Made by a program: the position numbers and the translations under genes | Notes under the pieces: model-generated | What the model was told of the DNA's origin: nothing | What the model saw: only the letters and a program-made list of their open reading frames with translations | The model's database searches: none | Shown: one piece after another, positions 1 to 64,000 of the stretch | How the letters are laid out: each line of letters opens with the position of its first letter | Position numbering within the stretch: position 1 is the first letter of the stretch | Assembly (NCBI GenBank): GCA_963781885.1 | Contig: CAWAHW010000004.1 | Coordinates: 672,001 to 736,000, forward strand | Direction: 5' to 3' | Origin: an uncultured Spirochaetota bacterium | Lineage (GTDB): Bacteria; Spirochaetota; Spirochaetia; SZUA-6; Fen-1364 | DNA length: 64,000 bases

Positions 1-1
1 C

Positions 2-106
2 GCCATGGACGCCGCGTCCAAGTCCGCCTGCGATGAGGCGGTGCGCTTCGCGGAAGAAAGCCCCGAGCCGGAACCCGGCGCCCTCTATGAGGACATCCTC
101 GCATGA
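2..106 (+). CDS. pdhA: Pyruvate dehydrogenase E1 alpha subunit, C-terminal fragment (runs off window start)
   Basis: Frame 2 reads ...DEAVRFAEESPEPEPGALYEDILA*, typical E1-alpha tail; ATGA overlap with pdhB. Confidence 0.85.
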   Translation, partial: AMDAASKSACDEAVRFAEESPEPEPGALYEDILA

Positions 107-1080
107 GTCTCATCACGTTCCGCGAGGCGCTGCGCGCGGCCATGGATGAGGAGATGGCCCGCGACGACGCGGTCATCCTCCTCGGTGAAGAGGTCGGGCA
201 GTACAACGGTGCCTACAAGGTGAGCCAGGGGCTGCTGGAAAAGTACGGGCCGGACCGGGTCATGGACACGCCGATTTCAGAGGAAGGCTTCACGGGCATC
301 GGCATCGGTGCCGCCATGGCGGGCCTGCGTCCCATCGTGGAGTGGATGACGCTGAACTTCTCCCTCCAGGCCGTGGACCAGATCGTGAGCAATGCCGCGA
401 AGATGCGCTACATGTCGGGCGGCCAGTTCACCGTCCCCATCGTCTTTCGGGGTCCCAACGGACCGGCGGAGTTCCTGGGGGCGCAGCACTCGCAGGCGCT
501 GCAGTCCCTCTACGCGCATTTCCCCGGCCTCAAGGTGGTCGCCCCTTCGACGCCGGCCGACGGCAAGGGTCTCCTGAAATCCTGCATCCGCGACGACAAC
601 CCCGTTCTCTTTCTCGAATCGGAGATGATGTATGGGGTGAAGGGCGAGGTGCCCGACGATGAATACCTGGTCCCGCTCGGCAAGGCCGACGTCAAGAGAC
701 CCGGGAGGGATGCGACCATCGTCACCTACTCCAAGCCCGTGCGCATGGTGCTGGATGCCGCGGAGGCGCTGGCCGGCGAAGGAATCGACGTGGAGGTGGT
801 GGACCTCCGCACGATCCGGCCCCTTGACGAGGAGACGGTCTACGACTCGGTGCGCCGGACCAACCGCTGCATCGTCGTGGATGAGTCGATGCCATTTGCC
901 AGCGTCGGCTCGCATCTTGCGTGGCTCGTCTCCCGGACGTGCTTCGACGACCTGGACGCACCGGTGGAGCTCGTGTCGGGTGAAGATGTGCCGATGCCGT
1001 ACAACCATGCCCTGGAGCTCGCCGCACAGCCTTCGGTTGCAAAAATCGTGGACGCAGTGAAAAGGGCGCTCTATGCCTGA
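103..1080 (+). CDS. pdhB: Pyruvate dehydrogenase E1 beta subunit
   Basis: GEEVGQYNGAYKV, DTPISE, GAQHSQ, DLRTIRPLD motifs. Confidence 0.95.
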   Translation: MSLITFREALRAAMDEEMARDDAVILLGEEVGQYNGAYKVSQGLLEKYGPDRVMDTPISEEGFTGIGIGAAMAGLRPIVEWMTLNFSLQAVDQIVSNAAKMRYMSGGQFTVPIVFRGPNGPAEFLGAQHSQALQSLYAHFPGLKVVAPSTPADGKGLLKSCIRDDNPVLFLESEMMYGVKGEVPDDEYLVPLGKADVKRPGRDATIVTYSKPVRMVLDAAEALAGEGIDVEVVDLRTIRPLDEETVYDSVRRTNRCIVVDESMPFASVGSHLAWLVSRTCFDDLDAPVELVSGEDVPMPYNHALELAAQPSVAKIVDAVKRALYA

Positions 1081-2311
1081 AAAAATCCTCATGATCGCGC
1101 TGTCTCCGACCATGGAGACGGGAACGCTCGCCCGCTGGCGCAAGAAGGAGGGGGACGTCGTTGCAAGCGGCGACGTTCTCTGCGAGGTGGAGACGGACAA
1201 GGCGACGATGGACTATGAGTCGACCGCGGAAGGCACGCTCCTGAAAATACTCCTTCCCGAAGGCGGACAGGCGAAGGTCGGAGAGGCCATTGCCATCGTG
1301 GGAAAACCGGGTGAGGACATCTCGGCCCTGCTCGCGGACAAGGGCCAGCCGACAGCAGGGACTGCGGCGAAACCTGCGCCCTCCGCGGCCGCCAGGGCGA
1401 CACCGACCGCGCCTTCCGCAGCGCCCGCACATGCCGGCACCGCCGTTGCCACGGGCCGCATCAAGGCATCCCCCCTTGCGCGCAGGATCGCGTCCGACAA
1501 GGGCCTCGATTTGCGCGCGGTCCGCGGCTCCGGGCCGGAAGGCCGCATCGTGAAGCGCGACCTGGACGGCCCCGCGGGTGCCGCCGTTACCGCCGCGCGC
1601 GCGCCGGCTGCCGTCCTGCAGCCGGGTCCCGGTGACGAGGTGATGCCGCTGTCCCGCATGCGCCAGATCATCGCGAAGCGTCTCTCCGACTCCATGTACA
1701 CCTCGCCCCACTATTACCTCACCGTCGCGGTGGGCATGGACGATCTGCTGGAGGCGCGCGTGCGCCTGAACGCCGGCCGCGCGAAAAAGATTTCAATCAA
1801 CGCCTTTCTCATGGCCATCGCCGGCAAGGCGCTTGCACGGCACCCGCGCGTCAACACGAGCTGGAACGGGGACGCGCTCCTGCACCACGCCACCGCGGAC
1901 GTCGGTCTGGCGGTCGCCATGCCGGACGGTCTCATCACGCCCGTGGTGAAGGACTGCGGCGGCAAGGGAATCGCCGCCATCGACGCGGAGCTGGCCGACC
2001 GCATCGAGCGCGCGCGAACGGGAAAGCTCGCGCCCGAGGAATACGCCGGCGCCACCTTCACGATCAGCAATCTAGGCATGGCGGGCATCGACGAGTTCAC
2101 CGCGATCATCAACCCGCCGGGCTCCGCCATTCTCGCGGTGGGCGCTGTCCGCAAGGAGCCCGTCGTGGCGGACGACGGCGCCATCGTCGTGCGGCAGCGC
2201 ATGCGCATGACCCTCTCCTGCGACCATCGCGTGATCGACGGCGCGGTGGGCGCGGCTTTTCTTCGGGAGCTCGCGGACATGCTGGAAAGTCCGCTTCTCG
2301 CGCTCGCCTGA
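1073..2311 (+). CDS. pdhC: Dihydrolipoamide acetyltransferase (E2), single lipoyl domain
   Basis: VETDKAT lipoyl motif, ASPLARR E3-binding domain, DHRVIDG catalytic motif. Confidence 0.95.
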   Translation: MPEKILMIALSPTMETGTLARWRKKEGDVVASGDVLCEVETDKATMDYESTAEGTLLKILLPEGGQAKVGEAIAIVGKPGEDISALLADKGQPTAGTAAKPAPSAAARATPTAPSAAPAHAGTAVATGRIKASPLARRIASDKGLDLRAVRGSGPEGRIVKRDLDGPAGAAVTAARAPAAVLQPGPGDEVMPLSRMRQIIAKRLSDSMYTSPHYYLTVAVGMDDLLEARVRLNAGRAKKISINAFLMAIAGKALARHPRVNTSWNGDALLHHATADVGLAVAMPDGLITPVVKDCGGKGIAAIDAELADRIERARTGKLAPEEYAGATFTISNLGMAGIDEFTAIINPPGSAILAVGAVRKEPVVADDGAIVVRQRMRMTLSCDHRVIDGAVGAAFLRELADMLESPLLALA

Positions 2312-2339
2312 CCTTTTCGACAGACAACGGAGGCATCAC

Positions 2340-3731
2340 ATGGCTGGCTTTGATTACGACGTGCTCATCATCGGTTCCGGCCCCGGCGGCTACGTCGCGG
2401 CTATCCGGGCATCGCAGCTCGGCCTCAAGGCCGGCGTCATCGAGCGGGACCGTCCCGGCGGGGTGTGCCTGAACATCGGCTGCATCCCTTCCAAGGCCCT
2501 CATCCACCAGGCCGAGCTCTTTCGCTCCCTGCCGGCGCTGAAAGAGATGGGAATCGCCGTTGACCTGAAAGGCTTCGACTACAAGCCCGTTTTCGACAAG
2601 TCGCGCAAGGCAGCGGAGACGCTGTCAAAGGGCGTGCAGTTCCTCCTGAAAAAGAACAAAGCGGAGCTCATCACGGGCGATGCGGTGATTACCGGCAAGA
2701 ATGAAGTGACATTAAAAGATGGAAGGAAGATCACCGGCAAAAACCTCGTGATTGCCACCGGATCCCGGCCGCGCATCATCCCTGGCTTCGAGTTCGACGA
2801 GGACAAGGTCCTCTCTTCCACGGGCGCCCTCATGCTCCAGAAGCTGCCGAAGAAGGCCATCATCCTCGGTGCCGGCGCCATCGGCGTGGAGTTCAGCCAC
2901 GTGTGGAGCTCGTTCGGGGTGGAAGTGCACCTGGTGGAAATGATGGAGCGTATCCTGCCGCTGGAGGACGCGGAGGCCGTGCAGGTGGTGGCGCGCGCAT
3001 TCCAGAAACGCGGGATCCAGATGTACACCGGTACAAAAGCCGTGTCGATGAAGAAAAGCGCCGCCGGCGTGAGCGTCGTGATCGAAGACAAGGCAGGCGC
3101 ACAGAAGACCCTGGACGCGGACCTGATCCTCGTCGTGGTCGGCCGCACCATCAACACGGACGGCATCGGGCTGGAGAAGCTCGGCATCACGCTGGAGAAG
3201 GGATTCATTCCGGTCGGAGACTACAACCAGACGAAGGTGCCCGGCATCTTTGCCGTGGGCGACGTGGTCTCCACTCCCCTTCTGGCGCACGTCGCCTTCA
3301 AGGAAGCCGAGATGGTGACGGAGTACATCGCGGGAAAGAAGCCACATCCGCGCCTGGATCCGCTCTCCATCCCCGGCGCCACCTATTGCGAGCCGCAAGT
3401 GGCGAGCTTCGGGCTGACCGAATGGAAGGCCAAGGAAAAAGGCATCCCCTTTGCCAAGGCGAGCTTCCCGTACCGCGGCGCCGGCAAGTCCGTTGCCATC
3501 GAACAGTCCGATGGATTCGTGAAGGTGATCTACGATCCCAAGACGAAGGAAATACTTGGCGCGCATATTGTGGGTGCCGAGGCCACCGAGCTCATCCACG
3601 AGCTGCTCCTGGCCCGCACGGCGGAGCTCCTGCCGGAGGATATCGCCACGATGATCCACGCCCACCCGACCCTGTCGGAGGCCGTCATGGAAGCGATGCG
3701 CACGGTGGAGGGCTGGGCGATACACGCCTAG
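2340..3731 (+). CDS. lpdA: Dihydrolipoyl dehydrogenase (E3)
   Basis: GSGPGG FAD site, GGVCLNIGCIPSK redox disulfide, HAHPTLSE. Confidence 0.97.
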   Translation: MAGFDYDVLIIGSGPGGYVAAIRASQLGLKAGVIERDRPGGVCLNIGCIPSKALIHQAELFRSLPALKEMGIAVDLKGFDYKPVFDKSRKAAETLSKGVQFLLKKNKAELITGDAVITGKNEVTLKDGRKITGKNLVIATGSRPRIIPGFEFDEDKVLSSTGALMLQKLPKKAIILGAGAIGVEFSHVWSSFGVEVHLVEMMERILPLEDAEAVQVVARAFQKRGIQMYTGTKAVSMKKSAAGVSVVIEDKAGAQKTLDADLILVVVGRTINTDGIGLEKLGITLEKGFIPVGDYNQTKVPGIFAVGDVVSTPLLAHVAFKEAEMVTEYIAGKKPHPRLDPLSIPGATYCEPQVASFGLTEWKAKEKGIPFAKASFPYRGAGKSVAIEQSDGFVKVIYDPKTKEILGAHIVGAEATELIHELLLARTAELLPEDIATMIHAHPTLSEAVMEAMRTVEGWAIHA

Positions 3732-4073
3732 CGCGGTACCCCGCGCGTGGGGCGGCAGCGCGGTCGCTGCTGGCGACATTCTGGCCGCGCAGCGGACAGC
3801 GGGAGCCCGTCCCCCAGGGATGGCGAAGTCGGCCGAGCACAGGATGTGCGAAAGGCCGACCGTAGCCTTCCGCGCGTAGGGCGGCAGCGCGGTCGCTGCT
3901 GGCGACATTCTGGCCGCGCAGCGGACAGCGGGAGCCTGTCTCCATGGATGCATAGCGCGGTACCCCGCGCGGAGGGCGGCAAGCGCTTGCGGAGCAAGCG
4001 CTGAGAGCCGCGAGGCCGAGCACAGGATGTGCGAAAGGCCGACCGTAGCCTTCCGCGCGTAGGGCGGCAGCGC
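3729..4073. repeat. Mosaic intergenic REP/BIME-like repeat cluster between convergent genes
   Basis: Three duplicated modules: tagcgcggtaccccgcgc (3729, 3953); ~58 bp gggcggcagcgcggtcgctgc...gggagcc (3750, 3879); ~60 bp ggccgagcacaggatgtgcgaaaggccg...gggcggcagcgc (3831, 4014); internal hairpins. Confidence 0.8.
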
Positions 4074-4077
4074 CGGC

Positions 4078-4908
4078 TCACGGCGTAAGGAACGACACGA
4101 CCAGTTGTCTGACGATGTCTGGCTTGTCCGCCATTGGAACGTGACCCGCGCCGGCAATCATGTAAAACCGGACATCGGGCAGAAGTGACCGGAAGGTCTC
4201 CGACCAATGGGACGGAAGTATGGGGTCGTCGTCTCCCCAGAGCAGGAGCGTTCTCTGCCTGATGCGGGGCAGGACGCGGTCAATAGGATCCTGGCCAATC
4301 ATGTTTCTGGTAATCCTCGCCGTGGCGCGGGATTTCTCCTGATTCACGGTCTTCGGGGCATTCCTCAGGAATCCCGCGTCAATGCTGTCGCCAAGCTGGG
4401 CGAGGCCTGCCCAGGGTTCTTCTTCAACGGTCAGCCCAAAAGAGTCGATGAGAATCAGCCGATTGACGTAGCCCGACCACCGAAAGGCGAATTGCGTGGA
4501 TATCTTGCCGCCAAGGGAATGACCGATGAGATCGAAGCGGGAAAGCTTCTTGGCGATTGCAAAGGATCGCAGAAAGGCCACGAAGTAGGGCGTGTCGTAC
4601 GCCGCATTCGGCTTTGCCGAAAGCCCGAAGCCAGGCAGGTCTACTGCAATTGAATGATACTGCAGCGGCAGCGACAGCATGAGGGACCGGAAGTCGTTTG
4701 ACGTCGCCAGGTACCCGTGCACCATGAGGATCACCGGGTCCCCGGCCTTGCCCCTGCCCGCCTCCAGGTAATGGATGCGAAGGCCATTCACGGTGACCCA
4801 ACGGGTGAGCGGATCCACCGCTTCCGCGGCAAATGCGTGGGTGACGAAGAGGAGCATGACGCTCATGGCGGCAAGCAGCAGGCCCGAAGGGGCAAAGACA
4901 CGCTTCAT
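4078..4908 (-). CDS. Secreted alpha/beta-fold hydrolase
   Basis: Signal peptide, HG oxyanion motif, GHSLGG nucleophile, WGDDD and AGH triad residues. Confidence 0.85.
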   Translation of the reverse strand: MKRVFAPSGLLLAAMSVMLLFVTHAFAAEAVDPLTRWVTVNGLRIHYLEAGRGKAGDPVILMVHGYLATSNDFRSLMLSLPLQYHSIAVDLPGFGLSAKPNAAYDTPYFVAFLRSFAIAKKLSRFDLIGHSLGGKISTQFAFRWSGYVNRLILIDSFGLTVEEEPWAGLAQLGDSIDAGFLRNAPKTVNQEKSRATARITRNMIGQDPIDRVLPRIRQRTLLLWGDDDPILPSHWSETFRSLLPDVRFYMIAGAGHVPMADKPDIVRQLVVSFLTP

Positions 4909-5053
4909 GCTTCTTTTTTTCTGATAATTCTTCATTCAAAAAGATAATCAATCATTCTCAAGTCGCCCAATCGACGTCTCCGCTCAACCAGTGGGCGATT
5001 ACTTCCGATAATATGTGCAGCAAGAGACCTTTTTCCCGAAAGCGAGGTGTTCC

Positions 5054-5359
5054 ATGGACTTGAGCAAACAGATGAAGGAAGACGAGCGGGAAATCAAGAA
5101 CATCGTGAACGCGCTTGACTCAGCGAAGGGTCTCGGGCTCAAGGCTCACTGCGATCGCGTATTCGCTCGAAATCTTCTGTCGGGGAAACTTGCCCACATG
5201 CGTTCACTCGTGGATGTCGCGATGAGTGGACGGCACGGGCGTGCGAAGTCGATCCTCGAGTACAGGCTGTGCCTGCAATTCCCCTTCTATGCCCATATCG
5301 AGGCGATCTCCCTCCTGTCCGGCAATGAGGCTCCCGCGTATGGTCTCCTGGACGAATGA
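5054..5359 (+). CDS. Hypothetical protein
   Basis: GAGGTG RBS before ATG, 101-aa ORF, no recognisable motif. Confidence 0.45.
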   Translation: MDLSKQMKEDEREIKNIVNALDSAKGLGLKAHCDRVFARNLLSGKLAHMRSLVDVAMSGRHGRAKSILEYRLCLQFPFYAHIEAISLLSGNEAPAYGLLDE

Positions 5360-5392
5360 GAACCGATCACTATCCAGTGCCCGACGCAGCAT

Positions 5393-6190
5393 TCACTTGA
5401 AAAACATGATTGCACCGAAGGTGATGACCAGCAGGATGAAAAGGATGCCATAGACCTTTTCCAAGGTCTGCACATTGATCTTCGCCAGTATCCGGGGGCC
5501 GAGGAAACCGCCGATGACGGAACCGCCGCCCAGGAACAGCAGCAGGACCAGATTGAACTGGCCGACCACCAGATGACCGACAAAGCCGGAAACGGCGTTG
5601 AACAGCACCACCAGCACAGACGTCCCGACGACAACCGTCACGGGCAAACCCAGAATGTACAGCCCGGCCACGATGGATGCCGTCCCGCTGGTGCCAAAAA
5701 GACCCGCCATGATTCCCGACAGGGTCCCGAAAACCAGGCACAGGGCAATCCTTGAGCCGGTCAATGCCGGCGGCGTTTTCTTTTCATCGCCACGATTCTT
5801 GAGCCTGCTCCTGCTCGTGAGCACCATCGGAACGGTCAAGGCTATCGCATAGGCTCCGAAGAGTTTCTGCAACAGCGCTGACGAGACGCAATTCGATACG
5901 AAGGAGCCGCCGATTGCTCCCACGAGGCCTGAGACGCCGAAAATGAGACCCACGCGCAGGTCGATGTTGCCCTTCCGGTAATGCTCGATCGAACCCACAA
6001 TGACGGTAGGGATTGTCGCGGCCAGTGAGGTGGCAGCCGCCAGCTGCGTGGGCACGTGAAACAGCAGGGTCAGGATCGGAACGTAGAAAAAGCCGCCGCC
6101 GCCGCCGAATATGGTGACCAGAAGACCGATGACGATGCCGACGAGTGGCAGCCAAAGATAGCTGGGATCATACGTGAAGATCATGGTCAT
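5393..6190 (-). CDS. TauE/SafE family sulfite exporter-like membrane protein
   Basis: FGGGGGFFYVP and GLFGTSG motifs, ~8 TM segments, CCAGGAGG RBS. Confidence 0.85.
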   Translation of the reverse strand: MTMIFTYDPSYLWLPLVGIVIGLLVTIFGGGGGFFYVPILTLLFHVPTQLAAATSLAATIPTVIVGSIEHYRKGNIDLRVGLIFGVSGLVGAIGGSFVSNCVSSALLQKLFGAYAIALTVPMVLTSRSRLKNRGDEKKTPPALTGSRIALCLVFGTLSGIMAGLFGTSGTASIVAGLYILGLPVTVVVGTSVLVVLFNAVSGFVGHLVVGQFNLVLLLFLGGGSVIGGFLGPRILAKINVQTLEKVYGILFILLVITFGAIMFFK

Positions 6191-6680
6191 GGTGTTGACG
6201 CCTCCTGGTCTCCGTTCCCCGCCTTTTGCCGGTCGTTTCGGGCGGCCGTCCGCCCCGAATCCCTTCGACGACCGCGTCCAATCCGCGCTTGAAATGGGAC
6301 ATGTCCTTCGCGGGAATCCGCAGAAGCCATCCTCCGAGCAGCTCCTCCCAGCCAAGGAGCCTTTCAATGAGCTTCTCCCCCGCCGGTGAGAGTCGGACGA
6401 CGGCGCGACGGCGATCCGTGGGATCTTCGCTGCGGTCGACCAGACCCGCCCGCGCCAGCCTGTCGATCAAATGGCTTGCCGTGGGCTGGCCGATCCCAAG
6501 GTGCCGCGCGATCTGATTGACGGAGGACGTCTTCTCATGAGCGGTGATGAACAAGGTCCTCAATTGAGGCAGCGTGAGCTTCAGATCGAGCCAGGAGGGA
6601 GCTGAGGCGCGAAGAAGCTCGTGCAGCAGCTCTCGGACACGCTCGACAACGGCACGCGTGAGGGCGCTATCGGATGTCAT
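6168..6680 (-). CDS. MarR family transcriptional regulator
   Basis: LTLPQL...IARHLGIGQPTASHLIDRL...DPTDRR winged HTH. Confidence 0.9.
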   Translation of the reverse strand: MTSDSALTRAVVERVRELLHELLRASAPSWLDLKLTLPQLRTLFITAHEKTSSVNQIARHLGIGQPTASHLIDRLARAGLVDRSEDPTDRRRAVVRLSPAGEKLIERLLGWEELLGGWLLRIPAKDMSHFKRGLDAVVEGIRGGRPPETTGKRRGTETRRRQHHDHDLHV

Positions 6681-6703
6681 TCCATTGGCCTCTCCATATT
6701 AAT

Positions 6704-6724
6704 TACATCGATATCATCGATATA
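6704..6724. promoter_or_regulatory. Probable MarR operator
   Basis: catcgatat x2 tandem, near-palindromic, in AT-rich DNA ~25 bp upstream of the marR start. Confidence 0.5.
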
Positions 6725-6980
6725 AATTATGTTATCGAATTATCCGGACATGGTCAACAACAGGCAGGATGAAAAGCGCCACGGGGCGGCATGGGGAAGC
6801 AAATAAGGCGCTGGAAAGATGACGGCGGTACAGGGGGAGATCTCGGCGTCCCGCCGGGCGCACGCCGCGAGGCCAATCATCGGGAATTGGGTGCTTCTGA
6901 AGGGCTTTCTGTGGAAATTCTTGCCCGAATTCGGGCAAAATAATTGAAAAGCAGATAAAAATCGATATAATGAATCTTCG

Positions 6981-7241
6981 ATGAACCTGGATGAGTTCAG
7001 ACGCCACATCACTTCGAATTATGGGATCGCCGAAAGTGACTTTGAGCGTCTCCACGAGGAGTTTCTCTCCTACTTCGGCCGGACGTTGGAAGAGTACGTT
7101 CTCCAGCGCCATGCAGAGCTCCAGATGGCGGGAAAGAAAAATCCGGAAATCTACCGGCTCATCAAGGAGGAAGCCACGGCGCGCCGCTTCGGCGTGACCG
7201 GGCTTTCGGAACGAATGATACGACGCATCATCTACGGATAG
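6981..7241 (+). CDS. Small hypothetical protein upstream of glmS
   Basis: 86-aa ORF after TTGAAA-16-TATAAT (6944-6971), 9 bp before glmS. Confidence 0.7.
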   Translation: MNLDEFRRHITSNYGIAESDFERLHEEFLSYFGRTLEEYVLQRHAELQMAGKKNPEIYRLIKEEATARRFGVTGLSERMIRRIIYG

Positions 7242-7250
7242 GAGAAACAC

Positions 7251-9088
7251 ATGTGCGGAATCGTCGGGTACGTGGGGTCGCGGAATGCCGTTCCCATCCT
7301 TATGGAGGGCCTGAAGCGGCTGGAATATCGCGGATACGATTCTGCCGGCATCGGCTGCGTGGTGCGGGGGAAGCTGAAGGTGGTGAAAAAGGAGGGGCAC
7401 CTGGCGAATCTCGAGGCGATCCTGCCGGAAGGGCTCTCCTCCACGACGGGCATCGGCCACACGCGGTGGGCGACGCACGGCGGCGTGAATGACGCGAACG
7501 CCCACCCCCAGACCGGAGCAGGCGGCAAGGTGGCAGTCGTCCACAACGGGATCATCGACAACTACGACGCCCTGAAGAAAAGGCTGATCGCGCAGGGCGT
7601 TTCATTCACGAGCGACACGGACACCGAAGTCATCGCGCAGCTTGCCGCGAAGTTCCTGGAGGCAGGCGATGACCCCGAGAGCGCCGTGCGGGAAACGCTG
7701 GGGCTCATCCATGGGACGTACGGCCTCGTCTTCCTGTTCGCGGATCACCCGGGGCTCATCATCGGTGCGCGCAATGGCAGCCCCCTGGTGCTGGGCGTCG
7801 GCGAAGGGGAGATGTTCGTGGCATCGGACGCCAACGCCATCGTGCGCCACACGCCAAAGGTGGTCTACCTGGACGACGGGGAGACGGTGGTGCTCACGCC
7901 GGAGGAGTTCAGCACGAAGGACCTGCGCGCCGCCGTTGTGGACAAGCGCGTGGAAACCATCGAGTGGGTGGCCGCCGACACCGACAAGAACGGCTACCAG
8001 GACTACATGCTGAAGGAGATCTTCGAGCAGCCGGAATCGGTGGCGCGCGCCTTCGGGGAGGGCGGCAGGCTCGTGCCGGAGTTCGGCACGACGAAGCTCG
8101 GGGGGCTGAACCTGGAACGCCGGGATTTCTTCGACATCCGCCGCGTGGTGATCATCGCCATGGGCACCGCCTACCACGCCGCGATGATCGGCGCGCATCT
8201 TCTGGAAACCATCGCCCGCATACCCGCGCGCGCCGAGATCGCCAGCGAGCTGCGCTGCCGCAATCCCATCGTCGAAAAGGAGACGCTGTACTTCGCCGTG
8301 AGCCAGTCGGGGGAGACGGCGGATACGCTCATGGCGCTGCGCGAGATACGCAGCAAGGGCGGCCGGGTGATGGGCATCATCAACGCCGTCGGCTCCACCA
8401 TGGCGCGGGAATCCGACGGCGGCGTGTACGTGCACGCGGGACCCGAGATGGCCGTGGCGAGCACGAAGGCATTCACGAGCCAGGTGATGAGCTTCGTCCT
8501 CATCGCGCTGCTCTTTGCGCGGATGCGCGACCTTTCCCTCGCAGAAGGGAAGGTCGCTCGTGGCGGAGATGGCGCAGATCCCCGGACCTCATGCGGCGCA
8601 TGCTCGCGCAGGCGGAGGAGGTGCGACGGGTCGCGCGCAAATACAGCGGCGCAAAGACATTCCTCTACCTCGGCCGCGGGCCGAGCTATCCCATCGCGCT
8701 GGAAGGGGCGCTGAAGCTGAAGGAGATCGCCTACGTCTTCTCGGAGGGCATGTCGGCGGGGGACGTGAAGCACGGGCCAATTGCCCTCGTGAGCGAGGAG
8801 ACACCCGTCGTCATGATCGCCGTCAAGGGCGACACGCTGGAGAGGACCATCGGCGGCATGGAGGAGATACGGGCGCGCAAGGGCAGGGTGATCGCCGTGA
8901 CCAATGTGGACGATCCCCGGATCACCCGCATCGCCGAGGATGTCATTCGTGTGCCGGAGACGCGGGAGGCACTCTCCCCGCTCCTCACCGTGATCCCCCT
9001 GCAGCTATTAGCGTACTACATCGCCGTGGAGCTCGAGCGGAACGTGGACAGGCCGCGCAATCTCGCCAAGAGCGTCACGGTGGAGTAG
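7251..9088 (+). CDS. glmS: Glutamine-fructose-6-phosphate transaminase (two frameshifts at ~8550-8590, probably sequencing errors)
   Basis: MCGIVG, GHTRWATHG, SQSGETAD, KHGPIAL, PRNLAKSVTVE; protein passes through three frames near 8550-8590. Confidence 0.93.
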
Positions 9089-9164
9089 CCCCCGGCGGCA
9101 GGACGCCGCAAGCCCGCGCGATTCCGTTTGCCGGCAAAATCCCGCCGACGGTATCTTCCACACC

Positions 9165-10703
9165 ATGGCTGAAACGGCGCGAACCGGATCCGGCCCCTGG
9201 GTGCTCACGGCGACGATCCTCGCATCCAGCATGGCCTTCATCGATGGAACGGCCCTGAACGTGGCCTTGCCGGCGCTGCAGAGCTCCCTGCACGCGAGCG
9301 GGGAACAGCTCCTCTGGGTCGCGAATGCCTACCTGCTCATGCTCGCCGCACTGATCCCGATCGGCGGATCCCTCGGTGACGTGCTGGGCCGCAAGAAGAT
9401 CTTCGCCGTTGGCATCGTCCTTTTCATGCTCGCCTCCCTGGTCTGCGGCGTGGCACCGACCATCGGCTTCCTCATTGGCGCACGGCTCGTGCAAGGCGTG
9501 GGAAGCTCGCTCATGATACCGGGAAGCCTCGCCATCATCACCGCGTATTTCGGTCGTGAGAGCCGGGGAAGGGCGATCGGCACGTGGTCCGCCTTCACGA
9601 CCATCGTCACCATTGCCGGGCCGATTCTCGGGGGAGTCCTCTCGAACGCCGGATTCTGGCGCGGTGTCTTTCTCATCAACTTCCCGCTCGGCGTCCTGGC
9701 GTTGCTGGTCCTCTTCCTGAAGGTGCCCGAGAGCAGGGACGAAAAATCATCCGGGCGCATCGACTACTGGGGAGCGGCGCTGCTCGCCCTTGGGCTCGCG
9801 GGCCCCACCTACGGTCTGCTCTCCGCGCCCGATCTCGGGTTCGGCGATCCGCGCGTCTTCGGGACTCTGGCCGCGGGCGTGGCGGCGCTTGCCGCGTTCG
9901 TGGTGGTGGAGGCGCGGAGCAGACACCCGATGATACCCCTCGGGCTTTTCTCCTCCCGCACATTCAGCGGCGTGAATCTCCTGACATTCGGGTTGTACGG
10001 CGCCCTGAGCGTGGGCACCTTCTTCCTTTCGCTCAACATGGTGCAGGCGCAGAGCTACAACATGGCCGTTGCCGGATTCGCCTTCACGCCCTTCGCCCTC
10101 ATCCTCACCGCCCTGTCGCGCTGGGCAGGCGGCCTTGTCGACAGGGGCGGTCCCCGGTTGCCCCTCATGGTCGGGCCGGCCATCGCGGGTGGGGCATTCC
10201 TTTTCATGGCCTTCAGCGGTCTCTCCGACGGGCCGTCGCATTACTGGACGACATTCTTCCCCGGCATTGTGCTCCTTGGCATCGGCATGGGCATCACGGT
10301 GGCGCCGCTCACCACCTCGGTCATGAGCTCGGTGGCATCGCATTTCGCCGGCACGGCGTCGGGGATCAACAACGCGGTCTCCCGGACGGCGGGCGTCCTT
10401 GCCATCGCGGTGGTCGGCGCGGTGGCCCTCATCGTGTTTTCACACGCCATGCAGACGCGCACCGCGTCGATCCAGATAAGCGGCGAGGCGCGCGCGGCCC
10501 TGTCCGCGGAGGCCACGCGGCTGGGTGCAGCGGCCGTTCCCTCGCAGGTGGCCGCGGATCAGATCGGCGCGGTACAGACCGCCATCCGCCTTGCATTTGT
10601 GGATGCATTCCACGTCGTCATGCTGATCTGCACGGCGCTCGCCTGGATAGGCGCCGCACTTGCAGGAGTGTTTGTGGAAAAGAAGCTCGCGGCGGCAGGC
10701 TGA
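9165..10703 (+). CDS. MFS transporter, DHA2-like (14 TM)
   Basis: DGTALNVALP, GSLGDVLGRKK motif A, WRGVFLINFPLG. Confidence 0.9.
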   Translation: MAETARTGSGPWVLTATILASSMAFIDGTALNVALPALQSSLHASGEQLLWVANAYLLMLAALIPIGGSLGDVLGRKKIFAVGIVLFMLASLVCGVAPTIGFLIGARLVQGVGSSLMIPGSLAIITAYFGRESRGRAIGTWSAFTTIVTIAGPILGGVLSNAGFWRGVFLINFPLGVLALLVLFLKVPESRDEKSSGRIDYWGAALLALGLAGPTYGLLSAPDLGFGDPRVFGTLAAGVAALAAFVVVEARSRHPMIPLGLFSSRTFSGVNLLTFGLYGALSVGTFFLSLNMVQAQSYNMAVAGFAFTPFALILTALSRWAGGLVDRGGPRLPLMVGPAIAGGAFLFMAFSGLSDGPSHYWTTFFPGIVLLGIGMGITVAPLTTSVMSSVASHFAGTASGINNAVSRTAGVLAIAVVGAVALIVFSHAMQTRTASIQISGEARAALSAEATRLGAAAVPSQVAADQIGAVQTAIRLAFVDAFHVVMLICTALAWIGAALAGVFVEKKLAAAG

Positions 10704-10733
10704 AGGCCGCAGCCCTGCGCTACCGGGCTGAGA

Positions 10734-11060
10734 TCAGCCGAAATTGCCCCAGAGCATGAGCAGCTTCGAGATCTGATCCGTGTCCACGACGTGCCGGGTC
10801 TTCTTCGTGATGATGCCAAGCTCGCTCTCTTTGAGACGGGAGGTCTGCGGCGGTCTGCCCGCCATGTAGCGCGTGTAGGTGATCCAGGAAAGCCCGGCGC
10901 CGTCCTTGTCGACCTTGTCGATGTAGAAAAGCACGGCGGGCTCCCCGTTCACCTCGTGCAGCCACCACTGGTTGTTCTGGAGTTGAGCGGGCACAATGAT
11001 AGTGTAGCCGGCGGAGGCAGGGTTTTCCAATGACCGCTTCCGGCACGGGCGGCGTGTCAC
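10734..11060 (-). CDS. Hypothetical protein or C-terminal gene remnant
   Basis: Protein-like frame (NNQWWLHEVNGEPAVLFYIDK...) without a clear start or RBS. Confidence 0.4.
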   Translation of the reverse strand: MTRRPCRKRSLENPASAGYTIIVPAQLQNNQWWLHEVNGEPAVLFYIDKVDKDGAGLSWITYTRYMAGRPPQTSRLKESELGIITKKTRHVVDTDQISKLLMLWGNFG

Positions 11061-11109
11061 GCGGCGGTCGGCGTCGCTCCGTGGGCGCGCGGACGACTCG
11101 CTCGCGCCG

Positions 11110-13110
11110 CTACCAGGCAACCTCCGCAAACATGCCCGGGTGATCCGACGGACCCTCGGGGACGTAGCGGGCGTGAAGGACGCGCGCGGCGCGCGTGACG
11201 AATATATGGTCGATGCTGGCGGCCGGATCCGACGCACCGGGTTCCACCGTCCGCTCCTGCGCCGTGACCCACGCGTCGTCCAGGACGGCCGCGGTCTGCC
11301 GGTACTGCTCGGTCGTCGGATCAAAATTGAAGTCGCCCAACGAAATGGCGAGCGGCACGCCGGCGGCCCCCCGCGTGGCAGCGTCGATCACGAGCCGCTG
11401 CTGGGGCAGGGCGCCGTCGTTGTCGAGATGCGTGACAAGGACGCGCAGGAGCCTTCCCCCCGCGTCGACGTCAGCCTCGATGCAGGCGGTCTGCTCGCCG
11501 CGGGACGGCATGAAAAAGGTGCGGGCGTTGCGAATGGGGTGCCGTGAGAGAAGCGCCACCCCGAAGGTGCCGCTTTCGGGCAAAGGACCGTAGTAGGAGT
11601 ACATGCCAAGCCCGTCGGCGAAGAAGCGGACGACGTCCGCGTTGCCCCCCGCAATCCGGGCCGTATCCGACTCCTCCAGGCCGACGATGTCGGGATCGAG
11701 GCGACGGATCACCTCGCGCTGGGCCAGGAAGCTCTCCTGGCCGGTCGCACTGTAGCCCTGCTGGATATTGTACGTGAGGATGCGCAGGCTGCTCTTCAGG
11801 GGCGCCGGTGTCGGCCGCGCGGAAGAAAGCCCCGCAAGGAGGACAGACGCACCGGCAACGACGAGCGCTGCGATGAGCCATCCCGGCCGGCCATCGGACG
11901 CGACGCCCGCAGCGGTCGGCCGCGCGACCAGGAGCAGCGCGAGCGCCGCGAGCACGGCGGGGATGATCGTGACGAGCCAGAACTGGTTGCGGAAAAGGGG
12001 ACCGACGACGGGAATGTAGTCGTAGACCGTGGTGAATATCTGTGCGAAAGACAGGAGGAGCAGGAGCACGGCGCCAAGACCGAAGCCCGTGGCGATCTTC
12101 CGCGGCGAGGGCCGGCCGGAAAACAGAGCGTCCGCCATGAGCGCGAAGTCGGCATAGAGCACCGGGTGGAGCACGAGCATCGCCCAGAACGCAATCCGAG
12201 CCGCGGCGTCCGGCGCGGCGGCATAGAGCGGATACAGGGTCGTCGCGGTGAAATGCGGCTGGCGGAGCAGCAACGCAAGGGCCAGTGAGACGATAAAGAG
12301 AAGGTTCACGCAGAGGAGCACGACGGGCGAAAGGACGCGGCGGAACCCCGGCACGCCGAGCCAGGACCCGAGGAAAAGCGCAAGGGCGCCCGCCTGCACG
12401 GCGACCACCGCCGTGTCGCTCACCTCGCCCCATCGGGCGATCACGGTCGGGCTCGTGAATCCGAAGTACAGCATGATGAGGACGGCACAAAGGCCGACGC
12501 TGAGGCCAAATGTTTTCGCGCCGCCCATACGCGCTGCGCCCGGGTCGGCCTGGGGGACTTCGGGACGCAATTCGCCCGACGTCCCCGCGAAGAGCCGGCC
12601 CAGGAAAAGAACCAGACAGATGCCGGCAAGCGCCGCGGCCAGGATGATGGACCAGCCTTCGACGAAGAGCAGGCTTCCCGCTTGCAGGCTGCGCAGAAGG
12701 ATCGACAGGAGCACCCCGAATCCCAGCGCCGCGCCCTTCAGCGGCGGCTCGTCCGCCGACTGCCGCACGTGGCAGACAAGGAAAATGAGGGCTGCGCCGC
12801 ACCCCACCCCCGCGGCGAGCATGCGCCACCGGGTGGCAAGCGGCAGGCTGACTGCCCACGCCACAAGGGCAAGCGCGGCTGCCGCCGTGGCGAAGACCCG
12901 ACTGTCCATGCCTCGCGGAAAGAGCAGGAGGAGGAAGGGGGAAAGCAGGAAAAGGATGTAGATGATTTCCGGTGGTATATCAGTGCCCAGGAGTCCGAAC
13001 GTGTAGGTGGCTTCGATGAACCCGGTGATCAGGCTGAAGAAAACCATGAAGAACAAGGCGTCACGGATGCAGCTTACGACCGGAGCGTCCATTACCTTTC
13101 TCATTGCCAT
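11110..13110 (-). CDS. Polytopic membrane protein with C-terminal endonuclease/exonuclease/phosphatase domain (Cwh43/PGAP2IP-like)
   Basis: Many TM helices, then TYNIQQG, DIVGLEE, GDFN, IDHIF, SDH EEP motifs. Confidence 0.8.
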   Translation of the reverse strand: MAMRKVMDAPVVSCIRDALFFMVFFSLITGFIEATYTFGLLGTDIPPEIIYILFLLSPFLLLLFPRGMDSRVFATAAAALALVAWAVSLPLATRWRMLAAGVGCGAALIFLVCHVRQSADEPPLKGAALGFGVLLSILLRSLQAGSLLFVEGWSIILAAALAGICLVLFLGRLFAGTSGELRPEVPQADPGAARMGGAKTFGLSVGLCAVLIMLYFGFTSPTVIARWGEVSDTAVVAVQAGALALFLGSWLGVPGFRRVLSPVVLLCVNLLFIVSLALALLLRQPHFTATTLYPLYAAAPDAAARIAFWAMLVLHPVLYADFALMADALFSGRPSPRKIATGFGLGAVLLLLLSFAQIFTTVYDYIPVVGPLFRNQFWLVTIIPAVLAALALLLVARPTAAGVASDGRPGWLIAALVVAGASVLLAGLSSARPTPAPLKSSLRILTYNIQQGYSATGQESFLAQREVIRRLDPDIVGLEESDTARIAGGNADVVRFFADGLGMYSYYGPLPESGTFGVALLSRHPIRNARTFFMPSRGEQTACIEADVDAGGRLLRVLVTHLDNDGALPQQRLVIDAATRGAAGVPLAISLGDFNFDPTTEQYRQTAAVLDDAWVTAQERTVEPGASDPAASIDHIFVTRAARVLHARYVPEGPSDHPGMFAEVAW

Positions 13111-13196
13111 TCCTCCGAATGAGGCATCCTAATGCCTCTGGCGCGCTCTGGCAACGCTCCCTCGCCCTTGACGGCGCGTGAGGGCAGGCTTACGGT

Positions 13197-14000
13197 GTGC
13201 GCGTGACGACCGATTATTTCCCGGGCGATGTATACGCCACCCCGGAGAACGTGCCGCGCGCCAGGAGCGAATACGTCCTCCTCGGTTCACGCTGGAGCGT
13301 CTACTGCCATTTCTTCGCGACGATACTCCGAAGCCGCGCGCGTGCCCTGGCCGGCCTGTATGACGATGAGGCATGGGCGCGCAGCTCGCGGGAGGTCATC
13401 ACCAACCTGGAGCGTTGCAGGGCCCGCCTGCGGATCGAGGGCATGAACCGGGTGCGGGGAACGGACGGCCCTATGGTGTTCGTGTCCAACCACATGAGCA
13501 CGCTGGAGACCCTCGCCCTGCCGGGCCTGATCGTTCCGATGAAACCCGTGACCTACGTCGTGAAGGAGAAGCTCCTGCACGGCTTCTTCTGGGGTCCGAT
13601 CATGCGTTCCCGCGACCCCATCCCCGTGTCCCGCGCCGATCCGCGCGCGGACCTGGAAATCGTCCTGAGAGAGGGCGCTGCCCGACTGGCAGCCGGCATT
13701 TCCGTCATCATATTTCCGCAAGGCACGCGGAAGGACGTCTTCGTGCGGTCCGAGCTCAACAGCCTCGGCGCAAAGCTCGCGGCAAGGGCGGGCGCCCTGC
13801 TCGTTCCCATTGCGGTGAAGACCGACTACTGGGGCTCCAGCGGCATCTTCCGCGGTTTCGGGCCGATTCGCCGCGACAGGCAGATCCACATCGAGTTCGG
13901 CGAGCCCCTGTCGGTCTCCGGGCGCGGCAAGACCGAGCACGAGCAGTGCCTGGACTTCATCGAGTCGCGCCTGCGCACCTGGGGAGCGCCGATCGGCTGA
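13197..14000 (+). CDS. plsC: Lysophospholipid (1-acyl-G3P) acyltransferase, PlsC family
   Basis: SNHMSTLE and IFPQGTR acyltransferase motifs; start may be GTG at 13203. Confidence 0.8.
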   Translation: MRVTTDYFPGDVYATPENVPRARSEYVLLGSRWSVYCHFFATILRSRARALAGLYDDEAWARSSREVITNLERCRARLRIEGMNRVRGTDGPMVFVSNHMSTLETLALPGLIVPMKPVTYVVKEKLLHGFFWGPIMRSRDPIPVSRADPRADLEIVLREGAARLAAGISVIIFPQGTRKDVFVRSELNSLGAKLAARAGALLVPIAVKTDYWGSSGIFRGFGPIRRDRQIHIEFGEPLSVSGRGKTEHEQCLDFIESRLRTWGAPIG

Positions 14001-14009
14001 GATCAGCGT

Positions 14010-15827
14010 ATGGCGAACGAACCCATGAACGGCACAACGACCCCGATAAAGCATCCGCCGCAGAGCGCGCCGATTGCGGGGCTCGTCTGGCTTGGCTGCA
14101 TCCTCCTCACCGTCATCCTGACGGGCTGCCCTCGCTTCTCCGGTTTCTACGTCGCATACCTATCGGTGTCTCTGGCGATCGTCGCTGCGGGTCTGCCGTT
14201 GATGAATGCCGTCTACCGCAAAGGAAAGAGCGCGACCGCACCGGGGCTTCGGAAGCTCACCGGCTATTCCGTCGTTGCGCTGTATATCGGGCATGCGCTT
14301 CCCCGGGTGGGATGGCAGAACGCGGGACTCATCACGGACGGCCGCGCGGCGTTCCTGTACGCGCTCACGCTTCTTTGCACGGCCGCGGGCGTCGCCTTCG
14401 TCGTGCTGATGGCGCGGGACCCGTCGTATCCCCGGCGGGAAAAAGACGCCAGGACAAAAAGACGCGGCATCGTCGCCATCGTTCTCGAGTGGGTGGACGC
14501 GATCGCGTCTGCCGTCATTGCCGTCGTGCTCATCGAGACATTCATCTTCCAGCTCTACCAGGTGCCGACTGAATCCATGGCTCCCCTCTTTCTCGCCGGG
14601 GACCGTCCGTTCACCGTGAAGCTCGTCTTCGGACCCCGCCTGCCCCTGACGGAATGGCGGCTGCCCTTCCTCCGGCAGCCGGCGCGCGGCGACGTGGTGA
14701 CGATCGCCAATCCCCGCTATCCCGAAAACTCCGGGACGAATCTCAAGAAGTATTTCTCCCAGATGGTTTTCATGGCCACGCTCACCCTGGTGAACATCGA
14801 CAGGACCACCGCGGACGGAACGCCCAAGGCGGATCCACTCGTGAAACGCATCGTCGGGGTCCCGGGTGAAAAGCTCATGATGGTGGACGACGTCCTGTAT
14901 GCGCGGACGGCGGCGCAGCCCGCCTACCGTCCCGTCACCGTGGACGTCGAGCGTTTCGCGCAGATCGACCTCTGGAAGCTCCCCCCCGACGTCCGCGACA
15001 AAGTGCAGACCGTTCCCCTGAGCGGGCAGACGAGGGCGGTGCTGGCGAAATGGGACGCGGCGAAGAACAGCGGGGATCCCGGCACCCTGGCCAGCCGGCT
15101 CCGAGAAGACTGGGTGCGGGTTTCCTCCCGCGCGGCAGCCATGCCCGTCGCGGCGCTTGCCGCTTTCGAACAGGGACAGCTTCCCCGCGTGAACCCGGCC
15201 ATTGCGGCGCTCCGCGACGCGGCGCTGCAGTTTGCTCCCGCCGGCGCATCGAATCCCATCTCGCGGACAGGGGCGGAGACGGAGGACCTGGGCCTTGCCC
15301 TTGCCATCGCGCGCTCTCCGACCACGCTCGCCGCCCTGAAGGAGTACGCTCTGGCGGGTCAATCCGGCACAATCGGCCCTACCCTCTACGAGCGCGGCTC
15401 GCACAACCTCAACCTCCTCGTCAAGATGAATCTGCTCGATCGCATCGACCGGGATCTCGCGCTCGTCGGAGGCGGCGCTTCATCTGAGACGATCGCGGCA
15501 GACGCGGAGAGGAGCCGCCTCCTCCGGGAGGCACAAGAGCTCGACGTGTACCTGGTGCGCTATTACGACATGCGGAACTTTCCGGAGTTCCCGGCGGGCG
15601 GCGCATTCCTTGGACCCGACCAGTATTTTGCGATGGGTGACAATCGCTACAACTCACTGGATTTCCGGTTCTCAGAAACAACACGACTCCGACCGCTGGA
15701 TTCCGCAGACCCTTCTTCCATCCTTTACCCGTCCATGCTTGATCCTTTTCCGTTGGAGAAACGGTTCATAGAAGGCTGGGCCGTCTTCAGGGCCTGGCCC
15801 TTTTCGCGGATGGGAGCGATCAGGTAA
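14010..15827 (+). CDS. lepB: Signal peptidase I with extra N-terminal TM helices and a large internal insertion
   Basis: VPTESMAP (Ser), LVKRIVG (Lys), MGDNRYNSLDFR box E. Confidence 0.85.
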   Translation: MANEPMNGTTTPIKHPPQSAPIAGLVWLGCILLTVILTGCPRFSGFYVAYLSVSLAIVAAGLPLMNAVYRKGKSATAPGLRKLTGYSVVALYIGHALPRVGWQNAGLITDGRAAFLYALTLLCTAAGVAFVVLMARDPSYPRREKDARTKRRGIVAIVLEWVDAIASAVIAVVLIETFIFQLYQVPTESMAPLFLAGDRPFTVKLVFGPRLPLTEWRLPFLRQPARGDVVTIANPRYPENSGTNLKKYFSQMVFMATLTLVNIDRTTADGTPKADPLVKRIVGVPGEKLMMVDDVLYARTAAQPAYRPVTVDVERFAQIDLWKLPPDVRDKVQTVPLSGQTRAVLAKWDAAKNSGDPGTLASRLREDWVRVSSRAAAMPVAALAAFEQGQLPRVNPAIAALRDAALQFAPAGASNPISRTGAETEDLGLALAIARSPTTLAALKEYALAGQSGTIGPTLYERGSHNLNLLVKMNLLDRIDRDLALVGGGASSETIAADAERSRLLREAQELDVYLVRYYDMRNFPEFPAGGAFLGPDQYFAMGDNRYNSLDFRFSETTRLRPLDSADPSSILYPSMLDPFPLEKRFIEGWAVFRAWPFSRMGAIR

Positions 15828-15856
15828 GAGCGCGGGCCCTCGCCCGCACCTTCCCC

Positions 15857-16489
15857 TTACAGAGACGGCCGCAGCGCGAGCACGAGGATGCGCACCCCGA
15901 GGCCCGCCACGATGAGGTTTCCGACGATGACGGCCCCCCGGCGGAACCGGGCGGACAGCCTGCCGTGGAAGAGGCTGCCGAAGCCGGCGATGAGCGTCTG
16001 CCACGAGAGCGACGCTGCCGCCGCGCCGAGCACGAATGCAAGCCTGTCGAGGAGAAGAGTGCCGGCGCCCTTCTGCCGGCCCAGGATGAGCGCCGCGAAA
16101 TAGACGACCGTCAGGGGATTCACCAGCGTGATGCCCAGAAACTGGACGTAGGTCGAAAGGGCTCCGCCCGCGCGCACGGGGCTGCCGGTGTCCTCCGCGG
16201 GCTTTTGCCGGATGCCCCGTATGATGCCGAAGGCGGCGAGCCCGAGCAGGACCGCTCCCCCGACGACGCGGACGTACACCGAGACCGGCGCAAGGAGAAC
16301 GACAAGCGCCGTCCCTGCGACGCTCGCCGCCGTGGCATAGATGAGATCCGCGGTCGCGGCTCCCGCGCCGGCGGCGAAGCCCTTGCGGAAACCCGACACC
16401 ATGCCGGTGGTGACGATGAGAATCGACACGGCACCCACGGGCACCGCGATTCCATAGCCGGCGAGAATACCGTCGATGAGACCCTGCAT
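15857..16489 (-). CDS. LysE family translocator
   Basis: GYGIAVPVGAVS, GAATAD, TLVNPLTVVYF. Confidence 0.85.
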   Translation of the reverse strand: MQGLIDGILAGYGIAVPVGAVSILIVTTGMVSGFRKGFAAGAGAATADLIYATAASVAGTALVVLLAPVSVYVRVVGGAVLLGLAAFGIIRGIRQKPAEDTGSPVRAGGALSTYVQFLGITLVNPLTVVYFAALILGRQKGAGTLLLDRLAFVLGAAAASLSWQTLIAGFGSLFHGRLSARFRRGAVIVGNLIVAGLGVRILVLALRPSL

Positions 16490-16695
16490 GCACCATCGTA
16501 GCTTGGCCCGCCGATGCGGGACAAGGCAGGCCGCGGTTTCGGCATATGACCGGCGGCCATGCCCTGTCATCGATCTTCGACACCGCGGCCCGCGTTTCGC
16601 GGACAGCCCCCCTGGCCCGCGCGCTCGTACGTTGGCAGCATCGGGGAAATGCGCACATTCGATCCCGCGTGACGGGTCCCCGGAGGGAGGTGTCC

Positions 16696-18540
16696 ATGAA
16701 AAAAACACAGCTCGCCGCCGGAGCCGCGGCGCTTGTCGTGCTGCTCCTTGGCTGCCAGACGGCAAAGCCCGCACTGGTCACTCCCGCGCCCAGCTCGATC
16801 GAAGCCGGATCGGCCGGCTTCTCTCCCAAGGGGGGCCCGGACCACGATTCGATACAGCTTGCCCTGCAATTCGGCAACCCGGAGACTGTTGCATCCTGGA
16901 AAGTGGCCCTCGGCACGGGCGGGACGCCGCAGAAGAGCTGGTCGGGCGACGCGAAGTATCTTCCGTCGAGCCTCACGTGGGACGGCACGACGGACGCGGG
17001 TACCGCTGCACCCGAAGGGAGCTATGTCGCCTCCCTTTCCATCACATACGCAAAAACCTATGAGCCGCAGTCGGTGGAAAGCAAAAGCTTCATACTCGAC
17101 GTCACCCCGCCGACGGGAAGCATCGCCCTCGATCCGCCCCAGTTCACCGTCACCGGCAGCGGTGTGCAGGCGCCCGTGCAGGTGAAGCTTTCCGCGACCT
17201 CCTCACTGGCGCAGATAAAGACGTGGTCACTCGACATCTATGACACGGCAGGCGCGCGTCTCCGGAGCTGGAACGGCACCTGGCCGGATTCCTCCGTCGC
17301 ATGGGACGGCACGTCGTCCAGCGGCTCATTCGTCGTGCCGACGCTCACCTATACGGCCGTCGCCACGGTGCGGGACGAGTTCGGCAATTCGGCGATCGTG
17401 AAAGCACAGGTTCCCGTGACGGCGGCGATCGTGGCCGCCGCAGCCCCGCCCGTCGCTCCGCCGGTGCCGGTCGTCCCGCTGCGGCCCGGTGCAAGCGCCG
17501 TGACGCCGCTTGCGGCCGGCTTCTCACCGCTCAGCCAGACCATGCCGCGCACCCTGGGCCTGTCGCTCGCCGTCGCCAACAAGGATTCCCTGAAGTCATG
17601 GCGTCTCACCCTCGCCCATGCATCGCACGGCGTACAGAGGACATGGTCAGGTGATGCAACCTCCCTGCCCGCCAGCGTGAGCTGGGACGGGGCGACCGAC
17701 ACGGGCGATCCAGCCCCCGAAGGCTCGTACACGGCCACCCTTGCCACCGACTATGGCAACGCGTTTGCCCCGGCTTCCGTCACGAGCGCGGCATTCATCC
17801 TCGACAGGACCCCGCCCGACGGGTCCCTCGCGCTGTCGACCGCCCTCTTCTCACCGATCGCCCCGACGGACACCATGACGCTCACCGTCGACGCGCGCTC
17901 GCCGACTGCGGGCATTGCGAGCTGGTCTTTGGACATCAATGACCCGGCGGGAAACCTGTTCAGGACTTTCAAGGGAAAGTGGCCGTCGAACACGGTGATC
18001 TGGGATGGAAAAGGTGCCGCGGGAGAGATGGTGCAGTCGGCGGAGGACTACCCCGTCGTTGCAACGGTCGTTGACCAGTTCGGCAATGCCGGGGTCCTGA
18101 AGACGACCGTGCCCATCGACATACTCGTGGAGAAGACGGCGACAGGCTACCGGATTCTGGCGTCCCGCATCTGGTTCAAGGCATACACGGCGGACTACGC
18201 GGACGTGGCCGCTTCTCTAGCAAAGCAGAACGCCGACAGGCTCGACGCTCTTGCAGCGAAGCTTGCGAAGTTCCCCGGGTACAAGATCAGGATCGTCGGC
18301 CATGCCGTGATGATCAACTGGAACGATCCCGTGCGCGGCAAGGCGGAGCAGGAACAGATCCTCATCCCGCTGTCGAAGGCGCGCGCGGACGCGGTCATGC
18401 AGGCGCTCGTGCAGCGCGGTCTCGACGCCGCACGATTCAGCACGGAAGGGGTCGGCGCCTCCGACCAGCTCGTGCCCGACAGCGACTACCGCGACCAATG
18501 GCAGAACAGGAGAGTCGCGCTCTTCCTGGACAAGGAATAA
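16696..18540 (+). CDS. OmpA-family lipoprotein with repeated FlgD/Ig-like domains
   Basis: GGAGG RBS, LLLGC lipobox, repeated WDG...PEGSY / D.TPP modules, C-terminal LSKARADAV...QNRRV. Confidence 0.85.
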   Translation: MKKTQLAAGAAALVVLLLGCQTAKPALVTPAPSSIEAGSAGFSPKGGPDHDSIQLALQFGNPETVASWKVALGTGGTPQKSWSGDAKYLPSSLTWDGTTDAGTAAPEGSYVASLSITYAKTYEPQSVESKSFILDVTPPTGSIALDPPQFTVTGSGVQAPVQVKLSATSSLAQIKTWSLDIYDTAGARLRSWNGTWPDSSVAWDGTSSSGSFVVPTLTYTAVATVRDEFGNSAIVKAQVPVTAAIVAAAAPPVAPPVPVVPLRPGASAVTPLAAGFSPLSQTMPRTLGLSLAVANKDSLKSWRLTLAHASHGVQRTWSGDATSLPASVSWDGATDTGDPAPEGSYTATLATDYGNAFAPASVTSAAFILDRTPPDGSLALSTALFSPIAPTDTMTLTVDARSPTAGIASWSLDINDPAGNLFRTFKGKWPSNTVIWDGKGAAGEMVQSAEDYPVVATVVDQFGNAGVLKTTVPIDILVEKTATGYRILASRIWFKAYTADYADVAASLAKQNADRLDALAAKLAKFPGYKIRIVGHAVMINWNDPVRGKAEQEQILIPLSKARADAVMQALVQRGLDAARFSTEGVGASDQLVPDSDYRDQWQNRRVALFLDKE

Positions 18541-18562
18541 CAAAGAGTTTTGCTCCTCCTTT

Positions 18563-18604
18563 CGACTCACCCGCCGGCGTTGCCGGACGGGTGAGTCTTT
18601 TTTT
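18563..18604 (+). terminator. Rho-independent terminator
   Basis: gactcacccg...cgggtgagtc stem followed by a T run. Confidence 0.8.
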
Positions 18605-18614
18605 GTCGGACAGC

Positions 18615-18643
18615 TTGACGCGCCCGCCACAAATCGTTAACTT
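18615..18643 (+). promoter_or_regulatory. trp operon sigma70-type promoter
   Basis: TTGACG-17 bp-TAACTT, 7 nt before the leader ATG. Confidence 0.6.
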
Positions 18644-18650
18644 CCCCGAC

Positions 18651-18716
18651 ATGGTGATGGGAAATACCCGCACAGCAAACTCGATCTCATGCGCGTGGTG
18701 GTGGTTCTGGATGTAG
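18651..18716 (+). CDS. trpL: Trp leader peptide MVMGNTRTANSISCAWWWFWM
   Basis: Four Trp codons (WWWFW) in a 21-aa ORF immediately upstream of the attenuator and trpE. Confidence 0.85.
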   Translation: MVMGNTRTANSISCAWWWFWM

Positions 18717-18836
18717 CCAGGACCAGGTCCGCGTAGCGCGGACCGACACGCAGGTTCTGGCGACAATCGCCAGGCCCTGCGACTTTGTGGAAAAGCCGTG
18801 GCGCCTGTACAACAGGTTCCGCGGCTTTTTCATTTT
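18702..18836 (+). promoter_or_regulatory. Ribosome-mediated transcription attenuator
   Basis: Mutually exclusive hairpins ending in terminator aaagccgtggcgcctgt...acaggttccgcggcttttt (18792-18830). Confidence 0.85.
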
Positions 18837-18858
18837 CCGGGCATGCAAGGAGGTTTCC

Positions 18859-20272
18859 GTGGCAACGGTGATGGAAAAGGCAGACGTGACGATCAGGACG
18901 ATCAACGGGGAGCGCTTCACCCCGCTCGCCCTCGCGAAAAAGCTGGGCGCGCGCGTGCTCCTGGAGAGCGCCTCCTTCCAGCGGGGGCGCGAGCGCTATT
19001 CCTTCCTGCTCCTGAAGGAGGCGTTCCGCATCTTCCAGAAAGGGGACGATTTCTTCATGACGCGCGACGGCGTCACCCTGTCGGTGAAGACCCAGGCCCG
19101 GGACATCCTCGACGTGCTGGCGCATTTCAGCCGGCAGCACGACGGGCACGCGGCGCCCTTCCCGCTGCCCACCGGGGGCATCGGCTATCTTTCGTACGGA
19201 TACTGCGCGCGATTCGACACGATCCGGCTCCGCGACCGCAAGGACCCGATGGGGTTGCCCGATGCGCTTTTCCTCTTCGGCAGCGTCTTCCTCGTCTTCG
19301 ATCACTACACGGACACGATCTCCATCGTCGCGGTGAGCTATCGCGAAAAGGAGATCGACGGGCAGAGGGAGATCGACGAGACCGAGCATCGGATCAACGA
19401 CATGGACTTCAACTTCATGGCAGCGGCGCGCACCGACTGGAAAGTCGAAAGGATGGAACAGCCCGACGACCGGGCGGAGTACCTGCGCGGCGTCGAGGCG
19501 GTGCGGGAGGAGATCCGCAAGGGCAATCTCCTCCAGGGCGTGCTTTCCCGCCGTGTGCAGGTGCGCACGGACATGCCGGGCAATCGAGGCATACCGATCG
19601 CTGCGGTCGCTCAATCCCTCCCCGTACATGTTCTTCCTCGATTTTGGCGATTTCCAGCTCTTCGGCGCCTCACCCGAGGTGCACGTGAAGGCACGGGACG
19701 GTCGGGCCGTGATCCGGCCGCTCGCCGGCACGCGGCGCCGCGGGGCAAACGCCGCAGAGGATGCAGCGCTGGAAAAGGACCTTCTCGCCGATCCGAAGGA
19801 GCGCGCCGAGCACCTCATGCTCGTCGATCTCGCGCGGAATGACCTCGGGAGGGTGTGCGCCCCGGGGAGCGTCGAGGTGAGCGAGCTCATGGAGGTCGAG
19901 CGCTATTCCCACGTCATGCACATCGTCTCCACCGTGGAAGGGAAGCTCGCGGAGGGAATGACGGGCCGTGAGGCGCTGCGCGCGACGTTCCCGGCCGGCA
20001 CCGTTTCGGGCGCGCCGAAGATCAGGGCCATCGAGGTGATCGATGCGCTGGAAAGCACCGCGCGGGGATTCTACGCCGGCGTCGTGGTCCACGTGGAATC
20101 CGACGGATCGCTGGATTCCTGCATCACCATCAGGAGCGCGGTGAAGCAGGGCGACGTCGTGACGCTCCAGGCAGGCGCCGGCATCGTCTACGACTCGGTG
20201 CCGGATCGGGAGTATGAGGAAACCGAGGCAAAGCTGGCGGCGCTCGCGCGCGCGCTGGGAATGGGGGCATAG
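18859..20272 (+). CDS. trpE: Anthranilate synthase component I (one frameshift at ~19578)
   Basis: LLESA, NPSPYMF, GASPE, KERAEHLMLVDLARNDLGRV, GTVSGAPK; AAGGAGG RBS. Confidence 0.92.
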
Positions 20273-20274
20273 CC

Positions 20275-21882
20275 GTGTACGTCATCATCGACAACTACGA
20301 TTCCTTCACGCACAATCTCTACCAGTATCTCTGCGAGCTGAGCGGCGCGCCGGTGGAAGTCTTCCGCAACGACCGCATCACCGTGGACGAGCTGGCCGCC
20401 ATGGAGCCGTCCGGCATCGTCATCTCCCCGGGACCAGGCCGACCCGAGGAGGCGGGCATCAGCGTCGACGTGATCCGGCGTTTCGCGGGCTCCATTCCCC
20501 TGCTCGGCGTCTGCCTCGGCCACCAGGCCATCGGCTGCGCGTACGGCGGCAAGATCGTCCCCGCCCGACGGGTCGTGCACGGCAAGACGGATGACATCAG
20601 CCTCGACGGCAGGGGGCTCTTCCGCGGCCTGCCGCGCACGGCGAAGTTCACCCGCTACCATTCGCTTGCCATCGAGGAAGAAAGCCTGCCGCCGGAGCTC
20701 GAGGTCACGGCGCGCTCCGCGGACGGGGAGATCATGGGCGTGCGGCACCGCGATCTCCTAGTCGAGGGGATACAGTTCCATCCCGAATCGATCGCATCGG
20801 AGCACGGGAAGCGCTGCCTGCAGAACTTCATCACCTACAGGCGCGAGCCCTTTCCCCTCTCTTCCATCCTCGCGGGTCTGCAGAACAAGCAGGCCATGAC
20901 GCGCGGGGAGGCGGAGGCATTCATGGACGAGATGACGGATGGCAGGCTCACCGATTCCCAGATCGCCGGCATCCTCGCGGCGCTGTCCGGTCCGCTCATC
21001 GGGCCGGAAGTGCTTGCGGGATTCGCCTCGGTGCTGCGCCGCAAGAAGGAGCCCTTCACAAGCAACCGCCCCGTGCTGGACACCTGCGGCACGGGCGGTG
21101 ACGGGCTTGCGACATTCAACATTTCCTCCCTTGCGGCAATAGTGGCCTCCGCATGCGGCGCGCTGGTGGCGAAGCACGGCAATAGGGGCGTGAGCTCGCC
21201 CAGTGGCAGCGCGGAGTTCTTCCGCGAGCTCGGCGTGCCCGTCGATGCGCCGGCGGCGGCCAGCGAAAAGCTCCTGCGGGAGACAGGCTTCTGCTTCCTT
21301 TTCGCGCCGCTCTATCACGGCGCCATGCGCCATGCGGTGCGCGCGCGCGCCGAGCTGGGCATCCGCAGCGCAATGAATCTCGTCGGGCCGCTTTCCAATC
21401 CCGCCGATGCCGCCTACCAGATCATCGGGGTCTACGACCCCGAGCTCTGCGGTCCGGTCGCCGAGGCGGCCCGACTCCTGGGGGTGCGCCGCGTCATGAC
21501 GGTGCATGGTGAGGACGGGCTTGACGAAATATCCGTGAGCGCGCGCACGCGCGTGGTGGAAATCGACGAGTCCGGGGCACGGCGCGACTACACCCTGGCG
21601 CCGGAAGAGTTCGGCATCTCGCGCTTCCCGGTGGAGCAGCTTCGCGGCGGGACGCCTGCGGACAATGCGCGCACGGCCCGGGAGATCCTGTCGGGCGCGG
21701 GACCCGCGGCCATGCGCGAGGCGGTGCTTCTCAATGCGGGTGCGGCTCTCTATATCAGCGGCATGGCGCGCAACATCGGCGACGGGTACCTGGCCGCGCG
21801 CGAATCGCTCTCATCGGGCCGCGCGCGGGCGAAGCTCGAACAGGTGCGCGCCCACGCGGGTCGGACCGCGGCGGCAGCATGA
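20275..21882 (+). CDS. trpGD: TrpG-TrpD fusion (glutamine amidotransferase plus anthranilate phosphoribosyltransferase)
   Basis: IDNYDSFT, GVCLGHQ, QFHPES; DTCGTGGDG, KHGNR, GLDEI. Confidence 0.95.
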   Translation: MYVIIDNYDSFTHNLYQYLCELSGAPVEVFRNDRITVDELAAMEPSGIVISPGPGRPEEAGISVDVIRRFAGSIPLLGVCLGHQAIGCAYGGKIVPARRVVHGKTDDISLDGRGLFRGLPRTAKFTRYHSLAIEEESLPPELEVTARSADGEIMGVRHRDLLVEGIQFHPESIASEHGKRCLQNFITYRREPFPLSSILAGLQNKQAMTRGEAEAFMDEMTDGRLTDSQIAGILAALSGPLIGPEVLAGFASVLRRKKEPFTSNRPVLDTCGTGGDGLATFNISSLAAIVASACGALVAKHGNRGVSSPSGSAEFFRELGVPVDAPAAASEKLLRETGFCFLFAPLYHGAMRHAVRARAELGIRSAMNLVGPLSNPADAAYQIIGVYDPELCGPVAEAARLLGVRRVMTVHGEDGLDEISVSARTRVVEIDESGARRDYTLAPEEFGISRFPVEQLRGGTPADNARTAREILSGAGPAAMREAVLLNAGAALYISGMARNIGDGYLAARESLSSGRARAKLEQVRAHAGRTAAAA

Positions 21883-23303
21883 ATGTCCGGGACGGCATCA
21901 TCGCGCGGCGGCGGGAGCTCGTGCGCGCGCGAGGCCACGCGCTGGGCGCCGTCCTGCCCGCGCGGCGCGTCCATCCCCCGGTGCCTTTCGGCACGGCGCC
22001 CTTCCTGATCTGCGAAGTGAAGCGCCGCTCCCCGTCGAAAGGGGACATCGCCCCGGACATCGACGCGGCGGGGCAGGCGCGGGTGTACGCGTCCCAGGGG
22101 GTGCGCAGCATCTCCGTGCTCACGGAGACGGAGAGCTTCGGCGGATCGCTCGACGACCTGATGCGCATCAAGGCCGCGCTGCCCGAGGTCTCCCTGCTGC
22201 GAAAGGACTTTCTCTTCGACCTTGAAGACATCGAGGTATCGTGGCGCGCCGGCGCGGATGCCGTGCTCCTGATCGCCTCGATGCTGGAGCCGCAGATCCT
22301 TGCCGCCATGCACCGGCGCGCCCTGGCGCTGGGCATGGAGGCGCTGGTCGAGCTGCATGACGATGCGGACGTTGCAGCCTGCCGCGCCCTGGCGCCCCCG
22401 CTCACGGGTGTGAACGCCCGAGACCTTGCAACATTCACGGTCGATCCCCTGCATCCCGTGGCCCTGGCCGCGAAGATCGACTGGAATACGCGCCGCGTCT
22501 ACGAGTCGGGCATCCGCGCGGCTGAAGACATCCTCCTTGCGCGCGGCGCGGGCTTCGACGGCGTCCTGGTCGGCGAAGCGGTCATGCGCGAACCGCAGAG
22601 CATCCCCGGCCTGCTCGCCGGCTTCGTGCCCGCAACGCGCGACTTCTGGCCGCGCCTCTCCGCGCGGCGGAGGCCGGGTAGGCCACTCGTGAAGGTCTGC
22701 GGCATCGCGCGGTCAGCGGATGCCGAAAAGGCGCAGGCGTTTGGCGCGGACGTGCTCGGTTTCGTATTCGCCCCTTCCAAGCGCCGCGCCGACCCGGGGC
22801 TGGTGCGGGACCTGCGCGACCTGCCCGCGCTCAAAGTCGCAGTCGTGGTGAACGATGCAGGCGCGGCGCGCCTCGACCCCGACGTCGAAGCGCTCCTCTC
22901 CGAAGGTCTCGTCGATGCCGTGCAGCTCCACGGCGCCGAGCTTCCCGAGGACTGCGCAAGGCTCGCGTTCCCCTATTACAAGGCCATCCGGGTGCGAAAC
23001 GCGGAGGATGGTGATTCGATGGCGCGCTTCCACTGTCCCCGGGTGCTCGCCGATGCGTATTCACCCGATGCGGCCGGTGGCACCGGCCGCCGGATTCCCG
23101 CGGAGCTCGCGCGCCAGCTCGCCACCGACCGGCCCTTGTGGCTTGCCGGCGGCATCGGTCCCGACAACGTCGGAAGCATCCTGGATGACCTTTGCCCCGA
23201 GCTCATCGATTCGTCCAGCGGCCTGGAGGAAGCACCGGGGAGGAAGGACATGGGGAAGCTTGAAAAGTTTTTCGAGGAGATAGAACGACATGAAAAGGTT
23301 TAA
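21879..23303 (+). CDS. trpCF: TrpC-TrpF fusion (IGP synthase plus PRA isomerase)
   Basis: EVKRRSPSKG, LRKDF; then VKVCG, VQLHG, GGTG, LAGG. Confidence 0.93.
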   Translation: MNVRDGIIARRRELVRARGHALGAVLPARRVHPPVPFGTAPFLICEVKRRSPSKGDIAPDIDAAGQARVYASQGVRSISVLTETESFGGSLDDLMRIKAALPEVSLLRKDFLFDLEDIEVSWRAGADAVLLIASMLEPQILAAMHRRALALGMEALVELHDDADVAACRALAPPLTGVNARDLATFTVDPLHPVALAAKIDWNTRRVYESGIRAAEDILLARGAGFDGVLVGEAVMREPQSIPGLLAGFVPATRDFWPRLSARRRPGRPLVKVCGIARSADAEKAQAFGADVLGFVFAPSKRRADPGLVRDLRDLPALKVAVVVNDAGAARLDPDVEALLSEGLVDAVQLHGAELPEDCARLAFPYYKAIRVRNAEDGDSMARFHCPRVLADAYSPDAAGGTGRRIPAELARQLATDRPLWLAGGIGPDNVGSILDDLCPELIDSSSGLEEAPGRKDMGKLEKFFEEIERHEKV

Positions 23304-24507
23304 CGACTTCTTCGGGCAGTTCGGCGGCCGCTACGTCGCGGAGATGCTCCGCGCGCCCCTGGACGAGCTGGAAGCGGCATTCCTCGAAGCTTTGGACGAC
23401 GCAGCCTTCCGCGACCTGCTTGCCCTCACCCTGCGGGACTTTGCCGGAAGGCCCACGCCGCTCCTCTTCGCGGAGAACGCCACCCGGGAGCTGGGGGGCG
23501 CCCGCATCCACATCAAGCTGGAAGGGCTCGCGCACACCGGCGCGCACAAGATCAACAACGCCGTCGGCCAGGCGCTGCTCGCAAAGCGCATGGGAAAGAC
23601 GCGTATCATCGCCGAGACGGGCGCCGGTCAGCACGGCGTTGCCACTGCGGCGATCTGCGCGCGCCTGGGCATACCGTGCCGCGTCTACATGGGCGCCGTG
23701 GACATGCGGCGCCAGAAACCGAACGTGTTCTGGATGGAGCGCTACGGCGCGGAGGTGGTGGCGGTGACGGGCGGATCTGCCACGCTGAAGGACGCCGTGA
23801 ACGAGGCCCTGCGCGACTGGGCGGGGAGCTTCCAGGAGACGCACTACCTGCTGGGCTCCGCCCTCGGCCCCTCGCCGTATCCCGACATGGTGCGCGAGTT
23901 CCAGTCCGTCATCGGCCAGGAGCTGCGCGGCCAGATCAGGGAGAAAAGCCTTGACTGCGCGGCGCTTGTTGCCTGCGTCGGGGGAGGCTCGAACGCAATC
24001 GGCTTCTTTTCCCCCTTTCTTGAAACGGCGACCCCCGAGCTTATCGGCGTGGAGGCGGGGGGACGGGGCGCGGGCGTGGGAGAGCACGCTGCGCGCATGA
24101 ACGGCCGCGGACAGCCCGGCATCGTCCAGGGCTACAAGTCGCTCTTCCTCACGGACGCCGACGGTCAGGTCCTCTCCACGCACTCGATATCGGCAGGGCT
24201 GGATTACCCCGGCATCGGACCCCAGCTCGCGCATCTGGGAAGCACGGGACGCGTCCGATTCCTCACGGCCTCCGACGCCGAGGCGCTGGAGGCGGTGAAG
24301 TTCTTTGCCCGTACGGAGGGCATGATATTCGCGCTGGAGTCCGCCCACGCCGCGGCGGCGGTGATGAGGATCGCCCGCGACTACCCCGCGGAATCGTCGC
24401 TGGTCGTGAACATGTCGGGCCGCGGCGACAAGGACCTCTTCATCCTCGCGCGCGCGATGGACGCGGAGCCCTGGGCGGATTTCCTGCGCGAGGAGGCAGC
24501 CCGATGA
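23290..24507 (+). CDS. trpB: Tryptophan synthase beta chain
   Basis: HTGAHKINN, AETGAGQHG, GGGSN, SAGLDYPG, SGRGDKD. Confidence 0.97.
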   Translation: MKRFNDFFGQFGGRYVAEMLRAPLDELEAAFLEALDDAAFRDLLALTLRDFAGRPTPLLFAENATRELGGARIHIKLEGLAHTGAHKINNAVGQALLAKRMGKTRIIAETGAGQHGVATAAICARLGIPCRVYMGAVDMRRQKPNVFWMERYGAEVVAVTGGSATLKDAVNEALRDWAGSFQETHYLLGSALGPSPYPDMVREFQSVIGQELRGQIREKSLDCAALVACVGGGSNAIGFFSPFLETATPELIGVEAGGRGAGVGEHAARMNGRGQPGIVQGYKSLFLTDADGQVLSTHSISAGLDYPGIGPQLAHLGSTGRVRFLTASDAEALEAVKFFARTEGMIFALESAHAAAAVMRIARDYPAESSLVVNMSGRGDKDLFILARAMDAEPWADFLREEAAR

Positions 24508-25256
24508 GCCTGCCTTCACGGATCATGGCGCATCTCGTGGCGTATTATCCCGACCGGGCCGGCTCCCTCCAGGCGGCGCGCGGCCTTACCGACGGCGGAT
24601 GCACGTGGCTGGAGGTGCAGTTCCCCTTCTCCGATCCCACGGCGGATGGACCCGACATCCAGGCGGCCTGCGCCCGGGCGTTGGAGGCGGGATTCACGGT
24701 CAAGGATGGTTTCGCGCTCCTGGCAGAAATCTGCGCCGCGGTGCACGTACCGGTCTTCGTCATGAGCTATGCGAACCTACTCTTCACGCGCGGCATCGGC
24801 CGGTTCCTCGATGACTGCCGCGGCGCGGGCGCGCACGGCGTCATCGTGCCCGATCTGCCGCCCGACACCGACGAAGGGCTCTACGCGGAGGCGCGGGCGC
24901 GAGGGCTCGCGGCAATGCCCGTCCTGTCGCCATCGATTTCCGCCGACAGGCTCTGCCGCGCGGCGGCGCTGGGCACGGAGTACGTCTACGCAACGCTGCG
25001 CGCGGGAACTACCGGGCCACGCTCGACCGTGGACGATGCGACACGGGGCTTTCTGCGGTCCCTGGCAGAGGCGCGCGCGGCGCGGCCGGCAAAGATCATG
25101 GCGGGTTTCGGCATCGCCAGCCGCGCGCAGGTTCGCGCCCTTGAGCCGCACGTGCACGGCGTCATCGTGGGAAGCGCGCTCGTGCGTGAGATCGCCGCCG
25201 GCGGGGATCCCTACACGAGCCTGAAACAGAAACTGAAGGAGCTCGCGGGGACATAG
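24504..25256 (+). CDS. trpA: Tryptophan synthase alpha chain
   Basis: EVQFPFSDPTADGP, VPDLP, GFGI, VGSA. Confidence 0.93.
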   Translation: MSLPSRIMAHLVAYYPDRAGSLQAARGLTDGGCTWLEVQFPFSDPTADGPDIQAACARALEAGFTVKDGFALLAEICAAVHVPVFVMSYANLLFTRGIGRFLDDCRGAGAHGVIVPDLPPDTDEGLYAEARARGLAAMPVLSPSISADRLCRAAALGTEYVYATLRAGTTGPRSTVDDATRGFLRSLAEARAARPAKIMAGFGIASRAQVRALEPHVHGVIVGSALVREIAAGGDPYTSLKQKLKELAGT

Positions 25257-25319
25257 GATCGGCCGCCCGCCGGCGCGGACAGGCCCGCTCTGATATCATT
25301 TGCCAAAGGAGAAGCTCGA

Positions 25320-26033
25320 TTGAAAGCAAACTTGAAACTCGCCGTCGCGCGGCGGAACGCGGCCCCGGCGATGACACTTGGCATCCTGGTGCTCCTCGCT
25401 TCCTGTTCCCCTGCCCGCCCGGCCGCCGCGCCGGTGGTAAGCGGTGCGCCGCACTGGGTGCTCGATCTCGTACCGGGACCCGCGTACCATCAGACCGCGC
25501 GATTCCTGCTATTCAAGATCCCCCTGTACCCGCAGGTTGCCTGCTGGGTCGAGACGCCGGACGGCGCGTACGTGGACACGATCTACGTCACCAGCAAGGT
25601 GGCGAAGAAGTCGTGGTACGGGGCCCCGTCCGCCGGAAGGCCGGAGGCCCTTCCCGTCTGGACGCACGCGCGGAATCAGCAGGTTCTTGCGGTTGATTCC
25701 GTCACCGGCGCGACGCCGCAAGGGAGCGTGCATCGCGAGGCCCTGCTGGCAGGCAGCCTGAAACCCGGCCGCTACGTCGTCAAGGTGGAGATCAACGGCA
25801 GCTACGATTACAACGCGCGCTACACCCGGTCCACCGCCGGCGTCAACGGGCAGCCGTCGGTTATCTACCGCGGGGAGCTCAGCATCGGCGACGGACAGTC
25901 GGATGCCGTTCTCGTTCCGTTCGGCACGGGCTCCCTCGATGGCTCCAACGGCGACATCACCCCGGGGCTCGACGGAATCACGACCGCCCTCGACATATTC
26001 AAATCGGTGGAAATTTCGTTCCAGCCTCAGTAG
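25320..26033 (+). CDS. DUF2271-like lipoprotein
   Basis: LLASC lipobox; PQVACWVE...YVDTIYVT, RPEALPVW, DSVTGATP; start uncertain. Confidence 0.65.
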   Translation: MKANLKLAVARRNAAPAMTLGILVLLASCSPARPAAAPVVSGAPHWVLDLVPGPAYHQTARFLLFKIPLYPQVACWVETPDGAYVDTIYVTSKVAKKSWYGAPSAGRPEALPVWTHARNQQVLAVDSVTGATPQGSVHREALLAGSLKPGRYVVKVEINGSYDYNARYTRSTAGVNGQPSVIYRGELSIGDGQSDAVLVPFGTGSLDGSNGDITPGLDGITTALDIFKSVEISFQPQ

Positions 26034-26116
26034 AAGACGGAAGCGGCGCGGCCCCAACCATATCGGAGGTGACAAAATGAGGACCGGTCGGGGTTTCAGA
26101 AGAAGGAGTCATCAAG

Positions 26117-26548
26117 ATGAAGGAAAAGAGGACCTCTGAGCTTGTCGGTTCCGTGGTGGGAAATCTCATCGCCATTGCCATCGTCAACACGGTCCTGCTC
26201 TGGCGTCAATATACGAACGGCGTCGTGCTGGAGAGCTGGGTCGACATCCTGTGGGCGGCAAACCTTTCCCTGATCGTCCAGATCGTGGGAAATATCCTGC
26301 TTGCGTTATACCGGCCCGCTCGTTTCTATTCCCTCATGCAGGCCATCTACGCCGGCCTGGGATTCGTTTCAGTTCTGGTGTTCTACCTCGTTTTCCCGCT
26401 CGATTTTTCCCACGTTGCCGGAGCATGGCTGAATACCCTGTGCAGAGCCTTGCTCATTGTCGGAATGGCCGGAACGACCATCGGTTTCGTCGTCCAGCTG
26501 GCTCGAGCTGCATCCGGCACCCCCTACGCGCAGGCCGCGCCAGAATAA
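26117..26548 (+). CDS. Hypothetical 4-TM membrane protein
   Basis: AAGGAG RBS, four hydrophobic segments. Confidence 0.7.
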   Translation: MKEKRTSELVGSVVGNLIAIAIVNTVLLWRQYTNGVVLESWVDILWAANLSLIVQIVGNILLALYRPARFYSLMQAIYAGLGFVSVLVFYLVFPLDFSHVAGAWLNTLCRALLIVGMAGTTIGFVVQLARAASGTPYAQAAPE

Positions 26549-26690
26549 GAAGGAAATGCCCAAGCCCCGCGCCCCCCGGCCGGGGCTTGGACTGCCTGTT
26601 TCGCTGGAAAATAACACAAAGCTAAGACTGCCTTAACGGTTCGCCTGCACATTCTGATCATCTCAGTTTATTGACCGCCTTATCCAATAG

Positions 26691-26730
26691 AAAAACGGTC
26701 TCCCGGGTTCCGGTGCAGACCGTTTTTTTT
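26691..26730. terminator. Bidirectional Rho-independent terminator
   Basis: aaaaacggtct...agaccgtttttttt between convergent transcription units. Confidence 0.75.
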
Positions 26731-26778
26731 CAAGAGGCGGACGGTACGCGGCATATGCGCCCGGGCCCGCGGGAGCCC

Positions 26779-27807
26779 TTACCTCTGCACCCTCCCCGAG
26801 CCCGACCCCGCCATCAAGGCCTTCACCTCAGCCACGGACAGGAGCGGAAGGTCGCCGGGTATCGAATGCTTCAGGCATGAGGCGGCAACGGCGAAATCAA
26901 GCGCCTCCTGGGCCGACGGCAGGTGCGTCAGGCCGTAGATGAGCCCTGCCGCGAAGCTGTCCCCCGTGCCCACCCGATCGATGATGTCGCGTATCTCGTA
27001 GTGCCGCGAGACGAGGAACTCCTTCCCCGTATGGAGGACGCCCGACCAGCCGTTCTCGTCGGCGGACCTGCTCTCCCGCAGCGTGATAGCGATGGTCTTG
27101 ATGCTGCCGTGCGCCGCAAGCACCTTTTCGGCAAGAGCGCGGTACTGCGCGGGCTCCAGGTTCCCCGACTCGACGTCCACGGGCACCGACACCCCCAGCG
27201 CCTTCTGGCAGTCTTCCTCGTTCGCGATGGCGACGTCCACGAACTTCACGAGCTCCCCCATCACCTCGGGTGCGCTCCGGCCGTACTTCCAGAGATTCTT
27301 GCGAAAGTTCAGGTCACAGGAGACGGTGAGCCCCTTCTGCTTCGCGACGCGCACGGACTCCAGGGCGAGGTCCGCGGCGGATTGAGAGATCGCAGGCGTG
27401 ATACCGGTGATGTGGAACCACTCCGCCCCGGCGAACGCCGCGTTCCAATCGATGTCCCCCGGGCGGGCCTCCGCGATGGCTGCCCCGGCGCGGTCGTAGA
27501 TGACGACGGACGGTCGATGGTTTGCGCCCGCCTCCAGGAAGTAGATGCCCAGCCGCGCGCCCTTGCGCACGATGGGAGTCGTGTCGATGCCGTGGCGGCG
27601 CAGCTCCCCGACGCACGCGTCTCCAATGGCATTTGCGGGGATGACGGAGACGTAGGAGGTCGGGCAGCCGAAACGGGCCAGCGCCGTCGCGACATTCGCT
27701 TCCCCGCCGCCGAATGTGGCCTCCAGAACGGGGCTCTGGAAGAAACGCTCCGCCCCCGGCGGCTTCAGGCGCAGCATGATCTCACCGAACGTGACGAATC
27801 GCGGCAT
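26779..27807 (-). CDS. kdgK: 2-dehydro-3-deoxygluconokinase (PfkB family)
   Basis: [34 protein letters not shown]; adjacent to eda. Confidence 0.88.
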
Positions 27808-27817
27808 GGTGGCGCTC

Positions 27818-28777
27818 CTATTTCTGCAAGAGATGCAGGGCGAAACCCGAGACCTCGAGGTCGAGGTAGACGGCGATCATCTTGCCGTCCTTTTCCTTGG
27901 CGGTTTCCTTCCTGATGCCCACGCCCTTGCGCGTCATCCAGGCGATGGCGCGCGTGATATTGTTCGTCGCAATTGCAATGTGGCCGCGGGAGCCGAGATA
28001 AGGGCTCTTCATGAACTCGAAGCCCGAGCCCGCGAATGTGGAGCTGTTCCCGACCTTCACCGGGAAAAAGAAAAGGCGCGCCATGGTCTCAGCCCCCGCC
28101 AGCGCCGTCTCCGCCGCGCTCTCGTTGACGCCCAGGTGGGCAAGCTCGAAGCCCAGTGAGATCTGGACGGCCTCGCGGGCAAGACGCGTGATGTCGTCGA
28201 ATTTCCCTGCGGCGATCATCGATTCCTTTGCGATCCACGTCCCGCCCACCGCGTGCACGCGGTCGTAGGACAGGTAGTCGCGGAGATTGCCCGCCTCGAT
28301 GCCACCGGTGGGCATGAACTGCACGCCGGCGAACGGAGCGGCGATCGCCTTGAGGTATTCCAGCCCGCCGGACGCGCCCGCGGGAAAGAACTTCAGCACC
28401 GACAGGCCGCGCTCCAGGCCCATCTCGATCTCGGACGGCGAGCTGATGCCCGGGGCCACCGGATAGCCCTTCGCGATGCAGTGGTCGACGACCTTGGGAT
28501 TGAAACCGGGCGCCACGATGAAGCGCGCCCCCGCGGCCATTGCCCGGTCGGCCTGGTCCGTGGTGAGCACCGTGCCGGCGCCCACGAGTATGTCCGGCAC
28601 CTCGCGGGCCAATGACCGGATGGCCTCTTCCGCCGCTGCCGTACGGAACGTGATCTCCGCGACCGGCAGGTCGCCCGCAACGAGCGCACGCCCCAGCGCC
28701 GCCGCGTCGGATGCCTTGTCGATCTTCACGACGGGAACGATGCCGATCTCACCAAGCCGGAAAAGCACGTCGTGCAT
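27818..28777 (-). CDS. eda: KHG/KDPG aldolase with ~110-aa C-terminal VOC-like extension
   Basis: EITFRT, GAGTV, KFFPA, PTGG; tail HLGVN...[10 protein letters not shown]. Confidence 0.9.
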
Positions 28778-28847
28778 CTCTGTCCCTCCCTTCCCCGCGG
28801 TGTCGCACCCGGGGCGCGCGAGCCGGCGGCTCGCGCCGCAAAGCAGC

Positions 28848-29822
28848 CTACGGCCGCAGGGGTTTGTTGACGGGGTACAGGGGCGGGCCGCCTTCCAGCA
28901 CGGCCGCCGCGTTCTTCGCGGCTTTGGTCTTCAGCTCCGTGAGGGATTCCTCGCTGTACCAGCCCGCGTGATCGGTAAGGATGACATTGTCGAATGTGCG
29001 CAGCGGGCTTTCCGCCGCGAGCGGCTCGGTTTCGAACACATCCAGCCCGGCGCCGCCCATGCGCCCGTCCCGCAGGGCCTCGATGAGCGCCGCTTCGTCG
29101 AGCACCGGTCCGCGCGACGTGTTCACGAGGATCGCCCGCGGCTTCATGGCCGCAAACTCGGCCTTCCCGATCATGTGCCGGGTCTGAGGCGAAAGAGGCA
29201 CGTGAACCGAAACGCAGTCGGATTCAGAAAGAAGCGTCGCAAGGTCCACGGGCGTGGCACCCTCTGATGCGACAACGGAAGGCGGAAGAAGGGGATCGTA
29301 GGCAAGGATCCGGGAGAAGCCCAGGCCGGAGCACTTGCGGTGCAGGCAACGACCGGTCTTGCCATAACCGAGTATGCCCAGCGTCCGCCCGGCGATGCGA
29401 TGGACGACATGACCCGCGTGCAGGTTCCATTTGCCCTGCCGGATCATCCGGTCCTTGAAGGCGATTCCGCGGATGCAGCCAAGGAGCAGGCTCAGGGCGT
29501 GGTCGGCGACGTCCTCATAGCAGTAGTCGGGAACGCAGGCCACCCAGATGCCCCGACTCGTCGCGGCGGGCACATCGACATTGTCATAGCCGACGCCGTA
29601 GCGGGAAATGACGCGGCATTTTCCCAGGCCGTCAATGACGTCGGCCGTCATCGGGAAGAGATTCACCAGGAGGGCGTCCGCATCCGCAAAAACCCGGCGC
29701 GCCTCCGCGGTCGACGATGAAGGAAATATCTCGACGCGTGCATCGAGAGGCGCAAACACCGCTCTCTCCTCATCGTAGGCAGAGTAGCGGTCGTCCGCAA
29801 TCACGACGTGGAAGCGACTCAT
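28848..29822 (-). CDS. D-isomer-specific 2-hydroxyacid dehydrogenase (CtBP/SerA-like)
   Basis: RYGVGYDNVD, GYGKTG, VNTSRG, GLDVFETEP, H at LTDHAG. Confidence 0.88.
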   Translation of the reverse strand: MSRFHVVIADDRYSAYDEERAVFAPLDARVEIFPSSSTAEARRVFADADALLVNLFPMTADVIDGLGKCRVISRYGVGYDNVDVPAATSRGIWVACVPDYCYEDVADHALSLLLGCIRGIAFKDRMIRQGKWNLHAGHVVHRIAGRTLGILGYGKTGRCLHRKCSGLGFSRILAYDPLLPPSVVASEGATPVDLATLLSESDCVSVHVPLSPQTRHMIGKAEFAAMKPRAILVNTSRGPVLDEAALIEALRDGRMGGAGLDVFETEPLAAESPLRTFDNVILTDHAGWYSEESLTELKTKAAKNAAAVLEGGPPLYPVNKPLRP

Positions 29823-30979
29823 GGTTCTCCCGGGCTCTCCCGCCCCTCCTCGAAGACAACTTCCCCCTCCGCGAACACCTTCACCGGGTAGCGGGTCACG
29901 TCGAACGGGTCCCCGTTCCAGCACGAGAAGGAGGCCCACTTCCCCTTGCCCAGCGTGCCCAGGGTGGCATCGATGCCGAGTATCTGCGCGTTGCGCCGCG
30001 TGATGATCTCGATGGCCTCCTTGCGGTTGAGACCGCAGCGCATGAACCAGCGAAGCCCGAGCAGGAGGTTGCGCTGGGGGATGACGGGGTGGTCCGTCAT
30101 GAGGCCGAACTCGACGCCGCTCTGGAGGAGGTGGCGCACATTACGCCAGTTTTCGTGGCGCAGCTCCACCTTGTAGGCGAAGGAATCCATCGGTCCGAAC
30201 ACGACCGGGATGCCCCGCTCTTTCAGGGCGGCGTAGATGTGCCCGTCGTTCACGTCGCAGGCATGCTCGACGGTGACGCCGATACCGAACTCCTCCTGCA
30301 CGCGGAGCAGGCTCGCGATGTCGTCGATCTTGTGCACGTGGACGCGGAGGATCTGTCTGCGCTGGAGGATATCGCGGATCACTTCGTCTTCGGCGCTCAG
30401 CGCGGAATCGGCGGTTGCCTTGCCGCGTCTCGCCTTTTCCAGCTTCCGCTGCACGGCGGCAAAGCGCGCCCGCAGCAGGGAGATCGCGCCCATGCGGGTG
30501 TAGGGCCTGTTCCCCTTCCAATCCCGCGTCGACATCGGGTTGTAGCCGAAGGCGGCCTTGATGCCCGATCGCGCGATCAGGGCCTCGGTGGTGGTCCGGG
30601 CGTAGTTGCGGATCACGGCGGTCCGTCCGCCGACGATGTTCCCGCTCCCCGGCAGCACGCAGGAATACAGGACGCCAAGCTCCACGGAGTCGCGGAACGC
30701 CGCGTCGTCCATCTGCACGGAATCCAGAGCGTCCGCGAGGAACAGGAGGGACTCCATGTGCTCGTTGGACTCCCCCTCGCTCCCCGGCTCGCCCGCCCGC
30801 TCCATGCCGATGTGGCAGTGGGCGTCGATGAACGCCGGCGTGACGACGGGGTATTTGCCGACGAAATCCCCCTTCGGCTCCATGGAGATGCCCTTCACCG
30901 CGTTTCCCTCGAACAGCAGGTGGACATTGCGGACCACCTCATCGCCGGTGTAGAGCGTTTCGGCAAAAACAGACTTCAC
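29819..30979 (-). CDS. Amidohydrolase family protein
   Basis: PAFIDAHCH, RVHVH, VEHA, MTDHP metal ligands. Confidence 0.85.
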   Translation of the reverse strand: MKSVFAETLYTGDEVVRNVHLLFEGNAVKGISMEPKGDFVGKYPVVTPAFIDAHCHIGMERAGEPGSEGESNEHMESLLFLADALDSVQMDDAAFRDSVELGVLYSCVLPGSGNIVGGRTAVIRNYARTTTEALIARSGIKAAFGYNPMSTRDWKGNRPYTRMGAISLLRARFAAVQRKLEKARRGKATADSALSAEDEVIRDILQRRQILRVHVHKIDDIASLLRVQEEFGIGVTVEHACDVNDGHIYAALKERGIPVVFGPMDSFAYKVELRHENWRNVRHLLQSGVEFGLMTDHPVIPQRNLLLGLRWFMRCGLNRKEAIEIITRRNAQILGIDATLGTLGKGKWASFSCWNGDPFDVTRYPVKVFAEGEVVFEEGRESPGEP

Positions 30980-31104
30980 CACGGTGCTCCTTGTTCGTTT
31001 CACGCGGCATTGGAGGCCGCCGTTCTGCGCGGCGTAAAGTATAGCGAATCATGAATGTTTGACCAAGGGAGGTCCATCGGGTACAACCCATGCGGAGGAG
31101 CCGG

Positions 31105-32241
31105 ATGCAGGAAAAGGTCTCTGTCGAGGTCGTGGAGTCTTCCCGGACGAGGGCTGGAAAGGAGTTCGTCGATTTCCCGCACCGCCTCTACCGGGGCTGT
31201 GCGCAGTGGGTGCCGCAGTTCCGGCGCGACATCCGCATGGCACTCGATCGGCGGCACCCTTCCTTCGCGCACGTCGCGGCGTGCTTCTTCATCGCGCGCC
31301 GGGACGGGCAGACCGTGGGGACCATCGCCGCCATCGACAACGCGGCGTACAACGCCTACCACAAGACACGGCAGGGGCACTTCTACTACTTCGACTGCAT
31401 CGACGACCGCGCCGTCTCCCATGCGCTCCTGGAGGCGGTCTTCGGCTGGCTGCGCGGCCGGGGCCTCACCCGCGTCGTCGGCCCCTACGGATTCGGCTTC
31501 ACGGGCATGGGCGCGCTCGTGGACGGCTTCGAGCACCGCGCCGTCATGACGATGATGGGCTACAACCACCCCTGGTACGGCCCGGCGCTGGAGGCGGAGG
31601 GGTTCTCGAAGCTGCGCGACCAGTACTCCGCGTTCATCGATGCGGGGGCCTTCACGCTGCCGGACAAGGTCCGCCGCGTGGCGGAGATCGCGCTGAAACG
31701 GGGCAGCTTCGAGGTGCCGGACTTCCGCACGAAGCGCGCGCTCGCGCGCCGCGCCACGGCCCTCGCCAGGGTCTACAACGATTCCTTCCAGTCCCACGGC
31801 GATGAGTTCTACCCGTTCAGCAGCGGTGAGATCCGGCAGATCACTGCGGACCTGCTTGCCGTCGCCGACCCGTCGCTCGTGAAGCTGCTCGTCTGCAAGG
31901 GTGAGATCGCGGGCTTTCTCTTCGGCTTCCCCGACCTTTCCGCCGCGCTCCAGCGGTCCCACGGGCGGATCACGCCCTGGGGCATCATCGACCTTCTCCT
32001 GGAGTATCGCCGCACGCGATGGTTGGTGGTCAACGGGGCGGGCATCCTCCCCCAGTACCAGAGGCTTGGCGGCAACGCGCTTCTCTATTACATGCTGGAA
32101 AAGATCGCAAAGCAGAAGAGATTTCTCTACGTGGACGCCGTGCAGATCGCCGAAACGACCGAGCTGATGCTGTCCGACCTTGGGACGCTCGGCGGAAAGA
32201 TCTACAAAGTGCACCGTCTCTACCAGCGCGACCTCATTTGA
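31105..32241 (+). CDS. GNAT-like (YghO-type) protein
   Basis: FVDFPHRLY...WVP, GTIAAI, YNHPWY, GILPQYQRLG. Confidence 0.7.
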   Translation: MQEKVSVEVVESSRTRAGKEFVDFPHRLYRGCAQWVPQFRRDIRMALDRRHPSFAHVAACFFIARRDGQTVGTIAAIDNAAYNAYHKTRQGHFYYFDCIDDRAVSHALLEAVFGWLRGRGLTRVVGPYGFGFTGMGALVDGFEHRAVMTMMGYNHPWYGPALEAEGFSKLRDQYSAFIDAGAFTLPDKVRRVAEIALKRGSFEVPDFRTKRALARRATALARVYNDSFQSHGDEFYPFSSGEIRQITADLLAVADPSLVKLLVCKGEIAGFLFGFPDLSAALQRSHGRITPWGIIDLLLEYRRTRWLVVNGAGILPQYQRLGGNALLYYMLEKIAKQKRFLYVDAVQIAETTELMLSDLGTLGGKIYKVHRLYQRDLI

Positions 32242-32340
32242 GCCGGAACAGAGTCGGCGCTACGTTTTGCTGTTTCTTCAAGCCTTATGGATGCCCGGAT
32301 TGACAGCAGAATGCCATTCTGAACAGAATCGACGACTGAT

Positions 32341-33312
32341 ATGACCGACGAAGATGTCTTGAATCAAAGCCGATACGAGCCGCTCATCGAGCAGATGATC
32401 GCCAACTCTACCGGCGCGCCGATAGTGACCGAAGAGAACGTTTTCCAGCCGGGCAGACCGGCAAACAAGCCGCTCGTGCACGAGATCATCAAGGATTTGC
32501 TCCTGCCGGGCAGCCGCATCATCGGCAAGGAAAACCTCATCGAGCTTCACCGTCTGGCCAAAAAGAAGAAGCCCTGCCTGATCCTCATGGAGCACTACAG
32601 CAACTTCGACATCCCCTGCTTCTACGAGCTGCTGGAAAGGTGCGGAGAGGGCTACCGGCAGGCGGCAGAGGCGATCGTCTCCATCGCCGGGGTCAAGCTC
32701 AATGAGGAGAGCAAGCTCGTCCTCGCCTTCACCGAGGTCTTTACGCGCGTGGTGCTCTACCCGTCGCGCGGCCTGGAATCCATCGCCGACCCCAAGACGC
32801 GCCGGGACGCCGAAAAGAGGCGGGCGCGGCTGAACATTGCCGCCATGAAGAGGCTCATGTCCCTGCGCAAGGAAGGGAGGCTCATCCTCCTGTTCCCGTC
32901 CGGGACGCGCTACCGCCCGTGGGACCCTTCCACCGCCCAGGGCCTGAAAGAGATCGACACCTATCTCAAGTTCTATTCCCACATGGTGCTCGTGGCGATC
33001 AACGGCAACACGCTCAAGCCCAATCCGCACGGCGGCATGGACGAGGACTTCCCGACACGGGACGTGATGATCTACACCGTCCAGGGCGTGCAAAAGTGCT
33101 CCGACTTCCGCCGCCGGGCGCTGAAGTCCTCCCCGCGCGACGCCGATCCCAAGCAGCACGTGGCGGACTCCGTCATGGCCGCGCTGCGGAAGGTGCACGA
33201 CCGCACGGAGACCGCCCGCCAGCGTCTCCTGGAGGAGCTGCGCGTCCGGGCGCGGGCGGGCGGGGCCCATCTTGCGACGGAAGGGCCGGGCACCGGCGGC
33301 CCTGCCGGCTGA
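32341..33312 (+). CDS. Glycerol-3-phosphate acyltransferase (soluble, plastid/spirochaete-like)
   Basis: EHYSNFD (HX4D) and LFPSGTR motifs. Confidence 0.75.
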   Translation: MTDEDVLNQSRYEPLIEQMIANSTGAPIVTEENVFQPGRPANKPLVHEIIKDLLLPGSRIIGKENLIELHRLAKKKKPCLILMEHYSNFDIPCFYELLERCGEGYRQAAEAIVSIAGVKLNEESKLVLAFTEVFTRVVLYPSRGLESIADPKTRRDAEKRRARLNIAAMKRLMSLRKEGRLILLFPSGTRYRPWDPSTAQGLKEIDTYLKFYSHMVLVAINGNTLKPNPHGGMDEDFPTRDVMIYTVQGVQKCSDFRRRALKSSPRDADPKQHVADSVMAALRKVHDRTETARQRLLEELRVRARAGGAHLATEGPGTGGPAG

Positions 33313-34158
33313 ATGAATCCGCCGCTTGCGGCCTCCGCGCGACCCGCTCCGCTCCGCGAGCTTCCACCCGCGATCCGGCAGGGTGTCGCGCACCTTTTCA
33401 CCGACATCGACGACACCCTCACGACGGACGGCATGCTTCCCGCCTCCTCCTATGGCGCGCTCTGGGACCTTGCCGCGGCGGGGATCCGGATCGTCGCGGT
33501 GACGGGAAGGCCGGCGGGCTGGTGCGATCACATCGCGCGCATGTGGCCGGTGGCGGGCGTGATCGGCGAAAACGGCGCGTTCGTGTACCGCTACGACCGA
33601 AAGTCCCGCCGCATGCGAAGGCTCTACGCCTCCCCCGAGGTCGGTTCGCCCGATGAGCGGGCGGCGCTCGCCGCGATTGCCGCGCGCGTGCTGCGCGAGG
33701 TGCCCGGCACTGCCGTCGCGGCGGACCAGCCCTTCCGCGTCGCAGACTTCGCCATCGATTACAGCGAAGACGTGCCGCCCCTTCCCCTTTCCCAAGCGGA
33801 CGCGATCTGCCGCATCCTGGATGAGGAAGGGGTGCATTTCCGCGTCTCCAGCATCCACGTGAACTTCTGGAAGGGCGACTTCGACAAGATGGGCGGCGTG
33901 CGCTGCTTTTTCGCGGAGGAGGGGGCGGACCCGGAAGCGATGATGGACAGCGCCGTGTTCATCGGGGATTCGCCGAACGACGAGCCGCTCTTTGCGGGCT
34001 TCCCGCACACCATCGCCGTCGGCAACATACGCCGGTTTCTCGGTCGCCTGACGCACCTGCCCGAGTATATCGCGGAGCAGGACGGCGCTGCTGGATTCTG
34101 TGCCGCCGCGGCCCTTTTCATCGAGGCACGGGGCGCGCTCAGAACGGCAGGTTGCTGA
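33313..34158 (+). CDS. HAD-IIB family hydrolase
   Basis: TDIDDTLT, VTGRPAGW, IGDSPND. Confidence 0.88.
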   Translation: MNPPLAASARPAPLRELPPAIRQGVAHLFTDIDDTLTTDGMLPASSYGALWDLAAAGIRIVAVTGRPAGWCDHIARMWPVAGVIGENGAFVYRYDRKSRRMRRLYASPEVGSPDERAALAAIAARVLREVPGTAVAADQPFRVADFAIDYSEDVPPLPLSQADAICRILDEEGVHFRVSSIHVNFWKGDFDKMGGVRCFFAEEGADPEAMMDSAVFIGDSPNDEPLFAGFPHTIAVGNIRRFLGRLTHLPEYIAEQDGAAGFCAAAALFIEARGALRTAGC

Positions 34159-35038
34159 GACTGCACTCCATGATCTGCGTCACCGGCTCGAAACCCACCG
34201 ACTGGAAGAAGTCGGAGAAGCGCAGCGATTTTCCCGCGAGCTCCAGCGTCAGGAGCTGCATGCCGCGGCCCCGCATACTCGTCAGGAATTGACGCAGGAG
34301 GCTCTCCCCAAGCCCCGTGCCCCGCAGGGCGGGCGTCACCGCAAGCTGCACGATGTGGACCGCGTGCTGTTCGATCACCCCCCAGGCAAAACCTGCGAGA
34401 TCCGCGGCCGGGGTCTCCGCGATGAGAACGGGAGCATTCTCCTCCCCTGCCGCGGGAAGTCCGTCCCTTCGCTCGGCGTAGCGCTCCTCCAGCCTTGCCG
34501 GGGACTCGGTGGGGAACTGCTCGAAGAAGGCGTCCCGGTCGAGCTGTCGCACCGCTTGCGCCTGTGCCCCGATGCCCCAGGAGAAGGAGAAATCGCTCAT
34601 CACGAGCTCATCGGTCTCCTCCAACTCCACCGGAAGCTTCGCCAGACCGCGTGCCTCGCGGTTTGCATTGTACCAGCTCACGATGATGCCCTGCAGGCGC
34701 CTCTCCTTGTAGGCGAACCAGAGCTTTTCCATCTCCTTGTTCTGCTTCAAGGCATCCTTGAAGGCGCGAAACACACCCTTGCCCATGGTGAGGGCGTGGG
34801 AGAGCTGCTCGCGGTAGGCAGGGTTGTCCAGGGACGTCACGAAGCTCTCCATAAGGTGAAAGCCCTCCGCGGAACCCCAGCGGGGAAGCGGCACGCGCCC
34901 TTCATCCACGCCCTCCGCGGGAGGGCCCTGCCAGGGAACGAGCTCGCCGGAGTCAATATTCACGGCGAATCTCTGCTTCTGGTCCTCCATGGCAAAGGCG
35001 ATCTTGTCCACCATCTGCGGCGTGAGCTCGAAGTTCAT
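34139..35038 (-). CDS. UPF0158-like N-terminal domain plus GNAT acetyltransferase
   Basis: GFHLMESFV...GKGVFRAFKD; QLAVTPALRGTGLG acetyl-CoA motif. Confidence 0.75.
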   Translation of the reverse strand: MNFELTPQMVDKIAFAMEDQKQRFAVNIDSGELVPWQGPPAEGVDEGRVPLPRWGSAEGFHLMESFVTSLDNPAYREQLSHALTMGKGVFRAFKDALKQNKEMEKLWFAYKERRLQGIIVSWYNANREARGLAKLPVELEETDELVMSDFSFSWGIGAQAQAVRQLDRDAFFEQFPTESPARLEERYAERRDGLPAAGEENAPVLIAETPAADLAGFAWGVIEQHAVHIVQLAVTPALRGTGLGESLLRQFLTSMRGRGMQLLTLELAGKSLRFSDFFQSVGFEPVTQIMECSLSNLPF

Positions 35039-35206
35039 ATGGCCCATTGTAGGGCATGCCCGCCGGCGGCGCAACCCGGCCACCGTCGCGGGCGGCATTC
35101 CGGGGGCCACTGTACCTCGCACGGCACCCCGTTCGGTGAAGTGGCATTTGCAGCGGGGCCACGCATTGACACCATCCCGCCCCCGTCGGCATACTGAGGC
35201 ATGTGA

Positions 35207-36565
<1,359 letters not shown>

Positions 36566-36583
36566 GGGCGGAAAGACAACTGG

Positions 36584-36606
36584 GGGGCGCCGATGGCGCC
36601 CCTTTT
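36584..36606 (+). terminator. Rho-independent terminator of eno
   Basis: ggggcgcc-gat-ggcgcccc-tttt. Confidence 0.75.
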
Positions 36607-36677
36607 CATTTGAGCAGCGCGAGGGCCCGGGAAGGTGCAGAGCTTCACCGGGCCGCCCCCGTCGGGGGCACGGAGGT

Positions 36678-36956
36678 TCAGAGAGGGGGGGATGCCTGGA
36701 GCAGGCTCCCGACGGCGTTCCCGGCAACGTTGATGCCGATCAACGCGGCAAGACCCATGACCCAGAAGATGACGGCCATTATCTTCAGACAGACAGAAAG
36801 CACCCTCAGCATGGTGTAGGGGCTCCCCTCGTCGTGGTCCCGGCGTGAATTGATGGCGATCTCGCGCAGCGCCAGGGGCTTGTCGGAGGATGCCCAGATC
36901 ATGATCCCGATGAGCACGAACAGTATGAAAAGGAACTGGGAGACTAGAAAAACCAT
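36678..36956 (-). CDS. Small 2-TM hypothetical protein
   Basis: GGAGGTGA RBS, two hydrophobic helices. Confidence 0.65.
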   Translation of the reverse strand: MVFLVSQFLFILFVLIGIMIWASSDKPLALREIAINSRRDHDEGSPYTMLRVLSVCLKIMAVIFWVMGLAALIGINVAGNAVGSLLQASPPL

Positions 36957-37109
36957 TCTTTCACCTCCGCGTGAATCACCTGTACCAAAGTCTAATGCCC
37001 GGAAGGCTCCTGTCAAGGAGGAAATCGCATTTTGCGTCGGCCGGGCCGCTTTTCCCACCCCTCGGTCCCATGCTACTCTCTGCCGATACTGGAAACGAGG
37101 GGAACAGAC

Positions 37110-37247
37110 GTGATCTATCTCATCTACAAAGACGGCGAAATACTGGTGGAGACGGACGACCTTGACTACGTGAAAACCTACGTCACCCAGAACCAGGAAT
37201 GCTCCGTGCGCGATGCGCGCACGGGAAAGAAAGTCCCGCTGGAATAG
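37110..37247 (+). CDS. Small hypothetical protein (45 aa)
   Basis: GAGGGG RBS, GTG start, host-like codon use. Confidence 0.6.
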   Translation: MIYLIYKDGEILVETDDLDYVKTYVTQNQECSVRDARTGKKVPLE

Positions 37248-37371
37248 ATGCCGCGCGCCGCAGCGGCAAAATGCCGCGGAGTACCGCAGCGACAAAATGC
37301 CGCGGAGTACCGCAGCGACAAAATGCCGCGGAGTACCGCAGCGACAAAATGCCGCGGAGTACCGCAGCGAC
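37248..37371. repeat. 26-bp tandem repeat (atgccgcggagtaccgcagcgacaaa), three full copies, one truncated and one degenerate
   Basis: Units start at 37271, 37297, 37323, 37349; degenerate copy at 37248; fills the whole gap between convergent stops. Confidence 0.92.
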
Positions 37372-38078
37372 TACAGCGCCCGGTATTCGATGCTCCCATC
37401 GGCGTGGCCGATGAGAAGCTCGGGTTTCTTCTTCGTAAAGAGGCCGTTTTCCAGCACCCCGGGGATCAGCTTCAGCTCCTCTTCCATCCTGCGCGCGTCG
37501 AAGGCCTCACGGAACGTCACGTCCAGGAGAAGGTTTCCGAGGTCAGTGACCACGGGCCCGGCCTTGCGCAGAGCCATGCGGAGGGTCGCCTCGCCGCCCA
37601 TCTCGGCGACGCGCGCGCTCACCGTCGCAAGGGCGTCCACGACGATCTCCATCGGTATCGCGAAACGCTCGCATAGCCGCTCGCTCAGCTTCGTGTGGTC
37701 CACAATGATGACAAGGCGCCGCGAGGCATACGCGGTGACCTTCTCCCGAAGGAGGGCCCCTCCCCCGCCCTTGATGAGGTTGCGGTCCGGGTCAACCTCG
37801 TCGGCACCGTCGATGACGAGGTCGAGTCCCGCGGAGAGCGCGCTGTCGTTCAACGTGGCGAGCGGAATGCCCAGCCCGCGAGCCTCCAGCTCGGTCTGGA
37901 GGCTGGTCGCCACCACGTGAATCCCGCGCAACGCGCCGGCCGCCATGCGCTCCGCGAGCCTGCGCGCCGCCCAGATGGCGGTGGATCCTGTCCCCAGCCC
38001 CAATCGCATGCCTTCCGTGACGAAACGGTCAACGGCCTGCGTGCCCAGCAGCCTTTTCACGTCACTCAGATCGCCCAT
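37371..38078 (-). CDS. rpiA: Ribose-5-phosphate isomerase A
   Basis: GLGTGST, DGADEVD, IKGGGGALLREK, GVLENGLF. Confidence 0.96.
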   Translation of the reverse strand: MGDLSDVKRLLGTQAVDRFVTEGMRLGLGTGSTAIWAARRLAERMAAGALRGIHVVATSLQTELEARGLGIPLATLNDSALSAGLDLVIDGADEVDPDRNLIKGGGGALLREKVTAYASRRLVIIVDHTKLSERLCERFAIPMEIVVDALATVSARVAEMGGEATLRMALRKAGPVVTDLGNLLLDVTFREAFDARRMEEELKLIPGVLENGLFTKKKPELLIGHADGSIEYRAL

Positions 38079-38120
38079 GTGCCGCCTTTCCGTTGCATTG
38101 CCCTGCCAGCACCTTATACT

Positions 38121-39269
38121 ATGAAACGGAGCACGCATACAGTGGAGACGCCTTCCATCCTTTCCCTCATCTCCTTTCCCGAATTCCTCGACCAGGTGCA
38201 GGACGGCCTCTACGTCGTCGACACGGAGAGGCGCATCGTGTTCTGGAACAAGGCCGCCGCGGAGCTCACCGGCTTCCCCGCCGCCGAGGTCGTCGGGCGG
38301 ACCTGCGGCGACGCGGAGCTCGTGAACCACCGCACGATGAGCGGCGAAAGCCTGTGCTCCGGGGAGAACTGTCCCCTCCTGCGCTGCATGCGGACGAACG
38401 CGGGGGGCACGGTGCCGCACCTGATCCTGATGAGCACGGCCAGCGGCAGACCGCTTCCCATCTCCCTCAGCGTCGGTCCCCTCCAGGCGCAGGACGGGCG
38501 CGCGGTCGGGGCGATCGCCCTTTTCCGCGGCATGCGGGAGGAATACCAGCAGCGGAAGCTCGCCGTGGAGATCCAGAAGCGCACCATCACGTCGCACGGG
38601 TTCACCCGCAACGGAATCAGGGTCGACACGATGTACGCGGCAATGGAAGAAATCGGCGGGGATTTCCTGGAGGCATTCTTTCTCGACGAATCCACCCTGA
38701 TTGCCACGGTGGCGGACGCCACGGGGCACGGCATCTCCGCCTCCCTTTTCACCATGGTGTACAAGACGCTCATGCACTCCTCCTTTGCACAATCCCGGGA
38801 GCCCGGCGCGGTCCTTGAGAGCGTCAACCGCGGCTTTCTCGAGACGGCAGGCGTGGACGGCTTCTATGTTGGGGCTTGCCTCGTGAGCTTCGATGCCGGC
38901 GCCCGGCAAGGGCGATACGCCGCGGCGGGTCATCCCCAGGGGCTGCTTTTCGCGCCGGCGGCGGGCGGCTATCGCCTGCGGGACCGGCTGGGGGTGCATT
39001 CCCCCATGTTGGGCATGGTGGAGGCGGCCCGCTATGCCGGTCTGGGCTTCCAGCTCGCCCCACGGGAGTTCCTGCTCCTGTCATCCGACGGCATGCTCGA
39101 ATCCCCGTGCCGTGACGGGAAGCAGTTCGGCATCGCGGGCATCGAGGCCTTCTTCTCACACTACGCCGGCACGGCGCCCCTGGAGGACCTCTTGGCCGAG
39201 GTGCGGCGCACGAGCGCCTTTCTTCCCCTCGCCGACGACGTGAGCGCCCTCATGCTGACCTCTCTCTGA
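38121..39269 (+). CDS. PAS-domain PP2C/SpoIIE-type phosphatase
   Basis: PAS (FWNKAAAELTGF), IGGDF, ADATGHG, SDG, ADDVS. Confidence 0.88.
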   Translation: MKRSTHTVETPSILSLISFPEFLDQVQDGLYVVDTERRIVFWNKAAAELTGFPAAEVVGRTCGDAELVNHRTMSGESLCSGENCPLLRCMRTNAGGTVPHLILMSTASGRPLPISLSVGPLQAQDGRAVGAIALFRGMREEYQQRKLAVEIQKRTITSHGFTRNGIRVDTMYAAMEEIGGDFLEAFFLDESTLIATVADATGHGISASLFTMVYKTLMHSSFAQSREPGAVLESVNRGFLETAGVDGFYVGACLVSFDAGARQGRYAAAGHPQGLLFAPAAGGYRLRDRLGVHSPMLGMVEAARYAGLGFQLAPREFLLLSSDGMLESPCRDGKQFGIAGIEAFFSHYAGTAPLEDLLAEVRRTSAFLPLADDVSALMLTSL

Positions 39270-39377
39270 GGCATCGCGGCCCCTTGCCGCGGGAGGAGCT
39301 TTCTCCTATAGTGCTCATCCTCCATGCGCCACGGCGATTGCGGGCATTTATGGCCCCTTGTGCCGATACTCAAATCG

Positions 39378-40007
39378 GTGAAAAAAGCGGTCGTGCTCCT
39401 CTTCTTCCTCGCCGCAGCAGCGGCGATGGCCGATCCTGACATGCAGGGGCTCGCCTCGTGGTACGGGGGCAAGTTCCACGGTCGTCTCACGTCCAGCGGC
39501 GAGATTTTCGACACCAATACCATGACCGCTGCGCACAAGTCCCTGCCGTTCGGCACCATGGTGAAGGTCACGAACCTGGACAATGGGGCGACGGCGATCG
39601 TCAGGATCAACGACCGGGGGCCCTTCGTGGAGGGCCGGATCATCGATCTCTCGCGCGCCGCCGCCGATGCTCTGGGCATGGTCGGCATCGGCGTCGCGCA
39701 CGTCTCCCTGGAGATCGTGGGCTTCGCCTCTGACAAGGAGCTGTACGCTATCCAGGTCGGCGCCTACGGGCTGGAAAAGAACGCCGAGAAGGCCCGGGCG
39801 GCGCTGGAGGCGGCGGGATTCTTCACTTCCATGGAAAAGACCGCGTTCGGGATCGCGCGCGTGCTTGTCCGCGGAGTGGCCGCCAAGGATCTTCCCGACG
39901 CGCGCAAAAAACTGGAGACGCTCGGATTCGCGCAGTACCTCGTGAAAAAAGAGAAGGTGGAGTCGGCCCGGATCGCGCAGGAAAGCGCCGCCCCCGCCGT
40001 CCCGTAG
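39378..40007 (+). CDS. rlpA: RlpA-family lytic transglycosylase with SPOR domain
   Basis: [28 protein letters not shown]; IQVGAY SPOR. Confidence 0.9.
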
Positions 40008-40078
40008 ACGCGTCGACCCGCGCATGGATTGCACAGGCGCCGCAGCACAGCTATCATGACCGCAACGGCGTACACGAG

Positions 40079-40561
40079 ATGAAAAGCCTTCAGCGCACAA
40101 TCGGATGGAGTCTTGTCGGTCTGGGCGCGGTGAGCGTGTTCGTCGGCGCGAGCCCCCTCTTCCATGCCGTCATCGAGCCCCTGATCGCCGGCGGGCTCCT
40201 GTTCATCGCCGGTGCATGGATGCTTGCCGGTAAGGAGCTGCGCGGCACGGTCCGCAGAGGGCTTCGCACCGCCCGTGATACGCGCTTTTCAACGCGCCGT
40301 TCCCGCCTTCGCGGACCCGGCCCACAGATCGATCCGTTGCTGCCGGTACGGATCCTCAAGCTCGCGCGCGCGCACGGAGGCGTCCTCACCATCGCAGAAG
40401 TCGCCATTGAGCTGAACGTTCCGCTGGAGCACGCGCGCGCCGGAATCAGCGAATGCGTGCGGACGGGCAACGCCGTGGCCGACTATGACATCCCACGCGG
40501 ACACGAGCTGTACCGGTTCCCCGAGCTCACCCCGGGCCCGCCGGATCAGCATCCCGATTGA
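40079..40561 (+). CDS. Hypothetical membrane protein with C-terminal wHTH-like region
   Basis: Two TM helices, then ILKLARAHGGVLTIAEVA. Confidence 0.65.
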   Translation: MKSLQRTIGWSLVGLGAVSVFVGASPLFHAVIEPLIAGGLLFIAGAWMLAGKELRGTVRRGLRTARDTRFSTRRSRLRGPGPQIDPLLPVRILKLARAHGGVLTIAEVAIELNVPLEHARAGISECVRTGNAVADYDIPRGHELYRFPELTPGPPDQHPD

Positions 40562-40586
40562 CAGCAGGATGTGCCGCCGGTAGAAT
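40558..40586 (+). promoter_or_regulatory. tRNA promoter
   Basis: TTGACA-17 bp-TAGAAT, 13 bp upstream of the tRNA. Confidence 0.7.
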
Positions 40587-40599
40587 CACGCGTCATTCC

Positions 40600-40673
40600 G
40601 CCCCAGTAGCTCAGCTGGATAGAGCGACGGTTTCCTAAACCGTAGGTCAGATGTTCGAGTCATCCCTGGGGCA
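40600..40673 (+). tRNA. tRNA-Arg(CCT), no encoded CCA
   Basis: Acceptor GCCCCAG/CTGGGGC, D-arm GCTC/GAGC, anticodon arm ACGGT-TTCCTAA-ACCGT, T-loop TTCGAGT. Confidence 0.95.
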
Positions 40674-40785
40674 AACGTAACTCCTTATTATAAAAGGAGT
40701 TACTCCAGATCGCCACCCGAAAACGGGCGCGTTCTCAACTCACTATGAGATGGATTGTGAGATAAATCCATCGGAAGGGAGTGGG

Positions 40786-42240
40786 ATGCGCCACGATCAG
40801 TTCTCTTTGCATCGCCGCGGCGGAATTTGGTATGTGCAATTCTACAATCCACACACGCACCGATATCTTACGGCGCGCTCCACCGCAGAGTCCAACCGGA
40901 ACGCTGCCCTTCTGAAGGTCGCAGCTTGGACACGAGACGGGGTGCCCGATTCATCCCGCGGCGCCCGGCGGCTGCGGGAGCTGCTGGACCTCGACTTGGC
41001 AATTTCCATCATCCGAAGCGCACCGCTCACCGTTGATGACGCCGGCAGGATAGTTCAGGCTTTGAAGGATCGCGACTTGATACGAGACGCAACGGTAGGT
41101 ACCGGCCCTGTGTCGGAACCCCTGATCACCTTTCTTGAGCGTTTCTGGGACTATGAACAGTCGCCATATGTGCGAGAGAGAGTTGCTCATGGCCAGCGAA
41201 TCAGCCGCCGCCATTGCCGCGAGGCGAGCATCCGGCTTGAGTGCTACTGGAAGCCGTACTTCGGGAAAGACAAGGCACTTTCGGAAGTCCGCAAGTCTGA
41301 CATCAACACCTTCTCCCTATGGCTGAAGCAAGACAAGGGGCTTATGGGTACCACTGTGAACAATGTCCTTTCGGCGGGGACGGTTCCCCTCCGCTGGGCG
41401 GCAAGAAACGAGGTCATCTCAAGGAACCCAGCTGAGGGACTCATGGGCTTCTCGGGCAAACATGTGAAGCGGGGCGTCCTCACTGATTCAGAGGTCGAGC
41501 AGCTCTTCGCGCTTGCTTGGCCCGACAAGCATTCAAAGATTGCCAACATGCTGGCAATGAGCACGGGGCTCCGAGCCGGGGAAATACTCGCGCTGCAAGT
41601 TCGAGACATTGGAGATGATCGCCTCTACGTCCGCCATACGTGGAACAAATGGGATGCGTTGAAGGGCACCAAGACGGACAAGGAACGGACAGTGCCGATC
41701 ATTCCGTCAATCAAGACTTCCCTCCTCGACCTTGCACGGGGTAATCCCAACGAGGCAGGTCCGAGCACCTTCATCTTTTGGTCTGTCTCCAACCCTGAGC
41801 GGCCCATGGAGCCTGATCGCCTTATCGACGGCCTCCGTGCAGCTCTGCTGCGCCTGAAGGTAAGCGAGAGCGAAATGAAAGATAAGCCAAAGGTCAAGGC
41901 CGCGAAGGAGTACTGGAAGCGCCGTCTTGTCGTGTTTCATTCCTGGCGTCACTACTTCGCAGCACGCATGGCGGACCACCTCGACAAGAGAAAGGTCATG
42001 CTCGCCACAGGTCATTCCGACGGAGCTGTCTTCGATGCCTATGCAGACCACAGCAACGAACAGGTCTTTCACGAAGTGGAGAAAGCCGCGACCGACGTAT
42101 TTGGGAAACTTCTCCATTTTCCGGTAGTGGCAGCTGAGACGAATGATGCAGAGGAAAAAAGGTTGTCCGGGGCACGGTCGAAAAAGTTGCCGCCTCCGAG
42201 TAGCCCGAGAGGGCGGCCTCGTGCGATAGCCAGAAGTTGA
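40786..42240 (+). CDS. Tyrosine recombinase/integrase
   Basis: TGLRAGE (R), KT, FHSWRH (HxxR), TGH, Y in DAYADH. Confidence 0.92.
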   Translation: MRHDQFSLHRRGGIWYVQFYNPHTHRYLTARSTAESNRNAALLKVAAWTRDGVPDSSRGARRLRELLDLDLAISIIRSAPLTVDDAGRIVQALKDRDLIRDATVGTGPVSEPLITFLERFWDYEQSPYVRERVAHGQRISRRHCREASIRLECYWKPYFGKDKALSEVRKSDINTFSLWLKQDKGLMGTTVNNVLSAGTVPLRWAARNEVISRNPAEGLMGFSGKHVKRGVLTDSEVEQLFALAWPDKHSKIANMLAMSTGLRAGEILALQVRDIGDDRLYVRHTWNKWDALKGTKTDKERTVPIIPSIKTSLLDLARGNPNEAGPSTFIFWSVSNPERPMEPDRLIDGLRAALLRLKVSESEMKDKPKVKAAKEYWKRRLVVFHSWRHYFAARMADHLDKRKVMLATGHSDGAVFDAYADHSNEQVFHEVEKAATDVFGKLLHFPVVAAETNDAEEKRLSGARSKKLPPPSSPRGRPRAIARS

Positions 42241-42375
42241 GGGAGAGGGGGGCATTTCCCACGCATGGACGGTACCCGCTTGCCTTTGTCTATGCACTGA
42301 CCGAGTACAGTGCTATTCTCCGCAGTAACAGCCGCAAGCGTTTGCATTCCGAACAATGTGAAAGGAGAAATCACA

Positions 42376-43451
42376 ATGAAGAAGACGCTCCTTTCTTGCG
42401 CCGTGCTCGTTGCAATCATTTTCAGCTTTGTCGGCTGCTCCTCGCCAGGGGGAGAGAGAAGACGACAACGACGACAACGACGACACAGCCGAACACAACG
42501 GTCTACGTAGGCGGCGTTAACTCATCGGGAGCCGCAGGATTCTGGCATGGTGCCGTCGGCAGCAGTGACCCTAACTGGGTCACCTGCGATGCCAGCGGCG
42601 TCGGCCGAAGCGTCAACTCGATTGTAGTCTCAGGCACGACAGTCTACACATGTGGCACTGGCGCATCGGGAGCCGTCGGCTACTGGTATGGCGCAATAGG
42701 CAGCGCCACTCCCACCTGGGTCCCCTGCGATAGCAGCGGCAGTGCCAGTTCGATTGCAGTCTCGGGCACAACGGTCTACGTAGGAGGGGTGAACTCAGCG
42801 TATGCCGCGGGGTACTGGTATGGCACGGTCGGCAGTAGTAATCCCACCTGGGTTAACTGCGCAAGCGTCATCGTCGTCGGCCTCAGCAACGGCTACGTCA
42901 ATTCGATTGCACTCTCGGGCAGCACACTCTACGCAGGCGGCTATAGGCTAAATTGGGGCATCGGGTACTGGTATGGCCCAGCCGGCGGCGGCTCAAACTG
43001 GGTCACTTGCGCAAGCAGCGGCGGCGTCAGCTCGATTGCGATTTCAGGCACCACAGTCTACGCAGGAGGCGGGAACGCAGGGTATCCCGCTGGGTACTGG
43101 TATGGTGCAGCAGGCAGCCCATCATGGGTCACCTACGAGAGCAGCAGCGGCAGTGCCAGCTCGATTGCAGTCTCGGGCACAACGGTCTACGTAAGCGGCG
43201 TGAACGCATCGGGAGCCTCAGGGTACTGGCATGGCGCAACAGGCAGCACCACTCCCACTTGGGTCACCTGCGAGAGCAGCAGCGGCAGTGCCAACTCGAT
43301 TGCAGTCTCGGGCACAACGGTCTACGTATGCGGCATGAACGCGTCGGGAGCCTCAGGGTACTGGTATGGCACGGTCGGCAGTAGTAATCCCGCCTGGGTC
43401 CCCTGCGACATCGGCGGCAACGTCTACTCCATTGCAGTGGTAACCCAATAA
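42376..43451 (+). CDS. Beta-propeller repeat lipoprotein (frameshift at ~42450 between signal peptide and body)
   Basis: AAAGGAGA RBS, FVGC lipobox in one frame; Thr linker and 7 repeats of SIAVSGTTVY.GG...GYW.G....P.WV.C in another. Confidence 0.8.
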
Positions 43452-43562
43452 GAGGCGAGGTCAACCAATAAAGAGTGGCGCGGCATCAAAGAGGATGGAG
43501 GAGCAAGCCCCTCCCCTTTCATGAGCAACCCCTCTCCAGGGTAATGGCAAATCCTATGAGAG

Positions 43563-43931
43563 TTACCTTTCGATGGCCGATCGATCCGATCCAGTGCGGC
43601 TGGCATCCTTTGCGCGAAGGGGTTCCTGCACGAGCTGCTTCTGGACCGCGTCAACTGCGGCCTTATAGCCAACCCGCATGGATACTGCTTGCTCAAACTT
43701 CGACTGCGGCATTGACCATGCCTGTGAGCTTTCCATCATTTGAAGCTGATTTCGCATGAACTGAACGACATCCGTTCCTAGACGGACGGCCTTCCCCGCA
43801 TCCACTCTTGCCTGTTCAAGGCCTTTCTTCTGGGCGTCGTACAACGCTTGCATATGCGCCTGGCCCTCCCAAAGTTTCCTCCCTTCAGCGACTTTGCGTT
43901 CTACCTCAGCCAAGGCGTTCTGGAACTCCAT
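43563..43931 (-). CDS. Hypothetical helical protein
   Basis: AAAGGGGG RBS; last of four co-oriented ORFs. Confidence 0.6.
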   Translation of the reverse strand: MEFQNALAEVERKVAEGRKLWEGQAHMQALYDAQKKGLEQARVDAGKAVRLGTDVVQFMRNQLQMMESSQAWSMPQSKFEQAVSMRVGYKAAVDAVQKQLVQEPLRAKDASRTGSDRSAIER

Positions 43932-43944
43932 AGTCGTGCCCCCT

Positions 43945-44265
43945 TTAGGAAGAGCCCATCTTCTCAAGCTCGTGGAGTAGCTTGTAGTACCCGATGGAAA
44001 ACGCCATTCCCTTCTTGAACTTCACAGGATCCCCCCAAGGATTGGAATCCAACCAACGAAAATACCGTTGCTTCAAAGTCTGACAGATGAAGGCGTGATT
44101 GCAGCCCTTGCCCGCCAGCTTGTGAAGAGTCGTTAGGGCGTCTTCCAGCCCCTTCTTTTCGTAGCATTTGTATTCCCGATAGCAGTCGTCCGCGTCCTTC
44201 TCGAGTTCCGAGCTGGCATTGAACCGAAGCAGTGTCTCGAGTGCATCATAGAGGTACACCAACAT
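43945..44265 (-). CDS. Hypothetical protein
   Basis: AGGGGA RBS; tight operon spacing. Confidence 0.6.
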   Translation of the reverse strand: MLVYLYDALETLLRFNASSELEKDADDCYREYKCYEKKGLEDALTTLHKLAGKGCNHAFICQTLKQRYFRWLDSNPWGDPVKFKKGMAFSIGYYKLLHELEKMGSS

Positions 44266-44271
44266 CGTCCC

Positions 44272-44697
44272 CTATGCGAGAATCCGGCTTAGAAACACCT
44301 TGAGCGGCAACTGATCGAACGGGAATGATGAATGCTTGGTACTTCGAAGGGGCCATCTGCGACGAGCTTTTCTTTCGGCATCCAGCCAATTTGAAAAGAC
44401 ACTGCCCGACTCATCAAGATACCGGATCTTATGGTCTGGGCCTGCATCGTCCAAAAACAGAATCTTTACACCAGTTCGTGATTCCACAATCTCGCCCCAC
44501 CTCAGTCCGCCGTCGTACAGCACGACGCCGCGGCCGTTCGGGTATGTAACAAGGGCTCCGAACTGCTCGCCATGTGGAATCACCGTGCCAGCCTCACAGC
44601 CGCCTATGTTCATGGCTATTCCTGTCCAATCTTCAGCCGTTTCCGCTTCGGGGGTGGGAGCAGACAGTTCTTCCGCCGGAGTTCGATGAAAGATCAT
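44272..44697 (-). CDS. Hypothetical protein
   Basis: 141-aa ORF ending 6 bp before the next start. Confidence 0.55.
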   Translation of the reverse strand: MIFHRTPAEELSAPTPEAETAEDWTGIAMNIGGCEAGTVIPHGEQFGALVTYPNGRGVVLYDGGLRWGEIVESRTGVKILFLDDAGPDHKIRYLDESGSVFSNWLDAERKARRRWPLRSTKHSSFPFDQLPLKVFLSRILA

Positions 44698-44735
44698 CCG
44701 GTACTGCCCGTCAAAAGTTGAGGATCGGTTCGCCT

Positions 44736-45095
44736 TTAAGGAAATGCACCACGGCCCAGAACAACCATGGCGCTCGCCAGTACGTCATTCCAACGATGAA
44801 AGCGAGCGGGATCAGGATCTCTATCAGGCCAAGGAAGATCCGTCCGAGCAAGTGGCCCCAAGTTGGTCCAGTGTAGGGATTCTGGATGGTGATTCTTCCC
44901 GGCTCGTTTGTAGGCAGAATGGCGACTCATCGCCACGGAGTTCCCACCACCTGGGCCAAAGTGACGTAGAGTCGCTTGCCCATCAGCTTTGGCAGGGGGC
45001 GGCAATACGCCATCAGCGGGTTCCCGGGGTTTCACAGATAGTTCGTCCAGTTCAGCGTGATTCTTTTCCGTTTCGTTCATGACCGAGAGCTCCAT
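44736..45095 (-). CDS. Hypothetical protein
   Basis: CCAGGAGG RBS downstream of a consensus promoter. Confidence 0.55.
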   Translation of the reverse strand: MELSVMNETEKNHAELDELSVKPREPADGVLPPPAKADGQATLRHFGPGGGNSVAMSRHSAYKRAGKNHHPESLHWTNLGPLARTDLPWPDRDPDPARFHRWNDVLASAMVVLGRGAFP

Positions 45096-45192
45096 CTTCG
45101 AACCCTCCTGGTATCCTAACCTTTTCCGCGGGTTTCTCTTGTCGGACAGCAAGCATGAAGTGCATCTTCGCCAAACTTGCCATGCAGAATAT

Positions 45193-45221
45193 ATTATATC
45201 CGATTGCTTTATATTTGTCAA
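45193..45221 (-). promoter_or_regulatory. Perfect consensus sigma70 promoter
   Basis: Minus strand reads TTGACA-aatataaagcaatcgga (17 bp)-TATAAT. Confidence 0.85.
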
Positions 45222-46646
45222 ATGCAATTCTATAGCGAGTGCAGACTATCTGTGCTGACTTGTCGAGTTTCGAACAGCACGGGTGCCCAGATCGCTTTCT
45301 AGCGAGATCTGCACATCTCCTTACGCCCTTTTTCAAAAGAGCCACGCTCGGGAACGGCAAAACGTATTTGCTGAGACCGCCATATCAGTTTCCCAGTTAT
45401 AGTCAACGAGCGGCATCTTAGAGCCTGTGCGAACGGCTTGTCTCGCTGCACTGCAAACGTTACGGCATTCGCGAAGTCACGCATGTGCCCCAAGGCTTTC
45501 ACGAAAGCATCGGTCATCCATTCTCCCATCACTTTGTTGGCCACGCCCGGTCCGAGGTGTGATGATTGGAATCAGCGCAATTGCTGTCGTGTCCCCTCAG
45601 GTCTTCCTGCGTGCCTTGCTTACGCATAAAAAAAGGAGAGGTTCTTCTCTTGGGCGATGCCCACCGTGCTCGTCGACCCCTCCATGACAGACCCCTCCAT
45701 GATAGGTTGACAAGGAGTAGACCGTCACTATCAAATGATCCTGTACTTGATAAAGTGGTTTTTATAAGGAAGGAATAGATGCCGAGCGAACCGCATCTTG
45801 AACACCAGACGTTGCCAATCAAGCAGCTAGTTGAGGACTACAGAACTGGTCGCATAGTAATCCCAGAGTTCCAACGAGAGTACGTTTGGCGACCGGGCAA
45901 GGCTGCTAAGTTGATTGATTCCCTTTACCGAGGATTTCCGATTTCCTCTTTACTGCTATGGCAAAGCAACGAAGAAACAAGAGCTCGTAGGGCATATCCG
46001 CGACCTCAACGATCGCCTTTGATAAACTGGCTAATTGACGGTCAGCAAAGGATAATAACTCTTTCGCGAGCGTTGAATGGAGATGAGGGAATCGACGTTG
46101 TTCTTCATCCGGAGCACGACGAATTTCGACTTGCGAATGCAGTCACGCGCAAAGATCCAAGCTGGTTCCGGGTCTCGGAGCTTTGGGATGACAGCATTTA
46201 CCGCAAGGTCAGGCACAACATAGACGGTAGAGTTGACAGTGCCAAGATAGAAGAAAAATTTGACAACGTCCGGAAAATTCTGGACTACGCTATACCCCTG
46301 GTCCGCATGGTAGACCATAGCTTCGATAACGCGGTGAACGCTTTTACTCGAATCAATACTTTAGGCGTTCGATTAAAGGCAGAGGATATCGAAAGTGCCA
46401 AAATTGCAGCGCGCCATTCGGGATTTGTTGCCGATGAAGTCGCACCCTTCCTTCATAAGCTGCACCAGCAAGGATTTCGAAGATTGAACATCATGCACCT
46501 TTTTCGTGCCTGCGCCTTTGTAGCTACGCCTGACGGTCGCAATCGAACGCCGCTCCACGAAATGAAGAAGCAAGAAGTGCTCTCAGCGTGGAAGAAGACG
46601 GAAATAGCAACTGAGAAGGCGATCGGACTTGTCAGGAGCGAGCTAG

Positions 46647-48390
46647 CCCGCATTTCTCACACCTATTATCTTGCAGATGCTGTTTGACTGGCCTGATCGA
46701 GAGATTCTTCGTTATTGGTGCGCAATAGGGCTGTTCCGAGGACCATCGGTGGCTGATTGAGAGAACGGAATTAAGACGTCGTTAGTGTATGCATAGCCCC
46801 AACTGGCTTTGTAGTTGGTTTTGGGCATACCTCTCCCTGAAAGCGACCTTTTCAATGCGCGCCAAGTGGGATTACTTCAACACTGCAAGCGATACGCCCG
46901 CTGAAGGTTTTCAAGAATTGTTCCAAACAGGATCTGATCGGGATAGCCGCTGGCCATGCTGATCGAAACTCGCCGCACGCTCAGGCGAACCTGCGCTCCG
47001 ATCTTCAGTAGCTTAAGCCGCATGGTTTGGCAGGTGGCTTCTGCCATTCGAGTTCCCCGAAGGCCAACACTGCGCAGTTCGTTCATGATCACGTAGGCCA
47101 GAGAGGAGAACCACAAGCGTATTTGATTCGCTCTCATCGTGGCCGAGCTTGTTCTGTCGGCAAACAGATACAATTGCTGTTCCTTGATTCGGTTTTCCAT
47201 TTCTCCACGCGCGCAGTAGATCTTTTCGTAGAGCTCCTGAGCCTGGTATTCCTCAGAGCTGAGGTTGGTAACGACGAAGCGAGGGTTCTCTCCCTTGTCC
47301 ATGTACTCCGCTTTGCCCACCACCCTTCGGCTTCGAGTCCAGCTACTGCGCGTGCGGTAGGAGAACTGGATGAACCGTCGGGATGCCCTACCCGTGGTGG
47401 CCCAATCTCGCTTGGCTTTCTTCATCGGGCGGGTGAGCTTCTTCAGGAGGCGCTTGTTTTTCGCCAGTCCCAGCAGGTATTTCACTCCATGCGTCTCGCA
47501 CCATTCCATCAGCGCCTCTCGGCAGAAGCCGCTGTCACCTCTGAGCAGGATCTTCACCAGCGGCCACTTGTGACGGATAACCTTTACTAGCCTTTCCAGC
47601 ACCTGCACGGATCCCGCGCTGGCGTCGATGTCGGCTTTCCTCAACTGCGCCCACAAAAGGTGGTCCCCGCAAAAGACATACAGGGGCAGATAGCAATAGC
47701 AGTCGTAGTATCCATGGAAGAACCGCCCCTCCTGATTGCCGTGAAGCGGGTCGTCGGTAGCGTCAAAGTCCAGAACCAACATTTCAGGCGGCTTCTTGGT
47801 GATACGAACGAAGGTATTCACGAAGAACTCTTCCAGTTCTTCCATCTCGGCGATGATCTTCTTGTATCGGGGTCGCTTGCTCAGAAGGCTGCCAGCAGTC
47901 TCCAGCCGATTGAGGGTACTCTTTCCAGCAAGAGCCTTGCCGCGATCGCGTGCATCCCGTCTATTCTTGCCCTCCACATCCTGCTTGCCGCACAACAGTG
48001 CCAGAAGGGGGTCGGCACGCAGCAGGTCATGATCGTTGAGGTCCTCGTTTCCAAAGCACAACCCATAGGTGCGCTGCGCGACCAGTTCCGCCACACTGTG
48101 TTCGACGAAGCGAGGCTTTCGCAAGTCGATGAAGCATGATGCAAACCGCGAGATGAACTGCTGACCAAATTCGATTTCCCGCAAGAGCAGCCCCCCGGCG
48201 TCGGATGTGATGTGGCCGCCATCGAATGCCGAGATGACCTTCCTGCTTCTCCATATCTTGAAATGAGAACTGCTTTGAAATACAGTGTGTCCGCATCGTT
48301 TGGCCTTTCTGTTTCTCGGTATTTTGTTTGTGGCAAAACATTTATACCGGAACGAAAGGCCATTTTCAATTCAGGTGTGAGAAATGCGGG
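46647..48390 (-). mobile_element. IS1380-family insertion sequence, 1744 bp
   Basis: 18-bp TIRs cccgcatttctcacacct / aggtgtgagaaatgcggg; CTAG duplication at 46643-46646 and 48391-48394. Confidence 0.93.
46877..48296 (-). CDS. IS1380-family DDE transposase (frameshift near 48250)
   Basis: ITSDAGGLLL, LDFDATDDPLHGNQEGRFFHGYY, RGDSGF, YCARGEMENRIKE. Confidence 0.92.
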
Positions 48391-49202
48391 CTAGGTCTTG
48401 TGGACATGAATATCCTCTGGTCCGGCGCGTTAATTGTTCCTTTGATAGCGACTTGCGCTACCATGTCGCCGCGCGACCTTGAGTCTAGGGAACTCGCCGG
48501 TTGGCTGTCGCTTGCCGCTCTTTGCCATCGATACAGCGGCGCAAGCGAGTACGCACTTGAGCAGGACTTGCGCGCATGTCGCAGCTCGGACCCCGTTGGT
48601 TCGCTCCTCACCAATTTAAGGATCATTCGCTCGCTCATAGCGCAGCCAAAAGACTTTTCTGGCGCGCTTGGAGACCGAGGTGGTATACTTGCACTTTATG
48701 TGGCTTGCATGAATCGGGGCTTGCGCGATTTCTATACCGGCGGCAAAATCCTGCTTCAAGGAAATGTCGATCAGCACCATATTCTCCCGCGTGCACAGTT
48801 TCCAAACACGAAGCGCTCCTTTGCAGACAACGTTGCAAATATCGCATTTATTACTGGCGCGGTTAACAAATCAATAGGATTGACCGGGCCCAAGGTGTAC
48901 CTAAAATCCATCAAGGCGCCAATTCTGAGAAGCCAGTGCATACCCGTAGACGATCGCCTATGGAGGATCAACCAAGCCGAGCTTTTCTGGAGAGCCCGAC
49001 GAGTACTTCTTGCGGATTCATTCAATGAGTATATTCGGAAGTCGCTCCCTCAGCGCCATCTCTGAAGGAGGCTGATACTCACATCAAGAAGAACTCTCTT
49101 CTATGTTGGATGATTCTTTGCACAGATAACTCTATCTTGTAAAGCAAGAACCCGTGCGGACCATTTTGGCGGCAGTAGGCGTTGGCGCATTGGAGCGTGA
49201 GA

Positions 49203-50173
49203 ATGGGTCCAGAACCGTTTGATCAATACAACCGCGAATCTGAAGTTGAGTTGGGCGGCGACAGGTATTTGGTGCGTGACAACGGTGCGGTGTACCGCTG
49301 GCTCAGGCCGGGTCGTCGGAGGAGCCGCTTCGACGAAACCTGGACATTTGGAAGACGAGACAAGGTGACGGGATATATGCACATTGGGACTCAGTTCGTT
49401 CACCGTATTGTCGCCTTTGCCTTTCTCGGTCGCCCTCCTTCCGACAAGCATGTTGTAGATCACATTGACACGAATGGCAGCAACAACCGTCCTGAGAACT
49501 TGCGTTGGGCAACCCGGCTGGAAAACGTGCTACGTCACCCAAGCACGCGCAAGGCGATCATCCTCGCCTACGGATCTCTTGGAGAAATTCTTTGAGGACC
49601 CCAGTGCGGCCACCGGGCTCGACCGAGGCATAGAATGGCTGCATTCTGTTTCGAAGGAGGAGGCCGAAGGCAGTCGGCGGAAACTCCAAGAGTGGGCGGA
49701 ATCCGATGGACGCCCCAAAGGCGAGGCTCTGGTCAGCAGGGTGTATGGCATTCGCCAGCCAAGCCCTCCTATTCCAAAGACAGTGCCGGACAGAGAATCA
49801 TTTCACTCCTCTCGCCCTGCAACGCCGATGGAAGACGCCGACGGCCTTTCCAAGTTGCCCCAGCGCACTCGGGCCGCACCCGCTAGCGGAGTACTTGCAG
49901 AACCTAAGTTCGGGTTCTGTCTTCACACGCGATGCGTATAAAGAAACTTCAGTAGTAGTGGCCGAACTTGGCAACGAACTGCTCAGTGTACTAGTGAGGT
50001 CAGGTAACGAGGACCCGGTAAAGCCGTTTGCCGTTACCAAGATCACAGTTGAAGACGGGAAGTTCGTGCACGAGGCCGTCGGCACGTTCTTCGACCTGGA
50101 TAGCGCAAAGCGGGCTTGCTTCGAGTTGCTTGGTATTGCGCCCCCGGGACAGATAGTTGACGATCGCCTTTAG
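49203..50173 (+). CDS. HNH endonuclease domain protein (frameshifts at ~49580 and ~49795)
   Basis: VHRIVAFAF...VDHIDTNGSNNRPENLRW; continues in two further frames. Confidence 0.75.
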
Positions 50174-50327
50174 GGGCCGCAACTTGCATCTATCGTTTGG
50201 ACCTCTCCGCCTTAACGCCTTATTTGGGTGTCAATTTGGTTCGCAGGAACTGGCAACTTGGTTTCTGATTCGGGGCAGGAGGTCAACTCCATGTTAGAAG
50301 GCGCAAATTCTGTGGGTGGAAGTGACA

Positions 50328-51453
50328 GTGAGTGAACCGTCAGACGAGTTCCAGGAGATCGCACACTGCGGCGGGAAGTTTTACGTCGACGTGCGCACAG
50401 CCCATGACGGCCACAGGCAGGCCGCATTTGGCGTGCGACACTCACGTCCTACTCCCGCAGCGTACTTCGGGATTTACGTTCTCCCGCAGGGGATTCCGAT
50501 AGGTACTTATGACCTTTTCGGCGAACCAAGGTCGCCATCTTCCGACGCCTTCCCGGTTTTCATCGGTGCTGATGCCAGGCAGATGTTCGGCCGTCAGTGT
50601 CCCGTGTGCAAAGGCTACTGGCGTTCAAGCGCTTCTCCCGAACGCTGGCCCATGACATGCGCCTACTGCGCCTTCAAGTCATCAACCCATGTCTTTTTAA
50701 CGGCAGACCAGCGGCGGTACATTCAGGCTTGCAGCGAATTGGTCCTGAAAGCGCTTGATAGTGACAAAAACGGCGAGTCCGTAATCGACATGGATGACGT
50801 CGCGGATGCGATAGGTAAGGAGGCGGCCAAGCCGCCTCTTTACTATTCGGAGCGAAGCCAACAGAACAACTTCAAGTGTCACGGATGTGGTTCCAAGACC
50901 GATATTCTAGGCCGCTATGGCTACTGCTGCAATTGTGGCATGCACAACGGCCTCAACGAACTCATCAAGGTGGTGGGCCAGGTTAGGGCTACCATCGCCT
51001 CTCCGGCGGATTACATCGCATGCCTGAAGCGCATTGTCTCCGAATTTGACAGCTATGCACGGCAGATCAAGACAACTATGTCTCCGAATCCCCATGACGC
51101 CTCGTCGCAGGTCTGAGTGGGAACGGAAGCTGTTCCATAACCTGCTGCAGCGGGCTGAGGAGCTAAAGATCGCATTCGATATAGATATCCTCAAGGGTAT
51201 TTCGGTTGACGATCAGGCCTTTGGGTCTCGCATGTTCATGCGTCGTCATGTGTACGAGCACAACGGTGGCGAAGCAGACGAAAAGTACATCGCCGAGAGT
51301 GGAGACACTTCCGTGAAGCTAAAACAGGCTCTCCGAGAGACGCAGGAATCCTCAAACAAACTTGCTGAACTCATCGCAAGGATCGGCGCTAACCTCCACA
51401 ACGGGTTTCACTCCATCTTTCCCATTGAGAAGCGGGCCGACAAGGTGTCATGA
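50328..51453 (+). CDS. Multi-Zn-ribbon protein with C-terminal HEPN-like RxxxxH motif (frameshift at ~51070)
   Basis: CPVC, CAYC, CHGC, CCNC; RHVYEHNGG. Confidence 0.7.
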
Positions 51454-51463
51454 TCTACGCGCC

Positions 51464-51579
51464 ATCTAGCAAATCGCTGAAGCATTTCGCGAAGACGCCA
51501 GATAGCCGATGGAGCGCAATCCGGGCGAACTGTTGACTTGGTTGTTGGTTCGGCGTGTCTGCTTAGCTCTATGCTATTT
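51464..51579 (+). other. Degenerate integron attC-like site
   Basis: atctagc-aaatc-gctgaagc ... gcttagc-tctat-gctattt: R''-5-L''(8) / L'(7)-5-R' geometry, 116 bp, right after a stop codon. Confidence 0.55.
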
Positions 51580-51679
51580 TTGCTCAGAGCGTTCGTGAGC
51601 ATCACGTTGCGTAGGATTGGGGTAAGTGGTAGCGTTTACTGAGAAGGAACTATCGTGGGGGACTCATCCATCCAACAAG

Positions 51680-52555
51680 ATGCAAGCATTCCGAAATTTC
51701 CTGAGTTCACTGAAGCGGAGATCGAAGGGCTGCAGTCTATGCGGGATCCCATGCCAGTCTTCTACAAGTGGTATAAGTATGTCTGCCAAGATCTGCCGCT
51801 TTGTCGTCTCCATTGAGAGAGACTCCCCGGCATTCCGAAGTGTCCCTTCACTGCATTACGCAGTCCTCGTGGGCCTCCTAAACAGGTGCTCTCGACTAAT
51901 GCTGTCTTGCCTCAAGTTATCGCAAGAAGGTTACTATGGCGAAACAACCTCTATTCTCGATCGCTGCATATTTGAGTCCGCCGTGAAGACAATGTGGCTG
52001 TGCGCGATTGGCACAGAGGATGCGTTCAGACGGTTTGTAGCGGACGGCCTAAAGACGCAGCTTCTCTACAAGCAGATGGTTGAAGACCATATTACGGATC
52101 AAGGTGGCAAGACTACACGCATGGACCAGACCACACTCGCCTCGATCGCAAGATACTTCACCGAAGTTGGAATTAGCGAGGATGAGGTCCGAACCATCCC
52201 AAAGATGCCCGATGAAGCTTCCATCATTCGGAAACTCGGGTTCCACGACATGTTCTATCTTGCAGGGCAGAGAATCGGCTCCCATCACGTTCATGGATCT
52301 TGGCCGAGCCTAATCTATCACTACGTTGGGATGAGGAACGGCGAATTCTACCCCAAGGATCACAGGAGCGAGCCGCACGTTAATCAGTTCTATTTCACAT
52401 CTCGCATCGTACTGTCTGCCTGCATGTCCTATGTGGAATACATGATCCCGCTGCCTTCTGATCGGAAGGCAATAGGTAACATCCTTAAGTACGCCCGAAG
52501 GGAGTTGGATAAGCTCCTGGCCAGCATTAGTGCAGCTGAAATGGTGCAAATCTAA
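51680..52555 (+). CDS. DUF5677-like (HEPN-related) protein (frameshifts near 5' end)
   Basis: ILDRCIFES and GSHHVHG motifs in an all-helical protein. Confidence 0.65.
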   Translation: MQAFRNFLSSLKRRSKGCSLCGIPCQSSTSGISMSAKICRFVVSIERDSPAFRSVPSLHYAVLVGLLNRCSRLMLSCLKLSQEGYYGETTSILDRCIFESAVKTMWLCAIGTEDAFRRFVADGLKTQLLYKQMVEDHITDQGGKTTRMDQTTLASIARYFTEVGISEDEVRTIPKMPDEASIIRKLGFHDMFYLAGQRIGSHHVHGSWPSLIYHYVGMRNGEFYPKDHRSEPHVNQFYFTSRIVLSACMSYVEYMIPLPSDRKAIGNILKYARRELDKLLASISAAEMVQI

Positions 52556-52665
52556 CAAGCCAATTGAAGGATTTATCGATAAAAGCATATAACGACATGT
52601 CATGCTGAAGCAAAATCGACGCTGTTGACGTCGGAGGCCGTTGCACGGCGGAGAGCAAGGGGGTC

Positions 52666-52899
52666 ATGTCAATGGACGTAGAGGTGAACGCCATACGGGA
52701 GTCCGACCTTCGGAAATTCCTGCTCGGTACCGACCTCCACGAGCGGATTGAGTCCGGCCTTGCCAGATGCAAGATATGCGGGAGTACCGTTCGCTGGGAC
52801 GATATCGGGGCAGTGCGGATCGAGGGCGGTGCACCCGTTGTTGTCTGCTCGAATGGCGACTGTCTTGTTGTGGCGGGGGCAAAGCAAAGAGATGGATGA
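52666..52899 (+). CDS. Small Zn-finger-like protein
   Basis: CKIC...CSNGDC; AAGGGGG RBS; overlaps the next start. Confidence 0.7.
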   Translation: MSMDVEVNAIRESDLRKFLLGTDLHERIESGLARCKICGSTVRWDDIGAVRIEGGAPVVVCSNGDCLVVAGAKQRDG

Positions 52900-54729
52900 A
52901 ATACTTGGCTATGTTCTATTCGTCCTAAAGTATGGCTGGGGCGTCATTCCGATCATTGGGATTCTCCTGCTTATCGCGAAGACCGGAGCGAATAGAGAAG
53001 CTCAAGGAAGTCGTTCTTTTTCCGTTATTTCGATTGTTTAAAGTGGGGACAAGGCAGTATATCGCCGCAACGGTCGCCTACGCAGCGACTAGCTTTCTTC
53101 AGGAAAATCTGCGCAAAGTGCTGAAATCCATTCCGAACATCCGCGTTAAGATACGGTGGGTAACCTCAGATACTGACCCTATCCTTAAGAGTGACGGTTC
53201 TCTGCTCATTTGCCTTCGCGAGACCGATGACCAAACGCGAAACATCATTGCGGCAACCCAGGCAACGCTACCGCATGTGATCTTCCCGGGGCTTCGCCCT
53301 CAAGTAGACAAGTATGCCGTTGCGTCCATAGATACTCACTATTCTTCGCAAGCTGTCGCTTGCGCTGGGCAAGTACGCATACCCGACCTTCGCAAGGTAC
53401 TTCCTCGGACCGCTCGTAGAGACCGACGATAGGGTTCGTGAGCTTTTCGGCAAGCTGGCAGAAGTTGACAACTCCGGAACCTTTGTGGCGGTGCTTCTTG
53501 AAGAGATGAATCAACTCTCCGAGCTTGCAGTTGCCAATGGCGACCAAACGAACAGAACCGACGAGGTGGTGAGTTTTATTGAGTACTTGTTGGAGGAAGC
53601 CAGGAGGGGACCCGGTGAGGAGATTCGACTTGGCTATTCCTCGCGCGCCTTCAAGGTTGGCATGATACTGCTCGCGAAAAGTTGGAAAGCACAACTCGAA
53701 GGGGTAAGGCCCTACCTCAATCGGCTAGATCGATACATTACGGGCCGGGTTCGACTCGATTTACGTCATTGCGTACTCCCAAGCATTCCAATTCTACGGC
53801 AAGCTGCTTACCGCCATTCAAGGGGACGCCCGTGTCAACCTTGTAGCCGATTCGACCGTTGCTGCAACCACCGACGGACAGCATACGCCCAGGCGCATCG
53901 CGCTGTTTAGGCGAGTCCCTATGTTTGTTGACCAGTCATTCCTTGACAAAGCCACTTCATTAGGGCTTACAGTCGGGAGTCGCGTCCGTGGCAAGGTTTT
54001 GCAGGCCGCCAAGGACCACGTACTCGTCGATGTACTCGGCTTGAACGGGATGCTCTTGCGGCGCAATTGCTCGTGGAGCCAGGTTACAGACTGCTCTGCC
54101 ATCTTCGAAGAGGAAACTGAAAAGGAGTTCGTCATCGCCAGAATGACACCGGTAGGTGTCAACTGTTGCTAACCGGCAGAACCGAAGAGTCAGACCCGTG
54201 GAGGGCTACGCAGCCTCCTGGGGTAGGGCAACGGATCCAAGTCGAGATTTACTACGCCGCGCCACATGGATGTCGCGCACTTACCGAAAACCTTTTGGAA
54301 GTGTTCATCCCTGGGGAGAGATTGATTGGCAAAATTTGCCAGAAGCCGAATTGGCAGGTATCGTCGGCAGCAGCCGGCTTGCTGAGGTCATATCGCACGA
54401 CGCCGAATCACGATTGATAATTGCAAGCGCAACCAGAACTACGGTAAAGTCCATGGCCGGCTATTGTCGCACGATACCCTCCGGGCACAACTTTCCGCGG
54501 CAGAGTGATCGGCGTTGACTATACTGCGGTGCAGGTCAGGATGCCTGGAGGCGAGGTTGGATTGCTGCCGCGGTCATCAATGTTGAGAGCCAGATTCGAG
54601 TACACGGACTTCGAAAAGACCGTCGTAGTTGGCCAAGGTTTAGATGTGGTAGTTAAAAGTATAAGCACTTCGAAGCGCAAGATTCGTCTAGAGTTACAGC
54701 GTAATCTTGAGGATGAGAGGTCACGGTAG
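52892..54729 (+). CDS. Membrane-anchored protein with three C-terminal S1 (OB-fold) domains (multiple frameshifts)
   Basis: N-terminal TM; VGSRVRGKV...VDV...SW, VGQRIQVEI...FIP.GEI, PGTTFRGRV...GLLP...VGQGLDVVV...RKIRL; DPW-type linkers as in ribosomal protein S1. Confidence 0.7.
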
Positions 54730-55318
54730 ATCTATTCGGTCTTTTTTGACCGGGCTTCAAGATAGCAAAGCGCTAGAGCTATCAGATGAAGTTCGGAACC
54801 GCAAACTGCTCATTCAAAAAGTGCTTCCCTCGAATTAGGCGCCCCGCCGCATCACAATCTGCCCGTTATCGCCAACGGCCGGCACCTTCGGTATCTGGAC
54901 CGAACCTCTCTTCAGTGTTAACCGAAGTAGGCGTGCCTTCGCCGCCGGACTTGACTGGCATGCGCGGATGAGCCGTGTCACCTAAATCGTAAGCAAGCCC
55001 AAGGGGTGGAACGGTCTAAACAAAGCGAGGATGGAACCCCCGCAATGAGTCTGCAAGAGCCGGCTCGCCCCCTGTCACCATGAAGCGAATCAGAGGAGTT
55101 CGACCTTGCAGGACATCGCAGAACCTTTGATTCTCGGTGAGCCGGGTTTTTGCTTCAATAGACATATGCGACGGGCCGGTCGTCATCAACATACACGACC
55201 GAGGCGACAAGAATCGTTGAGGGCCATGTTCGCACCCGTCACTCCGATCAAGCAAAGACTAGCTGCGAAATTGACGTCAATATGCTATAAAGAAGTCACC
55301 ATAATTGTTGGAGGATCT

Positions 55319-58300
55319 ATGCCCGCCGTCGCGGCCTCGAACCTGCCCCGGATCGGCCTTAACGCCTATCTCCGTTCGCGTTGGGGGATAATTACCAACG
55401 TTGAGCCCTTCGATACACGAGGACCCGAGGGGATTCTCCACGTCGTTACCATAGAGTACGGAGCATCTGACGGTGGCGGAGAGGACATGGTCGTCTGGGA
55501 ACGGGAAGGCGACGCACGAGTCCTCGAGATCAGCAGGATTGGAGACCTCTCGGGCACCAAACCAATGGATCCTGAGGATCATGCGGCCATGATTTCCGCG
55601 GCGCGGTGGAACGCTCTCACGCCCTTCTTGTCCCCTTTCTCCCCGAATGAGCGTGCGAGGAATCTCGCTTCCAGTCCCCTCTTTGGCGCGGTGCAGAGCG
55701 AGGACTACCAAATGGTTCCGCTCCTTCAAGCGCTGTCCATGGAGCGCATATCGCTCCTCCTTGCGGACGATGTGGGCATAGGGAAGACGATCGAGACGGG
55801 GCTTATTGTGACTGAGCTGTTGTTGAGGAGGAAGATCCGGCGCGTCCTCATCCTGACTCCCGCGAGCCTCAAGTCGCAGTGGAAGGAGGAAATGAAGGAG
55901 CGCTTTAGCCTTGTCTTCGATGTCATGGACCGCGACGAAACTGCCCGCTTCCGTCGAAGCCAGGGACTCGATGCAAATCCATGGCGGCTTCTTCCTCGAA
56001 TTATTGCGAGTTACTACTATCTCCGTCGACCGGACGTCCTCGAGCAATTCCTATCCACCTGCCGCGACGCAATAAGACCTGGCGGAGAAAGCGGTAGGCT
56101 TCCCTGGGATCTCCTCATAGTGGATGAGGCTCACAACCTCATGCCAGTTCCCTTTGGTGAGGAGTCGGACCTCACGAAGATGCTTCGGGAGATTGGACCC
56201 TACTTCGAACATAAGCTCTTCCTTACCGCAACACCGCACAATGGCCACACTAGAAGCTTTACCGGTCTTCTCGAGCTCCTTGATCCCGTTCGCTTCGTAC
56301 AGAAAAGCGAGCTTTCTGAAACAGAGCGTTCGCTCGTCAAGAACGTAGTCGTTCGGAGGCTCAAGCGTGAGATCAACGCTCAAGATCGCGCCGCAAAGCG
56401 CCCACAACGATTTGTAGATCGGAGCGTCTCGCCGGCTCCTGTATACTTGAGCCCAGCGGAGAACAGACTCTACGCAGCCTTTGATGCTTTCCGCTCGTCC
56501 ATGAAGAGGCTCGTGAGATCCGCGGGAGTCGAAAAGAACCGGGTAGGTGCCTTCGCTGTAGAGATACTGGCGAAGCGCCTTCTTCCTGCCCATTCGCCTT
56601 TGCTGATTCTTGGTTCCGGATGGTGCGGAATCTTCATGTTGAAACGGACATTGGTGAATCTCGGTCGTTACAGACGAGGCGGTCAATAGAGCGAAGCGAG
56701 ACCTGGATACTGAAACCGAGGACGATCAAGAGAAGACCTCCCGAGAAGGCTTTGCGAGCGCGACCGTGGGCGCCTGGCTAAAGCCCTGGGCCTCGCAGCT
56801 TAAAAGCGAGATCGATGAGATTGGCGCAGCGATCGCGGCATTAATATTGATTCCGCCGACCCAATCGAGGCGCCCGAGGACAGCAGGATCGAAAGGCTCA
56901 TTGAGACGATTGAAAGCGAACTCCGTGAGGGCGACTCCTGGCGAGACGATGAGAGGATGATTGTATTCACTGAGTACAAGACTACTTTGGACTATCTGCA
57001 ATGCGAAGCTGTGGAAGCGCTACCCCGAGGATCCAAAGCGTATAGCGCTTCTCTACGGAGGAAGTGATCCGAGCATGAATGCTAAGCGGCGAGACGAAAT
57101 CAAGCGCCGCTTCAACGACCCCGCGATCCTGTCCGTATACTTTTGGCCACGGACACCGCAAGCGAAGGCCTCAACCTCCAAGCGACAGCCCATAGAGTCT
57201 TCCACTTCGATTCCCTGGAACCCTTCGCGGCCTCGAGCAGCGGAATGGCCGCCTCGATCGTCACGGCCAGGCTCGCAATGTAGTCGTCTATCACTTCACC
57301 TGCGAACAGAACCTGGACCTGACCTTCCTTGCCGGAATCGTCGTCAAGGTTCAGCAGATTCGCGAAGATCTGGATCAATGGGGGAAGTCTTTGATCAGGG
57401 CATTTCAGCGTCGCCTCCTGGACGGAGAGGAAGTCCAGACTGTAGTTAGCGATCTGGAGCCTCGACATCCAGCGCCGTAAGGCCGAAACAATGTGCCTGT
57501 GGGAAGCTAATGCTCGGTAGATGGCGATATCGCACGATACCGTTCCGCTCTGGGCTTCACCCCAGAAGCATTCAAGCGTTCATCGATCGGGCCATGTCCG
57601 GGAAGAGCGCTCCGCCATCCGCGTCTGACAGGGCCTGAAAGCTCAGGAAGTATCGCCTCAAGCTTCCTCTGCCGGTCGACTGGAAACGTCTCATAGAGGA
57701 TGAGATAGCCGATCCTAGAAAGCAGGGCAATCCCGGCTTTAATATTCGATGGGATGGCATGCGTGGAGCAGATACATGGAAGACCTCTCTTCAAAGTGCC
57801 TGCGGACGCAAGACTCCTACATCTAGGGCATCCCCTCGTCCGGGAGGCCTTGGCCGTCTGGTCTCGACGTCGATACGAGGCCTGGGTAGACCGCAGCGGC
57901 GGCGCTGGGCCATGGACAGTTCATCGTGGGAAGTTGCCTGCCGGGGACCCGAGCAATGATCGGATTACCGTAGAAGAACTTGCCGTGAATGAGCTTCGGG
58001 AAGCATTCCATCATTGGGTACGCATCTGGGAATGCCCAATAGTGGCCGGCGCCGATGGGCGATCTGCGAATGTTGGGACGCCGCATCCTCTATCACGACG
58101 CAGGATGGAATGGATGCGACGCTTCCTCGCCGGGGGTTCCACGAGAACCTTATTAAGGGCGCGGGACATATTTATGGACATCGAGGATGATATTGCCAAG
58201 GCGTTCGCCTCGATCCGCGACAGACTTGATTCCGCACTCAAACCGCTCCTTGCCGAGGCTACTAAAGAGGAAGTTGGAAAGGAAAAGCAAAGGCTTGACG

Positions 58301-58614
58301 CACGGATCGCTGAGATCGATATCGCGATGCGAGATGCAAAAGTAGAGGCGATCGCGAAAGAGCTCGAACAACTTGTGGCGGACGGAGAGACTTGGCTCTT
58401 TGAGGAGATAACGAGGGACGAGGCGGAACGCAAACGGCGGCTTGAGGAAGAACTCGAACTCAGGAAGCGTCGTTATCGCGAGCTGCGCGAGTATCTCAAA
58501 AACGAACGGGAACGCCTTATCAAAGAGGTTCTGCCTCGCCGCTTTGCCCTTTCAGGAGGCGTACAGGCATTTCCCGTGGGAATTGAGATCATCCTTTCAG
58601 AGGTCTCGCAATGA
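55319..58614 (+). CDS. drmD: SNF2-family helicase, DISARM DrmD-like (multiple frameshifts)
   Basis: LADDVGIGKT, DEAHN, TATPHNG, and frameshifted SEGLNLQ / PWNPSR.EQRNGR.DRHGQ. Confidence 0.75.
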
Positions 58615-61600
58615 CTGACCACAACCATACCGACCAGATTTGGTGGAACTCGCTAAATCACGGGGGGCTTGTTCTATCCCCCGCGCAAGTAAGGAATCTA
58701 GACGAGGAAGTCGATAGTCTTCCGCCACTTTCCGACTACGCATATACGAAGCTCAAGAACGCCAGTCTCGCCCAAAGGGACGACTGGACAAGTCCGCCTG
58801 CCATTGTGCTTGAGGCGCTCTGGAACGTTATCCTTAGAAAGGGATCCGATGGTTGGATTAACGCGCCAGATGCAGGTTGGTCAATCGAATCAGTAACCGG
58901 GCGTATCGTAAAGCCGTGGCGTGTGTACGGCAAGGACGGACTGATCCTGCCAGTATTCCTAACGGACAAGACCGAACGTGGATCGGGGAAGCCTCTTTCA
59001 CGAAATCGACGTTTTATCGCCAGGGTCCTCGAGTGGCAAAGAAAAAAGGGCCTGCGCTTCGCCATCGCGACAAATGGGGCCCAGTGGCGTTTTATCCACG
59101 CCGGACCCGACTATGAGTCGTTCACCGAATGGGATGAAAGCCTTTGGTTCGAGAAAGGGCAGGCCGGAGCCCAGATCGACGCCTTCCGTGTCCTCTTCGC
59201 CGATCTCCCGCGGCTTTACGAGCTGGCAGCGAATGCCAAGGCAGGCCAGGGCGAACTCTCCCGGGACCTGGGAGAACGGATCAGACGGGGTGTGGAACTC
59301 CTTGTCGGGTCATCCGGAGAACGCTTCGAGGATTTCGCGAAGGATGATGACGGACGTCGGGCCGTCTACCTCGCGTCAGTCAGAATCGTTATGCGGCTCA
59401 TCGTCATCCTTTTCTCGGAAGCTCGAGGGCTCCTCCCTCGGGACAACCCGGTTTATGCAAGGAGCTATAGCCTAGAAGGTCTTCGTGACCAGTTACATAG
59501 GAGGCTGGGTCGGAAGGATGGAAGCCTTCGGAGTGGGCGGAGCGCCTGGCCGCGAGTACTGTCGCTCTTCCGCTTGGTCTATTCGGGAAGCCGACACGCG
59601 GCACTTCCGATGACAGCTTACGGCGGGGGACTTTTTGAGCCGGGAAGGGCTGAGGCCGAAGATGCCACCTCTCGGGCTTTGGCGGCTTTTGAGGATGTTG
59701 CGCGACCTCTCGCAGACGCGGACATGGCGCAACTCCTTGACCTCCTTTGTTTTGCCACCTATCGCACGCGTCAGGGCCGCGGCTCCATCTCGGTCAAGGC
59801 GCCCGTAGACTTCTCCGACTTGTCAAGCGAGTACATTGGCATACTGTACGAGGGCCTCCTCGATTTTGAGCTCAGACGAGCTGAAGCAGCCGATGCTGTG
59901 GTATTCCTAAATGCCGGCGATCAGCCAGCCCTCCCACTTTCCCGTCTTGAGGGAATGTCGGATAAGGAGATAGAAGCGCTCTTCAAGGAGCTGGTGAAGG
60001 CTGCAAAAAAAGAAAAGGTTGGAGAAGACATCGAGGAAGAAGATCCTTCCGCGGACGCGGACACTTCGGAGGATGAAGAGGGCGCCGAGGTCGAAGCCGC
60101 GGGAGGGAATGACGAAGAAGTCCCGGAACCGGTTGAGGATGAGGACGATGAAGCTCCAATTGATGAGCGGTCCGCCGAAGACCTCGCGGCCGATCGGATT
60201 AGGGGCTGGAAGCTTCGTGCTGCTTTTGCGCTGGAGCCTAAAGAAGCGCAAGACTGAATCCGACGCAAGCTTTCAGGAGCGGATAGAGCGAGCGACGCGA
60301 TCCGTGAGTATCCGTGATGTCCTACCTGGCGAGTGGTATCTCGTGCGCTGGGGCGGGACGCGGAAAGGCTCCGGTACTTTCTACACGCCTCCGGGCCTCG
60401 TAGCGCCGACAGTGCGACGGACACTCGAGCCCATTCTCTATGAAGTGAGTGGCAAGGCGAAACGGCCGAAGATACCCGAAGCCATCCTTTCCCTCAAGGT
60501 CGCGGACATCGCAATGGGTTCAGGCTCTTTTCTCGTCGGGGCTCTTCGGGAGATAGCGGATGCTCTTCTTGAAAGCCTCTATCATTCACCGGCGACTATC
60601 CTCGCGCGAGGACGGTACAATCTGCCGCCTTGCGGACGGCGGCGATGCGGGAATCATGGATGACATTATCCCTCTCCCCCAGAGCCATGACGCCTTTGAA
60701 GATCGCCTTCGCGGCAGGCTCAAGCGCCATATTGCTGAACGCTGCATCTATGGTGTTGATATCGATCCCCTTGCGGTGGAACTCGCCCGCCTTGCTCTCT
60801 GGGTAGAGACAATGGACTACGAGCTTCCCTTCACCTTTCTGGACCACAAGCTCAAGGTCGGGAACAGTCTCGTCGGCTGTCGCTTCTCGTGGCTTGGGCA
60901 TTATCCGCTCAATGCGTGGAGCAGAGAAGGCCCTGATAAAGAACACCCTTGGACAAAGGCGTACAAAGAGCTTTTGAACGGGAGCGTGAAGCCGTCGATC
61001 TGTACCTGGCTCGAGGCAGAGCAGGGACAGATTCTCATGTTTCAGGAGTACACGGCCCTGCGGAGCAAGGTCCACACGGAGGGCATGGCTGCCTTTGCCG
61101 AGCTTCATGCCCTGCCCGTATGGCAGGCGGATGAGCGACGGAAGAGTATACCACGAAAAGATAGTGGCAAACGTTGCAGTCCGCTCGCTCAAAGACCAAC
61201 TCGATCTATGGTGCGCCCTGTGGTTTTGGCCACCTGAGAAGTTGGGCGCAGCCCCATTTGCGGGCGACCTGGCGCGTCCTTCGGCTAGAGGCTCTGGAGA
61301 TTGTGCGTGAGCTTGCCCGCGAAGGAGCGCTTTTTTCCACTGGGAGCTTGAGTTCCCTGATGTGTTCACGGGGAACGCAGACGGGTAAGGCATACCTGGA
61401 TTCGACGCGATCCTGGGGAATCCGCCTTGGGACGTTTGGAAGCCGAATTCGAAAGAGTTCTTCTCCAACATCGATCCTCTGTACCGGAGCTACGGAAAGA
61501 CCGCTGCGGAGGCGAAGCAGAAAGAATATTTCGCATCCTCCGCCGCGAGAAAGGCGGAGTGGGACGGCTATCGTGACCGCTTCAAAGCCATCTCGAACTG

Positions 61601-63481
61601 GACTTCTCTTGTCCGCAATCCCTTCGGCGATCCGAATGTATCTGACAAAGGAAAGCTATCGCTAACAAAGTCGACGGTGAACAGCGAGCTCAAACATGAA
61701 ATATGGCGTTCCGCTCGAAGGCGGGCTGTTGGCTACGTTGATCCAGCGCCACTCTTCTCTCGGCAGGGAGGCGGCGATGTGAACAGCTACAAGCTGTTCG
61801 TTGAGCACGCCTTCCTTCACCTGCGATCTGGCGGACGAATGGGTTACATCACCCCCAGGCGGGCATATACGCAGACTCAGGGTCGGACGAGCTGCGGGAG
61901 ATGCTTCTCAAGCGCGGATATTGGGACTGGCTCTTCGGTTTCGAGAATCGCGACAAGATCTTCCGACATTCATCGTCGCTTCAAGTTCTGTGCTTTCATA
62001 ACGGGCAAAGGGGAGACAACCGAATCCGTTCGCGTCTCTTTCATGAACCGCGCCCTCGAAGCTTGGGACACTGGGGCATCAGATCCATGACCGTGGCCCA
62101 GGTAAAAGCATTTTCTCCAAAGTCGGGATCCTTCTTGGAATCCGTGGGAAGCGCGACCTCGCGATTTTGGAGAAGATATACGGCAATCCTAACGTAGTTC
62201 TTCTGGGCGAGGAGGCGGACCAAGGATGGGGACTAAAGTATGGCACAGAATACCACATGACGAATGACGCCAAGCTTTTCCGCCTATCGCCAAGTGGGAG
62301 GAGAAAAGCTATCGCAGCGATGAGTATGGACACTGGCTCAAGGGCGATTGGCAAGCTTATACGGGTCCTGACGACAATTTGGGAAGACCCTCTGACCCTT
62401 CTCAACGCGAAGCAGGGACTGTCCTCTCACAGGATAGAAGACACATCCTCAACCTGAATAGCCTCGAAGACGTGGCGTTGCCCCTCTACCAAGGCGTCAT
62501 GATCAACCATTTCGACTTCGCGGTGAAGTCCTACGTATCCGGCGCTGGCAACCGCGCCCAGTGGGCCGAGCAGGCACGGGTCAACGACTCATCCGCCCTC
62601 AGTTCCTTATTGGAATGAGGATGAATGAATACAACTTCGGTCAAGTCAAGGTTGTTTTTAGGGCGATATCGAATGCCACAAATGAAAGAACCATGATTGC
62701 TTGCTCAATCACCGGACTTGCCATTTGGGCATTCGCTATCACGATATACAGTGCAATACGGGAATCCGTTCGCGTTCTCAGGCATGCTTTCTTCTCTTGT
62801 ATTCGACTCACTACTAAGAATCCATTTACTGGCACGAATGTAGAGCCGGTTCTTACTTGATGAAATTCCCGTAATCAAGATGGATATGGCAAAAAGCATT
62901 GGCGAGCTTTCGCAAAAGCTAAGTGCAACCCATATAGCCTTTGCATCTTGGAGCGAGACTCCTCCCTCTGCCTGGCTCACAGATCCGAATCCCGGGCGCA
63001 GGCTCGCGCTGAGCTCGACGCTCGGGTAGCACTCCTTTACGGCCTTGATGAAGATGACCTCTCCTACATTCTCTCAGACTGCGAGCACCCGGCGGACAGC
63101 CTAAGTCAGAAGGCTTTTGCTCGTGGACTCGACCCACGTGGCTTCTGGCGTGTGGACAAAGAGCTGCGGCCAGAAGAGCGTCATACAGTACGGACGCTCA
63201 GAACCTTCGAGGCGATCAAAGAAGATACACATATGGAGACTTCGGTGAAGCGGCACAACAGCATGGCCGCGGACGCTTCCAAAGAGCGTGAACTTGTCCT
63301 TGCGCATCGGAAGCTCATCGCCAGGATCAGGGGATTCGGGCTGAGAGATTTGGTACCGACGGTTCCGAAGGCAACGAAGGTAACGCCGGATCTACCTGCA
63401 AGAAGAGGCAGGGGCTGTTGTTTTGATACCCATAACTTGAGACAGGAGGATTTATGGCATCGCGCTACATTTCTTCGCTAA
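58611..63481 (+). CDS. Large N6-adenine DNA methyltransferase (DrmMI/Eco57I-like; multiple frameshifts, end uncertain)
   Basis: ATNG..WRF, YEGLLD, RKGSGTFYTPP, DIAMGSGSFL, GVDIDPLAVELA, GFDAILGNPPW (~61400-61430); ATGA overlap with the helicase. Confidence 0.8.
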
Positions 63482-64000
63482 ATGATGACGAATACAAGAA
63501 ATTGACGCAAAAGCTGCATGAGATTCAGGCAGGATCCTGCTTTATCTGTCAGAAAGCCATTGATTTGGCTATACATGAAACGAACATTGATCATATTGTT
63601 CCCCTCGCCGCAAAAGGAAAGGATGCAGAAGAGAATTTCGCCCTTGCCCACGATGCCTGCAATAAGTCAAAGCAGGATGCAAATCTCCGCATTGCTCGTG
63701 TGTTGCACCGGCTAAAAGATATTCAGGAGACCGTACAGGCAGAAGAGGGGCGTTCGGCATCTTTGAAAGACGTGCTCGCCGCCTTTGGCGGCGCTAAATA
63801 TGCGTTCAAATACCGGATCGAAGAGGACAGACTTATCTATAGTTTCGGCGATATCGGGGATACCGACATTCGGTCAACTGCTGTTATCGACAAAATTTCC
63901 AACGAAAAGACATGCTTTCTAAACGTGCCACTCGCCTACATTCATCATGATTCTATTATCAATCCGCGCGGCATCAACAGCTCGATATCTTTGCTTGTGA
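63454..64000 (+). CDS. HNH endonuclease, partial (runs off the window end; absent from the ORF track)
   Basis: AGGAGG RBS; MASRYISSL...CFICQK...IDHIVPL...N...AHDACNKSK; frame open to the end. Confidence 0.85.
   Translation, partial: MASRYISSLNDDEYKKLTQKLHEIQAGSCFICQKAIDLAIHETNIDHIVPLAAKGKDAEENFALAHDACNKSKQDANLRIARVLHRLKDIQETVQAEEGRSASLKDVLAAFGGAKYAFKYRIEEDRLIYSFGDIGDTDIRSTAVIDKISNEKTCFLNVPLAYIHHDSIINPRGINSSISLLV

Follow-up and report, generated by a model that had tools for sequence, protein, structure and literature searches.

Two overlapping genes on the forward strand of an uncultured Spirochaetota contig raise the question of whether they form a functional unit and, if so, of what kind. 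The window, by which we mean the whole stretch of DNA analysed, is 64,000 nt long, and a first-pass annotation had read the gene pair in it as an anti-phage module with S1-based sensing of RNA. From its N-terminus on, the large protein is predicted to carry a membrane helix, a helical domain that Pfam does not match, an Alba-like domain and a set of three OB folds; the features of the pair are as follows.

52666..52899, + strand: small gene with an intact frame (ORF list), encoding a 77-aa four-cysteine (CxxC...C....C) zinc-ribbon-type protein
52892..54729, + strand: large gene with six 1-nt frameshifts in the window, whose read-through product has about 611 aa (three-frame translation)
52892..52990, + strand: N-terminal membrane anchor, a short acidic tip, probably external, and then a single hydrophobic helix (translation)
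52990..53625 (approximate), + strand: predicted helical domain with a small beta-sheet, residues ~33-245, without a family assignment (AF2 models)
53627..53925 (approximate), + strand: predicted Alba-like (IF3-C-like) nucleic-acid-binding domain, residues ~246-344 (coordinates transferred by alignment)
53957..54726, + strand: tandem array of three S1-type OB folds, DPW-type linkers included, that runs collinear with ribosomal protein S1 domains 3-5

The small gene is as originally described, and its stop overlaps the ATG of the large gene at 52892, the overlap in the window being 8 nt. The cysteines of its product lie at Cys35, Cys38, Cys61 and Cys66 in the window translation; all four are invariant in the 15 homologues compared, as are D14 and G48, and the proteins are mostly acidic, with a negative net charge in 12 of the 15. 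An HMM built from five seeds scores the window protein at E 4e-34, and searches of Pfam, NCBIfam, PHROGs and PADLOC return nothing above cutoff. Promoter- or terminator-like sites do not exceed the shuffled expectation.

The large gene had been reconstructed across several frameshifts, and there are six frame changes. An extra base is present in the window near 52982, 53334, 53741 and 54449, and a base is missing near 54143 and 54312. Near-identical contigs from two runs of peat metagenomes, X1 and X2 (~99.4% identical to the window), differ from it by 1-nt indels exactly at all six frame changes, and lack all six indels where the sites are covered; run X4 contributed only 230 nt to this comparison. 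Runs X1 and X2 may share a source sample with the window's assembly. Introducing the X1 differences in silico opens the frame over 611 aa, and an intact allele of the large gene therefore exists. Residues 1-608 of the corrected protein align to residues 1-610 of homologue P0002 with 41% identity (E 1e-168), and intact homologues of ~610 aa are found elsewhere.

The six frameshifts are thus probably assembly errors, and the window copy is most likely intact in nature. An alternative that concerns the window copy only, and that we regard as rather unlikely, is that the frameshifts are real and that what the strain retains is a dead copy within a defence island undergoing decay. None of the indel sites is a homopolymer, the adjacent DrmD and DrmMI/IIG genes are likewise split across several frames, and long ORFs cover 94% of the GC-rich region 1-44000 whereas those in 49001-64000 are shorter. 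Other genes of the island are intact, namely the IS transposase, the gene matching DUF5677 and three distal ORFs (1568, 683 and 627 aa), so that the frameshifts are local to about 49-63 kb. The comparison with X1 argues the other way, both through the open frame and through the kind of change involved: the window has six indels of 1 nt each (four bases inserted, two deleted) against 13 substitutions in 2072 bases. Such a pattern resembles the consensus errors of long reads more than it does natural decay, and similar metagenome-assembled genomes are frameshifted even in groEL (L003). What looks like a pseudogene in a metagenome-assembled island can be an artefact of assembly.

The transmembrane helix proposed for the N-terminus is present in the translation, and a hydrophobic 18-aa window lies within the first 70 aa of 102 of the 116 full-length-like family members. 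Lysine plus arginine content is higher after the helix than before it in 85 of these 102, which suggests that the C-terminus is cytoplasmic. Beyond the anchor, the domain of ~300 aa that had seemed unassignable corresponds to a region of ~330 aa that indeed has no Pfam match, but its end is predicted to adopt an Alba-like fold. The remainder is modelled as the helical domain (pLDDT of the AF2 models, 86.4 and 92.6), for which Pfam, NCBIfam, PHROGs and PADLOC hold no family when searched with window pieces B and C and with homologues P0002 and P0056, and whose conserved residues include N117, D192 and E204 (P0002 numbering). The identity of this domain as a zincin-type hydrolase or metallopeptidase was considered and rejected; structural matches are weak (Z 6-8, beneath the level at which the alignment tool advises caution), there is no HExxH motif, and the invariant or nearly invariant columns in alignments of 35, 36 and 60 sequences contain no histidine.

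Foldseek gives no PDB match to the N-part model at E<=0.001, and its best E value for the Alba-like domain is 4e-3; structural alignment with VIA-align does, however, find an Alba-like fold. The predicted structure of P0056 superposes on 8xap_A with Z 10.9 and rmsd 2.1 (79 of 81 residues aligned), and the next matches are all Alba proteins (1nh9_A, Z 10.4; 1vm0_A, Z 10.3; 7dl8_A, Z 10.2), with Pop6/7 and Rpp20/25 at Z 8.5-8.6. Residues 246-344 of the P0002 model likewise match 8xap_A (Z 9.4, rmsd 1.5). The modelled domain has the beta-alpha-beta-alpha-beta-beta arrangement of the Alba / IF3-C-like fold, and at the sequence level neither P0002 nor P0056 matches a Pfam Alba family at E<=0.1.

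The three S1-like OB folds are borne out, both in the window and in intact homologues, where all three are seen. Positions 54448-54726 match Pfam S1 (PF00575) with 26.9 bits (cutoff 22), positions 53732-54169 match it weakly (E 0.026), and homologues P0002, P0003, P0005 and P0007 score 44-70 bits. P0002 residues 340-602 align with residues 169-432 of the 557-aa bS1 chain 6h4n_y (E 3.4e-14), and P0002 also matches positions 178-429 of NCBIfam rpsA (TIGR00717) at E 1.7e-27. The array is recovered structurally as well, with Foldseek against 9gut_B (E 1.6e-20) and, on the P0002 model, with VIA-align against domains D3-D4 of S1 in 7a05 (Z 14.3, rmsd 5.3, 168 residues aligned). The tail probably originated from domains 3-5 of ribosomal protein S1, which bind mRNA. 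P0002 as a whole is not ribosomal protein bS1, since it scores 96.2 bits against a TIGR00717 cutoff of 577 and only the stretch 178-429 is matched. No effector enzyme or pore domain is recognisable in any member of the family.

Homologous loci show that the two genes travel together. The small gene lies directly upstream of the large one in 18 of 18 related loci, comprising all 14 database loci that include the N-terminus and upstream DNA together with L046, L051, L052 and L053; eleven others (L005, L014, L017, L019-L023 and L025-L027) have no N-terminus or upstream DNA and fall outside this count. The small-gene stop meets the large-gene start as TAATG in L003, L008 and L009 and as ATGA in L010. 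Pairwise identities of the two proteins correlate among 14 intact pairs (r=0.78, a value reached in 0 of 2000 permutations), a correlation that reflects shared descent and is no demonstration of physical binding.

An exhaustive search (E<=1e-3) yields 180 representatives of the large-protein family, whose lengths peak at 350-400 and 600-650 aa; a word-index search with piece C had given no longer relatives, a blank attributable to the method. A search of genome contigs for related loci with window piece B found none, the ESM Atlas gave no usable match, and a Thermosipho locus (L007) was dropped as a generic S1 protein, being 25% identical over residues 467-601 only. The pair spans at least four phyla, with hosts that include Zixibacteria, Nitrospirota, Melioribacter and Ignavibacteriaceae, and the large gene is rare throughout. 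It is found in 0 of 60 relatives (searched with piece C). Of 400 further genomes in the window's phylum one carries it, 14 of the 16 matches there being to the S1-type tail only (E 1e-5 to 1e-7) and not counted as family; of 400 further genomes in the class around the genome of L004, three do. A scan of IMG/VR viral contigs for the long form returned no member, and one short-form homologue lies in a phage contig. In public records, members go under 'predicted RNA-binding protein with RPS1 domain' or under 'ribosomal protein S1'; the second label is a misnomer that merits correction.

The C-terminal tail is exchangeable. Among 25 members of odd length the tails are S1 in 15, KH_5 in six, OST-HTH/LOTUS in one and C2H2 in one, with none in two. 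A 368-aa form that lacks S1 altogether keeps its zinc-ribbon partner (L046), and RNA sensing by S1 thus cannot be a universal trigger.

The genomic surroundings are mixed. The window pair lies within an island of low GC content, at least 60 kb long, that adjoins a tRNA-Arg gene. Of the upstream genes labelled HEPN-like in the first-pass annotation, the adjacent one matches Pfam DUF5677 (E 6.5e-15), and its product has no match in a PDB sequence search. The DISARM-like locus reported downstream is real, though fragmented (DrmD, E 9e-105; DrmMI/type IIG, E 5e-102). That homologues should also lie near defence genes holds in part: such genes adjoin the pair in 7 of 14 contexts, 5 contexts are purely housekeeping and 2 are ambiguous (L003 and L004), although these 14 are few and phylogenetically non-independent, and the 'defence' label of neighbours is partly a matter of judgement. 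The defence neighbours are DrmD, DrmMI/IIG and GmrSD_N in the window; a type IV REase in L006; PDC-S11, SIR2 and REase-ARP in L010; LmuA/B/C, AbiEii and YafQ in L012; GmrSD in L016; KwaB, Dcm+Vsr, ParE and HerA in L046; and HsdM in L053. The housekeeping contexts contain purD and an OMP gene (L002), ars genes and upp (L009), nadE, lgt and trkAH (L011), and ileS and secA (L017 and L052). L051 is outside the 14, and three of its neighbours have no PDB sequence match; neighbours in L051-L053 were compared with PDB sequences only. The association with defence islands is guilt by association.

The pair shows no recurrent linkage of the kind expected for an accessory of DISARM: drm-type genes lie beside it only in the window and in none of nine other loci whose selected ORFs were scanned with PADLOC (L002, L003, L006, L008, L010, L011, L012, L016 and L017; other loci were compared through Pfam or PDB sequences). 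Some related loci lie in arrays of integron type. In L046 nothing but the pair stands between two copies of an attC-type repeat of ~165 nt; about 10 copies of this repeat lie downstream of a tyrosine recombinase, and one of the copies passes a core-site test. The pair in L004 follows an integron integrase (TIGR02249, 422 bits, cutoff 265), and L008 has one attC-like candidate downstream. The attC-like remnants said to flank the window pair were, by contrast, not recovered. No RYYYAAC...GTTRRRY pair with a stable fold occurs within 400 nt of either end of the gene pair, no repeat family brackets it in 43000-64000, and we do not class the window copy as an integron gene cassette. Taken across loci, the evidence supports the pair as a co-conserved, mobile and patchily distributed two-gene unit.

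What such a unit does is a matter of weighing several readings. The first-pass proposal of an anti-phage module stands as far as co-conservation and the defence neighbours are concerned; other parts of it need revision, in that the S1 array is not part of the core, no effector enzyme is evident and 5 of the 14 contexts are purely housekeeping. The pair is nonetheless a credible new phage-defence candidate. We favour, at about an even balance of belief and doubt, its interpretation as an undescribed, horizontally mobile two-gene conflict module, either an abortive-infection-type anti-phage defence or a toxin-antitoxin-like system; the two roles are compatible and not mutually exclusive. The defence function, the antitoxin role and the idea of an S1 decoy are each a matter of inference.

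In such a conflict module the conserved core would be the small, mostly acidic zinc-ribbon protein and a single-pass inner-membrane protein, whose cytoplasmic part would comprise the helical domain and then the Alba-like nucleic-acid-binding domain, with a swappable RNA-binding tail attached. On the inner side of the membrane, tail and Alba-like domain may bind single-stranded RNA, perhaps abundant unstructured phage transcripts or phage RNA genomes that normally recruit S1. Binding could either keep this RNA from ribosomes or cluster the anchors and helical domains into a growth-arresting state, and the translationally coupled and co-inherited zinc-ribbon partner would restrain or gate the activity in uninfected cells. 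Phage factors that normally hijack S1 include RNA-phage replicases and S1-dependent phage endoribonucleases. The fully specified version, in which an immune module has a membrane core gated by the acidic partner and fitted with interchangeable RNA-binding arrays, and in which a ribosome-free S1 mimic made from captured D3-5 would take up phage transcripts, RNA genomes or S1-hijacking phage factors at the membrane and so cause growth arrest, is put forward tentatively and is unlikely to be right as a whole.

Pure addiction is a similarly improbable account of the pair. The membrane protein would be a toxin and the zinc-ribbon protein its antitoxin, stabilising integron arrays and islands with no anti-phage role. 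A small upstream gene overlapping a larger downstream one is what such a cassette would look like, as is a mostly acidic partner, and the L046 pair is self-contained between attC-type repeats beside a ParE-type cassette; the single insertions between housekeeping genes in L002, L011 and L052 are also consistent with it. Neither protein, however, matches a known toxin or antitoxin family, and the swapping of RNA-binding tails resembles the diversification of a sensor more than a simple toxin. An accessory role outside conflict, in which an RNA-binding factor tethered to the membrane would localise, stabilise or pass on particular transcripts, with the zinc-ribbon protein as its cofactor and a layout like that of membrane-bound RNA-processing proteins, is very improbable, for although every identifiable domain (Alba-like, S1, KH, LOTUS) binds nucleic acid, and the housekeeping contexts and the public names agree with it, it fits poorly with the extremely patchy distribution, the carriage of the pair in attC-bounded units and low-GC islands, the defence neighbours in half of the contexts and the short-form homologue in a phage contig.

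If the pair is a defence system, as the conflict-module reading allows, its mechanism would be a new one that is directed at RNA, works at the membrane and reuses part of the translation machinery. A single core fitted with S1, KH, LOTUS or zinc-finger tails would also amount to modular sensing, like the domain swapping of other immune proteins. The unit is 2.1 kb (1.3 kb in the short form) and self-contained in one attC-bounded unit, and intact alleles exist, which makes it cheap to test.

Comparison with known systems agrees with the earlier statement that no named system has this architecture, in that no model of PADLOC-DB v2.0.0 is matched. Window pieces give only a chance-level match to ThsB (E 0.015), P0056 gives only Csn2 (E 0.0076), and P0002, P0003, P0005, P0007, P0072, P0084 and P0092 give nothing; for the pair, Pfam, NCBIfam and PHROGs hold nothing apart from the S1 matches. 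A literature search on S1 domains together with defence or antiphage terms found no such system described in the library covered. In gene order and overlap the pair fits a type II toxin-antitoxin system. The likeness to bS1 (rpsA) is confined to the three OB folds, which are collinear with bS1 residues 169-432, DPW-type linkers included, and D3-D5 form the mRNA-binding core of S1; the large protein differs in lacking both the N-terminal ribosome-binding domains 1-2 and domain 6, and in the fusion of its OB folds to the anchor, the helical domain and the Alba-like domain. Within the Alba superfamily (Alba/Sso10b, Rpp20/Rpp25, Pop6/Pop7), the predicted Alba-like domain superposes on Alba proteins with Z 10.2-10.9 and covers nearly the whole of them, but here it sits in a bacterial membrane protein and has no sequence-level match.

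Phage-defence systems are reported to be carried by integron cassettes (10.1101/2024.07.02.601719). The pairs in L046, bounded by attC-type repeats, and L004, behind an integron integrase, resemble such defence or toxin-antitoxin cassettes, whereas that of the window, for which attC was not found, lies in a low-GC island beside tRNA-Arg. The nearest functional analogy is with the AbiP/AbiC group of lactococcal abortive infection proteins, which have the layout predicted for the large protein, with a transmembrane anchor at the N-terminus and a part in the cytoplasm that binds nucleic acid. AbiP is described as membrane-anchored and as binding RNA preferentially, both the anchor and the binding domain being needed for abortive infection, and the account of AbiP in the same review gives no functional fold prediction (PMC13064643). 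AbiP differs in being a single small protein without a zinc-ribbon partner gene, and the analogy is one of layout only.

The two-gene locus has the organization described in the first-pass annotation, with ORF, translation and Pfam evidence for a small cysteine protein followed by a large protein with a transmembrane helix, an unassigned domain and S1 domains:

52666-52899, + strand, small gene, ORF of 77 aa with four cysteines as CxxC...C....C
52892-54729, + strand, large gene, ATG to stop, coding sense kept only across six frame changes

The last codons of the small gene overlap the ATG of the large gene (52892), and the window translates to a large-protein N-terminus with a short acidic tip followed by a hydrophobic helix. 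The final piece of the large gene has a Pfam S1 domain (26.9 bits, cutoff 22) and an earlier piece a weak S1 match, with no Pfam match in the first ~330 residues; on the window pieces PADLOC, NCBIfam and PHROGs gave no matches other than S1-type ones.

The source assembly is a metagenome-assembled genome (4.64 Mb, 7 contigs), and the locus was compared with Logan contigs of two peat-metagenome runs of one study, X1 and X2. A single X1 contig covers 52600-54671 and differs from the window by 13 substitutions and six gaps, and three X2 contigs span most of the locus. The indels are all of a single base, at 52982, 53334, 53741, 54143, 54312 and 54449, and coincide exactly with the six frame changes of the large gene; X2 has the first five, the sixth site (54449) lying outside its coverage. 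Once the X1 differences are applied in silico, the large gene reads through in a single frame of 611 aa, and because its residues 1-608 align end to end with residues 1-610 of the intact long-form homologue P0002 (41% identity, E 1e-168), an intact allele of the large gene exists at ~99.4% identity to the window. Assembly error is a likelier cause of the six breaks than real decay, since all are 1 nt indels against only 13 substitutions in X1, and even groEL is frameshifted in a comparable assembly. Real decay is less likely, but keeps some weight because none of the sites is a homopolymer and the breaks cluster locally, extending to the adjacent DrmD and DrmMI/IIG genes but sparing the IS transposase, DUF5677 and the distal island ORFs. 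The comparable assembly is a Nitrospirota metagenome-assembled genome (L003), in which groEL lies in two frames (5728-7354) and the pair's large gene is also split; such assemblies evidently carry indel errors. We also note two overlapping window ORFs in different frames at 50316-51453 (266 and 139 aa, with CxxC pairs and no family match), which look like one gene broken by a further frameshift.

An exhaustive profile-free search with one 138 aa piece as query recovered 180 large-gene representatives (E<=1e-3), and the 150 listed members show two length peaks, 350-400 aa (43 members) and 600-650 aa (39 members), and include nine of 800-900 aa. In an AlphaFold model of a 610 aa member (35-sequence alignment, pLDDT 86.4), two paired helices at the N-terminus, one of them the membrane helix, are followed by a helical domain that also has a three-stranded sheet, then by a compact alpha/beta domain and finally by three OB folds, which resemble ribosomal protein S1 (Foldseek 9gut_B, E 1.6e-20; 7a05 (S1 D3-D4), VIA, Z 14.3, rmsd 5.3, 168 aligned). 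Residues 340-602 of P0002 are collinear with residues 169-432 of bS1 chain 6h4n_y (557 aa; E 3.4e-14), and the match of P0002 to the rpsA model covers model positions 178-429 (E 1.7e-27) at 96 bits, where the cutoff is 577. The matched bS1 span corresponds to domains 3-5, which form the mRNA-binding core; domains 1-2, which bind the ribosome, lie outside it. Public names for the large protein are 'hypothetical', 'RNA-binding protein with RPS1 domain' and 'ribosomal protein S1', the last of which is wrong.

A second AlphaFold model, of a 359 aa short-form member (pLDDT 92.6), has Alba proteins as its top four matches among 48,161 chains (Z 10.2-10.9; 8xap_A, rmsd 2.1 over 79/81 residues), followed by Pop6/7, Rpp20/25, SpoVS and IF3-C, and the Alba match recurs on the 610 aa model (Z 9.4). 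Of the ~300 aa domain earlier considered unassignable, the helical part still has no family, whereas its end, the compact domain preceding the S1 array, is Alba-like in the models (Z 9.4-10.9). A zincin-type hydrolase was rejected for the helical domain (Z just 6-8, no conserved histidine). In the helical domain an Asn, an Asp and a Glu are nearly invariant across 60 diverse members, as are a Pro-Tyr and a Tyr in the Alba-like domain. Of 116 full-length-like members, 102 have a hydrophobic window near the N-terminus, and in 85 of these 102 the positive charges follow it, so that the RNA-binding parts are predicted to lie in the cytoplasm.

The tail of the large protein is, judging from sequence, swappable. 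Among 25 odd-length members scanned, 15 have S1 repeats, six NusA-type KH domains, one OST-HTH/LOTUS, one C2H2 zinc fingers and two nothing recognisable; P0092 gives an additional weak KH match, and P0056, a short-form homologue, has no tail. S1, KH, LOTUS and C2H2 are nucleic-acid-binding modules, the first three mainly binding RNA.

The small protein, publicly named 'hypothetical', has four Cys, one Asp and one Gly as invariants, and 12 of 15 are net acidic. An HMM built from five small proteins places a homologue immediately before the large gene in 14/14 database loci with the N-terminus and upstream DNA (11 loci cut at a contig end were left out), and it is also directly upstream of the short form in genome G429 (L046, E 2.7e-15) and in three further genomes (L051-L053). 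The two-gene synteny is therefore kept in 18/18 related loci, plus the window, with junctions among homologues of TAATG, ATGA or short overlaps. The two proteins have correlated identity matrices (r=0.78, 0/2000 permutations), which indicates co-inheritance of the genes and not binding.

The expected proximity to defence genes is found in part: known defence genes adjoin the pair in 7 of 14 classified contexts, but five are housekeeping alone (L002, L009, L011, L017, L052) and two ambiguous (L003, L004). The defence neighbours are:

Window: DrmD, DrmMI/IIG, GmrSD_N
L006: type IV REase
L010: PDC-S11, SIR2, REase-ARP
L012: Lamassu LmuACB, AbiEii, YafQ
L016: GmrSD
L046: KwaB, Dcm+Vsr, ParE, HerA
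L053: HsdM

In L012 a complete Lamassu set (LmuA, LmuC, LmuB; 96-3594) lies directly upstream of the pair, with AbiEii and the YafQ toxin downstream. The DISARM-like locus reported near the pair is borne out at window 55049-63478 by two genes, DrmD, an SNF2 helicase of DISARM type (PADLOC E 9e-105), and a methyltransferase-restriction gene of the DrmMI / type IIG kind (E 5e-102), each broken over several reading frames, as is the pair's large gene. Separately, at window 45779-48370 a 302 aa ORF with only the GmrSD N-terminal domain (E 2e-26) has directly after it, on the opposite strand, an IS transposase that is intact (DDE_Tnp_1_4, E 1e-145), which suggests that IS insertion truncated this type IV restriction gene.

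The large gene is rare, being found in 0/60 close relatives, 1/400 other genomes of the window's phylum and 3/400 other genomes of the class around a Melioribacter-type genome; hosts include Zixibacteria, Nitrospirota and Ignavibacteria-type genomes. L046 (G429:C2:288000-307000) holds an integron-like array in which ~10 copies of a ~165 nt attC-type repeat follow a tyrosine recombinase, and the short-form pair exactly occupies the interval between two copies, one flank passing the core-site and folding test for attC. Array units include a ParE-type pair and the zinc-ribbon/membrane pair itself, and one 8.7 kb block carries a KwaB-like gene, Vsr+Dcm and a NurA/HerA pair. The pair lies downstream of an integron integrase in L004, and L008 has one attC-like candidate. 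The attC-like remnants that the first-pass annotation placed beside the pair were not recovered: a search of the window for attC-like sites and for repeat families turned up neither around it. A 346 aa protein from a phage contig (Siphoviridae sp.) is clearly homologous to the short form (E 6e-26, TM 0.84); an IMG/VR scan with the long form gave no member. GC in the window is ~66% up to ~44 kb and 50-57% after, the change following closely on a tRNA gene:

40600-40673, tRNA-Arg(CCT), just before the low-GC stretch

The low-GC stretch extends for at least 60 kb (window 44000-64000 and on into L054 and L055) and has the look of a large genomic island linked to a tRNA gene. We also note three tandem copies of a ~130 nt unit (71-87% identity) at window 43014-43394, inside an ORF (42204-43448) with no Pfam match.

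These results support a two-gene unit that is self-contained, inherited together and horizontally mobile, and in which the large protein holds RNA-binding domains at the inner face of the membrane; we infer that this unit is a conflict system, of defence or addiction. RNA binding by the large protein would be the trigger or the means, the anchor or the helical domain would be the effector, and the acidic zinc-ribbon protein may gate it. The earlier suggestion of an S1 decoy fits the D3-D5 origin of the array but cannot be how the family works in general, since the same core and partner are kept in the short, KH and LOTUS forms. PADLOC-DB v2, Pfam, NCBIfam and PHROGs hold no model for the core of the pair, and a search of the main texts of articles found no description of such a system; the first-pass annotation likewise recognised no named system with this architecture. 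We rate the pair as a putative membrane-anchored, RNA-binding, two-gene module of defence or TA type with a previously undescribed architecture. In layout alone, the nearest described analogue is AbiP, which is membrane-anchored and RNA-preferring, with both parts needed for abortive infection (PMC13064643).
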